Virus record (IMG/VR): IMGVR_UViG_3300042275_000327 | Location: 83,627 to 147,626 of that record | Source: a virus | Lineage: Duplodnaviria; Caudoviricetes | Reading direction: 5' to 3' (one strand) | DNA length: 64,000 nt | Shown: positions 1 to 64,000 of the stretch, piece by piece | Layout of the letters: each line of letters starts with the position of its first letter | Numbering within the stretch: position 1 is the stretch's first letter | Program-made: the position numbers and the translations under genes | Notes under the pieces: generated by a model | What the model saw: the letters and a program-made list of their open reading frames with translations, nothing else | The model's database searches: none | Told to the model about the DNA's origin: nothing

Positions 1-1580
1 ACAATATCAAAAGAGTCTATAAACTCTCCTAGTTCTCTACCTTTTAGAATTGGAGATGGACCAACAAAGATAACTTTCTTATTATAAAGAAAACTATAGA
101 ATTCATCCTCTGAAGAAGAATTTGGATATCTCTTAGAAAATTTAGAATCAATGTTGATGTAAAAAAGCCATGTATCATCTCTATCAGATGTTAGTGGTTT
201 TGTCTTTAGAAGTGTAATCAGTTTTCCACAAGTTGAAGACATATGATAAGAAACACCCTTACCATAAATAGATCCACCTGTTTCTGAGATATCTTGAATA
301 AAAGATTTGAGCTCTTCTAATGAGAAAACCTTATCTTCTAAATTCTTATGTATGAGTCCCTTCTTTCTTTTTGACTTAAGATTCCAAAGATCATAAACAT
401 CCTTATATATAACATCATTTCTTGACTCTTCCTGCCAAGGTTTTACTCCAACAAAATGTAGAAGAACAGAATCATCATAGATATTCTTAAAACTCTTTGA
501 CAGGAACATTCTTTTTTCAACATTGAACTTCTTTGGAAGATAAGTCAAATAATTATTTTCTTTTAGAAAAAACAAGTTGATGATTTCTTGATCTGGGAGG
601 TAGAATCCTTTAGAACAATAGGAAACAAGAGTATCATAGATAGAATAAGACAACATCTTTAAATCTAAAACCATCACACCAGAATTTATCTCATTTGAAA
701 GAATATCTTTTTGAGATTTATACTGTCGACAAGCCCCAAGAATCTTACTTTGAAGAGATATATAAGTCAGCTCTTCCAAAGAACCTCTTACAAGAATATC
801 CATATCTACAAAGATGGCCCTCTCCATATAAGACTTATACAAAGAGGGATTGAAGAATTCTAATTTGTAGTATGTAGAAAGTAATCTTGATTCAGTTGAT
901 TCTATAGAAAAAGAATAAGACTCCTTACTAAAAGTCTTAAAGATGAGATTTGAATAAATATTCTTCATCTCTTCTTTAGTAGCATCACTGAGCCCATTAT
1001 CAAGTATGATAAATGTGTAAGAAAAATCTGGATCAGTCTCTTTCAAAGATCGGAAAAACCCTTTAAATCCTAAGAAAAAATTATCATCCATCAGAGTTAC
1101 AAAAACAGTCTCTCTTTTCTTTTCAGGATATCTGAGAAATAATTTTTTCTTTGAATCAAAACGAGAATCTTCTAGTATGCTATCATATTGCTTTTTAAAA
1201 TTAGATCCTTCAAGAGAGTGATTCTGATAGATATCCTCTCCACCAAAATCAAATCCATACAAATAAATTTCATCATAGTCTTCTAATAGAGCATCTAATA
1301 TAGCCTGATTGCCAGAACTCCATCCTCTGTCTTCCTTAAATTGTGAGATCCCTGGCAAACCTTCTCTTCCTACTAGTATAATCTTATTACTCTCTATGAA
1401 GGATTCATCCTGGAAGCTCTGCAGTACCTCTGAGTGAACACTGTAAACTCTTTTAATAGTAGGAAATTTATTGATCTCGTAGATACCTTTATTACAGACC
1501 CAAATCTCTTCAAACTCAGAGATCTCTTCTTCTAGATATTTTCTAGATATTCCATTCCCTACTATTGCAAGTTCTTTCAT
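1..1580 (-). CDS. Multi-domain glycosyltransferase (Maf/CstII-like + GT8 + start of GT29 sialyltransferase-like domain); partial, runs off window
   Basis: Not in ORF track; translated by hand from ATG 1580 (ATGA overlap with the upstream stop), open to position 1. N-domain: IVGNGIS..WVCN..SSGNQAI..IYLYGFDF. GT8 motifs: FVDMD, INSGVMV, PDQEIIN, HFVGVKPW. Then KVIFVGPSPILKGRELGEFIDSFDI, resembling sialylmotif L. Confidence 0.8.
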   Translation of the reverse strand, partial: MKELAIVGNGISRKYLEEEISEFEEIWVCNKGIYEINKFPTIKRVYSVHSEVLQSFQDESFIESNKIILVGREGLPGISQFKEDRGWSSGNQAILDALLEDYDEIYLYGFDFGGEDIYQNHSLEGSNFKKQYDSILEDSRFDSKKKLFLRYPEKKRETVFVTLMDDNFFLGFKGFFRSLKETDPDFSYTFIILDNGLSDATKEEMKNIYSNLIFKTFSKESYSFSIESTESRLLSTYYKLEFFNPSLYKSYMERAIFVDMDILVRGSLEELTYISLQSKILGACRQYKSQKDILSNEINSGVMVLDLKMLSYSIYDTLVSYCSKGFYLPDQEIINLFFLKENNYLTYLPKKFNVEKRMFLSKSFKNIYDDSVLLHFVGVKPWQEESRNDVIYKDVYDLWNLKSKRKKGLIHKNLEDKVFSLEELKSFIQDISETGGSIYGKGVSYHMSSTCGKLITLLKTKPLTSDRDDTWLFYINIDSKFSKRYPNSSSEDEFYSFLYNKKVIFVGPSPILKGRELGEFIDSFDI

Positions 1581-2086
1581 TTTGTCAGAACCTTATAAAG
1601 AAGATAGTCTTCAAAATCTAAAGTCTGATCTTCAGAAACAGGACTTTCAGAGAACTCATCTATGTAAGAATCAAATTCTTTTCCTTTCACTGTTGTCTTC
1701 TTTCCTAGTGGATCTGTCACAAAAGCTCTTTTAGAGGTGATATCTAACTCTATTTTAGAACCATTCATCTTCTCTTTCTTTACAAAAGCCTTTATCTTCT
1801 TTGAACTTTCTTCTTCATTCATAGATTTCTTTACAAATTCAGTTGACTCGTAGAAATTCAAAAAAATCTTTTTGTATTGAGGAGCTATAGCAATCTTTTC
1901 CAAAAGCTTCTTTTCTGCTTTTCTGACCAGAAGATCAAAAGTATTATCTGATACAATAACATCTCCTGTATCTCCAAAAATAAGTTGATACTCAAAAGTC
2001 TCTTCTGAAAAAACAATCTGGTATACTCTGCTATCTGATTCTAGATATGGAACGTTGTCATAAGCTCTACTGATATGAAATGTCAT
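1577..2086 (-). CDS. Hypothetical protein
   Basis: 169-aa ORF with AGGAG RBS. Confidence 0.7.
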   Translation of the reverse strand: MTFHISRAYDNVPYLESDSRVYQIVFSEETFEYQLIFGDTGDVIVSDNTFDLLVRKAEKKLLEKIAIAPQYKKIFLNFYESTEFVKKSMNEEESSKKIKAFVKKEKMNGSKIELDITSKRAFVTDPLGKKTTVKGKEFDSYIDEFSESPVSEDQTLDFEDYLLYKVLTK

Positions 2087-2124
2087 AATTATTCTCCTAT
2101 TAAAATATTACTAATAAAATAGTT

Positions 2125-3993
2125 CTAGATTGCTGAAAGATTGAAAGCTCTACCTTCCAAGAAGTCCTTTCTAGAGCCACTCTCTCCACTGGACATCCAC
2201 TCTTTTATTATCTTTTCACTATCTGATGTTCTCTCAAATTGTACAAGAAAATCTTCCATTGTACCAACTTTCTCAATAATCTTTTTTAGAACTTCTGGTT
2301 CAAAAGATCCTAATCCCTTGTAATAATCTATTCTATGAAATTTTGTTTTTGAACTCTTCATATAATCATCAATATTAAAAAACCATTCTATGGGATCATC
2401 CTTCTTATTAAAAGCAACAAGAAGAGGTGTGTTCATAAAACATATCCTTCCATCCTCGATCATTTTAGGAGTAAATTTATGGAAGAAAGTCAAGAGCAAA
2501 GATCTGATGTGGATCCCATCCATATCCTGGTCCGACAAAAAAACAACCTTATCATACTCCATATCTGTATTTTTATCAAGAAGATCCAGGTTTAGAATAT
2601 CTACAATATCCTTGAACTCTTTATTTTTGATCATTTTAGATACTGGAACATTGAAAGTATTCAATGGTTTTCCTCTAAGAGAATAGTAAGCAATGTCTCT
2701 TCTACCAAGAATATTCCACATTGAACTTGTTGCAGAATAACCTTCTGTAAGCATCAAATATTTCTTATCCCCAATGGGAGGAAAATATGATTCACTAGAG
2801 ACTTTCTTCTTAGAATTTGAAAGATTTTTCAGAGCTTGTTTCTTTTTGAATTCTTCTTTTAGCTTGAACATCTCAACAATAGGCTCTAGAATCAGTTCAT
2901 TCTTTTGTAGTCTCTTAGTCATAGCAAGAAAATCATCATTAGAAAGATCAAGGTATTTTCTTATTTCAGCAACAGAATTTGTGAGAGTCTCTTTGGTCTG
3001 AGAATCAAATTGCATAGATGGAAAATCATTGAAGAAGACAACAATAGAAAGTTTATTCTTAATATCTCCAGGCTTGATGGTCTTGAATTTTTTTACTAAA
3101 AGATCTCTTAGCTTATAAGAAAACTCATTGGAAATAAGATCTACATGAGTTCCCCCTCTCTTTAAATAAAGACCATTCACATAAGAGAAAAAAGAAAAGT
3201 CTTCTTCCTCATTAGGATAAATCCCTATGAACCATTTATCTCCTGTGAATAGCTCAAATGTTTCTGAAAACATAGACATAAATTGTTTTGAATTACCAAT
3301 CGATACTCTCTTGTCATTAAAGTAAAACTTAATTTTTGGAAAGGAGTATGAAAGAAACAATATTCTCTGGTAGATCATATTGATGTGATCTTTATCTATC
3401 TCAGACAATCCAAAACGCTCCAGGTCAGGCTGAAAATGTACTTTAGTATAATTACTTGAATTCTTTCTTATCGAGTGCTCTGTAGTCTCCATATTATCTT
3501 TGCAAGTCAGAGATAACTTATTCTTACCATCACTAGTCTCAGCTTCGAACAACTTGGAAAAAATATTAGTTGCTTTGATTCCAATTCCATGAGTACCAAT
3601 AGAAGATGTTCCCTCATCTACTTTATCAAAATTACTTCCTGCTCTAGCATTACAAAATGCCATGATAGGCATATATTCTTTTGTCTCTTTAGATCTTGTT
3701 ACAGGAATTCCTCTACCGTTGTCTTCAATTGTAACATCTTTTTCAGAAATTGAAATTCGTATTTTATTTCCGAACTTAAAATTTGTCTTAACTGCTTCAT
3801 CCAAAGAGTTATCAATTGCTTCATTGATGATCTTCAAAAGTGCAGGAACATACTTGACTTTTTCTTTTTGAAATTTTCCATCTTTCAGTATCATCTCATC
3901 TGATTCAGAGAGTGACATTGATCCTAGATACATTCCAGGTAATAAAAGAATATGGCTTCTAGCATCTAATTCTTTAATAAGTGCTTGTTTCAT
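2125..3993 (-). CDS. Type II DNA topoisomerase ATPase/Toprim subunit (T4 gp39+60 / GyrB-like)
   Basis: GHKL motifs EAIDNSLDE, DNGRGIP, GTHGIG; Toprim EGYSA, LRGK, DQDMDG, YYKGLG. Confidence 0.95.
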   Translation of the reverse strand: MKQALIKELDARSHILLLPGMYLGSMSLSESDEMILKDGKFQKEKVKYVPALLKIINEAIDNSLDEAVKTNFKFGNKIRISISEKDVTIEDNGRGIPVTRSKETKEYMPIMAFCNARAGSNFDKVDEGTSSIGTHGIGIKATNIFSKLFEAETSDGKNKLSLTCKDNMETTEHSIRKNSSNYTKVHFQPDLERFGLSEIDKDHINMIYQRILFLSYSFPKIKFYFNDKRVSIGNSKQFMSMFSETFELFTGDKWFIGIYPNEEEDFSFFSYVNGLYLKRGGTHVDLISNEFSYKLRDLLVKKFKTIKPGDIKNKLSIVVFFNDFPSMQFDSQTKETLTNSVAEIRKYLDLSNDDFLAMTKRLQKNELILEPIVEMFKLKEEFKKKQALKNLSNSKKKVSSESYFPPIGDKKYLMLTEGYSATSSMWNILGRRDIAYYSLRGKPLNTFNVPVSKMIKNKEFKDIVDILNLDLLDKNTDMEYDKVVFLSDQDMDGIHIRSLLLTFFHKFTPKMIEDGRICFMNTPLLVAFNKKDDPIEWFFNIDDYMKSSKTKFHRIDYYKGLGSFEPEVLKKIIEKVGTMEDFLVQFERTSDSEKIIKEWMSSGESGSRKDFLEGRAFNLSAI

Positions 3994-4005
3994 CTTTACT
4001 CCAAT

Positions 4006-4623
4006 CTATACAATCGCATTTGAATAAATAGTAGTCAACTCATTCTTAGTTGATCTAATGAATTTATACACTTTCATATAATTCATTTTCATTCTTTCTG
4101 AGATATCTTTCACAGACACATCCTCCATATACATCTGAAGAATTTGTCTTTTCTTTTCTGGTTGCTCACTGACATATTTTTGTACAATGCTTGATACAAC
4201 TTTAGTTTTCAATTGATCATCAAAATCAATAGCTGTCTTGGAATTAAATGCTTTTTTCAATCCTGAGGTTGATTCATCTACTTCATCCTTCGATTCCATA
4301 GAGGAAAGATAGATTGGAATTCCCATGTGAGCAAGTTCTCTTTGATTTTTGTTCTTAATCTTCAGAAGAAAAAAATAGAAGCTTGTTCCAAAATTGGACT
4401 CTGAATTTTCCATCTTTTCAAGATCAATGTATTCGATACAATCTATAAAAGAAAAGAAAGCTTCTTGTTTATAGTCCTCAAGAGAGAGTCCAATATCATT
4501 GAAGAATTTTGCATTCTTGAAAAAAGAAGAAGCTACTTTTGCTTGGTATTTTTCCCAAAGCAAATTTCTGATTTCAAGATCATTTTCATTTTTGATTCTT
4601 TTGAGCATTTCTAAGTCGGTCAT
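4006..4623 (-). CDS. RNA polymerase sigma-70-like factor
   Basis: Region-2-like LEDYKQEAF and C-terminal HTH (VSVKDISERMKMNYMKV). Confidence 0.7.
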   Translation of the reverse strand: MTDLEMLKRIKNENDLEIRNLLWEKYQAKVASSFFKNAKFFNDIGLSLEDYKQEAFFSFIDCIEYIDLEKMENSESNFGTSFYFFLLKIKNKNQRELAHMGIPIYLSSMESKDEVDESTSGLKKAFNSKTAIDFDDQLKTKVVSSIVQKYVSEQPEKKRQILQMYMEDVSVKDISERMKMNYMKVYKFIRSTKNELTTIYSNAIV

Positions 4624-4674
4624 ATTTGTCCTCCACAGCAGATTATATATTTAACTATATACTAGATCTTGAAA

Positions 4675-5979
4675 TTAGTAAACCAAAATTTTACATCTAG
4701 TCAAAACAGTTTGCTTTTGTTCTTTAAAGATTTCAAGATTTTTGATTGTCCCTTTAAGAGTAACATCCATTCCTTCATTCTTCAACTTTTCATTGTAAGC
4801 AATCATCTTCTCAACTAATTCCTGATAATCAAATTCTCCCTTTTTCTCTAGATCTTTGGATGCCATCTCTTCAGAGAGATCCTTTGAGGAGAACCATTTA
4901 GCAAGTCCTCTTTCTGTCTCAATCTGATAAAGATAAGTGATTCCATCTTGTCCATATCCATAATTTGTATTGAAACTGTTGATAAGCTTTATGTTTCCTG
5001 TGATGGTTATCTTATCTTTGATCTCTCCAAGAAACTCTGAATTATTCTTGTCCTCTTTGACTAATGAATCTTTAATTGCCATATTCAAAGCTTTCCAGAA
5101 AGCCCAGCAGACAATTCCAAGATTCTTTGAAGGAACCTTCATATTGAATTCTGAGTTTGAATAGAGATTAGAGAAGATATTGAATTCAAAATCATTTGTA
5201 TAACCTTTTTTGATATCCCAGAACTTCTTGATTGTCTCAATCTGCTTCTCTACATTTTTGGAGTTTCTCTGAATGTCTTTCCTAATTTCTTCTCTATTTC
5301 CTACACTGAAAATGATATTCTTAACAAGACTAGAAGTACCTTCTTCTCCTTTCTCCCAATTTCTTGAAAAATCATTGGTTACACTACTGAGAATTCCTAA
5401 GACTTCTTTCACTGAGATGTAGCTATTAGAAGTGAAGAATCTATTTCTAAGGAGTTCTCTCTCTTCTTCATCTAGATCTGAAAAATCAAGTGTAGTCTCA
5501 TTGATTCTGAGAGCTTTAGTCTCAGCTTCAAAAGCTCCGAGGATCCCCTCAAGAGGAATACCAAAATACTCAAGAACACAAGTTGATCCAATCTGCTTGA
5601 TCTGTCCCTCATCCTCAAAGAAGAACCACTTCTTCCTATCCCTAGAAGTATGACAATGATCACAGACTGAGCCTTTTTTGTAGAGCTTATGAATATCATA
5701 TCTGTCAGTATTTGAATAAATCATAGGAACTCCACTATTGTAAGATAGAGTTCCTAAAAATTCTACATTCTCTTTTCCATTAGTCTCAGGAATTTCAAGA
5801 AAGTATTCTACTACTGGAAAATTAACATTAACTGTAGCTGTCTCAAGAAGTTGAAAACCTTTTTTATGAGAGATAACTCTAATCTCTGAATCATACTTCT
5901 GGAGTTTCTTATTCAGAGAAGTCATCTTCTTCTGAAACTTTTTGAGATCTTCTTCTAGAATTACAAGGTTCATAATCAT
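4675..5979 (-). CDS. Conserved phage protein with Zn-binding motif and C-terminal OB-like segment
   Basis: CDHC..RDRK..QIGSTC motif; C-terminus KQTVLTRCK; follows an early-type promoter. Confidence 0.6.
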   Translation of the reverse strand: MIMNLVILEEDLKKFQKKMTSLNKKLQKYDSEIRVISHKKGFQLLETATVNVNFPVVEYFLEIPETNGKENVEFLGTLSYNSGVPMIYSNTDRYDIHKLYKKGSVCDHCHTSRDRKKWFFFEDEGQIKQIGSTCVLEYFGIPLEGILGAFEAETKALRINETTLDFSDLDEEERELLRNRFFTSNSYISVKEVLGILSSVTNDFSRNWEKGEEGTSSLVKNIIFSVGNREEIRKDIQRNSKNVEKQIETIKKFWDIKKGYTNDFEFNIFSNLYSNSEFNMKVPSKNLGIVCWAFWKALNMAIKDSLVKEDKNNSEFLGEIKDKITITGNIKLINSFNTNYGYGQDGITYLYQIETERGLAKWFSSKDLSEEMASKDLEKKGEFDYQELVEKMIAYNEKLKNEGMDVTLKGTIKNLEIFKEQKQTVLTRCKILVY

Positions 5980-5989
5980 CTTTGATTCT

Positions 5990-6030
5990 CCTTACATTAA
6001 TATACTATACTATTTTCTTACTAATGTAAA
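5990..6030 (-). promoter_or_regulatory. Sigma70-like early promoter
   Basis: TTTACA-17nt-TAGTAT followed by ATTAATGTAAGG; near-identical element at 43618. Confidence 0.7.
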
Positions 6031-6040
6031 TAGAAAAAAT

Positions 6041-6481
6041 TTATTTTTTTCCTGTTGATCCAAAACCTCCAGATCCTCTCTCAGTTTCTTCAAGGGATTC
6101 TACCTCAACAAAAGCAGTTTCCTGTGTGTATGTTCTGCAGATAACTAACTGAGCAACTCTATCACCAACATCAACATAAAAAGGTTTGTCAGAGGAATTA
6201 AAAAGAATTACTCCTATCTCCCCACGATAATCACAGTCGAGAGTCCCAGGACTGTTCAGAACCATTATTCCTTTTTTAAGAGCCAATCCAGACCTAGATC
6301 TAATCTGCCCTTCATATCCTTCTGGAATCTTCACATGAAGACCAGTCTTCACAAGAACAGCTTTTCCTGGACTGATCTTATGGACATTATTACTTCTGAG
6401 ATCAATTCCAGAGGAACCAGAAGTCTCTGGTTTCAACTCAAATTTCTGACTTGTACTGTCAAAATAATACTTTACTTCCAT
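6041..6481 (-). CDS. dut: dUTPase (trimeric)
   Basis: GIDL, RSRSGLA, GTLDCDYRGEI, RGSGGFGSTG. Confidence 0.97.
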   Translation of the reverse strand: MEVKYYFDSTSQKFELKPETSGSSGIDLRSNNVHKISPGKAVLVKTGLHVKIPEGYEGQIRSRSGLALKKGIMVLNSPGTLDCDYRGEIGVILFNSSDKPFYVDVGDRVAQLVICRTYTQETAFVEVESLEETERGSGGFGSTGKK

Positions 6482-6493
6482 CTCTATCTTCTC

Positions 6494-8998
6494 CTATTCT
6501 TTTACTTCTTTTCCAAATCCCCAGACTTCTCCAAGCTCTGGATCTGAAATTTCTAATTCAAATTCCATATGAACACCTTCATACTCTTCATACTGTCTTT
6601 GGAATATATCTAATATTGTTTTTACCATAAAGCTTCTTTCATCCTTATGTATATAAAATCCCACAGCATCATGAATCATTCCAAAGATTCTAGATTTCCA
6701 ATTATTCTTCTTTACTAACTCATGAAACTCTCTCATTCCTCTCATGATTGCAACTGACTCAAAATTTTGAACAGGACTATTTTTACTTATATTCTGATCT
6801 TCTGAAATCTCTTTTCTATCAGTATCTTTTCCAATATAAGTGAGTCTAGGAAGAAGTCTCCTAGCACCAAATGGTGATCTTATCATTCCATATTTCTTAG
6901 CTGTCTCATGACATTTATCATGCCATTCTAAGAGCTTTGGATATTTCTTAAAGAAGGTATTTCTAATGTATTCTGCTGCTTCTAAGAATGGATCATCCGA
7001 ATTTGTATCTAGATTCATCTCTTTTAAAAAATTTAAACAAAAATCTAAATCCCATTCTGCTCTCAATTTATCATTAGCAAATGACCATGCAGATCCACCA
7101 AAAAGAAAACCAAAATTTACATTTTTTGCTATTCCTCTCTGAGTCTTGTATGGTTCCTGTTTCTTTACTTCTAGAAATTGTTCAATAGTCCAATCCTGAT
7201 GAAAAATAGCAATAGCAGTCATCGAGTGAACATCACCACCATACTTTGTAAAAGCATCTTTCAAATTCTGATCACCAGAAAGAACAGCAGCAATCCTAAG
7301 CTGAAAACCTGCAAAATCACCTTCTGACAAATAATATTTTCCTTGTTCTGGTGCTACAAATATTTTTCTATATTCTTTTGAAAATTCTGTTTTCTTTGGA
7401 ACTTGCTGAAGATTGGGAGATTTACATTTATTCCTATGAGATTGTGCAAGCATTACACTGTAAGTTGGATGAATGCTATTGGTACTCTTGTTTCTATATT
7501 CCCAATAAGCAGAATTATTTTGTTCCTCTCCAATAAAGGTGTTTATCTGAGTCGTAAGAGATCGATAACCAATTAACTTATCAACAACTGAATATCCTAA
7601 TTTCTTCCATTTCAGAAGAACATCTTCATTTGTTAGATAATATCCATCTTTAGACCTTAGACCAAGATCAGGAAGTTTTAGATCGTTCTCTAGTGCCAAT
7701 CCCAGATCTTTTGCTGAGGACAAATTAACAGGGACTCCCATTTCATCATGTATCTCTCTTGTTAGATCTTCCAACTCCTTATCTTTCTTAATCTTCATTT
7801 CTTTCAAAAGATCCCAATTGATCACAACCCCATTCAGTTCTATATCAACATAAAGATTCAGATTTGGAACAACTTCTTTGAAATAATATGAATATAACTG
7901 AGGATCCAAAGAAAGTTTTTCTATTTGTTTTTTATATGCTTGATAACAGATTATAGCATCTTTTGTTGCATATTCAGACAGGATGCTGATTGGAATCTGG
8001 GAATAGTTTACCAATTTTGGATGTTTCACCTTATACTTTTGAAGTTCAATCTCATGACCTCCATAATAAGTATACATCCAACCATGAGCACTCAATGCAT
8101 TAGACGCTGTCTCATTCAGACAATGACCAGCACTGAGAGTATCAAAGTCTACCTTAACATTAGTAACACCAAGATTTCTCAGGAACTTACAGTCAAATTT
8201 TAAATTTGCTCCAATCTGATATTTTCCCTTCAGGAACTCATTTAAGATTTTCAAATCTATCTTGGAAAAATCAAAATAATATCCTGTGATACCATCAAAA
8301 GACATAGTCATACAAATTATTTTATCTTTAAAATAAAAGAATCCACTAGTCTCTAGATCCCATGCTACCTCAGTAACTTTATCTTTCATCTCTAAAAGAA
8401 ATTCATTAGGATCTTCTATGATCTCAACTTTTAAAGAAGGAATTCTTATTTTTTCTATATTAAAATCATAAGCTTTTCTTATTTGTTTAAAAAAGAAAAA
8501 ACTATAGAAGTTATCAAGAAATCTCTTTTCTTCAAAAGATGCAAACTTGTAAATATCATCCACAGGAAATACATAGCTCTTAGTATCTGGATAATAAAAA
8601 TATGTATCTACATAATCATATGGATAAAAAGCAGAAGCATTGAATGTAGTCTCTAATGTAAATGTATAAATGGATCTTCCCAAACAGATAATCTTTGATC
8701 CATTAGGAATATACTTTTTATAATCCAGAGAATAACTGTACATGAACTTTGTAACATTCTTTGTTAAATCTTTCTCTCTTGGTTTAAACTTAAAAGAATA
8801 TAATAAAGCAAATTGAGGAGCATCATATTTGAATACCTTCTGAAGAGCATTATGGATAAAGCTTACTTGTCTCTTATTTGTACTATCTGTAACAAAATAT
8901 AATTCTGGATTTTCATCTGTATAGATAAAGGGATCTTTTATGATATCATTCTGTCTGTTCAATGGGACAGATGTATCTACTTTCTTGAAAAAACTCAC
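6494..8998 (-). CDS. polA: DNA polymerase family A with 3'-5' exonuclease and N-terminal UDG-like extension
   Basis: Exo motifs DLETSG and NLKFD; PNLQQVP; motif A DFAGFQLR; motif B RGIAKNVNFGFLFG; motif C IHDAV. Confidence 0.93.
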   Translation of the reverse strand: MSFFKKVDTSVPLNRQNDIIKDPFIYTDENPELYFVTDSTNKRQVSFIHNALQKVFKYDAPQFALLYSFKFKPREKDLTKNVTKFMYSYSLDYKKYIPNGSKIICLGRSIYTFTLETTFNASAFYPYDYVDTYFYYPDTKSYVFPVDDIYKFASFEEKRFLDNFYSFFFFKQIRKAYDFNIEKIRIPSLKVEIIEDPNEFLLEMKDKVTEVAWDLETSGFFYFKDKIICMTMSFDGITGYYFDFSKIDLKILNEFLKGKYQIGANLKFDCKFLRNLGVTNVKVDFDTLSAGHCLNETASNALSAHGWMYTYYGGHEIELQKYKVKHPKLVNYSQIPISILSEYATKDAIICYQAYKKQIEKLSLDPQLYSYYFKEVVPNLNLYVDIELNGVVINWDLLKEMKIKKDKELEDLTREIHDEMGVPVNLSSAKDLGLALENDLKLPDLGLRSKDGYYLTNEDVLLKWKKLGYSVVDKLIGYRSLTTQINTFIGEEQNNSAYWEYRNKSTNSIHPTYSVMLAQSHRNKCKSPNLQQVPKKTEFSKEYRKIFVAPEQGKYYLSEGDFAGFQLRIAAVLSGDQNLKDAFTKYGGDVHSMTAIAIFHQDWTIEQFLEVKKQEPYKTQRGIAKNVNFGFLFGGSAWSFANDKLRAEWDLDFCLNFLKEMNLDTNSDDPFLEAAEYIRNTFFKKYPKLLEWHDKCHETAKKYGMIRSPFGARRLLPRLTYIGKDTDRKEISEDQNISKNSPVQNFESVAIMRGMREFHELVKKNNWKSRIFGMIHDAVGFYIHKDERSFMVKTILDIFQRQYEEYEGVHMEFELEISDPELGEVWGFGKEVKE

Positions 8999-9978
8999 AA
9001 TTCAACCTCTTCAAATGCAGACTTTGGATCTTCAGGATCATATTTATCATTATATGTAAAAGCAAGGTTTTCTTTCTCTAAAAACATAAATGAGTCTTCT
9101 ATACTAATAGATCCACCAGCTGCAGCATCATGTCCATTTGCAACACCTAGATCATTACAATTAAATCCATTCTTTGATCTGAAAGACAACTTTCCACTCA
9201 ATCCTCCCCAAGTATTGAATGCAACAACATAATCTAGATTTTCTTCTTCTTTGAGAATTCTAGAACATACAAGAGAAATCTTGGACTTTATTGGAAAGAC
9301 TCCAAATAATTTTCCCTTACTGTCAACACGTATTTGCATCTTATCTTTTGCATACAGATACATGTCTTCTTCTCTCTTATTAGATCGTTCAATGATCTCT
9401 AATTCTTGTCGTGTTTCTACCCAATGAGGAAAATTTCTTATTTTTCTTTCAAAGAAATCATAAAACGGAATAGTAGCATCTAGACTATTCTCTGCTTTCC
9501 AATCTTTCATCCCCATAAGAACACTATTCAGGTTTTTTGCTTTTTCCCAAAGATCTGATTCATCCTTCCACAAATCATAGGTATCAACAAGTTCAACAAA
9601 CTCATCAATAATTGGAAGATATCTCTTTACTCTAGGAATTACATAATCTTGCCAGAAAATCTTTGTTCCACATCGATTAAGATCAAATGAAGAATCTCTG
9701 TCCTCCTCTAGCCAATCAGCTTTTGAGTGATGATCATAAATTTCTACATGAATATCAAAAGATCTCAATTCTTCTGTTTTCTCTTTTGGTATTGAAAGAT
9801 CAGAAAAAATGATTGTATTGAATGTTTTCATGTAGTTCCATTTTTCTTCATCTTCTTCAAAATTATAATCTTCTGACATCATTGAAGTAAATTTAAGTTT
9901 TTCATTAAAAAATCTAGCAATAGCTATACAGGCGTGACCATCGAGGTCAAGATGAGAGACTAATAATTTTCTTTCCAT
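8995..9978 (-). CDS. DHH/DHHA1 phosphoesterase
   Basis: HLDLDG, SDL, YDHH, GHDAAAG. Confidence 0.9.
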   Translation of the reverse strand: MERKLLVSHLDLDGHACIAIARFFNEKLKFTSMMSEDYNFEEDEEKWNYMKTFNTIIFSDLSIPKEKTEELRSFDIHVEIYDHHSKADWLEEDRDSSFDLNRCGTKIFWQDYVIPRVKRYLPIIDEFVELVDTYDLWKDESDLWEKAKNLNSVLMGMKDWKAENSLDATIPFYDFFERKIRNFPHWVETRQELEIIERSNKREEDMYLYAKDKMQIRVDSKGKLFGVFPIKSKISLVCSRILKEEENLDYVVAFNTWGGLSGKLSFRSKNGFNCNDLGVANGHDAAAGGSISIEDSFMFLEKENLAFTYNDKYDPEDPKSAFEEVEL

Positions 9979-9999
9979 ATATACAGTATACTCCCTAAT

Positions 10000-11811
10000 T
10001 TACAATTCTTTCCCTTCAAAAATACTTTCCCATTGATCCTTAGAAAGGGAATCATACTTAAATAGATCTTTATCTAATCTTTCTCTATTTTCTAGGACTC
10101 TATCTTGTCTCTCTTCAATTGTGTTCTCAAACACAATTGGTCTCATCAGTACTCTTTCTGTGGTTCCAATTCTATGATTTCTTTTTGACATCTGATCCCA
10201 AATCTCAAAGTCCCAAGGTCTATCAAAACAGATAGCTCTAGGAGCTTCTACAATATTAACTGCTCTAGCAATCATTCTGTAAGAAGCAATCAGAAGCTTA
10301 TGCTTCTTTTGTTTCTTGAATTTCTCTATCAGTCCATCTCTATATTCATCTCTGGTTACACCTTTAGGAATTTCTATCTCTCCATGAATAAGGATAGGAT
10401 TATACTTTTTATAATACTCTCCCAATTGCTTGATTGACATAGGATGTCCAGACCACAGAATTGTCTTCTTTCCTTCTGTATCAATAAATTTTTCTAGAAG
10501 AGAAGTTACAACTTCCAACTTTGAATGGTCTTCAAATTTCCATTTCTCCACCATAGAATAAAACTCAGGCTCTTTCTGTGGATCAATTTTTCCCTTTAGA
10601 ATACAAGGATTGTCTAGACATAAAGATATTCTAGGAAAATTAAGATACATCTCTCTTGTATTCAATCTTCCATTCTTGTCCTTGTTGTCTGTCATATACA
10701 TTTTTATATAATGTCTATAAAGTTTCTTCTGCTTTTCTGAAATTTCGGTATAGACAACTCTCTTATCTAGTTCTGGAAGATCAATGTTGTCTTCTGTAAA
10801 TTCTCTTACAAACCAAGGAGAAATTTCCTCCAAGAATTCTTTGATCTTATCATGCTTATAACTTCTTATTGCATATTTAGACCATCTGGTTCCCAAAAAG
10901 GCAAGCCTTGAGATCCAGGACTGATAGTCCTTACTTACAATATTCTTATCCAGAAATTTCAGTTGAGAATACATATCCTCAATTCCTCTTGGGTAAGGAG
11001 TGCCTGAAAGACCATATCTGAATCTGAAAAAATTCTTATGCATCTGGATGACTTTTGTAGATCTTGATCCTCTGTTCTTTATGAGATGCATTTCATCTAG
11101 AACAATTGCTCGATTTGTTCCCCAAGAATCTAATGGTAAACAAGCTGTCCTATAATCTTTACTTTTCTTCTTAAAGACCTTCTTGTAGGCATCATCACTC
11201 AGCATCAAGAATGTTCTATAAGTCATAATTGCTACTTTAGTTGACTCTACAAAAGGCTCTCTCCTAGCAGCATTAGCTACATAGATCTCCTCCTCTTTCA
11301 ATCCAAAAGTATTGAATCTGATTAATTCTCTCTTGAAGTTATATACAGACTCTGTAGGAGCAAGAACAAGAATTCTATCAATAAGATTATTATTCCATAA
11401 ATGATTCAGAATTCCAATCATGATGAATGTCTTACCAAGCCCCATCTTATGAGCAAGATAAAGACGACTTTGTCGTATTCCTGTTTTTATGGCTCTTACT
11501 TGATAATCACCAATTGGATTTCCACCTAGAATCTCTGGATTATAGGATATTCTGAATTTTTCAGTTTCTGGTTTTGGAATTAGAAGAGAATATATCTCTT
11601 CAGAGATATCAAATTTCTCAATCTTGAGAAGTTCTTCTAGAGCTTCTTTACTCTCATCCACATTCTTCAACCAGACCATGTCATTATACTCAAATTCAGG
11701 AAGAAATCTGAATCGATGTTCTTTCAGGACATCTTTGATCTCATTGAAGTTTGAACCAGATATCTTTAATGCAATTTTTTGTTTGTCTCTACTTAAATAT
11801 AATCTTATCAT
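10000..11811 (-). CDS. SNF2-family helicase
   Basis: MGLGKT, DEMH, LSGTP, RNHRIG. Confidence 0.92.
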   Translation of the reverse strand: MIRLYLSRDKQKIALKISGSNFNEIKDVLKEHRFRFLPEFEYNDMVWLKNVDESKEALEELLKIEKFDISEEIYSLLIPKPETEKFRISYNPEILGGNPIGDYQVRAIKTGIRQSRLYLAHKMGLGKTFIMIGILNHLWNNNLIDRILVLAPTESVYNFKRELIRFNTFGLKEEEIYVANAARREPFVESTKVAIMTYRTFLMLSDDAYKKVFKKKSKDYRTACLPLDSWGTNRAIVLDEMHLIKNRGSRSTKVIQMHKNFFRFRYGLSGTPYPRGIEDMYSQLKFLDKNIVSKDYQSWISRLAFLGTRWSKYAIRSYKHDKIKEFLEEISPWFVREFTEDNIDLPELDKRVVYTEISEKQKKLYRHYIKMYMTDNKDKNGRLNTREMYLNFPRISLCLDNPCILKGKIDPQKEPEFYSMVEKWKFEDHSKLEVVTSLLEKFIDTEGKKTILWSGHPMSIKQLGEYYKKYNPILIHGEIEIPKGVTRDEYRDGLIEKFKKQKKHKLLIASYRMIARAVNIVEAPRAICFDRPWDFEIWDQMSKRNHRIGTTERVLMRPIVFENTIEERQDRVLENRERLDKDLFKYDSLSKDQWESIFEGKEL

Positions 11812-11819
11812 AGTGTTTT

Positions 11820-12779
11820 TTAAGCTCTTGGAATCTTTTCCCTTTTAAAGAAAGATCCTCCCTTTTTATTTATAGGATAGAACTGATATACTCTAGTATC
11901 CAATCTTGAAACATCAAATTCTAATGTTTGATACAAAGAATTCAAAGTTCTAGGATTGAAAGAACAATCATAGGTTCCTTCATTAATCTGTTCTTCTGAA
12001 ATATCTAAATAATCTACAAGTTTGTAATTCATCAGAAGTCTTGGAGTATTTTCCTTTATTCTTTCTTTAAATGTATCTGAAACATAGTCAAGTTCATCAA
12101 CATGTCTAATGATATCTTGTATAGAATCAAATTCAGAAACAAGTTTCACAAGAACCTTGGTTCTTATTCCTTCTACTCCAATAGGAACATTATCTCCAGA
12201 ATCTCCCTTGAAACTTTTGTACATACACATCTTTGTTACTGTTGGTTCAAAACCATATTTCTCAACAAATTCATCCTTATCATAAATATGATAATTTCCC
12301 TTCTCATATTTAGCAACATGAACATTTTCTCTAATAGCTCTGAACCAATCTAGATCATTTGAGACAAGAAGAATAGAATCATCTGGATTCATCTTTACAA
12401 GTGTATCAACCAGATCATCAGCTTCTGATCCTTCAACCTTTACAGTCTTATAATTGTTCTTATAATTCAAAAGTACTAGATGAAGAAAATCTAGGCTTCT
12501 ATAGAATGCCTCATCTTTCTTTTCTCTATTTGCCTTGTAATCTGGATCTATCTCTTTTCTCTTATTTATTCCACTATGACAATTATCAAAAAGAAAATAT
12601 ACTTCTCCTTCTGGCTGAAGGTAATCTCTTTCAATTCTCTGAATCATTCTTAGAGAATTATAGATTCCTCCTGTTACCATAGTAGTATTATCTTCCAGGA
12701 CAGTAGTCATACTCTGTCCTGTATAAAATCCTCTATGATAAAAATTTGATGTGTCTATAAAGATTTTCTGATATTTCAT
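11820..12779 (-). CDS. 5'-3' exonuclease / flap endonuclease (PolI 5'-exo, T4 RNase H-like)
   Basis: YKANR, EADD, SNDLD, GDSGDNVPIGVEGI. Confidence 0.92.
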   Translation of the reverse strand: MKYQKIFIDTSNFYHRGFYTGQSMTTVLEDNTTMVTGGIYNSLRMIQRIERDYLQPEGEVYFLFDNCHSGINKRKEIDPDYKANREKKDEAFYRSLDFLHLVLLNYKNNYKTVKVEGSEADDLVDTLVKMNPDDSILLVSNDLDWFRAIRENVHVAKYEKGNYHIYDKDEFVEKYGFEPTVTKMCMYKSFKGDSGDNVPIGVEGIRTKVLVKLVSEFDSIQDIIRHVDELDYVSDTFKERIKENTPRLLMNYKLVDYLDISEEQINEGTYDCSFNPRTLNSLYQTLEFDVSRLDTRVYQFYPINKKGGSFFKREKIPRA

Positions 12780-13321
12780 TTCTCTCTTGCTACCTTTTTA
12801 CAATGTTTCTCAAATTCTTTCCATCTTGAATTTTCTGGAAGAGTCTTCAAATTCTTGACAAAAATAAGAACTGGCATATCTACTTGATACATGATAGTTT
12901 CTTTCTTATCATCAAGAACAATAATTCTATCTTTGGAAATATCTACCTTATCAATGATGAAAGTCTCTTTTCTTGTCTTTGAGGACAAAGAAGAAAAAGC
13001 CTCTTCAAATGTAGCATTTTCCTTTATCATAAGATTATTGATATCAGAAATATCTGGCTCAATCTTCACTCTCTTGGAATGAACAATCTTAGGATACTTA
13101 TAATCTCTGAACCATTCTCGTATTGTATGTATAGTGTCTTCTACTGGGAGATTATAATCTATTGTAAACTCCTTGATATCAATCTCTTCTTCAAATTGAA
13201 CAAACACCTTCAGAGGTGTTACTTGAAAAGTGAAGTAAATAGGAGCTCTAGATCTGAATCCAGAAAATTTCTTTTTAAATTTCTTAATATAATCTTCCAT
13301 CTCATTGATGTCTTTTACCAT
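12776..13321 (-). CDS. Hypothetical protein
   Basis: 181-aa ORF with AGGAG RBS, coupled to the next gene. Confidence 0.7.
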   Translation of the reverse strand: MVKDINEMEDYIKKFKKKFSGFRSRAPIYFTFQVTPLKVFVQFEEEIDIKEFTIDYNLPVEDTIHTIREWFRDYKYPKIVHSKRVKIEPDISDINNLMIKENATFEEAFSSLSSKTRKETFIIDKVDISKDRIIVLDDKKETIMYQVDMPVLIFVKNLKTLPENSRWKEFEKHCKKVAREK

Positions 13322-13333
13322 TTTAATTCTCCT

Positions 13334-14434
13334 TTAAAGATTAGGTTCTTCAATCAAAGTCTGCACAATAAAAATCTTCTTACTATCAGTTGCATCTAAC
13401 ATCTTGATAGCAGGAGCATCACTTGAATAGTGTATCTGAATTTCATCAACTTTTTTCTTAGAAAAAGAATTTACAGCTGAAGACAATCCAAACAATGAGA
13501 TCCAAAAAGATTTCTCAATAAAGTATTCTGAGTCTGAGTAATCTTCTACAGTGAGTGAATAATCAATTTCTGAATCAGAAAGCAGCTTTATCTTAATTGA
13601 TTTTTCATTCTCAAAATCAATTCTACAATGACTGATATCTGAATTAGAAAAAGATGACAATACTTTAACAGCTTCCAAGAACTCTTTTGTCTTTACTCTG
13701 AAAAATTCTTCATGTTCAAAGCTAGAAGTGAAATCTTCAGCATAAGGATCTGTAGGAAGAGAAATATCAGAAGAGGAAGAAAACTTATAGAATAAATCTT
13801 TGTAGTTGAATTCTATAATCTGTCCCCCATTGAGAGTACTCTTCATTCTGAAATCTATTTCAGTATCCTTAGCAATTCCAAGAGAAAGAAGAACTCTAAT
13901 CACAGCTACAGGAATAGAAAAAGAAGTTGTTGAAGGAAGACCAGATGGAGCTTGTATGTACTTCATTTGACTCAAAGCAATGAAGTTGTCCTGCTCAAAG
14001 AACACAGCTGGAAAGCTCTGGTCCTTATCCAAAAATTCCTTACAAATCTCCAGATCACTCAGGACATCTTCTGTGAACTTGATAGTCTTAACATCTAAGT
14101 CATAATCTTCCTCTAAGGAGAAAGCTAGGTCTTCTTCCAAAAGGGGAAGAGAGAATTTGTCTCCTTTTTCCGAGTAGAATTTTCCTTTCTTGATTGTAAG
14201 ACTTGAATAGGTATTTACTAGAAAGAAAAACTTGAGACCATCTACATATAGATAATCTACATCCTTATCTCCCTCAATCACAAGATCAATTCTGACAGAT
14301 GTTGTATCTGTATAGAAGCTCATCTTCTTTTTTCTAAAATCTAAGAAGACATGGTCATAATAAGCATTTCCAGAAATTTTGACTAAATTAAAAATCTTAG
14401 AAAATGGCTTCAAATTTGAAGTGAAAAGAATCAT
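13334..14434 (-). CDS. Probable sliding clamp (beta-clamp-like)
   Basis: 366 aa, acidic, repeating beta/alpha pattern, C-terminal HYSSDAPAIKM; DnaX-like loader present in the window. Confidence 0.55.
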   Translation of the reverse strand: MILFTSNLKPFSKIFNLVKISGNAYYDHVFLDFRKKKMSFYTDTTSVRIDLVIEGDKDVDYLYVDGLKFFFLVNTYSSLTIKKGKFYSEKGDKFSLPLLEEDLAFSLEEDYDLDVKTIKFTEDVLSDLEICKEFLDKDQSFPAVFFEQDNFIALSQMKYIQAPSGLPSTTSFSIPVAVIRVLLSLGIAKDTEIDFRMKSTLNGGQIIEFNYKDLFYKFSSSSDISLPTDPYAEDFTSSFEHEEFFRVKTKEFLEAVKVLSSFSNSDISHCRIDFENEKSIKIKLLSDSEIDYSLTVEDYSDSEYFIEKSFWISLFGLSSAVNSFSKKKVDEIQIHYSSDAPAIKMLDATDSKKIFIVQTLIEEPNL

Positions 14435-14470
14435 CTATAATTCTCCTTTTATAAAGTTCTATATACATAT

Positions 14471-14521
14471 AGTATACTCAAAGATAGAAAAGTTTTTCGC
14501 AATTAGTATACTATTTATTAT
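14471..14521. promoter_or_regulatory. Divergent promoter region at the strand switch
   Basis: Two AGTATACT boxes (14471, 14505) between divergent genes. Confidence 0.6.
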
Positions 14522-14905
14522 ATGAATAATGAACAAGAAACATCTATTGCAGTAGAAACAGTATTTGTCCTCCCAAGAAATCAGTTCTACTGGTCTTATA
14601 GAATAAATGAAGGTGCTACTCATACAATCAAGAAAGAAGAAATCTTTGATTATCTAAAAGAATATGTAACACAAAAAAATTATGCTAAACTAGCAGATTT
14701 CTTATCTAGGTTCAGATCTTTCTTGATTCTTATAAAAGAAGACAGAGTTGTCGAGCTTACAAAAAAACTACATGATGAAGAGTATTATAGGAAGACTATT
14801 GAAGATGAGATTTTTTCTATTGCTTCTTCAAGTGGAAGAATCAACTTTGAAAAAGGAGATAGCCTTCTAAAGAAAGTTGAAGAAATACAGAAAAAATATT
14901 GGTAG
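14522..14905 (+). CDS. Hypothetical protein
   Basis: 127-aa ORF. Confidence 0.65.
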   Translation: MNNEQETSIAVETVFVLPRNQFYWSYRINEGATHTIKKEEIFDYLKEYVTQKNYAKLADFLSRFRSFLILIKEDRVVELTKKLHDEEYYRKTIEDEIFSIASSSGRINFEKGDSLLKKVEEIQKKYW

Positions 14906-14923
14906 ATTGAGTATACTCATAGT

Positions 14924-16918
14924 ATGAAGAGATTTACTTCAAATACAGATCGATACTATGAACTCAAAAATAAGCCTTTAAGAGAGAAATATCTTGAAGG
15001 CAATAATGTTTTGTTGCCATATCTGTTTGAAGATCAAAAAAGTCTGATTAATCTCAACATGTTCAAAAAGTCAAATGAAAGAGTAGAAAATAAGAGTCAG
15101 GTGAAAGAATTTCTAGAAAGTATCTCTGAAAAAAAGTCTAGAAAAAATTCTCCACTTGAAAGAAGAGTGAAAAATCTTTCTTCTTTATTAGAGGATCTAA
15201 ATAAGAATGAAGACATCTATAAAGATGCTCAAAAAATAAAAGAGAGAATATTTGATAATGAAGACACTTTCATTTTTTATTCTGAAATTCTATTCAACAA
15301 AAACTCTCTAGATGTAGAGTCATTCTTAGAATCTCATACACAAAAAGAAGTTATGAATTTTGTAATTGAGAATTTTGGATATGACTTCAAGAGCAAATTT
15401 TTCAGAACAAGACAGTTTGATAGCATATCAGAAAATGAGTGGAAAGAATATAACAGCAAGATAAATTATGGTAGACTTCAGAATCATATTGCAAATGCCT
15501 ATCTTATTCAAGCTAGACAATATGAACACACAAAAATTCTGAAAGTAGAAATTGACAATAGAAAATTTCCAAGGAATCTAAAAAGTTATCTTACACTTGG
15601 TGAATTTTTCAAAATCATAACCAAAGAATTTGGTGTAGAACCTTTTTATGTGGAGCGATCTCTACAAGAAAAAGGTCTCATGAGAGCTTTCTATACATTT
15701 GACAATTATGTATCAGATACTCATAAACGAAAGCTAGAAAATTTCTTCTCTAATAAGTATGGATTCACTTGTAGAATTCAGACATCAGAAGAATATATGA
15801 CTCTTCCATTCTCAAAAGAAATTCTGATGAGAGGAAGATATTCTTCAGAAAATCCTTTGAGTATTCAGCATGAGACTCTAGAAGAGACTTATCAAAGAGT
15901 AAGTAATCATTCTCTGATAGGAAAGACTCGTTCTATAGAGAATATGATTGGAAAACTTGTTCATGGAGAAGTTATAGAAAAGGATACAGATATTCTCACT
16001 GAGAATGAATCTTCTAATACAGAGTATAAGACCCATGGATCTGACAAATTCTCATATGGTGCTGGAACTAGATTCAAGAATCAAGTTTCTCTAGCTGTAT
16101 GGTGTTTTGCAAGAGGATGTACTTTCCAAGAATATTTCAATCTTGCTCTGTCTCTAGATGGTGGATCTAAAGACATGATGAAGTGGAGTCTGGATAGAAA
16201 ACAAAAAGTCCTTTTAGGATATTGGAATTTTGCTAATGGACATGCTACAAAAATAGAGACTTCTCTCTCAGTGAAGAAGAATGGAACATTCACTCTCTCT
16301 GCAGATGGAAAGAAACAATACAGTATTTGTGACACACAGATTCCAGTTCTTCTAGATACTCGAAGTGAAAAGGATAAATTTTTATTCATTGTCAGCCATT
16401 TCTACAACACAGAATATACATCTTCTCGACAACAAGGAAGATGGAAAACAATATTTCTGGAGGACTCTCTGAAGCTTTACAAGTTTCTACAGAGAAAGCA
16501 AGAATATGAAGAACTCTCTGGAAAAGAATACACAGAAGAAAAATTCAAAGAATTGAACAAGGGAGTTCTTCTTCCTCATTCTATGTACAAAGATCTCAAG
16601 AAACATCTTGGTATCAGAACAGACATGAGAAGACTCATCAGACTTTTAGAGAAAGCAGAACTATTAAGATGTATAGAGATTGATGGATATGAGTTCTCTT
16701 ACAAGGACAAGACATTTGGAAGACACTATAGACTGATTGAGAAATCTCGCATGGAACATATTTATACATATATACAGAATACATATTATAATACTGTAAT
16801 TATTAATTCTAATATCTATAGAGGTGTTCTTTCTTCAAGCATAAATTATAGTAGCTATGTTTGTTTTGGGAATGTCTTCAGTGAAGAAGAAAAAGGTAAA
16901 AAACCTCCATCTGGGTGA
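14924..16918 (+). CDS. Large hypothetical protein, possibly replication initiator/primase-related
   Basis: 664 aa; GAGTRFKNQVSLAVW weakly resembles a PriCT-like segment; C-terminal wHTH-like region; function uncertain. Confidence 0.4.
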   Translation: MKRFTSNTDRYYELKNKPLREKYLEGNNVLLPYLFEDQKSLINLNMFKKSNERVENKSQVKEFLESISEKKSRKNSPLERRVKNLSSLLEDLNKNEDIYKDAQKIKERIFDNEDTFIFYSEILFNKNSLDVESFLESHTQKEVMNFVIENFGYDFKSKFFRTRQFDSISENEWKEYNSKINYGRLQNHIANAYLIQARQYEHTKILKVEIDNRKFPRNLKSYLTLGEFFKIITKEFGVEPFYVERSLQEKGLMRAFYTFDNYVSDTHKRKLENFFSNKYGFTCRIQTSEEYMTLPFSKEILMRGRYSSENPLSIQHETLEETYQRVSNHSLIGKTRSIENMIGKLVHGEVIEKDTDILTENESSNTEYKTHGSDKFSYGAGTRFKNQVSLAVWCFARGCTFQEYFNLALSLDGGSKDMMKWSLDRKQKVLLGYWNFANGHATKIETSLSVKKNGTFTLSADGKKQYSICDTQIPVLLDTRSEKDKFLFIVSHFYNTEYTSSRQQGRWKTIFLEDSLKLYKFLQRKQEYEELSGKEYTEEKFKELNKGVLLPHSMYKDLKKHLGIRTDMRRLIRLLEKAELLRCIEIDGYEFSYKDKTFGRHYRLIEKSRMEHIYTYIQNTYYNTVIINSNIYRGVLSSSINYSSYVCFGNVFSEEEKGKKPPSG

Positions 16919-17017
16919 AAAACTCTTGCTATAATGAGTATACTATATATAAGAAGATGCGTAAGAAAGAAGTTCAGAAAGAAACTTAGAATAAAAAGCA
17001 TCAAAGGAGAAAAATGT

Positions 17018-18337
17018 ATGGGTTTGTCAAGAGAAGAACTCTTCAAGAAAGCAAAAGAATTGCGTAAAAAAGAAAAGGAAGAGAAAAACAGTAGGGATTC
17101 TTTTTCAGGTGAGGGATATGAGAATACAGTGTATACATCTCTTCCCACAAATGGAATCAAGATTTTCAGAATTTATGGAAATCCTCTAGCAACAAGAATA
17201 AAGCCAACTGATCCAAAGTTTTCTTTGATTTCAAATGTTCTTGGTGATAACGGAAAGAAATTTAGATGTGTTTGGCCTACTAGAGAGGAAAACAAGAACT
17301 GGATTCTTTGGAAGATCTATGATTTGGTGATGGACAGTACTTGGGAAAAGAATGAAGGTGATGAAAAAGCTCATAGAGTCTACAAGAATGAAAGACTCCA
17401 TCCTGAATGTTTTAAGAGAGTAGCTAAGAATGATTCAGAAAATCGATTTGAGAAGGGTTGGTACCCAACAAAATATGTAAATCTGAATATCATTGATCGC
17501 GCTGATCCAGAATTTCACAAAGAAAAAAAGCATTCAAAATTGCTCTCTAAGAAGGCAGCAGAGATCAGTGAAGGAAATTTCTGGTATGATCCAGGTATTG
17601 CAGAATTTGCTTATAATTGTATTTGGGATGAGGTTGTCGAGTTCTCTGGAATTTGGGATGCTTATGATGTTGGTCTAAAGAAAGAAACAGACAGTCCTTG
17701 GTATCGAGCATTTCACGGAATAGATGATCGTAAGAAGATTGCTCAAATTGATCCTGAAGCTCTAGAACAAGTAGTTGAAGGTCCAATGACAGAAGAGGAA
17801 AAGAACTATGAACTTTATGATCTTGATGCTCTCTTCCCTATTTCTTCTTATACAAAGATCAAGGCAAAGCTTGGAGATTTCATCAAGAAAATTGATGTTG
17901 ATTTCAAAAAGAACTTCTATGAAGAATTAGAAGAACTTGCTGAGAAGGAAAAAGAACAATATAAAGAAAGAAAAGAAAAAGAACAAGCCTCTGAACCTGT
18001 TACTAAGAAAGTAGAAAAGGAACGACCAGTAGAAGTAGAAGAGAAGAAGTCAGAAGAACCTCTGAAATCAAGGGTGGTGTCTGATAGAAAGAAAACTGTT
18101 TCTATTGATTGGGATGGTCTTGCTGATGGATCTTTTAATGGAAAGAAATATCTTGGTGTTCCAGAGATGACTGATGAAGAAAAGAGTATGGTGCTTTCAG
18201 TAAAGGAAGATGGTTCATTTGAATATGTAGAATCTTTCAATGGAGAGAAAATGGATCTTTTGAATAATCCAAATTCTGACTTCATCTCACCAGAGCTATT
18301 CCATGTGGATCCTCTAAGTGGAGATTTGTTCGAATAA
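17018..18337 (+). CDS. Probable ssDNA-binding protein (gp32-like)
   Basis: Start reassigned to ATG 17018 (AGGAG); YVNLNIIDR and YDVGLKK segments, charged tail; near RecA. Confidence 0.5.
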   Translation: MGLSREELFKKAKELRKKEKEEKNSRDSFSGEGYENTVYTSLPTNGIKIFRIYGNPLATRIKPTDPKFSLISNVLGDNGKKFRCVWPTREENKNWILWKIYDLVMDSTWEKNEGDEKAHRVYKNERLHPECFKRVAKNDSENRFEKGWYPTKYVNLNIIDRADPEFHKEKKHSKLLSKKAAEISEGNFWYDPGIAEFAYNCIWDEVVEFSGIWDAYDVGLKKETDSPWYRAFHGIDDRKKIAQIDPEALEQVVEGPMTEEEKNYELYDLDALFPISSYTKIKAKLGDFIKKIDVDFKKNFYEELEELAEKEKEQYKERKEKEQASEPVTKKVEKERPVEVEEKKSEEPLKSRVVSDRKKTVSIDWDGLADGSFNGKKYLGVPEMTDEEKSMVLSVKEDGSFEYVESFNGEKMDLLNNPNSDFISPELFHVDPLSGDLFE

Positions 18338-18348
18338 AAAGGAGTTCT

Positions 18349-18380
18349 GAAGCTAGAGGAATTTATTTTTCTCTAGCTTC
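18349..18380 (+). terminator. Hairpin, possible terminator
   Basis: GAAGCTAGAG/CTCTAGCTTC 10-bp inverted repeat after the stop. Confidence 0.5.
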
Positions 18381-18386
18381 TATATA

Positions 18387-19208
18387 TTGTGTATGGTAGA
18401 AGAAAATTCATCTAAGATAGTAAGAGTCTGTACAGCTTGTGGCAAGAAGACATCCTATGGTAGAAAAGAAAAACCTAAGGACTGTCCTTTTTGTCATGAT
18501 CCTTATTGGGATAAACCAAAAGATGAAAGAGAACTTTTCATTCTTCAAGATCAGTTTTTAGAATCAGGAAGAGATAAAGAGATCTTAGGAAGAATGTATG
18601 AAAGATTTGTAGTTTATGGTGAAAACATCATAAAGAAATATCTCAAGAAGAGTGGAAAACTTCTCCCTGCTCATGTACTAACAGAAAAAGCTGAATCAGT
18701 TGCTATCAAGTTAGTAGAAAGATATCTAAAACTTCCTGATTCTTTTGTTCAGTATTCTTTTGGAGGAATACTAGATAAGATTGTGAAGGGAGTTCTATTT
18801 TCTAGTAAGACAAAAAAGGCTGATCAAGAGATCTCTTTAGAAAAAAATATAGAAGAAGATTTTACAATTATGGATAATCCAGCCTATTTCATAAAAGATC
18901 CTGTTTATAAGAGAGACTTTGAAAGATCTTTTGAACTAGATGCTTATGATGAGTATGCTAAGAAAAGTATCTATACAATCTCTGAGGAGATTTCAGATCT
19001 TTTGATGAGTATGAATGATAGAATCAGAATTTCTCAGAAACCAGAGAACTCTATCTATTTTCTATTAGGAATAAAAAACTTTCTAGATAAAGAAAAGAAA
19101 GTGTCAATGGAACAATACTATGATTTATGTTCAATTCAGGACAGACAAAATATTGAGAATGCAAAGATGATATTTAGAAGATACTTATTGGAGAGGATGA
19201 AGATATAA
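18387..19208 (+). CDS. Zn-ribbon protein with sigma-factor-like helical region
   Basis: CTAC..CPFC N-terminus followed by sigma region-2-like helices. Confidence 0.45.
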   Translation: MCMVEENSSKIVRVCTACGKKTSYGRKEKPKDCPFCHDPYWDKPKDERELFILQDQFLESGRDKEILGRMYERFVVYGENIIKKYLKKSGKLLPAHVLTEKAESVAIKLVERYLKLPDSFVQYSFGGILDKIVKGVLFSSKTKKADQEISLEKNIEEDFTIMDNPAYFIKDPVYKRDFERSFELDAYDEYAKKSIYTISEEISDLLMSMNDRIRISQKPENSIYFLLGIKNFLDKEKKVSMEQYYDLCSIQDRQNIENAKMIFRRYLLERMKI

Positions 19209-19630
19209 TGTTCAAAAAACCAGCAGAGGTGTGGGAAGATCAGATGAATGAGCTGTTCCTTTCTAAGAGTAAAGAAGAGAACAATAGAGTGATAGAAGCT
19301 CTTTCAATTATTCTAGGAATGAATTATGGAAATAAGAATAAAGATATTATTGATTTATTTAATCTCCTTGGATTAGATAATTTTGTATCTGTTGTAACTC
19401 TTTTTGAAAGAAGAACAGTAACCTTTCCTTCAAAAGAAGAAATAAAAGAATCTATTATCTTTGCTCTTATCTTTTATTATAGAGAGACAAAAGGTTATTC
19501 ATGGGAGGAGATAAAAAATATTGTTCCCTTTGAGTTCTCTTCAATCTCATATGCTTTCAAGATAAAGAATCTGAATAGCTTCATAATAGACAAACTAAAG
19601 GAAACATTGAAGGATACAACTAATGAATGA
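19208..19630 (+). CDS. Hypothetical protein, possibly Mor-like transcription factor
   Basis: LGLDNFVSVVTLFERRTVTFPS followed by an HTH-like segment. Confidence 0.4.
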   Translation: MFKKPAEVWEDQMNELFLSKSKEENNRVIEALSIILGMNYGNKNKDIIDLFNLLGLDNFVSVVTLFERRTVTFPSKEEIKESIIFALIFYYRETKGYSWEEIKNIVPFEFSSISYAFKIKNLNSFIIDKLKETLKDTTNE

Positions 19631-20096
19631 CAATAATGATATTACAAGATTCAGCTCAAGTTTGATTAACAAACTAGATGAAAAAGAAAAGGACATTAAG
19701 GTATTTTCTGAGACAGATCCTATGTACACTCTCAGGAAGGATATTCTTTCCTTCTTTCAGAATATTATGGAATCTGTTTCTAAGAAAGAGACTCTGAAAG
19801 AAAAAATTGAGAGTTCTTTTCTAGAAGATCTTGAATCTGGAGAACTGAGTGTTCAGGATAGAATGAGCCTATATAAATTAATATCTACTCAAGCAAATCT
19901 TTCAGCAGAATCTGTTCTCTCTATTTTTAAGCCAACTCCTGGTGCTCCTTCTCTTCTTGCAGATAATCTTTCAAAAGATACAAAAGAAGATCACTTTGAT
20001 AAGGTCTATGAATCAATGAAGCCAGAAGATTTACAGAAAGTTGATAAGTTAATGAAGCTTCTTCAGATGATGAAAAAGGACGAAGATGACATTTGA
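19623..20096 (+). CDS. Hypothetical protein
   Basis: 157-aa coupled ORF. Confidence 0.65.
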   Translation: MNDNNDITRFSSSLINKLDEKEKDIKVFSETDPMYTLRKDILSFFQNIMESVSKKETLKEKIESSFLEDLESGELSVQDRMSLYKLISTQANLSAESVLSIFKPTPGAPSLLADNLSKDTKEDHFDKVYESMKPEDLQKVDKLMKLLQMMKKDEDDI

Positions 20097-20601
20097 TGAG
20101 TTCAAAGAATTTTATGAGTCAAAAGGATATCTTCCCAATGATATTGGAAGAAGAAAGAACAGACTGAATGAAAAACAGCTAAAGACTAGATTTGAGAAAT
20201 ATCAGAAATCAATAGAGAAAAAAGGATATACTAAAGATATAGAATGGGAAGAATTGAAGAGTCATCTGAATCTGAATAAGTGCTCTCTTCTAAAGAGACT
20301 AGAAGAAGAAGGAATGCTAGAAGAGATTGAAGAGCTCAAGAATAATGCTGATTGGTTGATGAGAACTATTGACCCTGCTCATATATTTCCAAAAGGAGGA
20401 TATCCTTATCTTAAATATGATCTAGATAATGTTGTCCCTTTGAATAGATATTCTCATAGTTGTTTAGACACCATGAGAGATCCTATTTCTGGAGAGCCAA
20501 TTGAAAAAGAGAAACATGATTTATTTTGGATGTTTATTGTAGGGATTGAGAAATACAAACAATTAGAAGAAAAAGTGAGAGAATATGGAAAAACTAGATA
20601 A
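20086..20601 (+). CDS. HNH-like nuclease (NinG/Ref-like)
   Basis: DPAHIFPK..DNVVPLNRYSH. Confidence 0.55.
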   Translation: MTFDEFKEFYESKGYLPNDIGRRKNRLNEKQLKTRFEKYQKSIEKKGYTKDIEWEELKSHLNLNKCSLLKRLEEEGMLEEIEELKNNADWLMRTIDPAHIFPKGGYPYLKYDLDNVVPLNRYSHSCLDTMRDPISGEPIEKEKHDLFWMFIVGIEKYKQLEEKVREYGKTR

Positions 20602-21721
20602 GACTATCAGAGATTTAAAAAAGAAATACGATTCTGGTGTTATTATGGATCTAAGAAAAAATGAAGCTCCCCCAAAAGTAGAAAGAGTTCCTGTTGATTC
20701 TCCAAAGATAGGAGAACTTCTTGGTTATGGAGGATATGCTAGAGGAAGAGTTATTGTCATATATGGACCCGAAAGTGGGGGCAAGACTTCTCTTTGTTCT
20801 TATATGGCAGGTACTTGTCAGAAAACCACTTTTGAATATATGACTGATGAAGGCGAGTTGAAAGAGCGAAAAGGTGTTGTTGTATTTATTGATGCTGAGC
20901 ATTCTTTTGATCCTGAGTTTGCAAAGGTTCATAATTTTGATATCTCACAATGTATTTTAGTACAGCCAGATAATGGAGAACAAGCTCTTCATATAGCAAT
21001 TGAGCTTATTTCTACAGGTGAAGTTGATATGGTAATAATTGATTCTCTTGCAGCTTGTACACCTATTGCAGAAATTGAAGCAGATATGGATCAGATGCAG
21101 ATGGGACTTCAAGCAAGAATGTTTTCTAAATTTTTCAGAAAAGCTATTGCTATTACAGGTCAGACAAAAACAACTGTTTTGTGTACTAATCAGATTAGAG
21201 ATTCTATTGGAATGTATTCTGGTGGACCACAGATGCCAGGAGGAAGAGCAATTAGATTTTATTCTTCAGTTCTAATTGAAGTAAAAAGAAAAGATTGGGT
21301 GATGGATGGTAATGATCCTTCAGGAATTATTATTGCTGCAAAGTCTATAAAAAACAAAACTGCTCCTCCTATGAAAAAACATCTTCTAGAGATGTCCTTT
21401 ACTAAAGGATTTGATTCACATTTGGAATGGATTGATTATGCTATTCAATATGACATTATTCAAAATCCAGGACAAGGATCTTATATACTCTATAATGGAA
21501 CCAAAGTAAGAGGAAAAGGAAAAGTGATTGACTTCTACTCTGATCCAGAGAATTCTGAAGAATATGATATAGTTATTGCTAAGACAAAAGAAAGAATGTA
21601 TGCAAAGGCTGGTGTTGCTAGAGTGTCTGTTGATTCAGAAGAGGACGAGAAAGAGGTAAGAGAACTTTTGGATGGTGAAGATCCTTATGTAGAAGAAAGC
21701 CAGGAAGAAGGAGAAAAATAA
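20585..21721 (+). CDS. recA: RecA/UvsX recombinase
   Basis: GPESGGKT, FIDAEH, IDSLAA, QARMFS, NQIR, GGRAIRFYSS. Confidence 0.97.
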   Translation: MEKLDKTIRDLKKKYDSGVIMDLRKNEAPPKVERVPVDSPKIGELLGYGGYARGRVIVIYGPESGGKTSLCSYMAGTCQKTTFEYMTDEGELKERKGVVVFIDAEHSFDPEFAKVHNFDISQCILVQPDNGEQALHIAIELISTGEVDMVIIDSLAACTPIAEIEADMDQMQMGLQARMFSKFFRKAIAITGQTKTTVLCTNQIRDSIGMYSGGPQMPGGRAIRFYSSVLIEVKRKDWVMDGNDPSGIIIAAKSIKNKTAPPMKKHLLEMSFTKGFDSHLEWIDYAIQYDIIQNPGQGSYILYNGTKVRGKGKVIDFYSDPENSEEYDIVIAKTKERMYAKAGVARVSVDSEEDEKEVRELLDGEDPYVEESQEEGEK

Positions 21722-21723
21722 AG

Positions 21724-23868
21724 ATGTTTATCAAAAATGTATATATGAAGAATTTTGGAAATGTCCAAGAACAAAGACTAGACTTCACTGAAGGATTGAC
21801 TCTCTTCAGTGGAAATAATGGAGAAGGAAAGAGTACTATTCTTCGATGTCTTACTCTTCTTTTATTCAATCAGACAACAGGAAAACTCTCTGATTATATA
21901 AGATGGGGAACTGATGGATTTGAAATCTCTACTGAATTGACTCATAAGGGACAAGATCTAAAGATCTCTTTTTCTTATTCAGAAAAGTCTTCTAACAGAG
22001 AAGTCAGTGTCCTGAATACATCTGATAAGTATCAGAATTCTGCAGCTTTGGTATATTTGGATGAGCTTTTTGACTCTAAGAGAGCTCTCTCTTCTATTGT
22101 CTCTTTTGAGAATGAGATTGATCTAATTACAACTTCTCCTTCTGAGAGAAGAGAATACCTAAAAAGAATTTATGATCTGAATTTCAAGAACGAATTGAAT
22201 CAAATCATTTCAGAAAAGAACTCCTCAGAGAAAGAAGTCCAGAAACTTAGTGGGGAGATCTCAGCTTTAGAGTCAATGACTTTTGAAAGACTTATGCCAG
22301 ACAGACTTCCATTTTCTAAAGAGGTATATGATCAGAAGCTTTCAAATCTTGAATCAGTTCAGTCTCTAATTTCTAGTCTCAAACGACAGAAAGAGGATGA
22401 AGAATCAAATAAGAAGAAAGTAGAGACTCTTGAATATGATATCTATAAATTAGATAAGAAAATTGAAACACAAAAAGAAAACATCAGTAACTCTGAAAAG
22501 CAAATCATAGATACCAAGAAAAAAGATTCAGAAATTGTTCTTGATATTCCTGCTATAGAAGAAGTCTTTAATGAAGAAAAAGAAAATCTTCTGAGTGACA
22601 AAGAAGTTCTAAAAAGTAAGATAGATTCTTTAAAATCAAAGTTAAGTAATCTTGAAGAACCCAGCTTGGATCTTGAGTCTCTAGATGTTTCAGGAACTAG
22701 AGAAGAAGTTTACAATTTTCAGTATCAGATCAATGATCTTGAGAAACAGATAAAGACATTTGAATCAGGTAAGTGTCCTACTTGTGGTCATGAAGTAGAT
22801 AAGTCTTTTTTAGACAACTCTACTAAGAGATTAGAAAATCTAAGGGATTTATGGACAAACAAGAAAAAAGAATTAGAAGAGAAAGAAGAGCTAAGGTCTT
22901 CATATCAAGAATCTCTAAAAGATTATGAAAAAAGGAAGAGAGAGCTAGAATCACAAATAAAAGATTCTATTTCAACTCTAGCTTCAATTGAAAAAGATTG
23001 TTTACATATTGAAGAAAAGAAGCAGTCAAAGATCAATTTGGAGAAAGCTAACTTTGAACATCTCAAGTCAGTAAATCAACAAAAAATTAAAGAAGAAGAG
23101 AATAAAATTGTCTCTTATAATGAAGTAATGAATTCCTCTATTGAAGATAGAGACAGACTCTCAGAGGATCTTCAGAGCTTACAGGAGAAACTCTCATCTT
23201 TAAGTAATATAACTACTCAACTAGAAGAACAAAACTCTCTAGAAGTCTCTCTGAGAACTGATATAAAGATGTATGATGGTGTTGTATCTTCTAATGAAGA
23301 AAAGAAAAAGTTAAATGAGATTCAAAGTAAGAAGGAAGATGAAAGAGATGAGTCTTTAGTAGAAAAGAAAAAAGAACTTTTACATTCTCAAGAAGATGTC
23401 TCTTTAGCTGAATTTTCTTATAAGATTTTATCTAAGGAATTTCCTTCTTTCGTTATTTCTAGGATGATTAGTTCTCTTACTTTCTATGTGAATGAATTTC
23501 TTTCTAAGGTGTATCCTAACTATAATATTGAGATCGTAGAAAGTAAGAATTCATTAAGAGTATTGTATGGACCAAATAGATCTGATGTGAAGCTAGCTTC
23601 TGGGTTTGAACAACAGATCTTCTCTTTTGCTTGGAAATATGCTCTTGGCAAGATTCAAAATTATGGAATTCTAATTCTAGATGAGGTCGACTCAGCTGCT
23701 TCTGATGAGAATTCAGAAAAGTTCTATTCAACTCTTGCTAAAATGGATAATTGTTTTAAACAAATTTTTGTTGTTACTCATAAACAAGAAATCAAAGACC
23801 TTTTGGCAAATGATTATGATGCTTCAATATATGAGGTTACAAAAGGAAATTATGAAAAGGTAGTGTAG
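21724..23868 (+). CDS. sbcC: SbcC/Rad50-like ATPase (gp46)
   Basis: GNNGEGKS, coiled coil with CPTC hook, ASGFE signature, LDE Walker B, VTH. Confidence 0.93.
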   Translation: MFIKNVYMKNFGNVQEQRLDFTEGLTLFSGNNGEGKSTILRCLTLLLFNQTTGKLSDYIRWGTDGFEISTELTHKGQDLKISFSYSEKSSNREVSVLNTSDKYQNSAALVYLDELFDSKRALSSIVSFENEIDLITTSPSERREYLKRIYDLNFKNELNQIISEKNSSEKEVQKLSGEISALESMTFERLMPDRLPFSKEVYDQKLSNLESVQSLISSLKRQKEDEESNKKKVETLEYDIYKLDKKIETQKENISNSEKQIIDTKKKDSEIVLDIPAIEEVFNEEKENLLSDKEVLKSKIDSLKSKLSNLEEPSLDLESLDVSGTREEVYNFQYQINDLEKQIKTFESGKCPTCGHEVDKSFLDNSTKRLENLRDLWTNKKKELEEKEELRSSYQESLKDYEKRKRELESQIKDSISTLASIEKDCLHIEEKKQSKINLEKANFEHLKSVNQQKIKEEENKIVSYNEVMNSSIEDRDRLSEDLQSLQEKLSSLSNITTQLEEQNSLEVSLRTDIKMYDGVVSSNEEKKKLNEIQSKKEDERDESLVEKKKELLHSQEDVSLAEFSYKILSKEFPSFVISRMISSLTFYVNEFLSKVYPNYNIEIVESKNSLRVLYGPNRSDVKLASGFEQQIFSFAWKYALGKIQNYGILILDEVDSAASDENSEKFYSTLAKMDNCFKQIFVVTHKQEIKDLLANDYDASIYEVTKGNYEKVV

Positions 23869-23873
23869 AAGAA

Positions 23874-24377
23874 TTGAAGAAAATTTGGATTGGGATAGAT
23901 AATGGAGTCTCAGGCTCTATCGGTTTTGTAGGAGATATTGAAAGTGAATTCTTTCTCACTCCTATAAAGAATGAGATGTCTTTTCAGAAGTCTAAGAAGA
24001 GTAAAATTAATCGAATTGATTTTAAAATACTCTTTGATAAGCTGAAAGAGATAAAAGATTTAGAATGTTCTGTTCATGCATTCATAGAGAGACCAATGAT
24101 TAATCCAACCAGATTTCAAGCATCAATCTCTGCTGCAAGATCTCTTGAATCTACTTTGATTATCTTAGAGCTGTTAGAAATACCTTATGAATATATTGAT
24201 AGTAAGCAGTGGCAAAAGGTTCTTCTACCTGCAGGAATAAAAGGATCAGAGGAGCAAAAGAAAGCAAGTAAAGATATTGGAATAAGATTATTCCCAGAAC
24301 ACAAGACACTAATAGAGAAGCATAAAGATGCTGATGGAATTTTGATAGCTGAATGGGCTCGTAGAGCACAACTATAA
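23874..24377 (+). CDS. RuvC-like Holliday junction resolvase
   Basis: IGIDNGVSG, FIE, QWQK, DADGILIA. Confidence 0.85.
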   Translation: MKKIWIGIDNGVSGSIGFVGDIESEFFLTPIKNEMSFQKSKKSKINRIDFKILFDKLKEIKDLECSVHAFIERPMINPTRFQASISAARSLESTLIILELLEIPYEYIDSKQWQKVLLPAGIKGSEEQKKASKDIGIRLFPEHKTLIEKHKDADGILIAEWARRAQL

Positions 24378-24401
24378 TAAATTTTTAGATTTGAGGATTG
24401 T

Positions 24402-24575
24402 ATGAAAAGACTTGATGATTTGGAATCAGATCGCGAATTAGAAGATTTCTTGTATCTAGAGAGTATCTACAATGATGAAGAGGAAGAAGATCTTTTTTCA
24501 AGTGACTCTGGATTTCCTGATGAGTTGGATTATGAATTTGATGTTGACGAATATGATGATGGAGAAGACTATTAA
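24402..24575 (+). CDS. Small, highly acidic protein (57 aa)
   Basis: Hand-translated MKRLDDLESDRELEDF...DEYDDGEDY; GAGGA RBS; abuts nrdJ. Confidence 0.7.
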   Translation: MKRLDDLESDRELEDFLYLESIYNDEEEEDLFSSDSGFPDELDYEFDVDEYDDGEDY

Positions 24576-26846
24576 ATGGATTTTAAACAACCAGTTTCTA
24601 AAGAGATCTTTTTTAGAAAATATGCTTTGCATGGTGAGAAAACAGTAGAAGAAGTTCTTGAAGGAGTAGCAGAAGAAATTGCTTCTGTGGAAAAGAATAA
24701 AAATTTATGGAAAGAAGTATTCTACGAAGCAATGATTTCAGGAGAATTCATTCCTGCTGGAAGAATTCTAGCAAATGCTAGACCTAATTCAAGAATGAAA
24801 AATTATAATAATTGTTTTACAATTGATATAGAAGACTCAATGGAAAGCATCTATGATTCTTTAAAAGAAGATGCTCTTATTGGAAAAGTTGGAGGTGGAG
24901 TAGGATTCAATATTTCTAAGCTTCGTCCAAAAGGAGCAGTGATCAGTAAAGGTGGAGAATCTTCTGGTGTAATGAGTTTTCTTGAAATTTTTGATACCTC
25001 TGCAATGTCTATTCATACAGGTGGAGGAAGAAGAGGAGCTCATATTTGTATTCTTAATGTAGACCATCCAGATATTGAAGAGTTTATCGAATATAAAAAA
25101 GGTAAAGAGAACAATAGGCTGACTCAGTTCAATATTTCTGTTGGAATAACAGATAAGTTCATGCAAGCTGTTGAGAAAGATGAAGATTGGGATCTTGTTT
25201 TTGAAGGAAGAGTATATAAGACAATTAAAGCAAAAGATCTTTATGACAGAATGACCAAACAAGCATGGTGGTATAATGAGCCAGGAGCTCTTTTTCTTGA
25301 TACTGTCGAGAATGAAAACAATGCTCCTCATAGATTTAAACTAGACAGGGTTAACCCTTGCGGGGAAATTGTAATGCCAGCTTACAGCCTATGTTGTCTA
25401 TCTTCTATCAATCTATCTAAATTAGTTGTCAATTCTTTTGAAGACTCATCATCTTTTGATTGGAACAAATTTAAGAAATTGACTTCTTTAGGAGTAAGAT
25501 TCCTTGACAATGTTTTGGATGCTACAGAGTACCCTTTAGAAAAGATCGAAAATCTTTCAAAACAATGGAGAAGAATTGGACTTGGTATTACAGGTCTTGG
25601 TGATGCTCTCATAAAGATGAGAATTAGATATGGAAGTCCTGAAAGTATCTCCTTCATTGACAAGTTAGGAAAAGTAATGGCAAATGAAGCTTATAAAGCT
25701 TCTGTTGAGCTTGCTAAAGAAAAAGGAAGATTTCCTGCATTTGATGAAAAAATTGGAGAATTTGGATTCATTAGAAAACTTGATGAAGAAATTCAAGAAG
25801 ACATTCAGAAATATGGACTAAGAAATATTTCCATCCTCACTACTGCCCCCACAGGGACCACAAGTTTCACTCTTGGTAACAATTGTTCTTCTGGTATAGA
25901 GCCAATATTTTCTCTTCAGTATGATAGAACAATCAGACAGGAGGATGACTCTTTAAAGATTGAAACTGTATATGATGATGGATGGTTAGAATATCTTGGG
26001 TACTGTAAAGATCTCAACTATGAAATTGATCCTGAATCTTTGCCTGATTATATTACTATTTCTCATCAAGTCTCCATTAAAGAAGGAATTGATGTTCAGT
26101 CAGCTTTTCAATATTGGATAGATCATAGCATATCTAAAACAATCAATATGCCTTTTGAGACAACCCTAGAAGACTATAAAGATATTTTTATGTATGCTTG
26201 GAAAAAAGGATTAAAGGGAGTCACATCCTTCCATGAAGGAGCATCTATGGATGGAATTCTCTCTACTAAGAAAGAAGAAAAGGATTCTGATCTATGGAGA
26301 AAGATTGAGGTTTTAGCCAATTCAAAGAAAAGACCTGAAGTTCTTCCTTGTGATATCTATGAAATGCAAGTGAATAAAGAACGTGTTGTTGTTCTAGTTG
26401 GAAAAGACAATGAGAACAATGAACCTTATGAGGTATTCCTTACTATTGATAGTGATTCTTTAATTAAGCTAGGATCTGCAAAAGAAGGAGAAATTAGGAA
26501 GACTAAAAAAGGAAAGTATGATCTTATCATTAAAGGAAAGAAAAGTACTTTTGTGTTGGAGGATATCACTTCTGTTTTTGATGATGATTATGCTGTAATG
26601 TGTAGATTGATGTCACTAGCTATGAGACACCATATCCCTCTTCAATTCATTGTAGACCAACTGAATAAGACTAAGAGATTTGATACATTCTCAAAGACTA
26701 TGGCAAGAGTTTTGAAAAAGTATATTGCTGATGGAGAAAAAGTAATTTCTCATTCTGACTCTAAGTGCCCAGAATGTGGTGGAGAGTTAGTCTATAAAGA
26801 AGGCTGTAAACAGTGTACCAAGTGTTTTTGGTCAAAATGTGGTTAG
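24576..26846 (+). CDS. nrdJ: Class II (B12-dependent) ribonucleotide reductase
   Basis: NCF, NPCGE, CCLSSIN, APTGT; C-terminal TSCPD-like domain and CPEC..CTKC Zn ribbon; no small subunit adjacent. Confidence 0.92.
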   Translation: MDFKQPVSKEIFFRKYALHGEKTVEEVLEGVAEEIASVEKNKNLWKEVFYEAMISGEFIPAGRILANARPNSRMKNYNNCFTIDIEDSMESIYDSLKEDALIGKVGGGVGFNISKLRPKGAVISKGGESSGVMSFLEIFDTSAMSIHTGGGRRGAHICILNVDHPDIEEFIEYKKGKENNRLTQFNISVGITDKFMQAVEKDEDWDLVFEGRVYKTIKAKDLYDRMTKQAWWYNEPGALFLDTVENENNAPHRFKLDRVNPCGEIVMPAYSLCCLSSINLSKLVVNSFEDSSSFDWNKFKKLTSLGVRFLDNVLDATEYPLEKIENLSKQWRRIGLGITGLGDALIKMRIRYGSPESISFIDKLGKVMANEAYKASVELAKEKGRFPAFDEKIGEFGFIRKLDEEIQEDIQKYGLRNISILTTAPTGTTSFTLGNNCSSGIEPIFSLQYDRTIRQEDDSLKIETVYDDGWLEYLGYCKDLNYEIDPESLPDYITISHQVSIKEGIDVQSAFQYWIDHSISKTINMPFETTLEDYKDIFMYAWKKGLKGVTSFHEGASMDGILSTKKEEKDSDLWRKIEVLANSKKRPEVLPCDIYEMQVNKERVVVLVGKDNENNEPYEVFLTIDSDSLIKLGSAKEGEIRKTKKGKYDLIIKGKKSTFVLEDITSVFDDDYAVMCRLMSLAMRHHIPLQFIVDQLNKTKRFDTFSKTMARVLKKYIADGEKVISHSDSKCPECGGELVYKEGCKQCTKCFWSKCG

Positions 26847-26858
26847 GCTAATGAAAAT

Positions 26859-26909
26859 AAAGAGAATTCTTGTATATACTATAAATATGAAAAGACAAGA
26901 ATTCTCTTT
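26859..26909. repeat. Perfect 15-bp inverted repeat enclosing a TATACT box
   Basis: AAAGAGAATTCTTGT-21nt-ACAAGAATTCTCTTT. Confidence 0.85.
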
Positions 26910-26938
26910 TAGTTTTGTTTGTGGTAGGAGAAAATAAA

Positions 26939-27970
26939 GTGTATAGTTTTAATGGAATAAATGAAGCTTTGGTAGTGATGTCTAAAGAGGTTTTAGAAAA
27001 AGGAGTGTTCAGAAAGACTCCAGGATTTCAGGCAGAAAACTCTAATAGATGTTTGGAGCTTCCTTTTCCTATAATCATTGAAATGAATCATCCTGAGGCA
27101 AGGAAAGTAAAAATTCCAGAAAGAAAATGGAATTCTACTTTACCATATGCTGAATCTTTGTGGTTAGCATTAGGATGGAATAGTTTGGATGATCTTCCTG
27201 GAAAATATGTAAAGAGTCTTTATAACTTTTCTGATGATGGACATTACTGGAGGGCAGGTTATGGTCCCAGGATTCGTCACTATAATGGTCTCACTGAGCA
27301 GTATTCAATTGGAGTATTTGGAAATTTCTATGATTGGGTACCAGAAGTAGATCAATTGAAGTATGTGTATGAAACATTAAAGAAAGATCCAAATTCTAGA
27401 CAAGCTCTTATTACTATTCATGATCCCATGAAAGATTCCAAAATAGATCTTGTTACTAAAGATCAGCCTTGTACTAGATCTCTTCATTTTATGGTTGTAG
27501 AAGATAAGCTAAATCTTTATACCACAATGAGATCAAACGATCTCCTTTGGGGATTTTCCGCTGTGAACAATTTCAATTTTACTTTTATGCTAGAATATAT
27601 GAGTAAACTTTTGAATATTCCTATGGGAAAGTATTATCATATTGCTCATAATTTTCATATCTATGAGGATTTCATAGAAAAGGTTAGAAAAATTTCAGAG
27701 TTTTCAATTGAAGAAGCAATAGAAATGGATTCAAGACAATTTAAAGAAGTTGTTCCATTCAAAGAAGGTTATACATTAAAAGATTTTGATAAAGATATTA
27801 TCAAAGTGTTTACAACACAAGATATGTTCTTTATAAGACCAGAGAGCATAGAAAAGAGATATCAGAGTTTTCTTGATGAAGGAAGAGATAAATTCTTCAA
27901 TGATTGGCTAACTGTATTTTATAAATATCACATAAGAAAGAGGAACAAAAATGAACAAAAATCTAACTAG
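26939..27970 (+). CDS. Thymidylate synthase homolog, probable dUMP hydroxymethylase
   Basis: Catalytic DQPCT; MRSNDLLWGFSAVN with the uracil-specifying Asn; HNFHIY; GTG start after AGGAG; neighbour of 5hmU-DNA kinase. Confidence 0.85.
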   Translation: MYSFNGINEALVVMSKEVLEKGVFRKTPGFQAENSNRCLELPFPIIIEMNHPEARKVKIPERKWNSTLPYAESLWLALGWNSLDDLPGKYVKSLYNFSDDGHYWRAGYGPRIRHYNGLTEQYSIGVFGNFYDWVPEVDQLKYVYETLKKDPNSRQALITIHDPMKDSKIDLVTKDQPCTRSLHFMVVEDKLNLYTTMRSNDLLWGFSAVNNFNFTFMLEYMSKLLNIPMGKYYHIAHNFHIYEDFIEKVRKISEFSIEEAIEMDSRQFKEVVPFKEGYTLKDFDKDIIKVFTTQDMFFIRPESIEKRYQSFLDEGRDKFFNDWLTVFYKYHIRKRNKNEQKSN

Positions 27971-28511
27971 ACAAATTCTTCATCATCGTAAGATGTTGAA
28001 CGTTCAAAGAATGTCAGGATCTCCAAAGATCAGAAGTTATAATTTAGCTGAGCATAGCTATTTTGTAGCTACAATGTTTGAAGAATTTGCAAGAGAAGAA
28101 CAACTAGAATATACTACAGATACATTGTATGTAATTCTCAGGCATGATATTATGGAGGTATTCACAGCAGATCTTCCTTATCCTGTTAAGAATTTTAATG
28201 AGAAAACAAAAGAGGCTTGGGAACTTATTGAAAGAGAAGTCTATGAAGGTGGTAAAGAAAGGTTTATCACTATGATGACTGATGAAGAGATAAAATCTAG
28301 ACTTACTGAAAAACAATTCATCTTGATGAAATCTTGTGATATTCTGGATTTGTATCTTTTCTGCTTAGAAGAAAGGCAGCTAGGGAATCATTCTCAACCT
28401 ATCCTTAAGATTATCAATAATTGTGAAGATATTTTAAATTATTGGAATGTTCCAAGTATACTGTATGTAATAGAAGATTTGAAAAAAGGAATACAAGGAG
28501 AAGATGAGTGA
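27951..28511 (+). CDS. HD-domain 5'-deoxynucleotidase (YfbR-like)
   Basis: NLAEHSY, RHDIMEVFTADLPYPVK, KSCD. Confidence 0.85.
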   Translation: MNKNLTRQILHHRKMLNVQRMSGSPKIRSYNLAEHSYFVATMFEEFAREEQLEYTTDTLYVILRHDIMEVFTADLPYPVKNFNEKTKEAWELIEREVYEGGKERFITMMTDEEIKSRLTEKQFILMKSCDILDLYLFCLEERQLGNHSQPILKIINNCEDILNYWNVPSILYVIEDLKKGIQGEDE

Positions 28512-28906
28512 GAGCAATTACAACAGAAGAATTTGAAAAATATATTGATGAAATCTTCAGTGAAATGAAGAAGATACTTATAGAGAAAAATAGGTCTTAC
28601 GGTTCTGCTTCATTTGAAGGAGACAATCTTGCTATACTAGGAAATTATTTCAGACTCACAGACAAGATCAATAGATACAAAAAGTTGATGCAAAACTATA
28701 TTTCTTCAGGTGCTCTGGGATCAGAAATTGGAGAGACTGTTCAAGATACAGTGAGAGACATCTTTGGCTATGCAACTATTGGATTGACAATTCTTGAATT
28801 GATGAATGAGCAAGAGGAATCTTTTCCTGGAGAAAATCTTAGGAAAGAAGGATTTGATCTAGAATATTATCCTTTTGGGTATGATAGTAAAAAGGATTGT
28901 GAATGA
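28508..28906 (+). CDS. DUF1599/Nmad1-like nucleotide-modification-associated protein
   Basis: KNRSYG, RLTDKINR, ETVQDTVRDIFGY. Confidence 0.8.
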   Translation: MRAITTEEFEKYIDEIFSEMKKILIEKNRSYGSASFEGDNLAILGNYFRLTDKINRYKKLMQNYISSGALGSEIGETVQDTVRDIFGYATIGLTILELMNEQEESFPGENLRKEGFDLEYYPFGYDSKKDCE

Positions 28907-29466
28907 GTCATGTAGCAGTTTCAGGTGTTCATGGAATTGGAAAAACTACTCTAGTCAAGGAATTGACTAGAGTAGACAATAGTTTATTCTTAGAAGAACA
29001 AGCAAGAAAACTTCTTGACACAAAATATTATTTCAAGGATGTAAATTCTAATTTATCTGTATTCATGGATTTTCAGAATGAAGTCCTAGATAATCAGATT
29101 GAGCTTTTGTTGAGATTCAAGAATGATAGATTTGTTACTGATAGAACACCAATAGATTCTCTTGCTTATGTAACAGAAAGACTAGGAGCAGAGAGATATC
29201 TGTACTCTTATTTCTATGAGTCCTATATAAAAAGAATAAAAGATATTCTATCGGAAATTGATTTTGATACTATCTATTTTTTGAATTTTGATGTGGAGTA
29301 TGAATGCTTCTGGAAGAACAAAGAAGATAGCCAAAGAAATTTGTCTCCTATGTATATGTTTTCATTGAATGAGATCATGATGAACTCCTATGTTAATACC
29401 TTCAATATTCCAATTAAGATTATTGAATCAAATCTCTCATTAGAAGAAAGGAAGAAATATCTATGA
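28903..29466 (+). CDS. P-loop nucleotide monophosphate kinase (AAA_28-like)
   Basis: GVHGIGKTT, DRTPIDSLAY. Confidence 0.85.
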   Translation: MSHVAVSGVHGIGKTTLVKELTRVDNSLFLEEQARKLLDTKYYFKDVNSNLSVFMDFQNEVLDNQIELLLRFKNDRFVTDRTPIDSLAYVTERLGAERYLYSYFYESYIKRIKDILSEIDFDTIYFLNFDVEYECFWKNKEDSQRNLSPMYMFSLNEIMMNSYVNTFNIPIKIIESNLSLEERKKYL

Positions 29467-30878
29467 AAAAAATTGCATATGTAGTTCATGCTGGTGACAC
29501 TAATGGTGGATTCCCACAGCATTCTGAAATAATAATTAAGACTTTAAAAGAGCTAGGAAATATTGTAGATTTTTATTATCTCCAGTATAGATCTAGTCCT
29601 TCAAAGAGAATAGAAGAAAAGATAGAGATTCTTAATTCCACAAATGGAGTTGGAAATAAGGATGGAAAGACTATTCTTTTTGATAAAGGTGAAGGAACCG
29701 GATTATGGTTTGAACCAGAGTCAGGATGGGTTCATAATGGATTTTGCTATAAAGAAAAAGAACAAAAAATTCAATTCAGAAATAAAATGGAAGAATATGA
29801 TGGAGTTTTTTGGCATACACCATTTTGGTTTAAACAAAATTCAACATTAAAAGATACAGATTGGCCAATCATGCTTGATGCAAAAAATCCAGTTCAAGTG
29901 GGTATGGTTCATGATGCTAACCTTAGATCAAATTGTGCTTGGATTCATTTTATTGAAGAGAAATTTGATTATATTCTTACAGTTCATCCAGCATCATATA
30001 ATTCTGCTTCTGTTCTTAGAACTCCGAGAGTTATGATTTTTAATCCACAGGATCTATCTATGATAGATAGAAATAGATCTGGATATGATTCTTTCAATGA
30101 TCCAACTCTATTTATTCTTCAAAACTGGAAATCCTCAAAGAGAGGTGCAGATTTTATACGTGCTATTCCTTATTTGAATGACTCAATAAAGTCATATATT
30201 GGAGGAGGTGGTATAGAATGGCGTTATATGAATTCTGAAGAAAAATGTAAAAGTATCTACTATTCTTCTGAATTATCAGATCCAAATCGTTCTGATTTAT
30301 GGAATAAGAGAATAATTGATAACGCTAAAACTCATCCTGGATTTGAATACCTTGGTTGGATTACAGAGAAAACAAGAGATGAGATCCTTTCTAGGACTTC
30401 TTTCTTTATTGATCCTGCATGGTATAAAATAAATTATACTCTTGGAGCTCATTTTTCGAGAACTCTTATAGAAGCAATGAAATTTGGTGTTGTCCCAATT
30501 GCAAGAGGACTTGGGCTTTCTAATAATGATGAAGGAAAAGGAGATGTTTTTAATTCAGGAATTAATTATATTAATGTACCTTCTAATTCTTCTCCCGAAG
30601 AATTTGCCAATATAATAGAAGATTCATTAAAAATGTCAGAGAATGAGTACAATAAAATTGTAAATAACAACTATGAAATTCTCAAGAATTTTGATAGATT
30701 TAATGTTGCAAAAGAATATCTAAAATTACTAGATGGAGAACCCTGTGGATGGTACAACAAATTTGAAGTAGGAAATCCTACCTATGATTTTATTCAGAAG
30801 GCAAATAGTCAATGGTATGGAACTGGGGATAAGAGAACTTTTTTCTTTAAGGAAAAGAGAAAGAAAGTTTTATTTTAG
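29463..30878 (+). CDS. GT-B fold glycosyltransferase (probable DNA base-modifying)
   Basis: GGFPQH N-terminus, MVHD, WKSSKRG, LIEAMKFGVVPI. Confidence 0.75.
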   Translation: MKKIAYVVHAGDTNGGFPQHSEIIIKTLKELGNIVDFYYLQYRSSPSKRIEEKIEILNSTNGVGNKDGKTILFDKGEGTGLWFEPESGWVHNGFCYKEKEQKIQFRNKMEEYDGVFWHTPFWFKQNSTLKDTDWPIMLDAKNPVQVGMVHDANLRSNCAWIHFIEEKFDYILTVHPASYNSASVLRTPRVMIFNPQDLSMIDRNRSGYDSFNDPTLFILQNWKSSKRGADFIRAIPYLNDSIKSYIGGGGIEWRYMNSEEKCKSIYYSSELSDPNRSDLWNKRIIDNAKTHPGFEYLGWITEKTRDEILSRTSFFIDPAWYKINYTLGAHFSRTLIEAMKFGVVPIARGLGLSNNDEGKGDVFNSGINYINVPSNSSPEEFANIIEDSLKMSENEYNKIVNNNYEILKNFDRFNVAKEYLKLLDGEPCGWYNKFEVGNPTYDFIQKANSQWYGTGDKRTFFFKEKRKKVLF

Positions 30879-30886
30879 AGGAATAG

Positions 30887-31948
30887 ATGAACAAAAGAAT
30901 AGTCTGTGATATTGATGATACAATATGTTTTACAACTAATAGAGATTGGGAAAATGCAACACCAATACCTGCTGTAATAGAAAAAATTAATTTTCTCTAT
31001 GAAAATGGTTGGGAGATAATTCTTCAAACTGCTCGTGGTCAGGTTTCTTGTAATGGAGATTCAAAGAAGGCTGAAGAAAAATATGGTGATATTATCAGAA
31101 CTTGGTTAAAAGAGCATAATGTAAAATATCATATTCTTTCTTTTCAAAAATATCTTGCTTCTTATTACATAGATGATAAATCATTAAGACCAGATGAATT
31201 TTCAAAACTAAAGATAGAGCTACTAAAAGAGGGAAGATCTGGAGCTCGAGTTGAAAGACATGGAGATAGAGTATATAAAACCTTTATAGAAAGAGATAAA
31301 GCTCTTCTGGAAGCTTCTTGGTATAACCAGGCAGAGGGATTAGTTCCTATCCCAAAATTATTTAGTGTGATTGATAAAACAATATGTATTGAATATATTG
31401 AAAATGTAGAATTATCATATCCTAGTATTAGTTTTATTAAGGAGTGCTTAGATACATTTTCTATGACTGACTCTTCTGATACAGAAAAATTTTCTTCCTA
31501 TATAGACAGAATCAATAGGGATCATTCTAATTCTTTACAATCTATTTTTAATAAAAATAAATTGGAAGATCTATTTCAGATATCCAAAGAAGATATTCTG
31601 ATACTAGATAAAAATTTAAGTTTTTGTCATGGTGATTTTTCTATTGAAAATATTCTTATTACTCCTGCTAGAGACTATGTTCTCATAGATCCAATTTATA
31701 AGAAAAATATTTATTCAAGTTGGCTTCTTGATGCATCTAAGATGCTTTTATCATTAAGAAAATATGGAAGGAATACATTGTATTCAAATCTATTTAATTT
31801 TATATCTTTAAAGTCAGGATTAAGTAGAAAAACTATTCTATTTTTGGAATTTTGTCACTGGATAAGAATTTATAAATATGCAACTCTTGAAGAAAAAGAT
31901 ATGATAACTAAAAATATTTTGGAGGTTTTTAATGCTTTCAAAGATTAA
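30887..31948 (+). CDS. HAD phosphatase fused to APH/choline-kinase-like phosphotransferase
   Basis: DIDDTIC, TARG, YIDDK; then GRSGA..VYK, CHGDFSIENI, LIDP. Confidence 0.85.
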   Translation: MNKRIVCDIDDTICFTTNRDWENATPIPAVIEKINFLYENGWEIILQTARGQVSCNGDSKKAEEKYGDIIRTWLKEHNVKYHILSFQKYLASYYIDDKSLRPDEFSKLKIELLKEGRSGARVERHGDRVYKTFIERDKALLEASWYNQAEGLVPIPKLFSVIDKTICIEYIENVELSYPSISFIKECLDTFSMTDSSDTEKFSSYIDRINRDHSNSLQSIFNKNKLEDLFQISKEDILILDKNLSFCHGDFSIENILITPARDYVLIDPIYKKNIYSSWLLDASKMLLSLRKYGRNTLYSNLFNFISLKSGLSRKTILFLEFCHWIRIYKYATLEEKDMITKNILEVFNAFKD

Positions 31949-32435
31949 AGAACTTAAAAAAGAAGGAAAGAAGATAGGGTTCACCTGCTCTTCTTTTGAT
32001 CTATTACATGCAGGTCATGTCTTAATGCTGGCAGAATCTAAAGCTAATTGTGATTTTCTAGTTGTTGGATTATTGTCTGACCCAACAAATGATAGACCAT
32101 TAACAAAAAATAAACCAATCCAATCCTTGATGGAAAGATGGATTCAACTACAATCTGTAAGTTATGTAGATCTTATAATCCCATTTGATTCTGAGAAAGA
32201 TCTTTATGATTTACTCCTTCTTCTTCAACCAGATATACGATTTGTTGGAGAGGAGTATAAAGGAAAAAACTTTACAGGAAGTGATTTACAGAAAATTGAA
32301 ATCTTTTTTAATTGTAGAAAGCATTCTTTTAGTTCTTCAGACTTAAAGAAAAGAATAAAAGAAACAGATATCAAAGAAGTTTCAGAAGAAGAAAAAGTAG
32401 AGGAATTAGAAAAATGCAATATAAAGTTGCAATAA
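31932..32435 (+). CDS. HxGH cytidylyltransferase (TagD/RfaE-like)
   Basis: FDLLHAGH, LVVGL, ERW, SSSDLK. Confidence 0.9.
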   Translation: MLSKIKELKKEGKKIGFTCSSFDLLHAGHVLMLAESKANCDFLVVGLLSDPTNDRPLTKNKPIQSLMERWIQLQSVSYVDLIIPFDSEKDLYDLLLLLQPDIRFVGEEYKGKNFTGSDLQKIEIFFNCRKHSFSSSDLKKRIKETDIKEVSEEEKVEELEKCNIKLQ

Positions 32436-33304
32436 GATCCTACAATAGATCAAATATTCTAAAAGAATGTACATTATCATTATTAAAAAAATATAATTTT
32501 GAAGAATCCAAAATTTTCATTTTTGTAGGTGATATGAATCAACTGGAGGAATATCAAAAAGTAATAAAAGGATCATATAATTTTGTTGTTGGAAAAGTTG
32601 GAATAGCAAATATTGATAACTTCATAACAGATTATTTTGATGAAGGTGAAAGAGTTATATGCTTAGATGATGATATCACAGGATTATTTGAAGTAGAAAA
32701 ATATAAAGATCCAAAATCAAAAAGAGAAATTGTATCCATAGAAGAATATTTTGAGTATGGCTTTAATTCTTTAGATAAATTAGGATTATACTGCTTTTCA
32801 ATTAATGTTATAAGTAACTATCTTTTTCTTTCTAATTATCCTTTTGTTACTATTGGACCTCAAATGGTTCCTGGTTGTTGCTATGGAATAATAAATAGAA
32901 AGGATATAAGAATTACTTATAACCATTTGGATGATTCACAGAGAACTGCTCTTATACTTGAAAAAGACCAAAGTATTTTGAAATTTACAAGAGCTACTTT
33001 AAAAGTGGATTATGGAAAGCTATCTGGTGGATTACAAAGCTCAGATATGAGAGGATCTAATTCTTTAGATAGAAAAAATAAGACATTAAGAATATGTGAA
33101 GAATTTAAGAAAGAAGAATTTGGAAAATTCTTTAAAGAACCAAAATTTGATGATAAATATAATCTATATCATATAAGTCTTAATTCAATGTCATTTTTTA
33201 AGAAAAATTATGGTTGGAAAAGTCAGAAGTATTTTGAGTATTTTGAAAATATAGAAGAGGAAAGAGGGATTGAAAAACAAACAAAAAGATGTTCTCTATT
33301 CTAA
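32414..33304 (+). CDS. GT-A fold glycosyltransferase (TAGT/GREB1-like DNA base glycosyltransferase family)
   Basis: IRSYNRS, CLDDDI, DD..RT, GGLQS. Confidence 0.75.
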   Translation: MQYKVAIRSYNRSNILKECTLSLLKKYNFEESKIFIFVGDMNQLEEYQKVIKGSYNFVVGKVGIANIDNFITDYFDEGERVICLDDDITGLFEVEKYKDPKSKREIVSIEEYFEYGFNSLDKLGLYCFSINVISNYLFLSNYPFVTIGPQMVPGCCYGIINRKDIRITYNHLDDSQRTALILEKDQSILKFTRATLKVDYGKLSGGLQSSDMRGSNSLDRKNKTLRICEEFKKEEFGKFFKEPKFDDKYNLYHISLNSMSFFKKNYGWKSQKYFEYFENIEEERGIEKQTKRCSLF

Positions 33305-34322
33305 TGTATCTGAAGAAAATATAAAATCAAGAGCTCCTATTTTTGATGAAAAGAATCTTTCTCTCCTATTTCATTGGATAGAAGAAAGATATAAAATTCA
33401 TAAAAAGAAAGATGTTCTAAAATTGGATTCTCCTTGGACAGATGATAAAATTCTTCAAGATTATAGATTTACAAATGTTAGAAGAGAACACGACAGAGAA
33501 ACAAAATGGTACATAGAACATATTGCTAAAAATAGCTCTTTGTCTATTGAAGACAAGATTTACAATACTTTTTTATTCAGAGCATGGAATAAATCAAAAA
33601 CTATGGAGATCCTTGGAGGACCTTGGAACTATCCTGATTTTATGGATAAGGAAAGGTATAGATCTGTAGTAGAAAGATACTCTACAGATCATCCTGAGTA
33701 TGTCTGGTATACTGCAGCATTCAATTGTGGTGGATTGAAATCATCACAAAAGTTTCCAGATGGTGAAGGATATGCAAGAGCTCATAAAGAAGAAAAAGCA
33801 AAAATGGAAAAGGATTGGGAACAGTGTATTCCAATTCGTATGTTTCATATTCCTCCCCAGATGGAAAAGAAAGATATTGTAAATAGAATTCTTAATTCTA
33901 AAGACCAACCTGAGTGTTTCAACATCATTCAGGAAGTCAGAGGATTCTCAACATTTCTTGCATATCAGGTTTTTGTAGATCTTACATATATAGAAGATTT
34001 TCCTTTTAGTGAGAATGAATTTACAGTATGTGGTCCAGGATGTAGAAGAGGAATTGATGAAGTAGTAAAAGACAGAAATGGATTATCTTATGAAGAGATT
34101 ATCTTTTGGATTAGAGATAATCAAAAAAGTCTTTTTGAAAGATTTAATATAGATCCTATAGAATTATTTGATGATCTTACTATATATGATAGATGTCTGA
34201 ATGTAATGAGTCTAGAATCCTCATTTTGTGAAATATCAAAATATCTAAAAGCATATTATGAAACAGGAAGACCAAGGGTTAGATATAGAAGCTCTGAAGA
34301 TTCTACTAAAAAATTGTTCTAA
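33270..34322 (+). CDS. 5-hydroxymethyluracil DNA kinase (aGPT-Pplase1 family)
   Basis: WIEERYKI..PWTDDKILQDYRFTNVRREHDRET, FLAYQVFVDL, GPGCRRGI, ESSFCEISKY. Confidence 0.88.
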   Translation: MKNKQKDVLYSNVSEENIKSRAPIFDEKNLSLLFHWIEERYKIHKKKDVLKLDSPWTDDKILQDYRFTNVRREHDRETKWYIEHIAKNSSLSIEDKIYNTFLFRAWNKSKTMEILGGPWNYPDFMDKERYRSVVERYSTDHPEYVWYTAAFNCGGLKSSQKFPDGEGYARAHKEEKAKMEKDWEQCIPIRMFHIPPQMEKKDIVNRILNSKDQPECFNIIQEVRGFSTFLAYQVFVDLTYIEDFPFSENEFTVCGPGCRRGIDEVVKDRNGLSYEEIIFWIRDNQKSLFERFNIDPIELFDDLTIYDRCLNVMSLESSFCEISKYLKAYYETGRPRVRYRSSEDSTKKLF

Positions 34323-34341
34323 AAAGGAGTATACTCAATAT

Positions 34342-34866
34342 ATGAATATATTTTATTTACATGAAAATCCAACTCTATCAGCTAAAGCAATGACGAATAA
34401 ACATATTGTCAAGATGATTATTGAGGCAGCTCAATTGCTGTCTACAGCTCATAGAGTTCTTGATGGTTATCCAGTCAAAAAAGGAAGATGGACAACCTAT
34501 CTTCTTGAAGACAAACAAAGAAATGATACTCTCTATAAGTCTACTCATTATAATCATCCATGTGCAGTCTGGGTAAGAGAGTCCTTTGAGAATTATTACT
34601 GGCTATACAAGCATTTTCTTGCTCTATGTCAGGAATATAGAAATCGATATGGAAAGATTCATGAATCAGAAAACAAGTTAGGACACATACTTAGAAGATA
34701 TCCTGAGTCTATGAAAAAGAAAAAGTTTACTCCTCCAGCTCTTGCTATGCCAGAAGAATACAAGGTTGAGGGAGATCCTGTTCAGTCATATAGAAATTAT
34801 TATGAAGCAGAGAAGCTTAAGAATCCAGAAGACATTCAAAGATATAAAGAGGTATTAGGATTATGA
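34342..34866 (+). CDS. Pyrimidine-dimer glycosylase/DenV-superfamily protein
   Basis: MNIFYL..KHIVKMIIEAAQLLST, YKSTHYNHPCAVW, AMP, YRNYY; start reassigned. Confidence 0.8.
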   Translation: MNIFYLHENPTLSAKAMTNKHIVKMIIEAAQLLSTAHRVLDGYPVKKGRWTTYLLEDKQRNDTLYKSTHYNHPCAVWVRESFENYYWLYKHFLALCQEYRNRYGKIHESENKLGHILRRYPESMKKKKFTPPALAMPEEYKVEGDPVQSYRNYYEAEKLKNPEDIQRYKEVLGL

Positions 34867-35849
34867 TCTATATTCTAGGAGATACACATATACGAAAAGA
34901 AGAGCCTTATTATTCTGCTGTGAATAATGTGTTTAAAGAGATCTATGAAGAGTGTAACGAAGGAGATACTATTATTCAATTAGGAGATTTCTTTCACACA
35001 TACAAGCCATTTCCAAAAGAATATTCTCTTGCCTTCTATTGGATAGAAAAGCTTTCTTCTAAAAATGTAAAATTGTATATAATGGCAGGAAATAATGCTC
35101 ATGAATATCATCATCTTCAGAAAACATATGCTATTGATCCTTTAGATAGTTTTGACAATGTGATTCTTATCAAAGATATTGAGAAGCTTACTGTAGAGAA
35201 TATCTCATTCTTAGTACTTCCTTGGATTCCTGAAAGTAGAGTGAAATCTTTGAAGCTTGAAGATGTTTGTGTGATGTTAAAGAATTATATCAACAATCTT
35301 GAGTCTTCTGATATTGACTATTTTCTATATCATTATGAGGATGAGACTGTCTTTATGGGAGGAGAAAATAGAGGTATCGATTTTTCTTTTGTAGAGTCCA
35401 TGATTCCTGGAATCAAGAGAATTGGAGGACATATCCATCTTCAAAGTGACAATTATCTAGGAACTCCTTTTCAGACAAGATTCGATGAATTAGGACAAGT
35501 AGGAAGATATTATACTGTTGAAGATAATTATTTGAAATCTCACGAACTCAAAAACTATGTGAAACATCTTAAGATAGACTTTGACTCTGATTGTCCAAAG
35601 CTAGAATTTAAAGAGCAGAAGATTGTTGTAAATATTTCTGATGCTCCATCAGTAGATTCTGTCTATGAAAAATTTAAGGACAGGCATATCTTCATCAATG
35701 ATATAAAACTGAGGTTTTCAGAAAATAGAACTGAAACTCTTGCTGAAGGAATGGACTCAGAATCCTCCATAAAAGAGCTGTTGAATGAATATATAACAAT
35801 CAACAATGTAGACAGAAAGACATCTTCTTATCTTTTAAACCTTTTTTAG
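34863..35849 (+). CDS. sbcD: SbcD/Mre11-like nuclease (gp47)
   Basis: GDTH, LGDFF, GNNAH, GHIH, YLGTP. Confidence 0.88.
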   Translation: MIYILGDTHIRKEEPYYSAVNNVFKEIYEECNEGDTIIQLGDFFHTYKPFPKEYSLAFYWIEKLSSKNVKLYIMAGNNAHEYHHLQKTYAIDPLDSFDNVILIKDIEKLTVENISFLVLPWIPESRVKSLKLEDVCVMLKNYINNLESSDIDYFLYHYEDETVFMGGENRGIDFSFVESMIPGIKRIGGHIHLQSDNYLGTPFQTRFDELGQVGRYYTVEDNYLKSHELKNYVKHLKIDFDSDCPKLEFKEQKIVVNISDAPSVDSVYEKFKDRHIFINDIKLRFSENRTETLAEGMDSESSIKELLNEYITINNVDRKTSSYLLNLF

Positions 35850-35891
35850 ATGTCAGGAACTATTTAATTATAGAATGGAGAATAAAATTAT

Positions 35892-36308
35892 ATGCCATCA
35901 CCTTATGTAAAATCACTTTCGAAGGAAACAGGAAAGCCAGAATCTGAAATTGAGAAACTTTGGTCTAAAGCAAAAGATATCACTTCTGACACTTTCAATA
36001 AGAAAGAAAAAGATTTTGAAGATAAAGAATATTCTTATACAGTTGGAATAGTGAAAAATATGCTTGGTATCAAAGAGGAACTTTTAGATCCTTCAAAATT
36101 TCTAAATTCTGATCTTTCAGCTAGAGAATTTATAGAGACTGTTACAAGTTCATCATTTCCTTCTTTAGACAAGAATCTTATTCCTCCTGAAGAAGATGAA
36201 GAAGAACCAGAGGAAGAACTAAAAATCACAAAAGAGAAAAAGATAGAAGTTGAATCCATTTCAGATGATGAATGGGGAACAGCTCTAGACAAAATTTTAG
36301 GAGTATAG
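35892..36308 (+). CDS. Hypothetical protein, possibly head-associated
   Basis: EIEKLWSKAK..YTVGIVKNMLGIKE; acidic tail; leads the repeat-module array. Confidence 0.55.
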   Translation: MPSPYVKSLSKETGKPESEIEKLWSKAKDITSDTFNKKEKDFEDKEYSYTVGIVKNMLGIKEELLDPSKFLNSDLSAREFIETVTSSSFPSLDKNLIPPEEDEEEPEEELKITKEKKIEVESISDDEWGTALDKILGV

Positions 36309-36314
36309 ATTAAT

Positions 36315-36947
36315 ATGAGAATTATAGAAGATTTTATTGATGATGAGTCTGATCTTTTGGTAAATAATTACGAAGATGAGTATCTTGAAGAGCCTAGTTA
36401 TTCCATGGAAGATGAATACTTTGAAGAGCCTGCGGGACTAGAATATCCTATGGAAGACGAAGATGAATTTGAACTTGAAAATTCAATGATCATCCCACAA
36501 GACGATTATGATGTTGTTCTTGAAAAAGGAGACAGAATCAAGATAGTTTCTAAAGATTTAAAAGAAGCTGTTGATCTTAGTGAAGTTGACTTCAACGATT
36601 TTGTAAGTCAAAAATTTCACTATGAACCCTTGATTAGATATTTTAATGATCTGAATATTCCTGTTAAAGATATTGTATTTGATGAGGATTTAAGAAATAA
36701 CACGATAACTGCTTCAGCTGGAAAATGGATCAGACGTGACTTAGGAATATTTTCTTATGTTCTAAACTCAGTTGAGTTAAAAACATTTGGCTCTAGAATT
36801 ATAGAAAATAAGTATGGACACCCTGTTTGGGTAACAACTTGGGCTATGGAGTATGAGACTAGAGATAAAGGAGAAAATGGTATTTCATTTACAACTTCTT
36901 GGTGTGATCTTCTAGACTATACTTGGCAATTTCAAGGCAAAGGATAA
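36315..36947 (+). CDS. LEKGD-module protein 1
   Basis: Acidic leader, then MIIPQDDYDVVLEKGDRIKIV, then unique domain. Confidence 0.75.
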   Translation: MRIIEDFIDDESDLLVNNYEDEYLEEPSYSMEDEYFEEPAGLEYPMEDEDEFELENSMIIPQDDYDVVLEKGDRIKIVSKDLKEAVDLSEVDFNDFVSQKFHYEPLIRYFNDLNIPVKDIVFDEDLRNNTITASAGKWIRRDLGIFSYVLNSVELKTFGSRIIENKYGHPVWVTTWAMEYETRDKGENGISFTTSWCDLLDYTWQFQGKG

Positions 36948-36949
36948 TT

Positions 36950-37285
36950 ATGAGAATTATACATTTAGAAAAAGATGAAAAAACTAGAGTAACCTTCAAA
37001 AATTTAAAAGAAGCAATAATAACCAAAAGTGGTTGGGTCTATGATCCTAGAAATCAAGCAATGAGTGGATATCCTACTATTGAAAAAGAAGTAGAAAATG
37101 TTCTTATTACAATTTCTTATGGTGCAGATGATATTGATCTTCCATTTGAAGTGAATATAGAGGATGAATTTAATCAAGAAATTAAAAAGTTTGCTTCAAT
37201 AGAAGGAGTAAAGAGATATATTTATAAATATTACAGACTAGTTCTTAGTAATAAAGATTTCTTTACTCTTATTGGTGATAAATAG
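36950..37285 (+). CDS. Array protein with degenerate module
   Basis: MRIIHLEKDEKTRV..NLKE; start reassigned to ATG 36950. Confidence 0.65.
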   Translation: MRIIHLEKDEKTRVTFKNLKEAIITKSGWVYDPRNQAMSGYPTIEKEVENVLITISYGADDIDLPFEVNIEDEFNQEIKKFASIEGVKRYIYKYYRLVLSNKDFFTLIGDK

Positions 37286-37310
37286 AAATGTCAAAACAAG
37301 GAAAGATGGT

Positions 37311-37736
37311 ATGAGAATTATAAATCTAGATGAGGAAGAAGAAAAGAAAAAAGAGATTGTTGAGATACAGGAAGAAGTTCGAATTCTTCAAGATGATCAA
37401 GAAATCATTCTTGAGAAAGGTGATAAAATACAAATTCTAAAAGAAAATAATTTTGATTTAGAAAATTTGATAGATCAAACAATTTCTAGTATGGAAGGTT
37501 ATTATGTTGGTTCTCCACGAGGAGAAACAACAGAATTTATTCTTGATAAACCTTTTATTCAAATTAAGAGGGATACATATGAATTTTGTGGATTAGATAA
37601 AATAAGTCATAGAAACATAGCTTTTCCTATAACAAAAAAGTCTATAGAAATTAAATCTGTAGATCATGGATTTTATAAAATAAAAGGAAATCATCCTCGT
37701 GGTAATTTTATATTTATCCAATTAAAATTAAGATAA
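37311..37736 (+). CDS. LEKGD-module protein 2
   Basis: IVEIQEEVRILQDDQEIILEKGDKIQILKE plus cargo. Confidence 0.75.
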   Translation: MRIINLDEEEEKKKEIVEIQEEVRILQDDQEIILEKGDKIQILKENNFDLENLIDQTISSMEGYYVGSPRGETTEFILDKPFIQIKRDTYEFCGLDKISHRNIAFPITKKSIEIKSVDHGFYKIKGNHPRGNFIFIQLKLR

Positions 37737-37773
37737 GACAGTAGACATCCTATAAAATGAAAGAGAGCAAGAA

Positions 37774-38187
37774 ATGAGAATAGAAGAAAACATAGTCAAA
37801 TTGGAAGACGATATTGTTATTAGACAGGATGATAGAAAGATCATCCTAGAAAAGGGTGATAGAATAAAAATTCTATTAGAGAATATAGATACTGATTTAT
37901 CTTCAATAAATTTTCTTTATTCAAAAGGATATAAAAAAACAAGTTCAGCTCTTCCAAATAATTATACACTTTTACCAACAAGAAAAAAGTGTTCCTTCAA
38001 AGAATTACTTAAAACTCTTTCAAGAGACAACTTTTCTATGACTAAGAGCTATGTTGATATCCTTGAGAATAAAGTTTTTGTCTTTAGAGGATCTAGAGAA
38101 CTATCAGATTCTTATATTAGTATAACAACCCTTGATGGGATACTCATAGATTCTGTCAGCATTTCACATCAAAAAATTGGAGATTAA
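37774..38187 (+). CDS. LEKGD-module protein 3
   Basis: IVKLEDDIVIRQDDRKIILEKGDRIKILLE plus cargo. Confidence 0.75.
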   Translation: MRIEENIVKLEDDIVIRQDDRKIILEKGDRIKILLENIDTDLSSINFLYSKGYKKTSSALPNNYTLLPTRKKCSFKELLKTLSRDNFSMTKSYVDILENKVFVFRGSRELSDSYISITTLDGILIDSVSISHQKIGD

Positions 38188-38227
38188 AGAAAAGCTATAT
38201 TGGAGCTGATTCATAGAGGAAAATAAT

Positions 38228-39091
38228 ATGAGAATAGAAGAAAAGAAAAAAGTCAGAGTTGGAAAAGTTAAGAAAGATAAGTCTGGAGAAGACTGGATTG
38301 TTCCTGTCTATGTAGATGGAAAATTTAATGATGATATGACTTATTATGCAGGTAATGGTAAAGAAGCTAAAAAAGACGCTGAAGGTACTAGAGACCAGAT
38401 GATAAAAGATATGAAGAACTCTAAAGAGTATGAACTAGAAGAAGATTTTGAACTTGAAACAGAAGAGACTATTATTGATTTGAAAGATGATATTGTTATC
38501 AGACAAGATGATAGAAAGATTATCTTAGAAAAAGGTGATAAGATCATGGTTATCAAAGAACGATTCGAGCCAAACGATATTCTTACGCTGAGTTCTGGAT
38601 TCTTGGCAAGATATGCTGGAAGCAACAAGTACAATGACATCGAGAGATTTCAGAACAAGCTCTTTATTTGGGTTCGTGATGAAGTTGCTGAGGGTAGAAG
38701 ATTCAATTCTCATGTTGATGCTATTGAGGCATTCATTGCTGAGAGGGATGAATATCGAAGAACTCACAATACCTATGAAATTGAAGTTTTCGAATCAGTG
38801 AAGATTTCTCAAGAAGATCATGACATCATCTTGGAGAAGGGAGATAAGATCAGAATTCTTGAGGATGAGAAATTCAACTACATGATGCTTGATAGACTCA
38901 GACAGGATTGTGTTTATGCAATTAATCAATCTAAAAGTACTAGACAACTTTGGGGAAAGACTGTTGATGCACATATAGCAGAAATGAGAAGACTGTATAG
39001 CTTAGTAAAAGAAAAACCAGAGTGGCTGTCTCTTGAAGATATTGATATGTACGAGAAAGAGCTGAAGAAGTTAGAAAAGTCTGGCAAGTAA
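38228..39091 (+). CDS. LEKGD-module polyprotein (2 modules, 3 cargos; last cargo LPD11-like)
   Basis: Two modules; C-terminal YMMLDRLRQDC..LWGKTVDAHIAEMRRLY..KPEWLSLEDI. Confidence 0.8.
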   Translation: MRIEEKKKVRVGKVKKDKSGEDWIVPVYVDGKFNDDMTYYAGNGKEAKKDAEGTRDQMIKDMKNSKEYELEEDFELETEETIIDLKDDIVIRQDDRKIILEKGDKIMVIKERFEPNDILTLSSGFLARYAGSNKYNDIERFQNKLFIWVRDEVAEGRRFNSHVDAIEAFIAERDEYRRTHNTYEIEVFESVKISQEDHDIILEKGDKIRILEDEKFNYMMLDRLRQDCVYAINQSKSTRQLWGKTVDAHIAEMRRLYSLVKEKPEWLSLEDIDMYEKELKKLEKSGK

Positions 39092-39119
39092 AATATATTT
39101 TAGAACGAGGCAAGAAAAA

Positions 39120-39788
39120 ATGAAAGAAAATGTAATTGAAATTCAGGAAGAAATCAGAATCCCTCAGGGTGATCAGGAACTCGTTCTAGAAAAAGGTGAC
39201 AGGCTCAGAGTTTTGGAGAGAGATGTTTCTACTTATAAAGCTCCTAAAGGTAAATCTTGGGATGCTGTTGTAAAGGAACTTGAAAGACAAGGTGCTGAGT
39301 CTGGAAAAGACTATGATCTTATAGGATCTGAAAACTTTTGGGTTAGCTATAAGTTTGATAGTCCTGAGTTACAGAATATTTTAAAGAAAACTTCAAAAAA
39401 GGAAGTAAAAATGAAAAAAATTATTGAAATCAAAGAAGACATTAGTCTTAAACAAGACGACAAGAAGATTATACTCGAAAAAGGCGATAAAATTCAGATT
39501 TTGAAAGAGGATGAAACTCTGACATGGAAAGAATTTAAGAATAGAAAACTTCTTCACAATTCTTTGTCAGAATTTGTTCTTGAAGTTTTTTATCAAAAAA
39601 TTAAATTTAATGGCGTTAACGCTAAAGCTGAGCTTGTTGCAGGAATATTGAGGATCGTTCCAGCAAGAGGAAACATTCTTCTTATAACTCCGGAGAATTC
39701 TGATATTGTAACTATCTATGAAGAATTCAACTATGGGTTTAAAATTCAGTTAGATGCTTTAGGCGCTGTTTTTTATGGATATTACTAA
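39120..39788 (+). CDS. LEKGD-module polyprotein (2 modules)
   Basis: Modules at the N-terminus and at internal ATG 39411. Confidence 0.75.
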   Translation: MKENVIEIQEEIRIPQGDQELVLEKGDRLRVLERDVSTYKAPKGKSWDAVVKELERQGAESGKDYDLIGSENFWVSYKFDSPELQNILKKTSKKEVKMKKIIEIKEDISLKQDDKKIILEKGDKIQILKEDETLTWKEFKNRKLLHNSLSEFVLEVFYQKIKFNGVNAKAELVAGILRIVPARGNILLITPENSDIVTIYEEFNYGFKIQLDALGAVFYGYY

Positions 39789-39818
39789 GATTAAATTCTG
39801 CTAAAAAGGAAAAGAAAA

Positions 39819-40106
39819 ATGAAAGAAAATGTGATTAACATACAAGAAGACGTTATTATTAAGCAAAAAGACAAGAAGATTATCCTTGAAAAAGGAGATA
39901 GAATCAAGGTTTTGAAAGAAGCTAGGGCTCCTAAGATGAAAGTAAATCCTGCAAAAGATTCATTAGAGAAAGATATTTCTAGTATTTCAAATACATTGTC
40001 TAACATGATTGATACTGCAGGCAATAATTACCAAACAGCAAGCTTTGCTAAAATTTTGAAGTCAATAAAGAAAAAAGTTGATGATCTTATTGTTCCATAT
40101 TTTTGA
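39819..40106 (+). CDS. LEKGD-module protein
   Basis: VINIQEDVIIKQKDKKIILEKGDRIKVLKE plus cargo. Confidence 0.75.
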   Translation: MKENVINIQEDVIIKQKDKKIILEKGDRIKVLKEARAPKMKVNPAKDSLEKDISSISNTLSNMIDTAGNNYQTASFAKILKSIKKKVDDLIVPYF

Positions 40107-40193
40107 GAATAAGAATGAAAAAGAGTCTAATATAATTTATATGATAGTATAGACATTTTAAAAAGATTCATCTACCATGATGTAGAAGGAGTT

Positions 40194-40224
40194 CAGGAGT
40201 CATTAAGGTGACTCCTGCTTTTTT
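40194..40224 (+). terminator. Rho-independent terminator
   Basis: CAGGAGTCA-ttaagg-TGACTCCTG followed by CTTTTTT. Confidence 0.85.
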
Positions 40225-40277
40225 ATGGAAAATAATATGAAATTTTTAGTACACTCTTTATATAAGAGGAATTAGGA

Positions 40278-40853
40278 ATGACAGAAATAAAAGATTTTGT
40301 AGAGAGATATGTAAAGTTTGTTGATAAGATGATTTCTTCTTATAAAAATATAGGAGATCTTATCAATGAAGATTCAGGAGAGATCACTCCTGAAAAGATA
40401 AATTCTGCTCTTGCTCTTTACTATAATACTTCTCTTGCTCTGACTGCTGAATATCAAAGACAAAAAATCAACTATGAAGCAGAATCAATTGAATTCAAAG
40501 CTTGGGAGGATAGAAGATTTGAAGAAGCAAAGAAAGCAGTATTTCAGGAATATTCTGACACAAAGATCAAACCTTCTGTAAAAGAATTTGATACAAGAAT
40601 GAGAATCATGTTTGCTGACGAATGGAAAGAGAAGACTATGTCTCTTACAGAATCAGAAGCAAGAATGAGATTTCTATTGAGACTCTCTGACAATCTTCAG
40701 AAATATGATAATATTCTCACAACAATATCTTACAATATGAGAGCAGAAATGAAGTCTCTGTCTTTGGATTCTAGAATGAATTCTAATCCTGAAGGCGTGA
40801 CAAGAAATAAGATAAGAAGCAGATTTCCAGCACCTAGAGTAAAAGAGGAATAG
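40278..40853 (+). CDS. Helical hypothetical protein (possibly UvsY-like)
   Basis: 191-aa coiled-coil-rich ORF. Confidence 0.45.
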   Translation: MTEIKDFVERYVKFVDKMISSYKNIGDLINEDSGEITPEKINSALALYYNTSLALTAEYQRQKINYEAESIEFKAWEDRRFEEAKKAVFQEYSDTKIKPSVKEFDTRMRIMFADEWKEKTMSLTESEARMRFLLRLSDNLQKYDNILTTISYNMRAEMKSLSLDSRMNSNPEGVTRNKIRSRFPAPRVKEE

Positions 40854-40857
40854 AAAA

Positions 40858-42780
40858 ATGAATAGAAAAATTTTGTTAGAAAACCAGATTAAGAGATACA
40901 ATTATGAATATTATGTTCTTGGAGAATCATCAATATCAGATGTTCAATTTGACAAGCTATATGATGAATTGAAAGAAGAATTTCCAGAAAGTGAAGTATT
41001 GAATTCTGTTGGAAATGATATGAAAAATGGATTTCCAAAAGCAGAGCATCTAATGGTCATGGGAAGTCAAGAAAAGATAAAGTCCGAGAAACAGCTTTCT
41101 GACTGGGTAGAAAGAAAGAATATACAATTTCCTGTGATCCTTGAATGGAAGTATGATGGAATATCAATTGAGCTTCAATATGAAAACGGAGCTTTTGTCA
41201 GTGCTGTCACTAGAGGAGATTCAAGAATAGGAGATGAAATTTCTCATAATGTAAAGAAGATGCATGGAGTTCCAATGACTTTGGAAGATCTTTGTTTTAC
41301 TGGATCTGTTAGAGGAGAAATTGTACTATCTAGACATGTTTTCAAAGAAAAGTATGCAGATGATTTTGCTAATCCTAGAAATCTTGCTTCTGGAATGGCA
41401 AAAAGTAAAGAGGGAAAAGGATGTGAAGATCTAACTGTAATTTCTTATGATGTAAATTCTCTTTCTAGAACTTTTGATACAGAAGAAGAAAAATTCTTTT
41501 TCTTAAAGGATAATGGATTCTATCTTTTCAACTATATTGAAGCATCATCAGTTCAAGAAATTCTCAAAATTGCGGATTTTTATAGAGGACAAAGAGAGTC
41601 TTTCAATTTCTCAATTGATGGAGTTGTAATAAAGCAGAATAAGATTGATCATGAGGATATGAAGAATATTCGACCTGATACTCAGAGAGCTTTCAAGTGG
41701 GAAGATGAAGGAGAAGATACTGTTCTAAGACATGTTGAATGGTCTAGATCAGGAATAACCTATACTCCTATTGCTATCTTTGATCCTATTGAAATTGAAG
41801 GATCTACAGTTTCCAGAGCTTCTCTTGCAAATGAGAGTCTGATAAAAGATCTTAATCTTGCTATTGGAGATACTATTCTTGTCACAAAGAGAAATATGAT
41901 TATTCCTAAGATAGAAAAAGTAATTTCTAGACCTTTCAATAGAGTCCAGATTGATCCACCAACTATCTGTAGTTGCTGTGGAGACTATTTGGTTAGAGAT
42001 AATAAGAAGTTATATTGTCCTAATGAAAGTTGTCCAGGAAGGTCAGAGCATCGTATTGGAAAATGGTTGTCTCTAATGGGAATAAAAGGTTTTGGCTCTG
42101 CTCTTCAAGAACATCTATTTGATAATGGATTCCACGACATAAAAGATTTATATGATGAAGAATTGATTAAGAAAGCTTATGATGCAACAAATCTGAAAGT
42201 GAATTTCGAAAAAGCTTTCAATCAGCTTCACTCTATAAAAAAGATTTCTCTTTCTAAATTTATGGCTGGATTTGATATTGATGGTATTGGAGAAAGAATA
42301 TTTGAAAATATCATAAATTCTGGATATGACTCTCTGTCTAAGATTCTTTCTATTGCAGATACTAACGAAGAAGATCTTCTGAAGATTGAAGGGATTGGAA
42401 TAGAGCGAATCAAAGTTCTAAAAGAAAATCTCAAAAAACTTTCTTTAGCTATCATCAATACTAAAGAAGCTGTTGAGTCTGTAGGTACAAAGATAAAAGA
42501 GAAAGAAGAGAAAGAGATTTCTACATATTCTCTTGATGGAAGAAAGATTTGTGTTACAGGGAAGCTTGAGAATTTCAAACGAAAAGAAATTGAGGAATTT
42601 ATAAAGACTAATGGAGGAGTCCCAGTTTCTGGAGTCAATAAAGAAACTGATATTCTTGTGACTAATGATTCTACTTCTGGAAGTTCTAAATTGAAGAATG
42701 CAGAAAAGTTTGGCACTCAGATTATCTCAGAAAATGATCTTATTGATCTTGTGAAAGGAGAAAAGGAGAATAGGTTATGA
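40858..42780 (+). CDS. ligA: NAD-dependent DNA ligase
   Basis: EWKYDG, TRGD, VRGE, NPRN, DGVV, C4 Zn finger, C-terminal BRCT. Confidence 0.96.
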   Translation: MNRKILLENQIKRYNYEYYVLGESSISDVQFDKLYDELKEEFPESEVLNSVGNDMKNGFPKAEHLMVMGSQEKIKSEKQLSDWVERKNIQFPVILEWKYDGISIELQYENGAFVSAVTRGDSRIGDEISHNVKKMHGVPMTLEDLCFTGSVRGEIVLSRHVFKEKYADDFANPRNLASGMAKSKEGKGCEDLTVISYDVNSLSRTFDTEEEKFFFLKDNGFYLFNYIEASSVQEILKIADFYRGQRESFNFSIDGVVIKQNKIDHEDMKNIRPDTQRAFKWEDEGEDTVLRHVEWSRSGITYTPIAIFDPIEIEGSTVSRASLANESLIKDLNLAIGDTILVTKRNMIIPKIEKVISRPFNRVQIDPPTICSCCGDYLVRDNKKLYCPNESCPGRSEHRIGKWLSLMGIKGFGSALQEHLFDNGFHDIKDLYDEELIKKAYDATNLKVNFEKAFNQLHSIKKISLSKFMAGFDIDGIGERIFENIINSGYDSLSKILSIADTNEEDLLKIEGIGIERIKVLKENLKKLSLAIINTKEAVESVGTKIKEKEEKEISTYSLDGRKICVTGKLENFKRKEIEEFIKTNGGVPVSGVNKETDILVTNDSTSGSSKLKNAEKFGTQIISENDLIDLVKGEKENRL

Positions 42781-43625
42781 ATGAACCTGTCAAAATTATT
42801 GCTGAAGCGGGACTGAATCATAATGGAGATATTGACAAAGCAAAGAGATTAATTGATATTGCTTCTGTTGCAGGTTGTAACTATGTTAAGTTCCAAAAAA
42901 GAAATCCTGATCTATGTGTTCCAGAAGAGCAAAAGAATATTTCAAAAAAAGTCCCATGGCGAGAAGAGGAAACTACTTATCTTCAGTACAAGAAAGATAT
43001 TGAATTTTCAATTGATGAATATCAGTATCTTTACAATTATGCATTATCTAGAGGAATGATTCTTTTTGCTTCTATTTGGGATATTGAATCTGCAGAAGAA
43101 ATGAGTAAACTTACAGACATTGTAAAGATTCCTTCTGCTCTTGTGACTGATCTAGAACTTTTAGAATTCTGTAGTACAAAATTTGACTATAAGATATTAA
43201 GTACAGGAATGAGTTGGGAATCTGAAATAAGAGAAGCTGTCAAAATTTTTGGTCCTGATGTAATTATGCATACTGATTCTGAATATCCTTCAAAAGTAGA
43301 AAATCTGAGGTTAGAATATATAAAGCATCTAAACAAATTATATTACTCTACAGAAATTGGATATAGCAATCATTTTTATGGTCTTACACCATGTTTTGCT
43401 GCTGTGGCTCTTGGAGCAACTTGGATAGAAGTTCATATTTGTGAAGATCATAGAGATTGGGGAACTGATCAGTCTTCTAGTGTAGAGCCTGCAGGACTGA
43501 TCAAACTTGTTAGAGGAATAAGAGATCTAGAACTTGCTTTGAAAGGAGATAGATTTAGAGAACCAACAGAGGCAGAACTTAAAAAAAGAAAAATTCTTAA
43601 AAATAATAAAAAAGGGGTTTACTAA
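42777..43625 (+). CDS. neuB: NeuB/SpsE-family nonulosonic acid synthase (no SAF domain)
   Basis: IAEAGLNHNGD, VKFQKR, KIPS, LSTGMS, GYSNH, IEVH. Confidence 0.9.
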   Translation: MNEPVKIIAEAGLNHNGDIDKAKRLIDIASVAGCNYVKFQKRNPDLCVPEEQKNISKKVPWREEETTYLQYKKDIEFSIDEYQYLYNYALSRGMILFASIWDIESAEEMSKLTDIVKIPSALVTDLELLEFCSTKFDYKILSTGMSWESEIREAVKIFGPDVIMHTDSEYPSKVENLRLEYIKHLNKLYYSTEIGYSNHFYGLTPCFAAVALGATWIEVHICEDHRDWGTDQSSSVEPAGLIKLVRGIRDLELALKGDRFREPTEAELKKRKILKNNKKGVY

Positions 43626-43658
43626 ATGTTCTATATAGTATAATATATTAATGTAAGG
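43618..43658 (+). promoter_or_regulatory. Sigma70-like early promoter
   Basis: TTTACT-17nt-TAATAT-ATTAATGTAAGG; matches the element at 5990-6030. Confidence 0.7.
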
Positions 43659-43679
43659 TAATTCAAAGGAGATCCAAAA

Positions 43680-43976
43680 ATGGAAAACAAAAATCAGAAG
43701 TTAGCAAAAATGTGGGCAAACGAAGCTCTTCAGGAGATGATCTGGGCATATGAGAATTCTCTAGAAGACTATGGTCCTGAGGAAGAAGACTATCAGATTG
43801 CAGTAGAAGTTCTTAGTCTTCCTCTTGATCAGATGGTAAAAATGGTTGCTGACGAAGCTCTTTCTTCAATGACAAGAGTCTGGACAGCTAACAATGGAAA
43901 GTTTGCTGGAAGAGAGTTCATTGAGAACTATATCAAAAAAGAATTGGTCAAAAACGGATATCCCAGAAAATTTTAA
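43680..43976 (+). CDS. Hypothetical (early) protein
   Basis: 98 aa, AAGGAG RBS. Confidence 0.7.
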   Translation: MENKNQKLAKMWANEALQEMIWAYENSLEDYGPEEEDYQIAVEVLSLPLDQMVKMVADEALSSMTRVWTANNGKFAGREFIENYIKKELVKNGYPRKF

Positions 43977-43989
43977 GGAGAAAACAAAA

Positions 43990-44151
43990 ATGTGTGTAAT
44001 CAAAAGAACAGATTCTGGAAAGTATTGGAGTGAATGGGAATGGATGGAAAATCCTTGGGATGCAAGAAAATACAGCCAAGAAGAGGCAGAAGCTGGAGTT
44101 GCTTTCTTTCGAACTCTAGATATTCCTTGCGAGATTGAAGTTCTGTATTAG
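43990..44151 (+). CDS. Small hypothetical protein
   Basis: Start reassigned to ATG 43990 after AAGGAG. Confidence 0.6.
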   Translation: MCVIKRTDSGKYWSEWEWMENPWDARKYSQEEAEAGVAFFRTLDIPCEIEVLY

Positions 44152-44220
44152 AAGTTTGACTGGAAGCTCTTCAAAAGAGAGCTTCTGGGTGAAGCTTTTT
44201 AAAAAAGGAGAAAAACAAAA

Positions 44221-44544
44221 ATGTTGAAAAATGTTATCTTTAATTTGAAAATGGTAGATCCTGAAACAAATCAGCCTTGGGCTGTAGTTTGTGGCTACAC
44301 AGATGATACTTTTCTAGAAGAGAACAAACCACTTGTGGTATTTTATGATGAGAGATATCCAAGTCAGCTGAAGAGAGACGAAGGAGAACCTCTTGGGCAG
44401 AAAGTATCAACCTATTATGCTAGCACTCTGATTGAGGATGATACAGATTATGCTCTTAGTCTTTATGAAGAGATAAAGGACTGGACACTCTCTAAAACAT
44501 TCATGAAAAGACTAATCTCTCTTCTTAGAAGTATACTTTATTAG
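44221..44544 (+). CDS. Hypothetical protein
   Basis: 107 aa, AAGGAG RBS. Confidence 0.7.
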   Translation: MLKNVIFNLKMVDPETNQPWAVVCGYTDDTFLEENKPLVVFYDERYPSQLKRDEGEPLGQKVSTYYASTLIEDDTDYALSLYEEIKDWTLSKTFMKRLISLLRSILY

Positions 44545-44581
44545 TTATCAAAATTATTGTTTTTGAGTACTATTTATTTAT

Positions 44582-45028
44582 ATGGACATGATAATCCTTG
44601 GCTATAAGTCTGCTCATAAATTACCAAAATCAGATTTTCCTCTTCTTTGGAAGCATCTAGAGAAGAGAGATTCTGATAGAATGTACAAAGAATATCCTGA
44701 TATGATTTCATATCTTGTATCTTTGGATGATGAGAAAAATATTACAGGAATCATAGGATTTGAACCTTGTCTTTTAGAGGATAGAAATTTTTTCTATATA
44801 TCCCCTCTTGAAGTAAGAGAAAAATTCAGAGGTCAGAAGATTGCATCTTCCTTGTTAGAAGAGATAAACAAGCTGTCAAGAAGATTCAAATTGGATGGTC
44901 TAACTCTGTTTTGTAGAGAAGATCTTGTTTTCTTCTATTCTAAAAGAGGATTCAGAATAGTTGCATCTATAGATAGAGATAACAAAAAAGAATATCTGAT
45001 GGTTAAAGAAAATATAATTGAAAAGTGA
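44582..45028 (+). CDS. GNAT acetyltransferase
   Basis: LEVREKFRGQKIAS motif A; FYSKRGF. Confidence 0.85.
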   Translation: MDMIILGYKSAHKLPKSDFPLLWKHLEKRDSDRMYKEYPDMISYLVSLDDEKNITGIIGFEPCLLEDRNFFYISPLEVREKFRGQKIASSLLEEINKLSRRFKLDGLTLFCREDLVFFYSKRGFRIVASIDRDNKKEYLMVKENIIEK

Positions 45029-45041
45029 GTAAACTACAAAT

Positions 45042-46379
45042 ATGGAAAAAATAAGTTTTCAAGAATTCTATGATAGAGAATACAGCAATTCTGCTCTCTA
45101 TAATTGTTATCGAATGATAGGATCTGCTGTCGATGGACTAAAGCCTTCTGCAAGGAAAGTTGTCTATACAATAAGAAAGAGAAATATTACAGAACAAAAA
45201 GTCTCAAGACTTGCTCCTGCTGTAGCAGAAGAAACAGAATATCTCCATGGAGAAGCCTCTCTTCAAGGAGTAATTATCAACATGAGCCAGAATTTCGTTG
45301 GCTCAAATAATTTTTCCATATTGGAGCCAAAGGGAAATTTTGGCTCAAGGCAAATTCCAGCTTCTTCAGCTCCGAGATATATTTTCTCTAAAAAGTCAAA
45401 TTATTTTGACAAGATATTCAACAAATTAGATGATGCTATATTGTCACATCAAGAATTTGAAGGAAATGCCATTGAGCCAAAATTTTATATTCCAATTGTT
45501 CCTCTGCTTTTGATCAATGGATCTGAGGGAATGGGAACAGGATTTGCTCAGAAGATTCTTCCAAGAAATATCAAAGATATTACAAAAGCAATTCGTGAAA
45601 TTTTAGCTACAGGAGATACAAAGAATAAGTTAATACCTGATTATATTAACTATAAGGGAAAGATTCAGCCAGGATCATCTGTGGGCTCCTGGGAGATAGT
45701 TGGAACCTTTAATATAGAGAATACCACAAATATAACAATAACAGAGATTCCAATTGGTTATTCTCTATCCTCTTATACAAAAGTTTTGAATAGACTTGTA
45801 GAAGACAATATTATCAAGTCCTTTGAAGACCTTTCTGAGAATGATGAATTTCTGTTCAAGCTCAGTGTTCCAAGAACATTCACTAAATTGTCAAAAGGAG
45901 AAATCCTTGATAAACTGAAATTAATAAAGAGAGTGACAGAGAACTATACTTGTATAGACGAAAACAACAGCATAAGAGTATTTGAGTCTGCAAAAGATAT
46001 TCTAAAATATTATGTTGAAATTAGAAAAAAATTCTATGAAAAAAGAAGACTTTATCTTATTTCAAAGATTGAAAGTGATTTGTCTTTTTTGAATTCCATG
46101 AAAGAATTCATTTTTAATGTGATATCTGGTAAGATAAAAGTGAATAATATTCCAAGAAAAAAGATAGAAGAACAATTAGATACTTTTGATTCTATACTGA
46201 AAAAAGAAAATTCATATGATTATTTATTGAGGATGCCTATATATAATCTTACTGCAGAAAAAGTTGCAGATATCAAAAAACAAATAAAGGATAAGAAAGA
46301 AGAATTGAACTATTATACTAAAGCCACTAGAGAAGATTTATGGCTAGTGGATTTAGAGGAACAATTTGGAAAGAGATGA
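45042..46379 (+). CDS. Type II topoisomerase breakage-reunion subunit (gp52/GyrA-like)
   Basis: DGLKPSARK, YLHGEASL, SAPRY catalytic Tyr, NGSEGMGTG, ITEIP. Confidence 0.95.
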   Translation: MEKISFQEFYDREYSNSALYNCYRMIGSAVDGLKPSARKVVYTIRKRNITEQKVSRLAPAVAEETEYLHGEASLQGVIINMSQNFVGSNNFSILEPKGNFGSRQIPASSAPRYIFSKKSNYFDKIFNKLDDAILSHQEFEGNAIEPKFYIPIVPLLLINGSEGMGTGFAQKILPRNIKDITKAIREILATGDTKNKLIPDYINYKGKIQPGSSVGSWEIVGTFNIENTTNITITEIPIGYSLSSYTKVLNRLVEDNIIKSFEDLSENDEFLFKLSVPRTFTKLSKGEILDKLKLIKRVTENYTCIDENNSIRVFESAKDILKYYVEIRKKFYEKRRLYLISKIESDLSFLNSMKEFIFNVISGKIKVNNIPRKKIEEQLDTFDSILKKENSYDYLLRMPIYNLTAEKVADIKKQIKDKKEELNYYTKATREDLWLVDLEEQFGKR

Positions 46380-48402
46380 TTCTTATCACTTAGTAAAAGA
46401 TCTAATACAAGGAGATGAAGCTGTTTCAGCAATGAGAGAGTTTGAGTCATTGGGCTCTTCTGATATTCTTTCAGCTCTAGAAAAAATAGCTTCTGATCCA
46501 ATATTGTCTTCAAAACAGAAATATCAGATTCTTCAAGAATCCTGGAGAATCAACTACCGAGTCAAGCCTCCAACAATAGAAGAATTTCTTACATCTGATT
46601 GGATTGGACCAACAGCAGACACTTTATATCCTCATGTAAGAAAAACATTATATGAATTTTGGAAACCTGATTCTCAGTATAGACATCTGATTTTAGGTTC
46701 AGCTATAGGCACAGGAAAGTCGCAAACTTCTGCAATTTGGAGTTTGTTTATTACTGCACATCTTTGGGCAATGAGAAATCCAAAGAAATTTTTTGGTCTT
46801 GCTCAGAACTCTTCTATTGTACAAGCGTTGATCTCTTTCACAATGGAAAAAGCGGCACAGCTTCTTCTTCAGCCTTTTATTCAGATTCTCACTTCTGCTC
46901 CTAGATTCAAAAGAGTGAAACAGGAAGATCATCTAATAAAACATCAGCTAGACAATCCTGATACAATATGTTGGACTACAGCTGGTAGAATGGGATCTCT
47001 ACAATTTTATAATGACATTCACTATATCATTGCTTCTCAGCCAGCACAACTTCTTGGATTGAATATGATAACTGCTATTCTTTCTGAGATTTCTTTCTTT
47101 GTAGACAAGGGGTTTTCAACAGAGTATATCTGGAGAATCTATCAAGATTCAAAAGGACGTGTAAGATCTCGTTTTGAAGACAAATATTTTGCTGGTACTG
47201 TTCTTGATTCCTCTCCTAATGATATTGAATTGTCTCCTATAGACAAATATATATTTAATGGTGATGCTTCAAAAGATCCATCAAACTATATCATTACTGG
47301 TGCTCAATGGGAATTTCTTCCTCATAAATTCAAGAAGTGGCAAGAAACTGGAGAAACTTTTCCTGTATTCAGAGGATCTCAGGGAAAACCTGCAAAGATT
47401 CTTTATCCAGAAGAAGTTGTTAATCATAATCCTATAGAAATTTATGATGTTCCTATTGATGTCAAAAAACTATTTGAAGAAAATATCATAAAGTCTGTAA
47501 AGGACTATTGTGGTTGGCCATCTGGTTCTCAAGGGTCTCTTGTAAAAGATGATGCAATACTAGAAAGAATGTTTGATAACTCCTTGAAGAATGTATATTC
47601 AAGCATTTATGCTCCTGAGAATATGGATTCAAGACATCTTATTTGGGACACAATAAAGAATCAGTTCTTTGTAAGATTCAGTGGGGGGTATGAGTTCTAT
47701 AGAAATCCTCTTGAAAAAAGATATCTTCATGTTGACCAAGCTGAGACAGGAGATATGGCAGGAATTTCGATGGTTCATCCTGAAGTAGATAAGAAGACTG
47801 GAGATGTCATCTATGTGACAGACTTTACAATTGCAATATCTCCAGAAAAGGGAAGAATCAATCTAGATGCAATACGATATTTCATTCAAGATTTAAGAGA
47901 TCTTGGACATATTAATGTAGAGAAAGTGACATTTGACCAGTATCAGTCTTCTTCCACAATAGGATATCTAAAGAGTAAGGAGTTCAATGTTGAAAGACTT
48001 TCTGTAGACTCAGATGTAAAGCCTTATTTTGCCTATGTATCTCTTATTTCTTCTGGAAAAATCAAGTGTGGAAAGAATATTTTCTTAAAGAATAATATCA
48101 GATCTTTACAGGAAATCAGAACTGAGAGAAGTGGGAAGAAGAAAGTAGACCATACAAAAGGAAAAGTGATTTATTATGATGGTGGAGATTGGAAACAATC
48201 TAATATGGGAAAATTTGCAAAAGACGTTTCAGACTCCCATTGTGGTGCTATCTGGAATGCTATTCATTCTTTTGTAGGAGTTCCTAGATATGTTTGGGAA
48301 GATAGAGTAGAAAAACAAGTGTCTCGAAAAGAGACAATAAAAAAGAAACTATATTCAGATTTGGAGGAAAGATATGGATTTGACACAGAACAAATTGACT
48401 GA
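46366..48402 (+). CDS. terL: Terminase large subunit
   Basis: GSAIGTGKS Walker A, LSE Walker B, LHVDQAETGD, TFDQYQS, KVDH, KDVSD. Confidence 0.85.
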   Translation: MERDDSYHLVKDLIQGDEAVSAMREFESLGSSDILSALEKIASDPILSSKQKYQILQESWRINYRVKPPTIEEFLTSDWIGPTADTLYPHVRKTLYEFWKPDSQYRHLILGSAIGTGKSQTSAIWSLFITAHLWAMRNPKKFFGLAQNSSIVQALISFTMEKAAQLLLQPFIQILTSAPRFKRVKQEDHLIKHQLDNPDTICWTTAGRMGSLQFYNDIHYIIASQPAQLLGLNMITAILSEISFFVDKGFSTEYIWRIYQDSKGRVRSRFEDKYFAGTVLDSSPNDIELSPIDKYIFNGDASKDPSNYIITGAQWEFLPHKFKKWQETGETFPVFRGSQGKPAKILYPEEVVNHNPIEIYDVPIDVKKLFEENIIKSVKDYCGWPSGSQGSLVKDDAILERMFDNSLKNVYSSIYAPENMDSRHLIWDTIKNQFFVRFSGGYEFYRNPLEKRYLHVDQAETGDMAGISMVHPEVDKKTGDVIYVTDFTIAISPEKGRINLDAIRYFIQDLRDLGHINVEKVTFDQYQSSSTIGYLKSKEFNVERLSVDSDVKPYFAYVSLISSGKIKCGKNIFLKNNIRSLQEIRTERSGKKKVDHTKGKVIYYDGGDWKQSNMGKFAKDVSDSHCGAIWNAIHSFVGVPRYVWEDRVEKQVSRKETIKKKLYSDLEERYGFDTEQID

Positions 48403-48538
48403 AGAAAAAGTTGTATTCAATGGAAAAGAGACAACTGTCGAAAAATTTCAAGAAGAAAAGAAAGAGTTAGAGACTCAGAAAGGAATCAAAGTTGTAGAAG
48501 TTCAGCCTAATCAGTACAAAACAAGAATACAGGAGTAA
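48374..48538 (+). CDS. Small hypothetical protein (54 aa)
   Basis: Hand-translated MDLTQNKLTEEKVVF..; GGAGG RBS. Confidence 0.55.
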   Translation: MDLTQNKLTEEKVVFNGKETTVEKFQEEKKELETQKGIKVVEVQPNQYKTRIQE

Positions 48539-48588
48539 AAAACCTCATTTCTAGAGTATACTCTATATATAAGAAAAGAGGTGAAATA

Positions 48589-48948
48589 ATGCAATTTAGA
48601 TTCTCAAAACAAGAGAAAGATGCTTTACATCGAATACATCTTCTATCAGGTAAAAGCTATGAAGATGTAAGGGAAGTGTATGAAGGTTTTCTCTACTCAA
48701 TTGTTCTTTCTTGTCTAGAAAAAGAACCAATATATCTTCCATTCTTTGGAGAGATGGAAATTCGTTATATTAGAGATTCAATCACTGATGATGGAAGAGA
48801 AGCAGAACTAGATATCACATTTTCTCCAAACAAGTTTCTGAAAAGAATTGTTGGACAAATAGAAGATAGAGAAGAATCAGATCTGGAAAGATTCTTGAAG
48901 GACAAGATAAGAGAAAATTTAGATGATCTCCTAGATGAGAGAGAATAA
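48589..48948 (+). CDS. HU/IHF-like DNA-binding protein
   Basis: IYLPFFGEMEI..ITFSPNKFLK. Confidence 0.65.
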   Translation: MQFRFSKQEKDALHRIHLLSGKSYEDVREVYEGFLYSIVLSCLEKEPIYLPFFGEMEIRYIRDSITDDGREAELDITFSPNKFLKRIVGQIEDREESDLERFLKDKIRENLDDLLDERE

Positions 48949-49680
48949 ATGGAATCCTACTATAAAGATCTAGAGAAAAAGCTAAGAATAAGAAAATATG
49001 ATCAAGTAGAAACAGAAGATGGAACTCTATATAAAGAGACTCCTGAATGGAAGGAATATAAGAATAAGAAGAGGACACTGCATTCTCTCTCAAATTCAAA
49101 TATTCCTCCTCATGTATCTTCTCTTTCTTTAGATGATTATATTGGAAAAGATAGAGAAAAAATAGATAAACTGAAATTGTATGTAGAGAAGTTTGAAGAG
49201 AAATTTCATGCTGTTCATCTCTATTTCTGGTCTAAGGAAAATGGAACTCAGAAGACTACAACTGCCTCTATAGTTGGAAAGATGCTTTTAGAAAAAGGTT
49301 TTTCTGTTCAGTTTGTTCTGATGAGTTATCTATTGAAAGTTCTTTCAGAAGAGAAGTTCAATCCAGAGACAACAGAGCTTATTGATAAATATAGAAATTG
49401 TGATTTTTTGATTATAGATGATTCGTTTGACAAGAAAAAAGCAACAATCTATAGAAGTGGATTTCAGATTCCATTCTTGGATGAGTTCTTGAGAACTAGG
49501 CTAGAAGTGCAAAGAAAAGCTATTTGTTTTTCTTCTAATTTTTCTATTGATAGTATTGATGAAGAAGTGTTCGGAACATCTATCAAAATGTTGGTAAAAA
49601 GAAATGTTCCTGATCCTTTTCTCTTTTCTTCTTCTTTTGAGCTTAGAAATGATTTTGATATAGACGAACTTTGGAGTTAA
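48949..49680 (+). CDS. DnaC/IstB-like helicase loader
   Basis: NGTQKTT Walker A variant, LIIDD, FSSN; precedes DnaB. Confidence 0.8.
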   Translation: MESYYKDLEKKLRIRKYDQVETEDGTLYKETPEWKEYKNKKRTLHSLSNSNIPPHVSSLSLDDYIGKDREKIDKLKLYVEKFEEKFHAVHLYFWSKENGTQKTTTASIVGKMLLEKGFSVQFVLMSYLLKVLSEEKFNPETTELIDKYRNCDFLIIDDSFDKKKATIYRSGFQIPFLDEFLRTRLEVQRKAICFSSNFSIDSIDEEVFGTSIKMLVKRNVPDPFLFSSSFELRNDFDIDELWS

Positions 49681-49690
49681 AGATAAATTT

Positions 49691-51046
49691 ATGCTTTCAA
49701 TTACTCGAATAGAGCATCAGAACATCAATTGTATTTGGGATAATCCTGAGTTTATCTATAAATTTGATAGACCATATTTTGTATCCTCAATTTCAGAAGA
49801 TCTTCTGCATACTATAAAATATCTTTATGAGAATAAGATTGAGCTTTCTGTTCATAATGTAGTGACATATGGTAGTTCAAGAAATGCAGAGATCACAAAA
49901 GAAAACCTTGTTTTTCTAAGATCCCAAGAATACAATATTGAAGAATTTGATTTTTACTTTTCTAATCTAAAGAAAAATTATGCAAAGATAAAGATTGAAG
50001 AAAAAATTCTCAAAGATACAATTCTAGAGGTGTCCTCAAAAGGTGAGCTCAATGTAGAGAAGCTACAAGATCTTACTAATTTGATGCAGGAAAATCTTGA
50101 TATCATCAGAGGAAAAGAGTCTGTTCTCCAATCTATTGAGACAATAGGAACTAGATATCGTGGTGCTCTTGTTGACAGGAAACTTGGTAAATACAATTTT
50201 TCAACAGGAGATTCTGAATTAGACAAGTATCTTACAATGGGGTTTGCCCCAGGACAGATCACTACAATCTATGGATCTTCTGGTGTAGGCAAATCTGCTT
50301 TTGCTCTGAATCTCTTTTCTAAACAGATCAATAAGCAAATTCCAACTATGATGATCTCTTTAGAAATGGATGAGATCACTACAATGGATCGTCTTATCTC
50401 AAATAGAAAGAAGATTCCTTCTAGACTTCTTCAGTTCAAAGATGAGGAATCCAAGGATTGTTCTGAAGATACATTCAGAATATTTGAAGAAGGACTCCAG
50501 GAATTAATGAAGTATGATAAGTTTTTTCTTGTAGATGATCCAACAATAAGAGTGGTAGATCTTGAGGTTCTTTGTAAAGAAGCAATGAAGAAAATGAAAA
50601 CAACTTATATGGTCTGCTTCATAGATCTTCTTACAATGCTTTCTGATTTTGGTGAACAAGTGATGGACATGGAAAGGTCTATGAATAAGTTGAGTGGAAT
50701 AGCAAAAAGATTAGGAATTCATTTTGTCTTTCTTGTTCAAGCTAATAGAGCAGTTGACAATCATTCAATACAGACAATAGAACAGTTAGACAGACTAAGA
50801 CCAAAATCTCTCCATGGAATAAAGAATACTGCTGCTATTGGAGAAAGATCAAGAATTGTGTTGTCTGTCTTCAGGGAAAAGCATTATGCAGAAGAATTAT
50901 TTCCTAATGATCCTCAATTAGAGTTCATGGATGATGTAATGGCTGTGACAATTATTAAGCAATCGAGTGGAATGACAGGAAAAATTATCAAGTATCTGTA
51001 TGAACCAGAAATATATCGGATATTCCCTTATAAAGAAATAGAATGA
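49691..51046 (+). CDS. dnaB: Replicative DNA helicase
   Basis: GSSGVGKS, SLEM, FIDLL, LVQANR. Confidence 0.92.
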   Translation: MLSITRIEHQNINCIWDNPEFIYKFDRPYFVSSISEDLLHTIKYLYENKIELSVHNVVTYGSSRNAEITKENLVFLRSQEYNIEEFDFYFSNLKKNYAKIKIEEKILKDTILEVSSKGELNVEKLQDLTNLMQENLDIIRGKESVLQSIETIGTRYRGALVDRKLGKYNFSTGDSELDKYLTMGFAPGQITTIYGSSGVGKSAFALNLFSKQINKQIPTMMISLEMDEITTMDRLISNRKKIPSRLLQFKDEESKDCSEDTFRIFEEGLQELMKYDKFFLVDDPTIRVVDLEVLCKEAMKKMKTTYMVCFIDLLTMLSDFGEQVMDMERSMNKLSGIAKRLGIHFVFLVQANRAVDNHSIQTIEQLDRLRPKSLHGIKNTAAIGERSRIVLSVFREKHYAEELFPNDPQLEFMDDVMAVTIIKQSSGMTGKIIKYLYEPEIYRIFPYKEIE

Positions 51047-51122
51047 GAAAATATTTTCTAATTTTGTGTATACTCTAATTGTAAAGAAAATTATTGTTTC
51101 TAAAATTATGGAGGGAACAAAT

Positions 51123-52019
51123 ATGAGTTTTGATAATTTCGTCGGTTTAGACGTAAATCAGGTGAAGAGAGATCTATCATTTTCTGTAAATCTGGAGTCA
51201 GTCCTTACAGAACAAGATGATAGAATTAGTAAGAATGCAGTTACAAGGTTTACACCAGAAGGAAAGAAGATTCTTGGTCTAGTGTCTCCAAAGAGGAAGA
51301 TCATTCCTTATTCAGAGATGATGGATTGGGTTGTTGGTGAAATGGATAATCTAGGAGTAAACTATAAATTGAAAGAGAGTACTTTGGTGTCGAAATCAGA
51401 TAATCTTTTTCAGCAGTATCTTTTTGATTCTCCAATTACAAATCCTGATGGTCTTGATATTTCTCCTATGGTAATTCTAAAGGGATCACATGTATCAGTT
51501 CCTTTGAAGATTGATATTGGAACATACAGATTTGTTTGTTCTAATGGTGCTCTTGTAGGAAATACTATCAAGTCAATTTCTTTGAAAGCAAATGATCTTG
51601 ATGGGCTGATGAGAAGATCTCTTAGAGATGAAATTTCTGCTGGTATTGATTCTATGACAAGAATATCAGCTAGATATCAGGAATTAGCTTCTGAGAATAT
51701 GATGGAATATATGATGAAGATTTTTAATTCTCCATTTGTTCCTGTAGCTCTTAAGAAATCTATGATGGATTTTTGGGCAGGGGATGGAACAATTGTTCCT
51801 TTGACTCAAAGGACAATAAAGAATAATGACTTCTTAGCATTCAAATTAGACTCTGATGCTATTCTTGATCTTGAAGGAAATCCAGTTCTTGAAGTTGTAA
51901 ATGAAAAATCAGCTTGGAATTTGTATAATGATACTACTGATGTTGCTACACATACATCTAGAAATGAGCTTACAAGAAATCATTTTTATAATGTGATTTC
52001 TACTGTATTTGCTGCGTAA
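51123..52019 (+). CDS. DUF932-family protein
   Basis: GTYRFVCSNG, SAWNLYN; start reassigned. Confidence 0.75.
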   Translation: MSFDNFVGLDVNQVKRDLSFSVNLESVLTEQDDRISKNAVTRFTPEGKKILGLVSPKRKIIPYSEMMDWVVGEMDNLGVNYKLKESTLVSKSDNLFQQYLFDSPITNPDGLDISPMVILKGSHVSVPLKIDIGTYRFVCSNGALVGNTIKSISLKANDLDGLMRRSLRDEISAGIDSMTRISARYQELASENMMEYMMKIFNSPFVPVALKKSMMDFWAGDGTIVPLTQRTIKNNDFLAFKLDSDAILDLEGNPVLEVVNEKSAWNLYNDTTDVATHTSRNELTRNHFYNVISTVFAA

Positions 52020-52048
52020 ACTTAAATTTTTGAAGGAGAGGAAGGAAC

Positions 52049-53215
52049 TTGCTAACTCAAACTAATAGACCATTTTCATTTGATGAGATGATAGGACAAA
52101 AAGGTATTATCTCAGAAATGAGAAAAAGAAGTAAAACAAAAGATTTTCCAGAAGTTATCATCTTTGAGGGAAATTCGGGAACGGGGAAAACTACTCTTGC
52201 TTACATCATTGCTGCAATTCTTAATGATCCTAATCCTATTGTAAATGAAGATGGTTCACTGAGTCCAAATCCTTCTTCTCCTTCTTCTATTGCTATTCGA
52301 GAAGAAAAGTTCAATAGAGATACAAAACTCTATGATGCTTCTAGTATGAGCAAAGAAGATGTTTTGAATCTTGGAAGAAATCTATCTAATGCTCCTATGT
52401 TTGATGAATACAAGATTGTAATCATTGATGAAGCACAGGAACTTTCAAAAGCAGGAAAAGGAGTAACACTAGAACTTCTTGAAAAGAAGAGAAAAGGAAC
52501 TTACATCATTCTCTGTACAATGGCAATTGAGTCATTTGACAAAGCAGTTCAGTCTAGAGGACATGTATACAAATTTCGATCTCCAGTATCTAGTGACATA
52601 GCTGAATATCTATTTGAGCTTGCCTCTAAGACAGATCTTCCAGATGTTCCTGAGATTGAAGAATTTTTTACAAAGGGGTTATTCTTACTTGCAGAAAATT
52701 GCGAAGGATCAGTCAGAATGGCTGTTCAGAATCTTGAAAGATGTATTTATGGAGAATTCTGGACTGAAAAACAGATTGAAGAGGAATTCAAATTTATCTC
52801 TAATGAGAAACTGACTAGTCTGATCTTCAAGATTCTAGAAAAAGATATGTCTTGTATTAAGGAAATCAAAGATTTTGGGACAAAAGATTTCTATTATAAA
52901 GCATTGAAGACTCTGAATGATGCATATTTATATTCTATAACTGGATTTGTAGATCAGTCTTGGAAAGAAGGATTTGCTAAGAAGATTAGGAGTTATGATC
53001 TAGAAAATCTGATTTCTATTTTATTAGAGGTAGATAGAGGTCCTTATTTTAGAGAAGATCTATTCTTCTATTATCTAGCAAAAGCTATGAAGTCTGTGAA
53101 TGAAAGAAAAAGACTCCAGGAAGATGCTAATACAATGATTGAAGAATTATCAACTCCAAAAGAGGAAGTTAAGAAAACAGTATCAAGACAAAAGGTTGTC
53201 AGAAATAGAGTATGA
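52049..53215 (+). CDS. Clamp loader, DnaX (gamma/tau)-like
   Basis: RPFSFDEMIGQ, GNSGTGKTT, IIDEAQ, VQSR, GSVR. Confidence 0.88.
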   Translation: MLTQTNRPFSFDEMIGQKGIISEMRKRSKTKDFPEVIIFEGNSGTGKTTLAYIIAAILNDPNPIVNEDGSLSPNPSSPSSIAIREEKFNRDTKLYDASSMSKEDVLNLGRNLSNAPMFDEYKIVIIDEAQELSKAGKGVTLELLEKKRKGTYIILCTMAIESFDKAVQSRGHVYKFRSPVSSDIAEYLFELASKTDLPDVPEIEEFFTKGLFLLAENCEGSVRMAVQNLERCIYGEFWTEKQIEEEFKFISNEKLTSLIFKILEKDMSCIKEIKDFGTKDFYYKALKTLNDAYLYSITGFVDQSWKEGFAKKIRSYDLENLISILLEVDRGPYFREDLFFYYLAKAMKSVNERKRLQEDANTMIEELSTPKEEVKKTVSRQKVVRNRV

Positions 53216-53754
53216 AAAATAAAAAGTTAGCAAAGAAAATTTTAAAGATCTATCTAGAAATAAGAAGATTCACTTCTCCTTTCATTTTTAAGAAAATGTA
53301 CGAGGTTCCAATTATCAACAAAAGATGGGATAGAATCAAGTCTTATAGTCTGTACGAATTCTCTAAAGAAATAAATTCTTATTCATATAATTATGATTCT
53401 TTGTATGGCTTATTTGATGCTTCGTTTCCTTCTGATTGTCCAGAATATTTCTTTCAGTCATTAGAACGAGGAAGAGACTGTGATGACTTTGCAAGAATAT
53501 GGAGATTATGGGCAGAATATCAGAGAATGGAAGCAAAAGAGTATGTCTTTTTGGACATTAGAGAACCTTTCAAAACTGCTCATGTGGTCTGTATTGCTAA
53601 AGAAAAAGAAGGAAAGTATTGGCTCTTTGATTACACTCCTTCTGGACCTTTTGAGACATTTGAATCAGTTATCAACCATATGAAAACATATTATGTAGAG
53701 GAATATTTAATTTATGAAAGATATAGACACGAAAAAGAGAAAGTTCTACAGTAG
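53212..53754 (+). CDS. Transglutaminase/papain-like Cys-His-Asp protein
   Basis: DCDDFA..AHVVC..LFD. Confidence 0.65.
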   Translation: MKNKKLAKKILKIYLEIRRFTSPFIFKKMYEVPIINKRWDRIKSYSLYEFSKEINSYSYNYDSLYGLFDASFPSDCPEYFFQSLERGRDCDDFARIWRLWAEYQRMEAKEYVFLDIREPFKTAHVVCIAKEKEGKYWLFDYTPSGPFETFESVINHMKTYYVEEYLIYERYRHEKEKVLQ

Positions 53755-53989
53755 AACAGACTCTGATCTTACAGACTTTGTGAGCCATGAATTGGGACCA
53801 GAATTTGTTGTTTACAAGTTATTCAATGAAGAGAATGATTCTTTTATCCAGTGGTCTCTTGTAAATATATTAGAAAGAAAAGATCTTGCTCATAGTGAAA
53901 ATAGAGAAGAATTCTTGAACTTAGTCAACACAATAGGAAATTATAGAAATGACACAGGAAAGATTAGACGATTTGGTATTAGAGCTTAG
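53714..53989 (+). CDS. Hypothetical protein
   Basis: 91-aa ORF with RBS. Confidence 0.55.
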   Translation: MKDIDTKKRKFYSRTDSDLTDFVSHELGPEFVVYKLFNEENDSFIQWSLVNILERKDLAHSENREEFLNLVNTIGNYRNDTGKIRRFGIRA

Positions 53990-54392
53990 TTGTTCAAATG
54001 TAAGAAATTGTAGATGGATGGAAGAAGTAGATTGGACAGACTCTCAATGTAAAGCTTGGTGTGAATGGTTCTGCTGGGATGGAAAAACATATCCTTCAAA
54101 ACCAGAGTTCTTTTCTAAGAGTCAGTTGAGAAAAGTTGTTGAAACGCTTGGTGAGGGAAGTATTGTCAAAGTCAGTGCTGAATGCTGGAATTATACAGAA
54201 GGACTCCTGGAGCTTCTTAAAGAAGATAGTGATATAATTCTACCAAAGAATTTAAGAGATTCATTGGAGAAGCTCCATCAGTACTCTGATAACTCAGAGG
54301 CATCATTCTTAAATTGGTATAATCTTCTTGCTGACATAAGATCAGGGACAAGAGTATTTTTAAGAATTTTAGAAAAAAGAGAAGAAAAGTAG
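53949..54392 (+). CDS. Hypothetical protein
   Basis: 147-aa Cys/Trp-rich ORF. Confidence 0.6.
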   Translation: MTQERLDDLVLELSCSNVRNCRWMEEVDWTDSQCKAWCEWFCWDGKTYPSKPEFFSKSQLRKVVETLGEGSIVKVSAECWNYTEGLLELLKEDSDIILPKNLRDSLEKLHQYSDNSEASFLNWYNLLADIRSGTRVFLRILEKREEK

Positions 54393-54421
54393 ATAATATA
54401 TAAATATTAGGAGATACAAAG

Positions 54422-55015
54422 ATGAAAAATTTTAGAACTGGAAGAGATGTTACTTTTAGAGAAGATTCAATGTGGAGGAGATTCAATCGGTATATTGAGA
54501 GCTTGTCTGTTGGAGACATTATTGATGTTGACATGATTCAGAACCATTTTTGGAAAGAGTACAATCAGGAAATTTCTAGAAAACAGATTATTCCATTAAT
54601 CAATAGGAGAAATAACATTTCTTGGACTTTTTCTGACTCCTATAATGGAACTTACTATATTCGTAGGCTAGACAAGATTCCTATGAAAATGTCTAATTGG
54701 GAAAAGTTTTTCAATTATGTTGAAGAAATGGAATATAATTCTTTACTTTCACTCTATCTTCTTGGAGAGGATTTGGATATTTCTAGGAAAACTTTAATTA
54801 AGTTTGTCTCTAGATATAATATAGATTTTGGGGGAAACCTGAAGTATGAACATGGTCGCTATAGGAAATTGTATCCTGAAGATGAATCAGAAACTATTAC
54901 TTTAGATGATGTTGAAGATGTGAAAGACTCTGATGTTCTTCCAAAGAACTTGTCTGTTACTTTTACTTTTGACTCAGTAGAAAAACTTCAAGAGTTTCTT
55001 TCAAAGTTGAATTAG
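54422..55015 (+). CDS. Hypothetical protein, possible tandem HTH
   Basis: Internally duplicated W..F..Y.E..ISRK pattern. Confidence 0.6.
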   Translation: MKNFRTGRDVTFREDSMWRRFNRYIESLSVGDIIDVDMIQNHFWKEYNQEISRKQIIPLINRRNNISWTFSDSYNGTYYIRRLDKIPMKMSNWEKFFNYVEEMEYNSLLSLYLLGEDLDISRKTLIKFVSRYNIDFGGNLKYEHGRYRKLYPEDESETITLDDVEDVKDSDVLPKNLSVTFTFDSVEKLQEFLSKLN

Positions 55016-55022
55016 TATTTTT

Positions 55023-55127
55023 GGGCTATTATTTGGTATCGATTGGTAGATTGATGAAGCGACGAAAGGCCAACCTGAACGAAAGCTGAGGTTTATCAAG
55101 ACCAGAGTTCGAATCTCTGATAGTCCA
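55023..55127 (+). ncRNA. Mini-tmRNA (tRNA-like domain only)
   Basis: Acceptor GGGCUAU/AUAGUCC with G3.U70 and A73; 13-nt stemless D-loop UAUUUGGUAUCGA; helix 2a UUGGUAGAU/GUUUAUCAA; GAC linker; T-arm CAGAG-UUCGAAU-CUCUG. Confidence 0.8.
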
Positions 55128-55128
55128 T

Positions 55129-55196
55129 GGAAAGCAGATTAGCAGAATGCCAAGCAATCTGTAGAGGAGCAAAGCTACTCGTATAGTCTGCTTTCC
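55129..55196 (+). ncRNA. Unknown three-way-junction RNA
   Basis: 13-bp closing stem GGAAAGCAGAUUA/UAGUCUGCUUUCC enclosing two hairpins. Confidence 0.55.
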
Positions 55197-55205
55197 TTTT
55201 TAGAT

Positions 55206-55277
55206 GGTCAGGTAGCAAATCGGTTTTGCAACACACTTTTAATGTGTCCTAGATGAGTTCGACTCTCATCCTGATCA
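55206..55277 (+). tRNA. tRNA-Lys(UUU)
   Basis: Cloverleaf; ACACA-CTTTTAA-TGTGT. Confidence 0.9.
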
Positions 55278-55293
55278 AAAAGAGGATTTATAT

Positions 55294-55650
55294 ATGTATG
55301 AAACAGAATATTTTACTTTGTCATTAAGAAAAGATGGATGGCATATCAAGATTGAAAACAGAAATAGATATGCAAAAGAAATATTTGAACAGCTAGATGA
55401 AGCTGAGAACTGGGTAAAAAAGAATTATCCTGATAATTGGATTAGTCATGAAATAAAGAAGTCTATCGGTCATCTGATGACTTTTAAAAAGTGGAAAGAA
55501 GGTGTAAAAACCAAATGTTTCATTGATGATGATGGTTGGGGAGACCTTCTTGATGAGAATTACAATACTATAAGAGAGGGATATTCTCCTTCTGATTATA
55601 GAGGACTTAAACCAAGAAAAGCAAAATATATTTTATGGTATAACAGATGA
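55294..55650 (+). CDS. Hypothetical protein
   Basis: 118 aa with RBS. Confidence 0.65.
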   Translation: MYETEYFTLSLRKDGWHIKIENRNRYAKEIFEQLDEAENWVKKNYPDNWISHEIKKSIGHLMTFKKWKEGVKTKCFIDDDGWGDLLDENYNTIREGYSPSDYRGLKPRKAKYILWYNR

Positions 55651-56069
55651 TTAAGCAAGTTATTATAATGAGAAAAGATCTGAATATGCGGAAGGGAAAA
55701 ATGATTGCACAAGGTAGTCACTCTTCCATGAAGATCTTTTTTGACAGAATGAGACAGTCAGTGAGCTATCCTTTTTCTTCAATGGGGGATGATGTTACTG
55801 AAGTAGTCACCTATGAATTAGAAAATGTAACACCAGAAATGATTGAATGGATTGAAGGAGCTTTCACTAAAATTGTACTTGGCGTCAATTCACTAGAAGA
55901 ATTATTGGCAATAAAGGATAAAGCAGAGGAAGCTGAACTTCCAGTAGCATTGATTGAAGATAATGGATGGACTGAATTTGGAGGAATAAAGACTATTACT
56001 TGTATTGCTATTGGTCCAGATGATTCAGAAAAGATAGATAAGATTACAAAAGACTTGAAACTATTGTAA
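55647..56069 (+). CDS. pth2: Peptidyl-tRNA hydrolase type 2
   Basis: RKDLNMRKGKMIAQGSH, KIVL, DNGWTE, TCIAIGP, ITKDLKLL. Confidence 0.93.
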   Translation: MIKQVIIMRKDLNMRKGKMIAQGSHSSMKIFFDRMRQSVSYPFSSMGDDVTEVVTYELENVTPEMIEWIEGAFTKIVLGVNSLEELLAIKDKAEEAELPVALIEDNGWTEFGGIKTITCIAIGPDDSEKIDKITKDLKLL

Positions 56070-56074
56070 ATAGA

Positions 56075-56161
56075 GGAATGAACAACTGACAAGGAGTCAG
56101 GATGGTTTGCTAAACCAATCGATCAGTAATTCTGATTTGGGTTCGAAACCCAGTCATTCCG
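56075..56161 (+). tRNA. tRNA-Ser(GCU)
   Basis: GGAATGA/TCATTCC, G73, loop TTGCTAA, long variable arm; atypical D-arm. Confidence 0.85.
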
Positions 56162-56166
56162 TTTTT

Positions 56167-56241
56167 GCTCCTGTAGGCCAATTCGGTAGAGCCATCAGAT
56201 TTAGGATCTGACAAGTAAGAGTTCAAATCTCTTCAGGAGTA
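56167..56241 (+). tRNA. tRNA-Leu(UAG), short variable loop
   Basis: TCAGA-TTTAGGA-TCTGA. Confidence 0.88.
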
Positions 56242-56257
56242 TTAAAGAGGATAGATT

Positions 56258-56653
56258 ATGAGATTTACAAGAAATATAACAGAGTTAACTGATAATGAAG
56301 TATTTGTGTTTGGATCCAATCTTTCAGGAAGACATGGAGCAGGAGCTGCAAAACAGGCTCTGAAATGGGGAGCTAAATTAGGAAGAGGAATTGGTCTATA
56401 TGGAAAAACATATGCTATCCCTACAGTAAATGCTACAATTACTTCTAAGCTACCATTAAGAGATATTAATGACTATGTAAAAGAATTCATTGATTTTGCG
56501 AGGTCTCATAAAGAACTAGATTTTCTTGTGACTGCTATTGGATGTGGATTAGCGGGATGGACTCCAGAAGATATTGCTCCTATGTTCTTAGAAGCTACAG
56601 TTTTAGAAAATGTAAGTCTTCCAAAAGAATTCTGGAAAGTATTGAATAGATAA
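56258..56653 (+). CDS. Macro-domain-like phage protein (A1S_2505-like)
   Basis: FVFGSNLSGRHGAGAA, YAIPT, FLVTAIGCGLAG. Confidence 0.75.
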   Translation: MRFTRNITELTDNEVFVFGSNLSGRHGAGAAKQALKWGAKLGRGIGLYGKTYAIPTVNATITSKLPLRDINDYVKEFIDFARSHKELDFLVTAIGCGLAGWTPEDIAPMFLEATVLENVSLPKEFWKVLNR

Positions 56654-56664
56654 AGGAAGAATGA

Positions 56665-57099
56665 ATGTATTGGAAATATAGATTGAGTGATATAAAATCC
56701 TCTTTTTGGAAAAAGATTCATCATTATGTAATGAAGAAAGCTTATCCTTGGTGGGACTATTCTTGTTTTTATGAAATGGCTTCTGAATGGCTTTTTGATG
56801 CTTCTAAGAATTTTAAAGAAAAAGGATCTCATGTAAACCATAAAAAAGAAGCAAAAACTACTCTGATTGTAGCTGAACTTTGTAAGAGAATCTCAGAAGG
56901 GTTTTCTTCAGATAATAGCTACAGGACTGCCTTTGGATGCAAGATAGAAGATAAGAACTTTGATTTTAGAATTGAATTTTCAGAAGAAGAAGGAGAACAA
57001 TACAGAAAATGGGCTGAATACCAAAAAAGAGATGATGATTTCTATATTGAATATCTTTGTAAGATGCTTAATAAGTATAGTAAGACTTGGTGGGATTGA
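56665..57099 (+). CDS. Hypothetical protein
   Basis: 144 aa ending in WWD. Confidence 0.65.
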   Translation: MYWKYRLSDIKSSFWKKIHHYVMKKAYPWWDYSCFYEMASEWLFDASKNFKEKGSHVNHKKEAKTTLIVAELCKRISEGFSSDNSYRTAFGCKIEDKNFDFRIEFSEEEGEQYRKWAEYQKRDDDFYIEYLCKMLNKYSKTWWD

Positions 57100-57106
57100 A
57101 TAACTA

Positions 57107-57181
57107 GCTCCTGTATCCCAATTTGGTCGAGGAAATTGATTTAAAATCAATACAGTACGAGTTCGAATCTCGTCAGGAGCA
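57107..57181 (+). tRNA. tRNA-Leu(UAA), short variable loop
   Basis: ATTGA-TTTAAAA-TCAAT. Confidence 0.88.
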
Positions 57182-57195
57182 TAGAGGAAAAAGAG

Positions 57196-57405
57196 ATGAT
57201 AGCAAGTAGAGAAATTTGTGATTTTTGTGGAGAAGATGTAACAGTTGGTTTTTCTGTTCCAAATTGTATTTGGAATCTTGTGGCAAAACCTGATGAGATC
57301 CTTTGCTTAAGATGTTTCACTAGAAGATGTGATCAGCATCTAATTGAATGGGACAGATATATAAAATTTCATCCTGTTTCTTTGAAAAAACATTTAGGAA
57401 TTTGA
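57196..57405 (+). CDS. Small Zn-finger protein
   Basis: CDFC..W..LCLRCF. Confidence 0.6.
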   Translation: MIASREICDFCGEDVTVGFSVPNCIWNLVAKPDEILCLRCFTRRCDQHLIEWDRYIKFHPVSLKKHLGI

Positions 57406-57458
57406 TATACTATTATTATAGAAGATTATTGAAAATAGAGTGTAGGAAAAGAAATATT

Positions 57459-57531
57459 GTAAGAATCGTATAATGGTTTATTATGGAAGGCTTCCAACCT
57501 TCAGATAAGGGTTCAATTCCCTTTTCTTACT
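57459..57531 (+). tRNA. tRNA-Gly(UCC)
   Basis: GAAGG-CTTCCAA-CCTTC; U73. Confidence 0.9.
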
Positions 57532-57534
57532 TTA

Positions 57535-57683
57535 AAGAAAGACTATGATGGAAAAATTAGACATGCCTCTTGCAACCAGAGGTGACTATTGAAGAAGTAT
57601 GCCAGATAAAAAGCTTGGAAGCCTACTGGATGAAATAATTAGGTCAGATAGTCATGCAGGTTAGAATCCTGCTAGTCTTTCTT
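57535..57683 (+). ncRNA. tRNA-like RNA with giant variable arm
   Basis: 11-bp acceptor-like stem, D-like arm, CCTCT-TGCAACC-AGAGG, ~65-nt insert closed by TGACTATT/GATAGTCA, GCAGG-TTAGAAT-CCTGC. Confidence 0.65.
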
Positions 57684-57685
57684 TT

Positions 57686-57758
57686 GGTGATATCGTATAA
57701 TGGCTTATTACATCAGACTGTCGATCTGAATATCAGAGTTCAATTCTCTGTATCATCG
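57686..57758 (+). tRNA. tRNA-Asp(GUC)
   Basis: TCAGA-CTGTCGA-TCTGA; G73. Confidence 0.9.
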
Positions 57759-57764
57759 AAAAAT

Positions 57765-57846
57765 GCCTTGTTATACTTCTAAGGACGGAGGGTGGACTGT
57801 AAATCCATCGCTTATAGCTGGGTAGGTTCGATTCCTACACGAGGCA
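57765..57846 (+). tRNA. tRNA-Tyr(GUA)
   Basis: GTGGA-CTGTAAA-TCCAT; long variable arm. Confidence 0.88.
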
Positions 57847-57851
57847 AATTT

Positions 57852-57960
57852 AGGACTGTGGCGGAATGGTAGACGCAACAGGAACCGATGTGAACAGGAA
57901 GGCTTGAATGGTTCTAATGCTGAATGTTCGATTGCAGAGTTCAAATCTTTGCCAGCCCTA
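57852..57960 (+). ncRNA. tRNA-Leu-like scaffold with replaced anticodon arm
   Basis: AGGACTG/CAGCCCT, Leu-type D-arm, T-arm; no 7-nt anticodon loop. Confidence 0.65.
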
Positions 57961-57964
57961 AAAA

Positions 57965-58072
57965 GCCACTGACGAGTGGAACGTAAGGTGGTGCAAGCCT
58001 CTCAACGATGCTCAAATCGTACTACATGAGGGAACGTAAGCCCCAAGCCACAACAGAGAATGGAGTGTGGCA
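57965..58072 (+). ncRNA. Unknown multi-hairpin RNA
   Basis: GC-rich; three stem-loops; duplicated GGAACGTAAG. Confidence 0.5.
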
Positions 58073-58076
58073 CTAT

Positions 58077-58144
58077 CGCTGGAAGTCAAGGTGACGACAC
58101 GGTCTCATAAGCCGTGGATGGGGGCTCGATTCCCCCTCCAGCTA
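58077..58144 (+). tRNA. tRNA-Met(CAU), initiator-like, reduced D-arm
   Basis: C1xU72 mismatch, loop CTCATAA, 68 nt. Confidence 0.75.
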
Positions 58145-58176
58145 TGGGGGTAAACTGTTTACCATGATATGGTATT

Positions 58177-58226
58177 TGTAGGACTGTGGAGGAATTGGAA
58201 TACGCTACCGTTAAGGGGGTATGATT
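58177..58226 (+). repeat. Truncated 5' copy of the tRNA-like gene at 58638
   Basis: TGTAGGACTGTGG.GGAAT(T)GG.ATACGCTACCGTTAAGG.GGTA.GATT repeated at 58635-58683. Confidence 0.85.
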
Positions 58227-58256
58227 TATCAGTGCTATAAGCACAAAGGAGATTTT

Positions 58257-58508
58257 ATGAACGAAATTAGAAACGGAAATGATGGAAGAGTGGATGACTT
58301 GGCACGCGAAATCTTTGAATTTAGAGACATCTGTGCAAAGGCTAAGCGTATTGCTATGGACAAAGCTACAAAGCTATTTGGTGCAAATGAGGAATCAGAA
58401 GGTGAGAAGGCTTTGAGTGGTGGTGGATTAGTGGGTGAACTTTCTACAAGTATTGCTTGTGCCAAGAAGGATATTTTGAAAGTCATGGAATTTGTTGACT
58501 CGCTTTGA
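58257..58508 (+). CDS. Hypothetical protein in inserted cassette
   Basis: AAGGAG RBS; CGC/CGT codons atypical for this genome. Confidence 0.7.
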   Translation: MNEIRNGNDGRVDDLAREIFEFRDICAKAKRIAMDKATKLFGANEESEGEKALSGGGLVGELSTSIACAKKDILKVMEFVDSL

Positions 58509-58547
58509 TTATGCGAGGTTACAACCAAGGTTGTAAAAGCATAACCC

Positions 58548-58575
58548 TTGCATTTGCAAGCAGTTGTGGTATAAT
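58548..58575 (+). promoter_or_regulatory. Sigma70 extended -10 promoter
   Basis: TTGCAT-16nt-TATAAT with TG. Confidence 0.6.
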
Positions 58576-58637
58576 TTGTTACAAGCGCACCGTATCTTTT
58601 CGGAGAACGGCAGGAGTGGCCACCATAGAAGGGCTGT

Positions 58638-58713
58638 AGGACTGTGGCGGAATGGTATACGCTACCGTTAAGGTGGTACGATTAGGGTGCAGGTTCGAAT
58701 CCTGCCAGTCCTA
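58638..58713 (+). tRNA. tRNA-Leu-like with non-canonical anticodon loop
   Basis: Perfect acceptor/T arms, A73; TACC-GTTAAGGT-GGTA. Confidence 0.65.
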
Positions 58714-58780
58714 AATATTTTTGTTATGGTGATAGGATTGTCCCATGTAAAAAACAGAAAAATCCGGACAGAAGATTTAT

Positions 58781-58848
58781 CGCTGGGAGCAAGGCTGCTG
58801 GTCTGTCTCATAAGCATGACTATGAGGGTTCGATTCCCTCCTCAGCTA
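58781..58848 (+). tRNA. tRNA-Met(CAU), initiator-like, reduced D-arm
   Basis: C1xU72, loop CTCATAA, bulged anticodon stem, 68 nt. Confidence 0.7.
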
Positions 58849-58851
58849 AAT

Positions 58852-58922
58852 TGCCAAGTGGTGTAATGGAAACACAATAGAATTTGGATCTATTATCAGA
58901 GGTTCAAATCCTCTCTTGGTAG
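58852..58922 (+). tRNA. tRNA-Gln(UUG)
   Basis: U1-A72, G73, ATAGA-ATTTGGA-TCTAT. Confidence 0.88.
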
Positions 58923-58927
58923 AAAAA

Positions 58928-59011
58928 GGAAGATTATGTTAATTGGTAAACAGCTTGTCTTGAAAACAAGTGGGTGTAAAAGCCTTGGGGGTTCGAGTCC
59001 CTCATCTTCCG
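58928..59011 (+). tRNA. tRNA-Ser(UGA)
   Basis: CTTGT-CTTGAAA-ACAAG; long variable arm; G73. Confidence 0.92.
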
Positions 59012-59020
59012 TCTAGCAAT

Positions 59021-59093
59021 GGAATAATAACTCAGTGGTTAGAGTGGCAGTCTTATAAACTGCTGGTCGGTGGTTCAAGTCCATCTTATTCCA
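59021..59093 (+). tRNA. tRNA-Ile(UAU)
   Basis: GCAGT-CTTATAA-ACTGC; canonical cloverleaf. Confidence 0.9.
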
Positions 59094-59109
59094 AAAGGAG
59101 AAGATTATT

Positions 59110-59541
59110 ATGAATGATACAATCAAAGTTGAATTAAAAAAGATCTCTGAGGATGTAAAGAAAAATCTAAAGCTAGATGAAGTTCGTTCTTTATCAAGAG
59201 AATATATTGAACTAGATGAGTTATCAAAGAAGATTTCTAGTGAGATGAATAAGATAAAGAAGCATCTTTCTTCCAAGGTCTTTATAGAAAAGTTTGAAGA
59301 ATTAGGGAAGACTGTCAGTAATGTAGAGGGAAGAAAGTCCTACAAGCTTTCAAAAGAATTGTTGTTGGCTGAATATCCAATGAAGGATCTTTTTGAGATC
59401 TCCTCTATTACAGAAAAGAGTCTTAGGGAATATCTTGTTAATCAATATTCTGAAACAGAAGGTCTAATTGAGGAGAGGATTTTTAGAGTAAAAGAAGAAG
59501 ACGGAGTTGGTGCTCCTTCAATTAAAATAACTAAGATCTAA
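59110..59541 (+). CDS. Hypothetical protein
   Basis: 143 aa with RBS. Confidence 0.65.
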   Translation: MNDTIKVELKKISEDVKKNLKLDEVRSLSREYIELDELSKKISSEMNKIKKHLSSKVFIEKFEELGKTVSNVEGRKSYKLSKELLLAEYPMKDLFEISSITEKSLREYLVNQYSETEGLIEERIFRVKEEDGVGAPSIKITKI

Positions 59542-59555
59542 AAAGGAAAACAAAA

Positions 59556-59732
59556 ATGGAAGGTATAGAATTATTATCACTAGCAGTCTTTATAATCATG
59601 GGAATTATTGGAACTCAGATGTCTAAAAAGAGAAACATGAGTAAGCTAGGAGGTTTTGCTCTAGGATTTCTTTTAGGACTTATTGGACTCGCTATCATTG
59701 CTCTTGTTGGAGAGAAAAAGGAGATTCAATGA
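59556..59732 (+). CDS. Small membrane protein (58 aa)
   Basis: Hand-translated; two hydrophobic segments (GFALGFLLGLIGLAIIAL). Confidence 0.65.
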   Translation: MEGIELLSLAVFIIMGIIGTQMSKKRNMSKLGGFALGFLLGLIGLAIIALVGEKKEIQ

Positions 59733-59968
59733 AGAATGAAATGCTTTCTATTTTTGACCATAAAATAATAGAAGAGAATATAAAATCTTACTCTGATTTT
59801 TGGAGGTTTGTAGAGAGTCTACAGTCTTTTATGAAAGAGAAAGGAAAAGAAATTAAGATTACTGTAAAAGATAGTGGAACAGATTCTATAGAATTCTCTA
59901 TGAATGGGGGTATGTATAAAGAATTTAAAGATAGATGGGAAGAAAGTCTAAAGGAGAAAACAGAATGA
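59729..59968 (+). CDS. Hypothetical protein
   Basis: 79 aa, ATGA-coupled. Confidence 0.6.
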   Translation: MKNEMLSIFDHKIIEENIKSYSDFWRFVESLQSFMKEKGKEIKITVKDSGTDSIEFSMNGGMYKEFKDRWEESLKEKTE

Positions 59969-60336
59969 AAATATTAACAGGTGCTATTGGTAGTGGAAAA
60001 ACATATCAACTTCTAAAAAGATGTAATGAAGCTGGTGGAATTTATGTTACAGAAGGAATGGGATATAAGCTTTGCGCTCAAGACATTATTGAACGTGCTG
60101 GATTCTATAATATTCAGAAGGTTATCTCTTTTAGAGAGTATCTAAATTTATATGGTGTAGAAAAGAATAAAGATAAATTCTTTTTTGACATCGATGGTTT
60201 ATTCAAAGATGAAGATACAATTGCTCTTACTTGTACTGATACTGTGACATTAGTAGAAAAGAAGCCTGTAGATAGATTTGAATATATTACTAGTATTATC
60301 TATGATATAGAGCAAGTTAAAAGAAGAACATGGTAA
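59965..60336 (+). CDS. Small P-loop protein
   Basis: GAIGSGKT; start reassigned. Confidence 0.6.
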   Translation: MKILTGAIGSGKTYQLLKRCNEAGGIYVTEGMGYKLCAQDIIERAGFYNIQKVISFREYLNLYGVEKNKDKFFFDIDGLFKDEDTIALTCTDTVTLVEKKPVDRFEYITSIIYDIEQVKRRTW

Positions 60337-60377
60337 AACTATTTGAAACTTTTCTTTAATTTGTTAAAAGTTTAAAA

Positions 60378-60620
60378 ATGAGGATAAAGGTGAATATAAA
60401 AAATTTTTTAGAAAGAATCTATGATGTTCCTAAAAATTATGAAATAAGTTTAAGTCATTGTTTTGTAATGGATGAAGATGAGGGACTAGTTGGAATAATG
60501 GATGCTCCTATTATTGGTATTGCTATAGACGATGAAAACAAGGAGCTACATTTTGTTCTAAAAGAAGATTCAAAGAAAGCATTAGATTATCTTCATCTTC
60601 CTTTTGAGAGTTTAGAATAG
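60378..60620 (+). CDS. Hypothetical protein
   Basis: 80-aa ORF. Confidence 0.55.
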   Translation: MRIKVNIKNFLERIYDVPKNYEISLSHCFVMDEDEGLVGIMDAPIIGIAIDDENKELHFVLKEDSKKALDYLHLPFESLE

Positions 60621-60639
60621 ATAGATTTTGTGGATATTA

Positions 60640-60711
60640 GGTCTCTTGGTCTAATGGTTAGGACAGAAGATTTTCATTCTTCAGATAGGAGTTCAATTCT
60701 CCTAGAGACTA
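60640..60711 (+). tRNA. tRNA-Glu(UUC)
   Basis: GAAGA-TTTTCAT-TCTTC. Confidence 0.9.
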
Positions 60712-60901
60712 TTCCCCGAGGTAGTTGGGGAAAGAAATTAACTATCGAATGTGTGGTGTAGGGAGGAATTGTTTTTGCTGTTGGCTAGACAGTTCCTCCA
60801 CTTTTCCTAAGAAAGAGTAAGAAGCTTAAAATTTAGAGAGTTAGTTCAAATTAGTTAACTATTATATAAGATTTTTATGATGTAGAATGTTTTAAAAGAA
60901 A

Positions 60902-60986
60902 GTCCCCTGTTCCTGATATTGGTCTTCTAAACCAATCCACTTAAAAATCAGGAGGAAGGTATCTGGTTCAATTCCAGCAGGGGATA
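60902..60986 (+). ncRNA. D-armless tRNA-Arg(UCU)-like RNA
   Basis: GTCCCCTG/CAGGGGAT, TTCCTGAT/ATCAGGAG, ATTGGT-CTTCTAA-ACCAAT, CTGG-TTCAATT-CCAG. Confidence 0.7.
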
Positions 60987-61001
60987 TAATTGGAGCTTTA
61001 T

Positions 61002-61586
61002 ATGGAATGGTTTACTTCAGATTGGCATTTAGGACATAGAAATCTTCTTTCTTTTGGAGGAAGAACTGAGTTTTCTTCTATAGAGGAAATGAATGATATT
61101 ATTGTGTCTAATATGTTATCTGTAATGAAAAGAAATGATTCTCTATATTTTCTTGGAGATCTGGCTTTCAATAGAGATCTGATTCTTCCTACTTTGGAAT
61201 TGTTCAAAGAAAAGCAAATCAAGTTTTTTTGGATTGTTGGAAATCATGATATGAAGTATAAGATAGAGAAATTCTCTGATCTTTGTGAGAAGATAGAACT
61301 TACTCATATTTTCAAGAAAGATAAGAAGGTGATCCATCTATCCCATTTTCCAATGAGGTTGTGGCATAGAAGTTTTGATAATACCTATCATCTATATGGA
61401 CATGTTCATAAGTTCTCTAAAGAGATTGAGATGATGAAGAAAGATTATGGAAAGAGCTTCAATGTAAATGTAGAATTCAATAATTATATGCCATATTCTT
61501 TTGATGATATTGTAACTATTATGAATAGTAAGCCAGATAATATTGATAAGATATATAAGGATTATAGCTTACAATCGCCGATGTAG
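61002..61586 (+). CDS. Calcineurin-like metallophosphoesterase
   Basis: SDWHLGH, LGD, GNHD, SHFP, HLYGHVH. Confidence 0.9.
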   Translation: MEWFTSDWHLGHRNLLSFGGRTEFSSIEEMNDIIVSNMLSVMKRNDSLYFLGDLAFNRDLILPTLELFKEKQIKFFWIVGNHDMKYKIEKFSDLCEKIELTHIFKKDKKVIHLSHFPMRLWHRSFDNTYHLYGHVHKFSKEIEMMKKDYGKSFNVNVEFNNYMPYSFDDIVTIMNSKPDNIDKIYKDYSLQSPM

Positions 61587-61648
61587 ATCAGTGGTAGATC
61601 CACAGTCCTGTAAACTGTTTGTCGTCAGTTCGAATCTGACTGTCGGCT
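61577..61648 (+). tRNA. tRNA-Thr(UGU)
   Basis: ACAGT-CCTGTAA-ACTGT (C33). Confidence 0.88.
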
Positions 61649-61709
61649 TTAAAAATCTTTCAAATGTTTAGAAAACATTCTAGAGATTTTAGTATACTAT
61701 AAATATAAG

Positions 61710-61826
61710 AAAAGCAAAGAGAGTTCCTACTAAAATAATCTGTTAAATTAATTTACTCTCCGCTTTTTATATAAGATGCAAAGGGAGTTCCTACTAATCT
61801 ATGGTGAAATCTACTTCCCGCATCTT
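61710..61826 (+). ncRNA. Tandem pair of conserved stem-loop motifs in a 5' leader
   Basis: 2x [stem]GC-AAA-GRGAGT-TCCTACTAA..ACTYYC-C-GC[stem]. Confidence 0.7.
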
Positions 61827-61851
61827 TTATTTTTAACAAGGAGATCTAAAG

Positions 61852-63762
61852 ATGATATTTAATAAAGCAACATATCTTTTAACAAATAAGATATTTCTGT
61901 CAGAAGTGAAAAAGAATATTTCTCCATGCTCATTTAAGGAAGCTATTGAGAAAACTATTCCTTATGGATATATTCTGAGCAATGAACTAATTAAGAAACT
62001 AGATGAAGAAGATCTGAATAATCTTATCTTTCAAATCAATTCTTTAAATGTTCCTTCACAAAGCTGGACAAAAACATTTTATAAAAATTGGAAAATAATC
62101 GAAAAGAAAACAGATTTTTCTTTTACATTTGATCAGATGGTCCATTATCTATATGCTTATTACTCTGATTTAGGACTTATGGATTCTGATGAGATCTATG
62201 TTCCAAATACAGAAATTGAAAATTTTTCTATGAGAGAATACCTAAGCGCTCCAATCAGAGCCATCAAAGAAATCTCTATTGAAGAAGTAGAAGAGATCAT
62301 AGACAATCTAGTTTCTTCTGGAATTGCTCTTTCTCAAGAAAAGATTGGCACCATCTTAAATTCTTTAGAAGAAGTTGATTTAAATCCAATGATGCTTCTG
62401 GATAATTCTAAGAATAGAGAATTTTCTTGTCTTGTTAGAAAGAGATTTAATATTATCCCTAATCATCCTCTAGATTTTTTGAGACAAGTTGTCTATATTG
62501 CTACTGGAAAAACTCTTCTTATTAAGGATAAAGACACAATAGAAGCTCTGAAAAATTCAGAAGAAGCACAAGATTGGCTGAATTCTTATTGTATTCAAGT
62601 AGAAGGAAGCATGGTTGAATTATCAAAATATTTCTATCGTTTCAAGCCATTAATTCTTGCCATGAAGAATGAAAAAACAGCTAATCATGTCAATAGAATA
62701 AGAAGACTTGCAAAAAAGAATCATGTTCCCATGGAGAGAGACTATTTCAGCTCTATTGCTGAGAGAATAAAGAATGATCGGTATATAGACTTTGATGTCT
62801 TTTTGACAAAAGTGGAGACTCTTAACTCTTTCAGAATCATCAGTCTCTTGAAAGCTCTTAATAATCTCTATATTGATAACAAGATATATAGAATAAGAAA
62901 TGGAAAAGTCTGGGCAAAGACAGAAGAAACAGAAACATTCTATCCACAAGTTACTGAGATTGAAGATATTCTCATTAATCTTCTAGTTAAGAGAGTGACT
63001 AACAATTTGTATGGAAAGAAGATCTACATTCCAAAGAATATCACTTATGCTCTTCCTACTTCAGAAAAAGACTTTGTTGGAAGTATTCCTTGTGGATCCT
63101 ATGTAGAGATTGATAATAAGAAATCAGCTCTTCTTGGAGTTCATTGGACAAATCTTAACGATTATAGAGTAGATTTGGATTTATCTCTTATGAGTTTGAA
63201 TGAAAAGATTGGATGGGATGCCAATTATAGAAATTCGAATTTTGGACTTTGGTTTTCTGGAGATATTACTCATGCTCCAGAACCTGATGGAGCAACTGAA
63301 TTCTTTAGAGTGAATGGAGAGTCTGATTTGGCTTATACTTTGAATCTCAATCATTATAATTATAATTCTTGTGATTGTGGAGAGAAAGCTAAATATTCTA
63401 TCTTGATTGGAGAAATGAATTCAGAGGATAAAGATAGAATCTTTGTTCCTTCAGCAAAAATATTTGAATATTCAGACACTCTAGAAAATAAGACTAAGAC
63501 TTTGGGAATTTATATTCAGAAAGATGGGAATAAGAAATTCTATTTTCAGAAGCTTGAGTCCTTATCTGGGAGAACAGCAAAAAATTCTGAAACAAACAAG
63601 ATCTTGATTAAGAACTTGTTGGAAAGGTTTGAAAGAAATCTTACTTTGACAGACTTGTTAAAGATGTCAGTGATTGATATAGTTGAGACTCCTTCAGAAG
63701 CTGATATAGATCTTTCAGTGGATAACTTGAGTTCTGATTCAGTCATTAAACTATTTATTTAG
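61852..63762 (+). CDS. Large phage protein with C-terminal TerD-like domain
   Basis: GVHW..VDLDLS..FSGDITHAPEPDGATEFF. Confidence 0.6.
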   Translation: MIFNKATYLLTNKIFLSEVKKNISPCSFKEAIEKTIPYGYILSNELIKKLDEEDLNNLIFQINSLNVPSQSWTKTFYKNWKIIEKKTDFSFTFDQMVHYLYAYYSDLGLMDSDEIYVPNTEIENFSMREYLSAPIRAIKEISIEEVEEIIDNLVSSGIALSQEKIGTILNSLEEVDLNPMMLLDNSKNREFSCLVRKRFNIIPNHPLDFLRQVVYIATGKTLLIKDKDTIEALKNSEEAQDWLNSYCIQVEGSMVELSKYFYRFKPLILAMKNEKTANHVNRIRRLAKKNHVPMERDYFSSIAERIKNDRYIDFDVFLTKVETLNSFRIISLLKALNNLYIDNKIYRIRNGKVWAKTEETETFYPQVTEIEDILINLLVKRVTNNLYGKKIYIPKNITYALPTSEKDFVGSIPCGSYVEIDNKKSALLGVHWTNLNDYRVDLDLSLMSLNEKIGWDANYRNSNFGLWFSGDITHAPEPDGATEFFRVNGESDLAYTLNLNHYNYNSCDCGEKAKYSILIGEMNSEDKDRIFVPSAKIFEYSDTLENKTKTLGIYIQKDGNKKFYFQKLESLSGRTAKNSETNKILIKNLLERFERNLTLTDLLKMSVIDIVETPSEADIDLSVDNLSSDSVIKLFI

Positions 63763-63777
63763 AAAAGGAAAAAGACA

Positions 63778-64000
63778 ATGAAAAAATTGAGTATCGTATT
63801 GTTATGTATTGGAGGGATGTTATTTGGTGCTGAACAAGCAAGCACATCATTCAATGTGAATCTAAAAATCGAACCTGTACATCAGATCAAGATTCTTAAA
63901 GAGACACCAGCAAATGTTGATGTGTTCGATACAGCAACGACATTGACTGGTCATACATTCACTGAACTTGCAACAAGTGTATCTGATTACAAGATGGTTG
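63778..64000 (+). CDS. Signal-peptide-bearing protein, partial
   Basis: MKKLSIVLLCIGGMLFGA then beta-rich sequence; open to the window end. Confidence 0.7.
   Translation, partial: MKKLSIVLLCIGGMLFGAEQASTSFNVNLKIEPVHQIKILKETPANVDVFDTATTLTGHTFTELATSVSDYKMV

Follow-up and report, generated by a model that had tools for sequence, protein, structure and literature searches.

A phage operon in which a glycosyltransferase may stand in for the DNA kinase of thymidine hypermodification

An operon of ten genes in an uncultivated wastewater phage (147.6 kb; genome 86% complete) appears to specify thymidine hypermodification by a kinase-free route: 5hmU would replace T, and a sugar would then be put on 5hmU in DNA. 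We hold this reading with moderate confidence. The product is most likely glycosylated 5hmU, and a glycosyltransferase most likely takes the place that a DNA kinase has in every thymine-hypermodifying phage characterised so far. What we observed directly, and build on, are the assignments to families and folds, the residue signatures, the conserved synteny and the gene fusion.

The stretch of DNA that we analysed (the window) is 64,000 nucleotides long. Its ten co-directional open reading frames O1-O10 (Table 1) occupy positions 26915-34866, and all ten lie on the + strand, in agreement with the tightly packed, mostly overlapping genes described in an earlier sequence-only reading. Neighbouring genes overlap by 4-65 nt, with an 8-nt gap between O5 and O6 as the sole exception. 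The operon is located in the replication/nucleotide block of the genome, with RNR on one side and SbcCD-like genes on the other. Family matches back the labels previously given to the HD nucleotidase, the GT-B, the HAD-kinase fusion, the HxGH nucleotidyltransferase, aGPT-Pplase1 and the DenV-like protein.

Table 1. Genes of the operon and the separate dUTPase-like gene, in window coordinates
Gene	Position	Strand	Length	Assignment
O1	26915..27970	+	351 aa	TS-family enzyme, dUMP-hydroxymethylase type
O2	27951..28511	+	186 aa	HD-domain YfbR-like 5'-deoxynucleotidase
O3	28508..28906	+	132 aa	Small protein, weakly DUF1599/Nmad1-like
O4	28903..29466	+	187 aa	P-loop deoxynucleoside/nucleotide-kinase fold
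O5	29463..30878	+	471 aa	Viral GT-B (GT4-like) glycosyltransferase; C-terminus ...KKVLF
O6	30887..31948	+		HAD sugar-bisphosphate phosphatase (residues 1-115) + choline-kinase/APH-fold kinase (residues 116-353)
O7	31932..32435	+	167 aa	HxGH nucleotidyltransferase
O8	32414..33304	+	296 aa	GT-A-like, TAGT/GREB1-like; C-terminus ...RCSLF
O9	33270..34322	+	350 aa	aGPT-Pplase clade 1 / HMUDK_hel, helical HhH-type; C-terminus ...TKKLF
O10	34258..34866	+	202 aa	Pyr_excise (T4 endonuclease V-like)
dUTPase / dCTP-deaminase-like gene	6041..6481	-	146 aa	PF00692 3e-30

The pathway had been proposed to start from a dUMP-hydroxymethylase-type TS homologue, and both the scores and the residues of O1 bear this out. 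O1 matches Thymidylat_synt (2e-18) and scores 76-78 bits against M6 gp58 and Ackermannviridae homologues, compared with 20-27 bits against T4 gp42 and RB69 gp48. Judged by published residue criteria for substrate class (PMC13326640), its signature (Cys186 within KDQPC, Asp at the ThyA L143 position, RSND with Asp169 retained, and Asn at the 177-equivalent position) fits a dUMP hydroxymethylase and neither a thymidylate synthase, a dCMP hydroxymethylase nor a 5-hydroxy-dCMP synthase. It is the sole TS homologue in the genome, and we found no ThyX in the 86% that is complete.

O2 (PF12917, YfbR-like HD, 9e-19) probably clears dTMP or dUMP; a homologue comes after the TS gene both in M6 (gp59) and in three related loci (L011, L013, L018). 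The DUF1599 label once attached to O3 did not survive, the match falling short of the HMM threshold (PF07659, E 0.054); the protein matches phrog_1485 (3e-13) and is conserved in the close relative L011 (1.5e-26). O4 matches AAA_28 (2e-11) and, along its full length, dNK (2.6e-8), has a Walker A motif (GVHGIGKT, residue 8), shows no similarity to the 5-HMUDK M6 gp54, and is probably a 5hm-dUMP kinase. It lies outside the conserved core of related loci; in the clusters of RB69, DLP3 and RL38J1 the corresponding place is filled by a 'nucleotide kinase' (PMC13326640). The dUTPase is the likely dUMP supplier for O1, and its homologue is located within the module in L013 and L020-L026. The connection of O10 to modification is uncertain: it matches Pyr_excise (PF03013, 2e-10) and phrog_624 (8e-59, from residue 29, so that its true start is probably Met29 at 34342), lies outside the conserved core, and was seen once only, in L087, 4 kb off.

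O6 and O7 would together make an activated sugar. The HAD part of O6 matches TIGR01689 (1.7e-19), PDB 1xpj (6e-13), RB69 gp51 (1.6e-15) and PDB 9iqw (1.7e-11, 34% identity), the last being the experimentally characterised D-arabinose 1,5-diphosphate phosphatase AfhF of phage HY126. For the kinase part the matches are LicA, ChoK, maltokinase and APH, with E ~1e-7, the AF2 model has a pLDDT of 92.8, and the catalytic residues of both domains are all invariant across 58 homologues. O7 matches CTP_transf_like (2e-9), RfaE domain II (2e-23), TagD (8e-15) and, in the PDB, ECT and TagD; it has a HAGH motif at residue 26 and is predicted to make the NDP-activated donor. In related loci an O7-type gene invariably adjoins the HAD-kinase gene. 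By analogy, the pair fits the scheme of the phage UDP-arabinose (Afh) route. The most plausible reading of the kinase, nucleotidyltransferase and two glycosyltransferases picked out earlier is a branch that supplies NDP-sugar for the glycosylation of DNA, and because O6 finds its nearest precedent in a phosphatase of sugar 1,5-bisphosphates, we favour a sugar over the 'polyol-phosphate' also suggested. No sugar isomerase, arabinose-5-phosphate isomerase included, is present to point to a particular sugar.

The two transferases resemble viral DNA glycosyltransferase clusters (AGT, TAGT and Tet_JBP fusions). O5, our proposed 5hmU-DNA glycosyltransferase, scores 0.98-0.99 in Atlas features to viral GT-B clusters, PF11440 (T4 DNA alpha-GT) among them. 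Its match to Glycos_transf_1 (7e-6, 26.1 bits) is slightly below the 26.4 cut-off, which its homologues pass. HMUDK_hel flanks the GT-B in all contexts read among the 26 homologues (29-68% identity). For about 55 more distant homologues (34-40% identity), neither a TS nor a clade-1 gene occurs within 10 kb, and the GT-B family as a whole is therefore not DNA-specific. O8 has no Pfam match even at E<=5, and both transferases of this phage score under Pfam thresholds. The 'TAGT-like' description of O8 thus lacks HMM-threshold support and keeps that of ESM-Atlas: a feature score of 0.99 to viral clusters bearing TAGT, and a model with TM 0.76-0.80 to viral GT-A proteins, Tet_JBP fusions included. 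O8 has DDD at residue 85 and homologues only in L011 (4e-55) and P0002.

Searches of the genome at E<=10 found neither the P-loop 5-hmdU DNA kinase (PF18748) nor the clade-2 amino-acid:DNA transferase (PF18724, aGPT-Pplase2), and M6 gp54 and gp51, used as phmmer queries, had no match either. The absence of an amino-acid:DNA transferase reported from the window therefore extends to the whole available genome. The premise of a 5hmU-DNA kinase, by contrast, is not supported: PF18748 is absent, O4 bears no relation to M6 gp54, and O9 represents just the helical partner, clade 1. This argues for a kinase-free pathway rather than a kinase plus an unusual transferase, with the proviso that, at 86% completeness, either gene could sit in the missing part.

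O9 is a clear clade-1 protein (PF18723, HMUDK_hel, 5e-67; 37-39% identity to Ackermannviridae homologues; AF2 pLDDT 95.7; top PDB match 8z2n PUGT, Z 10.2). Its Cys320, conserved in at least 90% of homologues, aligns with the clade-2 catalytic Cys247 (PMC11472151), and Glu321 is invariant. This Cys/Glu pair, catalytic in clade 2, exceeds the need of a passive presenter and hints at chemistry outside the glycosylation model.

The association of these genes is conserved. A block of HAD-kinase, nucleotidyltransferase, GT-B and clade 1, with a TS homologue and HD nucleotidase close by, recurs in several unrelated phage backbones (PolIII-alpha, PolA and others); the conserved core is O1, O2, O5, O6, O7 and O9, and both kinase and AADT are absent within 9-10 kb of the recurring loci. 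In one phage, assembled identically from two metagenomes (L021/L024), GT-B and HMUDK_hel are fused in a single 837-aa protein, and HMUDK_hel is likewise joined to a DNA kinase in P0048 and SP10 gp186 (PMC5889632). GT-linked and kinase-linked members interleave in the clade-1 tree, with at least two switches. One locus (L017) has a radical-SAM gene between GT-B and clade 1.

A C-terminal LF, which is clamp-motif-like, ends 4 of 168 ORFs (0.71 expected), namely only O5, O8, O9 and the adjacent SbcD-like nuclease. Among homologues it is found in 8/25 GT-B, 7/68 clade-1 and 3/3 O8 proteins, and in 0/58 HAD-kinases. Such a distribution would fit enzymes that associate with DNA or a clamp rather than a soluble sugar enzyme.

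As to the sequence of reactions, the use of a sugar, the choice of DNA as acceptor and what O9 does, we infer the following. Before replication, the dUTPase would yield dUMP, which O1 would hydroxymethylate; O2 would take away competing dTMP and O4 would help to phosphorylate 5hm-dUMP, so that new DNA gets 5hmU in place of T. In parallel, the O6 kinase domain would phosphorylate a host sugar phosphate at C1, its HAD domain would strip the distal phosphate, and O7 would turn the sugar-1-phosphate into an NDP-sugar. After replication, O5, together with O9, would move the sugar onto the 5hmU hydroxyl in DNA, and O8 may add a second sugar or form a different linkage. O9 would recognise the 5hmU base and present it to the enzyme, of whatever kind, that carries out the first O-substitution; it would thereby take the place that clade 1 has in M6, SP10 and ViI, next to the 5-hmdU DNA kinase.

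The M6, PaMx11, ViI, PhiW-14 and SP10 clusters (Lee et al. 2018, PMC5889632; Lee et al. 2021, PMC8989533) share the dUMP-hydroxymethylase-type TS homologue followed by an HD nucleotidase, the clade-1 aGPT-Pplase/HMUDK_hel gene and post-replicative 5-hydroxymethyl chemistry. Unlike them, the present phage has no PF18748, PF18724, PLP, rSAM or FAD tailoring enzymes; the position of the M6 kinase beside clade 1 is taken by the GT-B of a phage predicted to make its own NDP-sugar.

SP-15, YerA41 and Carin-5 also have heavily sugar-modified thymidine, and their genomes share the TS homologue, dUMP supply genes, NDP-sugar enzymes and glycosyltransferases, with aGPT-Pplase in their relatives; their bases differ in carrying a C5 linker and phosphate (PMC12686479, PMC13697223). 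A composite base of this type is a rival that we consider unlikely. O9 would then be a true group transferase, Cys320 attacking C6, that installs a non-sugar linker or phospho-alcohol on activated 5hmU for the glycosyltransferases to decorate, with activation by the APH-fold kinase acting on DNA or by phospho-group transfer from the O7 product. The clade-2 catalytic Cys and Glu kept by O9, its match to PUGT, the likeness of O7 to TagD, ECT and CCT as well, and the radical-SAM gene of L017 speak for it, as do the linker, phosphate and oligosaccharide on T in SP-15-like phages, which have aGPT-Pplase, TS homologue and NDP-sugar genes (PMC12686479, PMC13697223), and the glutamyl-thymine that SP10 makes with only a clade-1 domain (PMC5889632). 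An SP-15-type UDG-PolA also shares a contig with a distant O5 homologue; this hallmark is absent from the parts of the present genome examined. However, an Afh-type sugar route fully accounts for the kinase, HAD and nucleotidyltransferase trio, the HAD being homologous to AfhF; no TagF-, LicD- or Stealth-type phosphotransferase was seen; tblastn with O5 gave no match in a phage record collection that should include SP-15 and YerA41; and the fusion of GT-B with clade 1 points to joint action of the two on one 5hmU, not to successive steps on a linker.

It is far less probable that the sugar genes are an auxiliary set or morons, glycosylating virion proteins or the host envelope beside a plain, SPO1-like 5hmU module. 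Cell-wall and capsule pathways do typically have GT4 and HxGH nucleotidyltransferases, several homologues bear JGI names such as 'capsule biosynthesis phosphatase' and 'glycosyltransferase involved in cell wall biosynthesis', and one homologue of the HAD-kinase belongs to a large glycan cluster that has no TS gene. Yet the genes are translationally coupled within an early replication block, between RNR and SbcCD-like genes; GT-B always adjoins clade 1 in the contexts read and is fused to it once; the glycosyltransferases and a nuclease have LF tails in common; and O8 resembles TET/JBP-associated DNA glycosyltransferases.

The Afh route of RB69, DLP3 and HY126 to arabinosyl-5-hydroxycytosine (PMC13326640; PDB 9iqw) shares the TS homologue, nucleotide kinase, GT-B transferases, APH-fold anomeric kinase, AfhF-type HAD phosphatase and nucleotidyltransferase. 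It differs in its base (5-hydroxy-C, D169N, compared with a U-derived base, Asn177 and Asp169), in fusing NTase rather than HAD to the kinase, and in its MurU/RmlA rather than HxGH cytidylyltransferase fold; the present phage lacks the arabinose-5-phosphate isomerase and has clade 1. Glycosyl-5hmC or glycosyl-5-hydroxyC, as in T4 or RB69, is the faintest of the alternatives: the gene layout mirrors RB69 and DLP3 (PMC13326640), and the O6-O7 pair is also present in Agathobaculum phage AB434P2, where the TS homologue carries Asp at position 177, but the residues of O1 and its grouping with M6 and Ackermannviridae enzymes, the lack of a dCTPase in the cluster, the accompanying dUTPase and HD nucleotidase, and HMUDK_hel, known from 5hmU systems only, all argue against it.

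The favoured route, glycosylation of 5hmU, has other partial precedents. In base J synthesis of kinetoplastids and in phage TET/JBP + TAGT systems, too, GT-A (TAGT-like) or GT-B enzymes O-glycosylate a 5-hydroxymethylpyrimidine within DNA (PMC8256090; Pyle et al., bioRxiv 10.1101/2023.12.21.572611; PMC13229309), and metagenome mining in that literature has catalogued ThyS-associated glycosyltransferase clusters with APH phosphotransferases. There a dioxygenase makes the hydroxymethyl base; the present phage has no Tet_JBP, and its TS homologue would make 5hmU before replication. HTVC023P-type pelagiphages, which are small podoviruses, co-locate TS, aG/PT-PPlase1, HD nucleotidase and a glycosyltransferase, and the paper on them mentions no kinase (PMC9599517); that report describes gene co-occurrence only, not NDP-sugar synthesis genes, a fusion or a mechanism. 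Glycosyl-5hmU in phage DNA has been predicted in the literature, where we found no chemical demonstration of it. The end product of this operon would be a base-J-like or oligoglycosyl 5hmU that may shield phage DNA from host nucleases.

The best reading of the ten-gene cluster O1–O10, and one that we hold with rather more belief than doubt, is that 5hmU is made pre-replicatively and is then O-glycosylated. The putative GT-B transferase O5, acting with the clade-1 aGPT-Pplase O9 (HMUDK_hel), would transfer a sugar from a phage-made NDP-sugar to 5hmU, and a further sugar, or another linkage, would come from the GT-A-like protein O8.

The cluster is embedded in a replication and nucleotide-metabolism block. 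The source record is linear, 147,626 bp long, 33% G+C and 86% complete by CheckV. From ~14.5 kb of the window the plus strand carries genes for RecA, an SbcC-like ATPase and the RNR large subunit, then O1–O10, then an SbcD-like gene. The sequence-only reading had described ten packed, co-directional genes, and that description holds: neighbours overlap by 4–65 nt at every junction but one. Its DUF1599 label for O3 is weakly backed (profile E 0.054). A scan for promoters and terminators gave counts close to the shuffled expectation and did not delimit the operon boundaries. DNA of this phage is present in wastewater metagenomes of several studies, and none of the sequencing runs listed for it is of RNA. 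The window also contains a tRNA array, one member of which is called with a two-base anticodon. The final 100 bases of the record, which is classed as linear, are repeated near its start at positions 243–342, the final 200 bases are not, and the duplication may be terminal or may come from assembly.

Positions of the cluster, its neighbours and related features (the prefix L marks related phage loci or contigs)
Feature	Location	Strand	Remarks
Cluster O1–O10	window 26915–34866	+	
SbcC-like partner, 714 aa	window 21724–23868	+	upstream of cluster
SbcD/Mre11-like phosphoesterase, 328 aa	window 34863–35849	+	motifs DTH...GDFFH...GNNAHE read by eye; no Pfam match; C-terminus ...LLNLF
11-tRNA array	window 55205–61648		Lys, Leu x2, Gly, Asp, Gln, Ser, Ile, Glu, Thr
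tRNA within the array	window 58637–58714		two-base anticodon by ARAGORN
GT-B and HMUDK_hel fusion, 837 aa	L021:9989–12502 and L024:9989–12502		Lys/Glu-rich linker; IMGVR_UViG_3300010430_000064, IMGVR_UViG_3300006467_000454
Radical-SAM/SPASM gene	L017:10396–11364		between GT-B and HMUDK_hel genes
Gene run with HAD-kinase	L098:2678–9800		TS homologue, two unassigned genes of 367–381 aa, UDP-galactopyranose mutase (GLF), HAD-kinase, HxGH NTase
AB434P2 'deoxyuridylate hydroxymethyltransferase'	L006:3838–4500, OP172633.1		Asp at ThyA-177 position

To our knowledge, all thymidine hypermodification pathways worked out to date use a DNA kinase first and then an amino-acid:DNA transferase. A 5hmU-DNA kinase had been assumed here from the sequence, but in the genome, which is 86% complete, PF18748, the profile of the 5-HMUDK P-loop kinase, has no match at E≤10. 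The amino-acid transferase had been thought missing, and the HMM search of the same sequence supports this: PF18724 (clade 2, AADT) has no match at E≤10. Searches of the genome by phmmer with M6 gp54 and M6 gp51 returned nothing. The 5-HMUDK kinase, the clade-2 AADT and clade 1 (HMUDK_hel) are three separate components, of which clade 1 is dispensable in vitro and without assigned activity (PMC5889632, PMC8989533).

O4 was considered as a divergent 5-HMUDK and rejected; it has no similarity to M6 gp54, RB69 gp45 or AB434P2 gene 3, and its PDB matches are Walker A motifs only. It is a P-loop protein of the dNK fold and has no relationship to 5-HMUDK. In RB69, DLP3 and RL38J1 the TS homologue has a 'nucleotide kinase' as its neighbour (PMC13326640); O4 sits at the corresponding position and is probably a 5hm-dUMP kinase.

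Two proteins of the cluster resemble glycosyltransferases. O5 is probably a GT4-like GT-B protein; it falls just short of the Glycos_transf_1 cut-off (PF00534, 26.1 bits versus 26.4), which its L021 homologue exceeds with 30.5 bits; against the PDB its profile gives weak BshA matches only. Its nearest ESM-Atlas clusters are viral, T4 alpha-glucosyltransferase-family clusters among them, and its Atlas model has a TM of 0.72–0.76 to viral GT1 clusters. For O8 the original TAGT label drew zero HMM matches, and at cut-offs of E≤5 and E≤10 neither PF20691 (TAGT) nor any other Pfam profile matched. In the Atlas it lies close to viral GT-A clusters that bear TAGT or are GREB1-like, Tet_JBP fusions among them (feature score 0.99, the clusters having 20–24% TAGT carriers), and its model, with DDD at residue 85, has a TM of 0.76–0.80 to viral GT-A proteins. 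We regard these Atlas likenesses as leads, not proof. Tet_JBP itself (PF12851) has no match in the genome, and a search for O8 homologues found one fragment only, 86% identical.

The core of the cluster recurs across phage backbones. Megablast of the cluster and tblastn with O5 and O4 against phage records gave no matches, and close relatives were likewise absent from single-sequence searches of IMG/VR with O5 and O9. Only a scan of IMG/VR that started from an alignment succeeded, yielding 78 loci that were then scanned with custom HMMs. O5 has 26 homologues at 29–68% identity, and the GT-B gene adjoins an HMUDK_hel gene in all seven gene contexts read. The usual order is HAD-kinase, NTase, GT-B and HMUDK_hel, and a TS homologue and an HD nucleotidase lie no more than a few kb away. 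The phage backbones differ, being those of a 144.8-kb relative of this phage (L011), 55–95-kb phages with PolIII-alpha from a widespread protein cluster (L013–L015), a PolA phage (L018), a 109.7-kb phage (L017) and a contig with UDG-PolA. The neighbourhoods of these contexts contain no Pfam match to 5-HMUDK or AADT. In L017, the inserted radical-SAM/SPASM gene hints that this lineage may tailor its modified base further.

HAD-kinase and NTase genes are present in every locus with a GT-B at least 45% identical (9/9). Seven of these nine loci also have TS/HD genes, always with the dUMP-hydroxymethylase signature, the other two being contigs without a TS gene within the flank. About 55 loci with a more distant GT-B (34–40% identity to O5) have none of the partners, so the GT-B family is wider than the module; the GT-B homologues of L029–L085, a large clade, have neither TS nor clade-1 nor NTase genes in the surrounding 10 kb, and a dUTPase gene often lies ~6 kb downstream. 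The conserved core is O1, O2, O5, O6, O7 and O9. O3 and O8 are common to L011 only, and O4 and O10 are not conserved. Conservation does not back the Pyr_excise protein O10 as a pathway member.

We know of no activity assigned to the clade-1 aGPT-Pplases since 2013. O9 matches the clade-1 profile PF18723 at 226.7 bits (cut-off 25; E 5e-67). Its AF2 model (pLDDT 95.7) has a helical fold resembling HhH glycosylases and is closest to the clade-2 enzyme PUGT (Z 10.2, rmsd 3.9 Å over 215 residues), followed by a DUF2419 queuine-salvage enzyme and then by HhH glycosylases (Z 6–8). All 68 homologues have Glu321 and at least 90% have Cys320, and in a weak profile alignment (E 0.013) Cys320 is aligned with Cys247, the catalytic nucleophile of PUGT and M6 gp51 (PMC11472151).

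Gene fusions join clade 1 to a glycosyltransferase or to a kinase. The GT-B and HMUDK_hel fusion comes from one phage in two metagenomes, identical over 21.4 kb; a frameshift artefact of the A-rich linker DNA is conceivable, but the two assemblies agree exactly. HMUDK_hel is fused to a PF18748 kinase in the protein P0048, SP10 gp186 is a kinase–clade-1 fusion (PMC5889632), and in M6 the kinase gene stands directly before clade 1. In a maximum-likelihood tree of 19 clade-1 proteins, a small sample of our own choosing, the members linked to a GT and those linked to a kinase are intermixed, and branches with good support require two or more partner switches. By sequence comparison O9 is nearer to Ackermannviridae proteins than to the L013 protein. 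Taken together, the fusions, the interleaved tree, the PUGT-like fold and the conserved Cys/Glu suggest a general role for clade 1 in handling 5hmU, as partner of the enzyme, of either kind, that carries out the first O-substitution. Clade 1 may also have covalent chemistry of its own. The predicted complex of O5 with O9 scored 0.00, which counts neither for nor against binding.

The conserved residues of O9 also bear on the strongest alternative, in which O9 is a real transferase and the product a composite base of linker, phosphate and oligosaccharide, as in SP-15, YerA41 and Carin-5 (PMC12686479, PMC13697223). We consider this unlikely, though it is favoured by the catalytic Cys/Glu pair retained in O9 and by SP10, which makes glutamyl-thymine with a clade-1 domain only.

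The C-termini of the putative transferases would fit DNA as the acceptor. Only 4 of the 168 six-frame ORFs of at least 100 aa in the whole genome end in LF, where 0.71 would be expected (Poisson P of four or more, 0.006); they are O5, O8, O9 and the adjacent SbcD-like gene. LF tails are found in 8 of 25 GT-B homologues (several as QxSLF), 7 of 68 clade-1 homologues and all three O8-type proteins, and in none of 58 HAD-kinases. We take the tail to resemble the bacterial clamp-binding motif QL[SD]LF. No phage clamp gene was found, PF02916 being without a match in the genome and PF00712 having a sub-threshold match only (E 0.03), so clamp tethering is offered as a hypothesis. This split, with tails on the DNA-side enzymes and none on the sugar-side HAD-kinases, argues against a cell-envelope role for the transferases, and a glycan role apart from DNA is very improbable.

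Glycosylation of 5hmU, the reading that we prefer, begins with O1. We aligned this TS homologue with M6 gp58, two Ackermannviridae homologues, T4 gp42 and RB69 gp48, and read it at diagnostic TS-family positions (PMC13326640): Asn in place of Asp169 (D169N) is characteristic of 5-hydroxy-dCMP synthases, and an acidic residue where ThyA has L143 goes with a hydroxymethyl rather than a methyl product. In the alignment the catalytic Cys (ThyA C146) is Cys186, in KDQPC; the ThyA-L143 position is Asp, as in hydroxymethylases; and Asp169 is kept (RSND), whereas the RB69 5-hydroxy-dCMP synthase has Asn there. The 177-equivalent is Asn, the uracil type (G-x4-N), as in M6 gp58 and the Ackermannviridae enzymes; it is Asp in T4 gp42, MilA and the enzyme of Agathobaculum phage AB434P2, the alignment with T4 gp42 being somewhat ambiguous at this position owing to a one-residue insertion. 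O1 scores 74–78 bits against the M6 and phiA8-29 enzymes and 20–27 against cytosine-specific ones. On its residue signatures O1 was rejected as a 5-hydroxy-dCMP synthase or dCMP hydroxymethylase, and a cytosine pathway is barely credible. Beyond O1 the genome has no second TS-family gene and no ThyX (PF02511). An HD YfbR-like nucleotidase gene directly follows O1, as in M6, and a dUTPase gene lies elsewhere within the window. On these sequence signatures we predict that this phage makes 5hm-dUTP and incorporates 5hmU into its DNA.

The sugar branch comprises O6 and O7. Residues 1–115 of O6 match the HAD proteins 1xpj (E 6e-13) and 9iqw (E 1.7e-11; 34% identity by Foldseek), the latter being the D-arabinose 1,5-diphosphate phosphatase AfhF from phage HY126; the AfhF counterpart RB69 gp51 matches O6 at E 1.6e-15. 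In an AF2 model built from an alignment of 58 homologues (pLDDT 92.8), the second domain has a choline-kinase/APH fold (LicA, ChoK, maltokinase, fructosamine kinase and MTR kinase, each E ~1e-7), and it is a candidate anomeric kinase. HAD motifs I–IV are intact, with D8, D10, T48, K88, D96 and D97 invariant in the 58 homologues, as are K131, HGDxxxxN and D268 of the kinase. O7 is an HxGH nucleotidyltransferase whose closest profiles are RfaE domain II (2e-23) and TagD (8e-15).

In the published phage UDP-arabinose (Afh) route, a kinase produces a 1,5-bisphosphate, a HAD enzyme strips the 5-phosphate and nucleotidylation follows (PMC13326640). These are the same three activities as predicted for O6 plus O7, although the domain arrangement differs, and a MurU/RmlA-fold pyrophosphorylase serves there whereas O7 has the HxGH cytidylyltransferase fold. 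The genome has no SIS-domain (PF01380) isomerase, and so no counterpart to the arabinose-5-phosphate isomerase of the Afh route, so that the starting sugar phosphate must be host-derived. The HAD-kinase fusion family comprises at least 201 clusters, and its members adjoin the same nucleotidyltransferase type in several settings: L098, AB434P2 and one glycan-rich cluster. The L098 gene run suggests a furanose sugar on a modified pyrimidine. The Asp of the AB434P2 enzyme makes it more likely to be dCMP-specific. Its gene neighbours are O6 and O7 homologues, a thymidylate-kinase-like gene and two unassigned genes of 328 and 361 aa. AB434P2 is a 44-kb phage that infects a gut Firmicute, and its locus may represent the sugar module in a form directed at cytosine.

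Parts of this arrangement have precedents. TS, PPlase1, nucleotidase and glucosyltransferase genes are co-located in pelagiphages (PMC9599517), metagenome mining has revealed ThyS-associated GT clusters with APH phosphotransferases (bioRxiv 10.1101/2023.12.21.572611), and phage T-dioxygenases are associated with GTs (PMC13229309). The literature searched gave no chemical demonstration of glycosyl-5hmU in phage DNA. Added here are an Afh-like branch for sugar-nucleotide synthesis in a thymine setting, the repeated occurrence of the six-gene core in different phage backbones, the GT-B/clade-1 fusion set against kinase/clade-1 fusions, and the LF tails. A joint reading of all this is possible, though we doubt it more than we believe it. 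Clade 1 would be a universal 5hmU-handling subunit that flips the base out, possibly through a Cys–C6 covalent bond, and passes it to interchangeable partners (a DNA kinase in M6, ViI and SP10; GT-B here); LF tails would tether this machine to the clamp, and the product would be an undescribed glycosylated 5hmU made with a phage-made sugar nucleotide other than UDP-glucose.

The module would represent a second, kinase-free route to decorate 5hmU, in several unrelated phage backbones from different metagenomes, and it predicts that bacterial viruses contain a thymine of base-J-like or oligoglycosyl type. The long-orphan clade-1 aGPT-Pplase gains a testable role as partner of the first O-modifying enzyme, and the module, compact at about six genes, lends itself to reconstitution on 5hmU-DNA. 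Bases of this kind bear on restriction and CRISPR evasion, on the sequencing failures of hypermodified phages and on DNA-labelling tools.

Follow-up and report, generated by a model that had tools for sequence, protein, structure and literature searches.

Six adjacent genes of an uncultured myovirus carry eight copies of a conserved peptide module, each joined to an unrelated cargo. Sequence, structural models and analogy with phage T4 incline us to the view that this module is a capsid-address domain acting like the T4 capsid-targeting sequence (CTS). In the mechanism we propose, the module would act as a small, self-contained beta domain that attaches, during prohead assembly, to a protein of the phage itself. 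Candidates for this partner are the scaffold part of a protease-scaffold fusion and the inner face of the capsid protein, and cargo fused to the module would thereby be built into the head. The array operon would provide a changeable set of tagged cargos, gained and lost via recombination between module copies, and where a module ends in hydrophobic-x-Glu and a flexible stretch, the maturation protease may free the cargo in the manner of T4 gp21. Four of these steps are inferences from the evidence below: attachment to the prohead core, cleavage, persistence in the virion, and delivery together with the DNA.

An array of tagged cargos

We scanned all six frames of the window, the whole 64-kb stretch of DNA analysed, and found exactly eight [LIVM]EKGD sites, all on the plus strand between 36519 and 39885. 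This bears out the sequence-only reading, which had placed eight module copies in six adjacent genes (36315-40106), and the window holds none elsewhere. All eight copies match the module profile at E values of 1e-16 to 1e-20, and the module core follows the pattern I-I-L-E-K-G-D-K-I-x-I-L-K-E. The array proteins are 95-287 aa long. As that reading also held, each module is followed by an unrelated domain (segments of 54-127 aa without mutual similarity), and modules lie between cargos in two of the genes (38228-39091 and 39120-39788).

All six genes lie on the plus strand. Gene 1 (36315..36947, 210 aa) has an acidic N-terminal region, a single module (aa 45-86, nt 36447-36572) and a 124-aa cargo, and searches of Pfam and PHROG gave no match to it. 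The single module of Gene 2 (37311..37736, 141 aa) follows a leader (aa 9-51, nt 37335-37463) and precedes a 90-aa cargo, while that of Gene 3 (37774..38187, 137 aa) is N-terminal (nt 37777-37896) and carries 96 aa of cargo. Gene 4 (38228..39091, 287 aa) has two copies, arranged as an N-domain, a module (nt 38453-38581), a 60-aa cargo, a second module (nt 38759-38887) and a domain (aa 215-278) identified as Pfam LPD11 (E 2.8e-21; 75.8 bits against a cut-off of 27). Gene 5 (39120..39788, 222 aa) also has two, at nt 39120-39242 and 39402-39530, and the AlphaFold2 model places a helical cargo after the first and a beta-rich cargo after the second within one protein. The beta-rich cargo resembles PH/EVH1 domains in VIA-align (Z 6.7, a weak match), and a Foldseek search of the 222-aa model against the PDB returned nothing at E <= 0.001. 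The internal module of this gene retains a Met with AGGA upstream, which looks like a fossil gene start. Gene 6 (39819..40106, 95 aa) consists of an N-terminal module (nt 39819-39941) and a 55-aa cargo, and in the ESM Atlas it finds just unnamed viral clusters and low-scoring helical look-alikes. Across all array proteins, Pfam and PHROGs contain no family for the module, the sole matches being a sub-threshold partial SH3 and the LPD11 cargo, and we found no enzymatic Pfam domain.

One further gene, 36950..37285 (plus strand, 111 aa), had been taken for a degenerate module gene, an assignment that we reject. It has the shared MRII leader and no module, scoring -3.3 bits against the module profile, and its leader is homologous at the DNA level to that of Gene 2 (family D6). 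Its LEKDEK, considered as a module remnant, aligns in DNA with MRIINLDEEEEK, the acidic leader of the gene that follows, and not with LEKGD.

The array sits in an operon whose head carries a perfect copy of a late-promoter-like motif, AACTATTTAATTATA (35858..35872, plus strand), followed by a gene for a 138-aa acidic leader protein with no module (35892..36308, plus strand). The terminator noticed at the array's end is present, an intrinsic hairpin (40194..40227, plus strand) with a 10-bp stem including 5 G-C pairs, a 4-nt loop and a T run, beginning 88 nt past the last stop codon. We propose that the operon is transcribed late, from the motif at 35858 to the terminator at 40194. In a 531-aa relative (P0059), the N-terminal domain of the 138-aa protein runs straight into modules and cargos. 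Homologues of the 138-aa gene lie immediately 5' of an array of modules in relative G005 (L030) and in the late region of relative G001.

The motif AACTATTTAATTATA mostly precedes structural genes. Only two perfect copies of it occur in the 147.6-kb genome, one before the tail sheath gene and the other before the array operon. Copies with up to one mismatch number 5 against 0.15 expected, and those with up to two mismatches 12 against 2.0 expected, 9 of the 12 being on the structural-gene strand. Annotated genes 3' of the copies include those for the sheath, a tube-like protein, the protease-scaffold protein and a 189-aa module protein beside the capsid gene. The placing of the two perfect copies, ahead of the sheath gene and of the array operon, favours the capsid address. 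Two observations weaken it: the array itself is flanked by an SbcD-like nuclease gene and a ligase gene, in the replication region and outside the head cluster, and the motif is not conserved in relatives.

Peptide-level selection and predicted fold of the module

The module copies share 65-79% nucleotide identity. Pairwise divergence is far higher at synonymous sites (pS 0.84) than at nonsynonymous sites (pN 0.28), and more so in the 12-codon core (0.90 versus 0.15). Because synonymous sites are saturated while pN is 0.28, the module is under selection as a peptide, and the same saturation led us to reject a recent DNA repeat or a regulatory repeat. To judge by their sequences, the copies in the array are old.

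AlphaFold2 models the isolated module, 30-36 residues (about 35), as a four-strand mini-domain with a core pLDDT of about 95, and confidence drops past its last strand. Each genome tends to have its own loop joining strands 2 and 3, reading QDDxK here, PGTD in relative G003 and G[NDE] in G001, although some copies deviate from the type of their own genome, such as a 75-aa protein in this phage (PGTN). Such genome-specific loops fit co-evolution with one phage-encoded partner. Peptide selection, loop variants, an autonomous fold and wide spread together favour a capsid address.

The module also bears some likeness to SH3 domains. Pfam SH3_1 reaches at best 20.1 bits, under its gathering threshold of 22.9 and over profile positions 9-28 of 48 only, and SH3 domains occupy 24 of the 25 best VIA-align rows at a Z of just 2.0-2.5. 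The model has four strands against five in a full SH3 domain, and in Foldseek it found nothing in the PDB at E <= 0.001 (best E 2.5). The module may be an SH3-like sheet that lacks a part, which the scaffold or capsid protein would supply in trans. The likeness could instead mean that the array proteins are late-expressed adaptors unrelated to the virion, with an SH3-like module docking diverse domains on a hub of the host or the phage, for instance a chaperone, protease, polymerase or membrane. The location of the array among replication genes and the fact that the module is not always terminal would suit such adaptors. We think them rather unlikely, since the SH3 resemblance is weak, linkage to protease and capsid genes recurs across relatives, the motif is of the late structural type, and a search of 185,579 species genomes with the strict module pattern confirmed it only in related-phage contigs, inside a MAG labelled Woesearchaeota.

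Head-gene linkage and cassette exchange

A profile search of the genome found 11 module copies, the eight in the array and three outside the window. Two of the three are in the two genes immediately 5' of the major capsid gene, which supports the association with the head that had been suggested from the array, and one of these capsid-adjacent proteins is rubrerythrin/ferritin-like, an arrangement found again in G003. The third is the 75-aa protein, a module plus acidic tail encoded between the sheath and tube genes. The genome encodes a T4-type portal (Portal_T4), sheath and tube; the best capsid identity among GenBank phages is 27%, and there is no close cultured relative.

Relatives repeat this linkage. 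Between the protease-scaffold and capsid genes there are module genes at the IMG/VR loci L017 (4), L018 (2), L019 (1) and L023 (2); others lie directly 3' of the capsid gene at L017 (3), L019 (2) and L021 (2). In G001, a complete 147-kb relative, 8 of 9 copies fall in the head-to-tail block at about 28-44 kb, with a weak ninth at 24.5 kb. Genes of the array themselves have orthologues at head positions: that of Gene 6, 44% identical over 77 aa, is found between the G003 genes for the protease-scaffold and capsid proteins (L011:5995-6270), and that of Gene 2 just 3' of the G001 capsid gene (L015:6001-6285), with an alignment of about 105 aa that extends past the module. The location beside head genes, here and in relatives, and these orthologues favour the capsid address. 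A similar location, however, suits an external decoration in which the module clamps the outer capsid surface and displays variable domains, like Hoc, Soc and Dec; decoration genes often adjoin capsid genes, and late expression would be shared by both readings. Decoration seems to us improbable, as no Ig-like, lectin or other adhesion domains were found among 150 module proteins, an interior place is the better fit for the acidic tails and for cargos such as LPD11 and the ferritin-like protein, and the conserved hydrophobic-x-E end would be left without a role.

The cargos are extremely diverse. The module profile matches 976 protein clusters (50% identity) at E <= 1e-3, and BLAST sorts 231 non-module segments into 175 clusters, of which 148 have a single member. 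LPD11 is present in 4 of the 150 module proteins, and its occurrence as a cargo, being a domain of predicted injected proteins, favours the capsid address. In 50,697 phage records, blastn with the array and tblastn with a single module found nothing, and no phage paper in the full-text library searched mentions LEKGD.

Cargos vary between relatives, as the sequence-only reading had proposed to check: those at the syntenic G005 locus differ from the ones here. In relative P0085, the LPD11 unit of Gene 4 is absent through a module-to-module join, and cargo 2 of Gene 5 occurs as a stand-alone tagged gene in relative P0060. By these sequence comparisons, cassettes are evidently exchanged through recombination within the module, a concrete mechanism for rapid cargo turnover. 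Cargo segments are mostly acidic (median pI 5.0), unlike the basic T4 proteins IPII and IPIII, which weakens the capsid address.

Some members (P0009, P0018 and the 75-aa protein) consist of just one or more modules and long acidic or K/D/E-rich tails, and would suit an assembly-only role in which the module brings accessory proteins to the scaffolding core as disposable core or spacer material and not as effectors. Such proteins would be degraded and expelled at maturation, as are the T4 core proteins gp22, gp67 and gp68. Module genes do occupy the classical scaffold position between protease and capsid genes, and a terminal hydrophobic-x-E is compatible with protease processing. Extreme cargo diversity and fast turnover are nevertheless unexpected for structural filler, and some cargos are folded domains (ferritin-like, LPD11 and the PH-like beta domain), so that we hold this role to be unlikely.

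The capsid-address reading includes a possible cut at the module's end, where conservation stops sharply past L(+9)-x-E(+11). L/I-x-E follows 65% of copies, or 84% if any hydrophobic residue is allowed at P3, and in the syntenic G005 array it is missing after most copies. In four relatives the capsid protein has, close to its N-terminus, an L-T-E that never varies and is followed by (T/A)QIS; it is a candidate maturation site like the module end. This candidate cut, with conservation ending at L-x-E, favours the capsid address; the lack of L/I-x-E after 35% of copies, and a position other than N-terminal in about a third, weaken it. The T4-type Peptidase_S77 (PF03420) and HK97-type S78 (PF04586) profiles have no match in the genome, where the head maturation protease, fused to the scaffold, is recognised only via PHROG 207, with GLSTSG as a candidate motif for its catalytic Ser, and a phmmer search of the fusion protein against PDB sequences gave nothing useful. 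Since the protease matches neither profile, a Glu-specific cut is an analogy with T4, and the case for it is weaker than that for the address. A 157-aa gene near the capsid gene, considered as a protease, proved to be a HAD hydrolase.

The sequence-only reading had proposed a capsid-targeting propeptide ending at a protease site. Head-gene linkage supports the targeting part; a folded domain of about 35 residues, with 68% of copies N-terminal and 32% internal or C-terminal, and L/I-x-E after 65%, does not fit the rest. With about a third of copies internal or C-terminal, a cleavable N-terminal propeptide is too simple a description.

Significance and known systems

Should the module prove to be a capsid address, its sequence would offer a simple mark for packaged, and possibly injected, proteins of a large uncultured phage group, and about a thousand clusters, nearly all without known function, would become candidate first-minute takeover or anti-defence factors. 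A small folded domain, and not just a short peptide as in T4, could then load a capsid, and the module might serve as a portable tag for bringing foreign proteins into phage heads. More tentatively, it may be an undescribed portable folded address of a whole uncultured myovirus lineage, loading about a thousand or more cargo families, the ferritin-like one included, and would then be the phage equivalent of encapsulin cargo loading.

Encapsulins likewise use a portable address to send unrelated cargo into an HK97-fold shell, with ferritin-like cargo encoded beside the shell gene. Encapsulin tags are short, mostly C-terminal and bind the shell directly, in a system with no portal, tail, protease or DNA. 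Here there is no short C-terminal loading peptide; the module is mostly N-terminal, and the shell is that of a true tailed phage with a T4-type portal, sheath and tube.

In phiKZ-like giants (phiKZ, 201phi2-1 and SPN3US), head-internal proteins, including paralogues, are cut after Glu by a gp21-related protease, and the processed proteins are ejected with the DNA (PMC9026906, PMC5694885). Many head-internal proteins with propeptides are the likeness to the system here, whereas this phage, at about 170 kb, is unrelated to them in sequence. We know of no single shared folded address domain described in phiKZ-like phages, and their cleavage motif, small residue-x-Glu, is unlike the module end.

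In T4, a CTS is carried by the diverse internal proteins IPI, IPII, IPIII and Alt and removed by the prohead protease gp21, so that, as here, one conserved tag serves many diverse, fast-changing small proteins (PMC3012670, PMC9026906, PMC9958956). In both systems the tag sits on unrelated, rapidly exchanged cargos, is usually N-terminal, usually ends in hydrophobic-x-Glu, and belongs to genes that are linked to or co-expressed with head genes in recombination-prone loci. The T4 tag, however, has about 10 residues and no fold of its own, whereas the module is a predicted four-strand domain of 30-36 residues and not a short N-terminal IPIII-like peptide, and the module alignment, read by eye, shows no visible similarity to the T4 IPIII leader. 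The present system also has no S77 protease match and has a third of its copies internal or C-terminal, and its packaging and cleavage are putative.

Polyvalent proteins are chains of unrelated modules for which packaging, and injection along with the DNA of a phage or plasmid, are predicted (Iyer et al. 2017; PMC5512222). The array shares with them LPD11, a polyvalent-protein-associated domain that is one of its cargos. Polyvalent proteins are very large and combine several disparate enzymatic domains, whereas the proteins here are small, mostly single units, each with its own address module.

Conserved modules and exchangeable cargos

A six-frame scan of the window for [LIVM]EKGD returned eight sites, all on the plus strand between 36519 and 39885, and together with a module profile this bears out the sequence-only reading of eight module copies in six adjacent genes (36315-40106, +). 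As that reading had it, two of these genes carry modules between cargos (two copies each; the segments preceding, separating and following the modules are unrelated to one another), and the array ends in a strong terminator (40194-40217, +). Gene 36950-37285, previously taken for a degenerate member, has no module: it scores -3.3 bits against the profile, and its LEKDEK corresponds to the acidic leader of the gene beside it. In gene 36315-36947, a 36-nt tandem duplication (36372-36431; EDEYLEEP / EDEYFEEP) lies within the acidic N-terminal region.

The aligned module reads hydrophobic-x-hydrophobic-x-E-E-hydrophobic-x-I, then a loop, then I-I-L-E-K-G-D-K-I-x-V-L-K-E. The loop is mostly genome-specific (QDDxK in this genome, PGTD and G[NDE] in the related genomes G003 and G001), with a few copies deviating from their own genome's type, such as PGTN in a 74-75-aa protein of this phage. 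Nucleotide identity among the array's modules is only 65-79%, and their synonymous differences are saturated (pS 0.84) whereas pN is low (0.28, and 0.15 in the core), which argues that selection has kept the module peptide and rules out recent duplication or a DNA-level signal as the source of the likeness. From an alignment of 25 module sequences, AlphaFold2 predicted four short strands with a pLDDT of about 95 over 20 core residues and confidence dropping beyond the last strand; the model obtained for the 222-aa protein contains these four strands in two places. We found no Pfam or PHROGs family covering the module, and its sole resemblance, to strands one to four of SH3 domains, fell below every threshold in sequence and structure searches.

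Among 1.84 billion proteins, the profile matched 976 representatives of 50% identity clusters at E <= 1e-3, and a word-indexed search yielded 430 proteins, all unnamed. The 202 proteins retrieved hold 228 modules (155 N-terminal, 58 internal and 15 C-terminal), and 231 non-module segments fell into 175 BLAST clusters, 148 of them singletons. Pfam recognised almost nothing in 150 module proteins: LPD11 in four, ferritin or rubrerythrin in two and DUF285 in one. LPD11 is a domain of the 'polyvalent proteins', for which injection together with the DNA has been predicted (PMC5512222). The second cargo of gene 39120-39788 (aa 133-222, 39516-39788) is predicted to form a PH/EVH1-like beta sandwich ending in a helix (pLDDT >90; best Z 6.7), and at least eight further proteins from metagenomes contain it in tagged, stand-alone form. 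A scan of 185,579 species genomes for the strict module pattern gave confirmed matches in one MAG alone, labelled Candidatus Woesearchaeota, on three contigs (L031, L032 and L033). These contigs are fragments of a related phage (40-70% protein identity, same gene order, GC 27-29%), probably mis-binned, and a weak host lead at best.

Over residues 109-212 of gene 38228-39091, which comprise its middle cargo and second module, P0085, a protein found in a different sample, shows 88% identity; it then runs into cargo 1 of gene 39120-39788 (82% identity, 84-residue alignment overall), with only three differences beyond the module. The crossover lies in the module's last strand, and the LPD11 unit is missing. 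In the relative P0060, cargo 2 of gene 39120-39788 stands as a tagged gene of its own, and the internal module of gene 39120-39788 retains a Met and an upstream AGGA. Together, the separate gene, the retained start signals and the P0085 recombinant indicate that the 'polyproteins' are recent fusions of tag-plus-cargo units. Cargos do vary between relatives, as had been proposed for checking: in related genome G005, the same SbcD-like and 138-aa genes precede a five-gene module array with entirely different cargos.

Module genes and the head gene block

The source record (IMG/VR, linear, 147,626 bp, estimated 86% complete; the window is bases 83627-147626) is from a contractile-tailed phage with a GC of about 32%, genes for tail sheath, tail tube and tape-measure, and a T4-type portal (PF07230 match). 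The major capsid gene (L010:14221-15642, -; L010 is a locus outside the window) matches PHROG 138 and a solved Gp23 chain, and a search with its protein for a close cultured phage in GenBank found none (best identity 27%). The N-terminal domain of a 571-aa protein (L010:1765-3480, -) matches PHROG 207 'head maturation protease'; C-terminal to it come, in order, an acidic linker, a zinc ribbon (CxxC...CxxC) and a long, scaffold-like coiled coil, so we take the protein as a protease-scaffold fusion. It matches neither the S77 nor the S78 Pfam profile, and no profile of known specificity fits. Separately, a 563-aa late-region protein (L010:8364-10055, -) has a weak PARP/ADP-ribosyltransferase match (E 0.006), reminiscent of T4 Alt.

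The array itself is surrounded by replication and nucleotide metabolism genes. Three further module copies lie outside the window, two of them in genes immediately upstream of the capsid gene. A module protein encoded directly upstream of that gene (L010:15829-16680, genome 79829-80680, -) has a rubrerythrin/ferritin-like N-domain (Pfam, 28.6 bits), and P0036 of G003 joins a module to a full ferritin domain. The 74-75-aa protein, encoded between the sheath and tube genes (L009:10451-10675, genome 50451-50675, -), consists only of a module and a 35-residue acidic tail; P0009 and P0018 of relatives have two or three modules linked by long K/D/E-rich linkers.

Related IMG/VR contigs with the same capsid family have module genes between the protease-scaffold gene and the capsid gene (four in L017, two in L018, one in L019, two in L023) and also directly 3' of the capsid gene (three in L017, two each in L019 and L021). 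In G001 (complete, 147 kb), eight of nine copies map to about 28-44 kb, within the block of head-to-tail genes, and the ninth, a weak one, to 24.5 kb. The orthologue of array gene 39819-40106 in G003 lies in the interval from the protease gene to the capsid gene, and that of 37311-37736 lies just 3' of the G001 capsid gene. The array-flanking genes, 35892-36308 and 40278-40853, are neighbours in G001; the array thus behaves as an insertion.

Two exact matches to the motif AACTATTTAATTATA exist in the genome: one lies at 35858-35872, 20 nt upstream of the 138-aa gene heading the array, and the other precedes the sheath gene. Allowing up to two mismatches gave 12 copies against 2.0 expected, and up to one gave five against 0.15. 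Nine of the 12 have the same orientation as the structural genes, and among the annotated genes downstream are those for the sheath, a tube-like protein and the protease-scaffold, as well as a 189-aa module gene next to the capsid gene. The motif was not conserved in relatives; we infer that its function bears on the timing of array expression.

Predicted address function

We lean modestly towards the module being an address domain that would bind a phage-encoded head component, its fusion partner entering the prohead with it, like the T4 capsid targeting sequence (CTS), a tag, cut off by gp21, that directs a diverse set of internal proteins to the scaffolding core (PMC9026906, PMC9958956, PMC3012670). 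Cleavage after the module, as in the earlier proposal of a propeptide ending at a protease site, is the weaker part of this mechanism. Consistent with it, the conserved stretch ends right at L(+9)-x-E(+11), whose Glu is present in 64% of copies, and the module is followed by hydrophobic-x-E in 84% and L/I-x-E in 65%. As a candidate site of maturation cleavage, the capsid protein N-terminus (here and in relatives, alignment A4) carries a conserved LENQE and, six residues on, an invariant L-T-E preceding (T/A)QIS. Against cleavage, the G005 array mostly lacks the terminal Glu, a third of modules are not N-terminal, and the protease lacks a match to any profile of known specificity.

The system would work like the T4 CTS and its internal proteins and like encapsulin cargo loading, although it lacks the defining features of either family. 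What is new relative to known tag systems is that the tag is a predicted folded domain and very widespread, and that a recombination mechanism of cargo turnover is documented here.

Follow-up and report, generated by a model that had tools for sequence, protein, structure and literature searches.

The locus described here raises a key question: is a 105-nt stretch of phage DNA that looks like a tmRNA without its message a working RNA gene, and, if so, what would it do in the infected cell? Bacteria rescue ribosomes and tag proteins mainly by trans-translation, and a phage RNA reduced to the portion bound by AlaRS, EF-Tu and SmpB would be a ready-made natural competitor of this pathway. The DNA analyzed (the window, 64 kb in length) is the final part of a 147.6-kb IMG/VR virus record of an uncultured large phage, which is 86% complete. 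The gene, hereafter the mini-tmRNA, is a discrete RNA gene at 55023-55127 on the plus strand of the window and occurs once in the whole record. A BLAST search of the locus against known phages gave no match.

Structure and genomic position of the gene

The first-pass annotation had described a tRNA-like domain of tmRNA that lacks both pseudoknots and the usual tag region and is encoded by a gene that is not permuted. The order of the parts is confirmed by direct reading, and the description is borne out by structure, covariation and model tests. The parts that it named are all present (coordinates refer to the plus strand throughout). The acceptor stem comprises 7 bp (GGGCUAU/AUAGUCC), its 5' strand at 55023-55029 pairing with 55120-55126, and carries the alanine identity pair G3 (55025):U70 (55124), followed by A73 at 55127; both were read directly and from the 14-member alignment described below. 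The D region (55030-55042, UAUUUGGUAUCGA) is stemless: its 13 unpaired nucleotides contain GG and end in UCGA, the final GA corresponding to 19-GA-20 of E. coli tmRNA. Helix 2a, in which 55043-55051 pairs with 55091-55099, has 9 bp (UUGGUAGAU/GUUUAUCAA) including three G-U pairs, and the GAC linker that follows (55100-55102) places its GA opposite the GA at the end of the D region. The T-arm (55103-55119, CAGAG-UUCGAAU-CUCUG) consists of a 5-bp stem and the 7-nt loop UUCGAAU. Direct reading shows neither a D stem nor an anticodon arm. The strands of helix 2a are separated by an insert of only 39 nt (55052-55090), one more than the approximately 38 nt first given for this replacement region, which leaves no room for PK1-PK4 or helix 5. 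The single-sequence minimum free energy structure differs from this cloverleaf-like fold (z = -2.2); the fold is supported by covariation, not by energy.

The gene begins 7 nt after the stop codon of an ORF at 54422-55015, and a consensus scan revealed neither a promoter of its own, including just upstream, nor a simple terminator. Given this spacing and the lack of a consensus promoter just upstream, the mini-tmRNA is probably excised from a longer transcript, as are the tRNAs downstream. It heads a cluster of 11-12 tRNA genes located at 55.2-61.6 kb of the window (ARAGORN, Rfam), and, like the adjoining tRNA-Lys gene, it does not encode CCA.

Between the mini-tmRNA and tRNA-Lys lies a branched stem-loop (55129-55196, plus strand; -30.4 kcal/mol, z = -4.7) that is followed by UUUUU, the U run extending to 55201. 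This structure is absent beside every homologue of the mini-tmRNA and is therefore a separate element, perhaps a terminator or a processing spacer. A two-piece or extended gene taking in the three-way junction at 55129-55196 was excluded, as the flanks are unconserved at all homologous loci.

The cluster contains several non-standard tRNA-like genes. The tRNA that ARAGORN places at 58637-58714 has an undetermined anticodon of two bases, and at 58077-58144, there is a weak Rfam tRNA call of 30.6 bits. Just upstream of tRNA-Leu, an 87-nt tRNA-shaped element (56075-56161, plus strand) with a 7-bp acceptor stem and the T-loop UUCGAAA draws no call from ARAGORN or Rfam; the single-sequence model R1 (see below) aligns to it end to end with 16.6 bits.

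Homologues and covariation

To find relatives of the gene, a covariance model (R1) was built from the single window sequence with the fold proposed in the first-pass annotation. A search of whole records with R1 returned the first homologue (67 bits) in the closest related phage record, which had been reached via the phage gene for Pth2. Two conserved blocks of the insert, UGAAGCGACGA and ACGAAAGCUKAG, were then used as a search pattern and revealed three viral and 14 metagenome loci, all of full length. The resulting long-form family comprises 14 distinct sequences, i.e., the window gene and 13 more from phage and metagenome contigs. Neighboring genes were also followed as routes to homologues: the upstream ORF has no relatives, the downstream ORF led to one non-syntenic locus, and Pth2 led to four related phages, in none of which the RNA adjoins Pth2. 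A first pattern based on the D-loop and T-loop matched ordinary tRNA-Met alone and was discarded. The insert motif at L125:6300-6420 was rejected as a homologue, being a chance match inside the coding sequence of a HicA-like toxin in a Desulfobacterales MAG.

The search pattern constrained the insert only, leaving G3:U70, A73 and the covarying stems unconstrained, so that covariation and the conservation of the G-U pair could be assessed without bias. In the 14-member alignment, 95% of the cells assigned to pairs are indeed paired, compared with 70% after shuffling and 36-48% when the partners are slid against each other. Nineteen pairs are altered on both sides, and none of 500 shuffles reached the observed values. 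Among the 14 distinct sequences, compensatory changes were found in four of the seven acceptor pairs, in all nine pairs of helix 2a and in four of the five T-stem pairs, with 98% of the cells paired in helix 2a and 100% in the T stem. Each of the acceptor pairs 4-7 has changed on both sides, while G3:U70 is invariant: pair 3 is G-U and pair 2 is G-C in 14/14 members, and A73 is likewise present in every one of them. The flanking DNA is unrelated among the loci, and the conserved block starts and stops at the predicted mature ends; these coinciding boundaries within unrelated flanks identify the mini-tmRNA as a discrete gene. Thus, the mini-tmRNA is real and conserved, and it is under selection both for its fold and for G3:U70.

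Recognition by models and class membership

Another important question is whether this RNA belongs to a known class. Standard tools are silent: neither ARAGORN nor Rfam, at gathering thresholds and at E up to 10, calls a tmRNA, mt-tmRNA or tRNA on the gene. The Rfam tmRNA models, which the first-pass annotation had put forward as a check, thus gave no call, and this failure of Rfam and ARAGORN counts against the identification as a mini-tmRNA. When run over the whole record, RF00023 produced T-loop-sized matches elsewhere only, and RF02544 had no match on the gene.

A published phage example provides the point of comparison. Mycobacterium phage DS6A is listed on the tmRNA Website (tmID 11587) and named in passages of PMC4131195 and PMC11915505, both citing Mao et al. 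2009, as having a 'TLD only' or CDS-less tmRNA. The gene is located at JN698994 28478-28557, between gp33 and gp34, and is unannotated in the GenBank record. A covariance model of the long-form family (R2) finds it (L134:28478-28557) with 43.8 bits, while tRNA-Ala scores 25. In the reverse direction, we used a pattern independent of the insert (GGGG, 12 N, TCGA, gap, AC, T-loop, TCCA), which in IMG/VR (L136-L254) matched at least 120 viral loci with at least 92 distinct sequences, nearly all of 77-85 nt. A model built from 87 of these short phage forms alone (R3), and hence independent of the long-form family, gives 63.7 bits for DS6A, 36-56 bits for the members of the long-form family and 38.4 bits for the window gene, which as a whole (55023-55127, plus strand) is the top match in the window, the runner-up scoring 17.1. 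The margin of the window gene over ordinary tRNA-Ala, which scores 31 bits, is only approximately 7 bits (38 vs 31). The D region tells the two apart in the same direction: the long forms share 9-10 of 15 positions with one real tmRNA and 5-7 of 15 with tRNA-Ala (9/15 and 5/15, respectively, for the window gene). Together with structure and covariation, such reciprocal recognition by R2 and R3 makes it very probable that the window gene is a TLD-only mini-tmRNA of the class first described in DS6A. It consists of the tRNA-like domain and helix 2a, with a shortened, capped continuation of helix 2 replacing the pseudoknots and the tag message.

The tag-less mini-tmRNAs are therefore a large and mostly unannotated phage class, of a kind that is already known and is common in phages. 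The first-pass annotation had placed tag-less tmRNAs mainly in protist mitochondria; they also occur in phages and plastids, with at least 92 distinct short viral forms. The class extends far beyond the one phage example published so far and, since neither ARAGORN nor Rfam detects it, is absent from phage annotation. What is new here is a rare long subfamily (~105 nt) with a conserved extension of helix 2. When limited to long gaps, the same pattern returned only the long-form family and two further loci, against at least 120 loci of short forms. The first, L212:6550-6656 (minus strand), is a distant relative of the long-form family, 107 nt in length, with an R2 score of 72 bits; the second, L230:5162-5262 (plus strand), is a separate long form of 101 nt with another insert and the inner stem GAGU/ACUC.

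Structure of the insert

From helix 2a outward, the insert begins with a closing U.G (or C-G) pair, a bulge of 3-4 nt and GA opposite GA or UA; further out, it continues with the stem AGC/GCU, a loop of GA/AAA, the pairs CG/CG and an apical loop of 13-15 nt. The stem AGC/GCU is backed by a paired insertion, AGAC/GUCU, in L212. Among the 14 members, the apical loop combines an invariant GCC with a hypervariable 3' half; for example, L111 and L116 differ only at three adjacent loop positions. The invariance of UGAAGCGACGA and ACGAAAGCUKAG arises partly by construction, both blocks being required by the search pattern, but that of the GCC does not, since the pattern left its stretch free. The apical hairpin AGG/CCU of the single-sequence fold was rejected, being paired in 56% of the alignment.

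The first-pass annotation had suggested that the replacement region can form a kink-turn. The insert resembles a kink-turn of the Kt-7 type in its succession of canonical stem, bulge, GA facing GA and Watson-Crick stem (AGC/GCU); it differs in the length of the bulge, 3-4 nt, and in a second pair that is either A.G or A.U. All 14 members show this arrangement, but their GA is fixed by the search pattern, and L212 has A.A where a kink-turn needs G.A. In addition, no gene of the L7Ae family, whose members bind kink-turns, was found in the record, and real tmRNA has a closely similar purine-rich stretch directly past helix 2a. Taken together, these observations lead us to read the insert as a retained and capped helix 2a/2b region, which explains it at least equally well; its likeness to a kink-turn is a resemblance in sequence, and a true kink-turn is a possibility only. 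The conserved insert probably positions or stabilizes the RNA or binds a further factor.

Proposed competition with host tmRNA

These data lead to the question of function. The best explanation, to which as a whole we assign a probability of roughly 0.6, is that of a tag-less mini-tmRNA competing with host tmRNA. The tRNA-processing enzymes would cut the RNA from a transcript shared with the upstream ORF, a host enzyme would add CCA, and host AlaRS would charge it with alanine. The charged RNA would bind host SmpB and compete with host tmRNA both for this protein and for stalled ribosomes, and this competition would damp the degradation-tagging of proteins made during infection. Since no SmpB was found in the window record or in the four related records (five searched), any SmpB partner would have to be that of the host.

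Competition itself is the most likely function, with odds that we put at about even by analogy with known molecules. The notion of an SmpB decoy, already raised in the first-pass annotation, has a published precedent in DS6A and in an engineered TLD-like RNA: according to passages of PMC4131195 and PMC11915505, citing Mao et al. 2009, an engineered E. coli RNA of this type inhibits tmRNA, so that a phage RNA of similar shape may do the same. The inhibition published in these passages is, however, that of an engineered E. coli molecule. Moreover, the conserved 39-nt insert and the reading frame within it, which is closed in 14/14 members, are not obviously needed by a pure decoy. If the RNA acts as a decoy and nothing more, its description soundly annotates a kind already known but is no discovery.

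The closed frame in the insert

The closed frame deserves separate consideration. It is the tiny putative frame GCC AAC CUG AAC GAA AGC UGA (ANLNES*, 55069-55089, plus strand). Is it translated, so that the RNA would be a working minimal tmRNA? It would then accept alanine transfer, resume at the GCC of the apical loop, read 1-9 codons and end at an in-frame stop, thereby freeing the ribosome and leaving short tails only (A, AQ, ANLNES, AYITKA), i.e., a degron-free rescue. We regard this as unlikely, although several features point toward it. All 14 members meet a stop in the GCC frame (at codon 2, 3, 7 or 10), while the other two frames are closed in 7/14 and 5/14. Of the six sequences in which the conserved UGA/UAG falls outside this frame, five have an early stop at codon 2 or 3, including a UAA-to-UGA change; with random spacers, such early stops have p ~5e-4 if the related sequences are treated as independent. 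The GCC is invariant in a stretch left free by the pattern, and all members carry A at position -4, as is found upstream of resume codons. Furthermore, the resume codon of full tmRNA is close to the 2a/2b internal loop (PMC1168896), so that the position of the GCC is more plausible than the loop size would imply.

Against this, the members are related, and, counted by clade, the early stops amount to ~2-3 independent events. The agreement between spacer length and the G/U variant of UGA/UAG, considered as a proof of coding, was rejected because its match in five of eight clades is at chance level. The encoded peptides, of 1-9 residues and without ALAA-type ends, are not conserved; the same conserved nucleotides are read in two frames among the members (as NES and TKA). 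For a message that has to be threaded, a 39-nt closed loop beside a 9-bp helix is also very short, and a frame of this kind is missing from DS6A and from the short forms. In the distant relative L212, the GCC frame has no stop, so the frame that the first-pass annotation had reported for the window gene (ANLNES*, without an ALAA degron) is present there, and the GCC frame is closed throughout the family of 14 but open in L212. The alternative frames AGC GAC GAA... and GCG ACG... were rejected, being open in other members. As a sign of use, the closed GCC frame is weak but not nil, and it offers a concrete and cheap test of whether an RNA of ~100 nt can template termination. If the frame were used, this would be the smallest natural RNA carrying out complete trans-translation, with which the phage would keep ribosomes working and its own proteins untagged.

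Other explanations

A rescue without resumption has a similarly low probability. Here, the alanyl-RNA together with SmpB would take over the nascent chain, and the resulting peptidyl-RNA, with no message on which to resume, would drop off or be released and be hydrolyzed by a peptidyl-tRNA hydrolase such as the phage Pth2. A gene for this enzyme is indeed located at 55647-56069 (PF01981, E = 1.5e-30), 520 bp downstream of the mini-tmRNA, and Pth2 is present in three of the five records with the RNA; moreover, the CDS-less tmRNAs of organelles co-occur with SmpB and are thought to aid with incomplete mRNAs (PMC11915505). However, one 91%-complete record of 224 kb carries the RNA but no Pth2; in another carrier (G001), the two lie ~20 kb apart, and Pth2 is common in tRNA-rich phages regardless, while no release-factor-like gene (RF-1 domain) was found in the record. 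Its link to the mini-tmRNA is therefore loose.

Equally doubtful is a role independent of SmpB, in which a tRNA-shaped RNA would act as a decoy or sponge for tRNA-directed host defenses or enzymes, or as a protein-binding scaffold via its insert. The position of the RNA at the head of a tRNA cluster with several other odd tRNA-like elements, the conserved purine-rich internal loop of the insert and the RNA ligase ~2.5 kb downstream at two homologous loci are consistent with such a role, but the features that have been kept (the stemless D region ending in GA, the GA linker and G3:U70) are specific to tmRNA and go beyond generic tRNA shape. No neighboring protein is conserved across the loci, and neither an L7Ae-type binder nor an RNA ligase was found in the window record. 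The two ligase genes (L081:6121-7305 and L124:4958-6145) encode a PHA02142 OB domain and lie in otherwise different loci, which suggests an RNA-repair context in some carriers.

The silence of the standard detectors and the fact that phages integrating into ssrA carry its 3' end would also fit a remnant of ssrA (a decayed fragment, or an attP left by integration there), an aberrant tRNA-Ala or a chance look-alike. This reading is highly improbable and is refuted by the presence and covariation of both halves of the molecule. Homologues with compensatory changes, on which the first-pass annotation had made the matter depend, were found in phage and metagenome contigs as a discrete unit conserved within the unrelated flanks of many contigs. 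The RNA lacks both a D stem and an anticodon arm, and the only match in 185,579 species genomes was the chance one in the HicA-like coding sequence. The tag-less mini-tmRNA competing with host tmRNA thus remains our preferred reading.

Comparison with known tmRNAs

In bacterial tmRNA, 10-13 nt separate helices 1 and 2a, the non-Watson-Crick pairs 19-GA-20 / 333-GA-334 join the two sides, and a variable loop lies between helix sections 2a and 2b (PMC1168896). On a real tmRNA, the Rfam consensus begins its acceptor stem with GGGG and continues with a single strand of ~10 nt that contains GG and ends in UUC, followed by GA; on the 3' side, it has GA, C, the T-arm and an acceptor strand ending in CUCC-A. 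The long-form family agrees with this consensus in the GG..UUCGA D region, the GA/GA pairs and the C of the linker, all at the same positions, and in most long-form members, the linker is GAC or GGAC, as in real tmRNA. Thus, the window RNA shares with bacterial tmRNA (RF00023) the tRNA-like domain, pairs of the 19-GA-20 / 333-GA-334 type, helix 2a and a purine-rich loop past it, but it lacks the pseudoknots, helix 5 and a tag with a hydrophobic end and is one third of the length. With the CDS-less tmRNAs of mitochondria and plastids (RF02544; PMC11915505), it has in common that the tRNA-like domain is kept and the tag frame lost, whereas those RNAs are organellar, usually permuted and co-occur with a dedicated SmpB; the plastid forms measure ~65 bp (PMC11915505).

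The closest similarity is to the phage forms. The DS6A RNA is also phage-encoded and not permuted, with a 7-bp acceptor stem, G3:U70, A73, a 13-nt stemless D region ending in UCGA, helix 2a, a 3-nt linker and a T-arm, and it likewise has no pseudoknots and no tag. It differs in size and in the extension of helix 2: it is 80 nt long, its helix 2a has 6 bp and its cap 20 nt, compared with 105 nt and a 9-bp helix 2a in the window RNA, whose conserved 39-nt insert contains two short stems as well as an internal loop and, at its apex, a loop with the invariant GCC. The linker is CAC in DS6A and GAC in the window RNA, and the phages and hosts are others, the long forms coming from large, low-GC metagenome phages. 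The short phage mini-tmRNAs of IMG/VR (~77-85 nt) share the TLD architecture, the consensus at both ends and an A-rich stretch followed by CC past helix 2a, but their helix-2b stub of 3-4 bp is capped directly by a small loop. A comparison of the long and short forms can show which parts of tmRNA matter beyond the tRNA-like domain.
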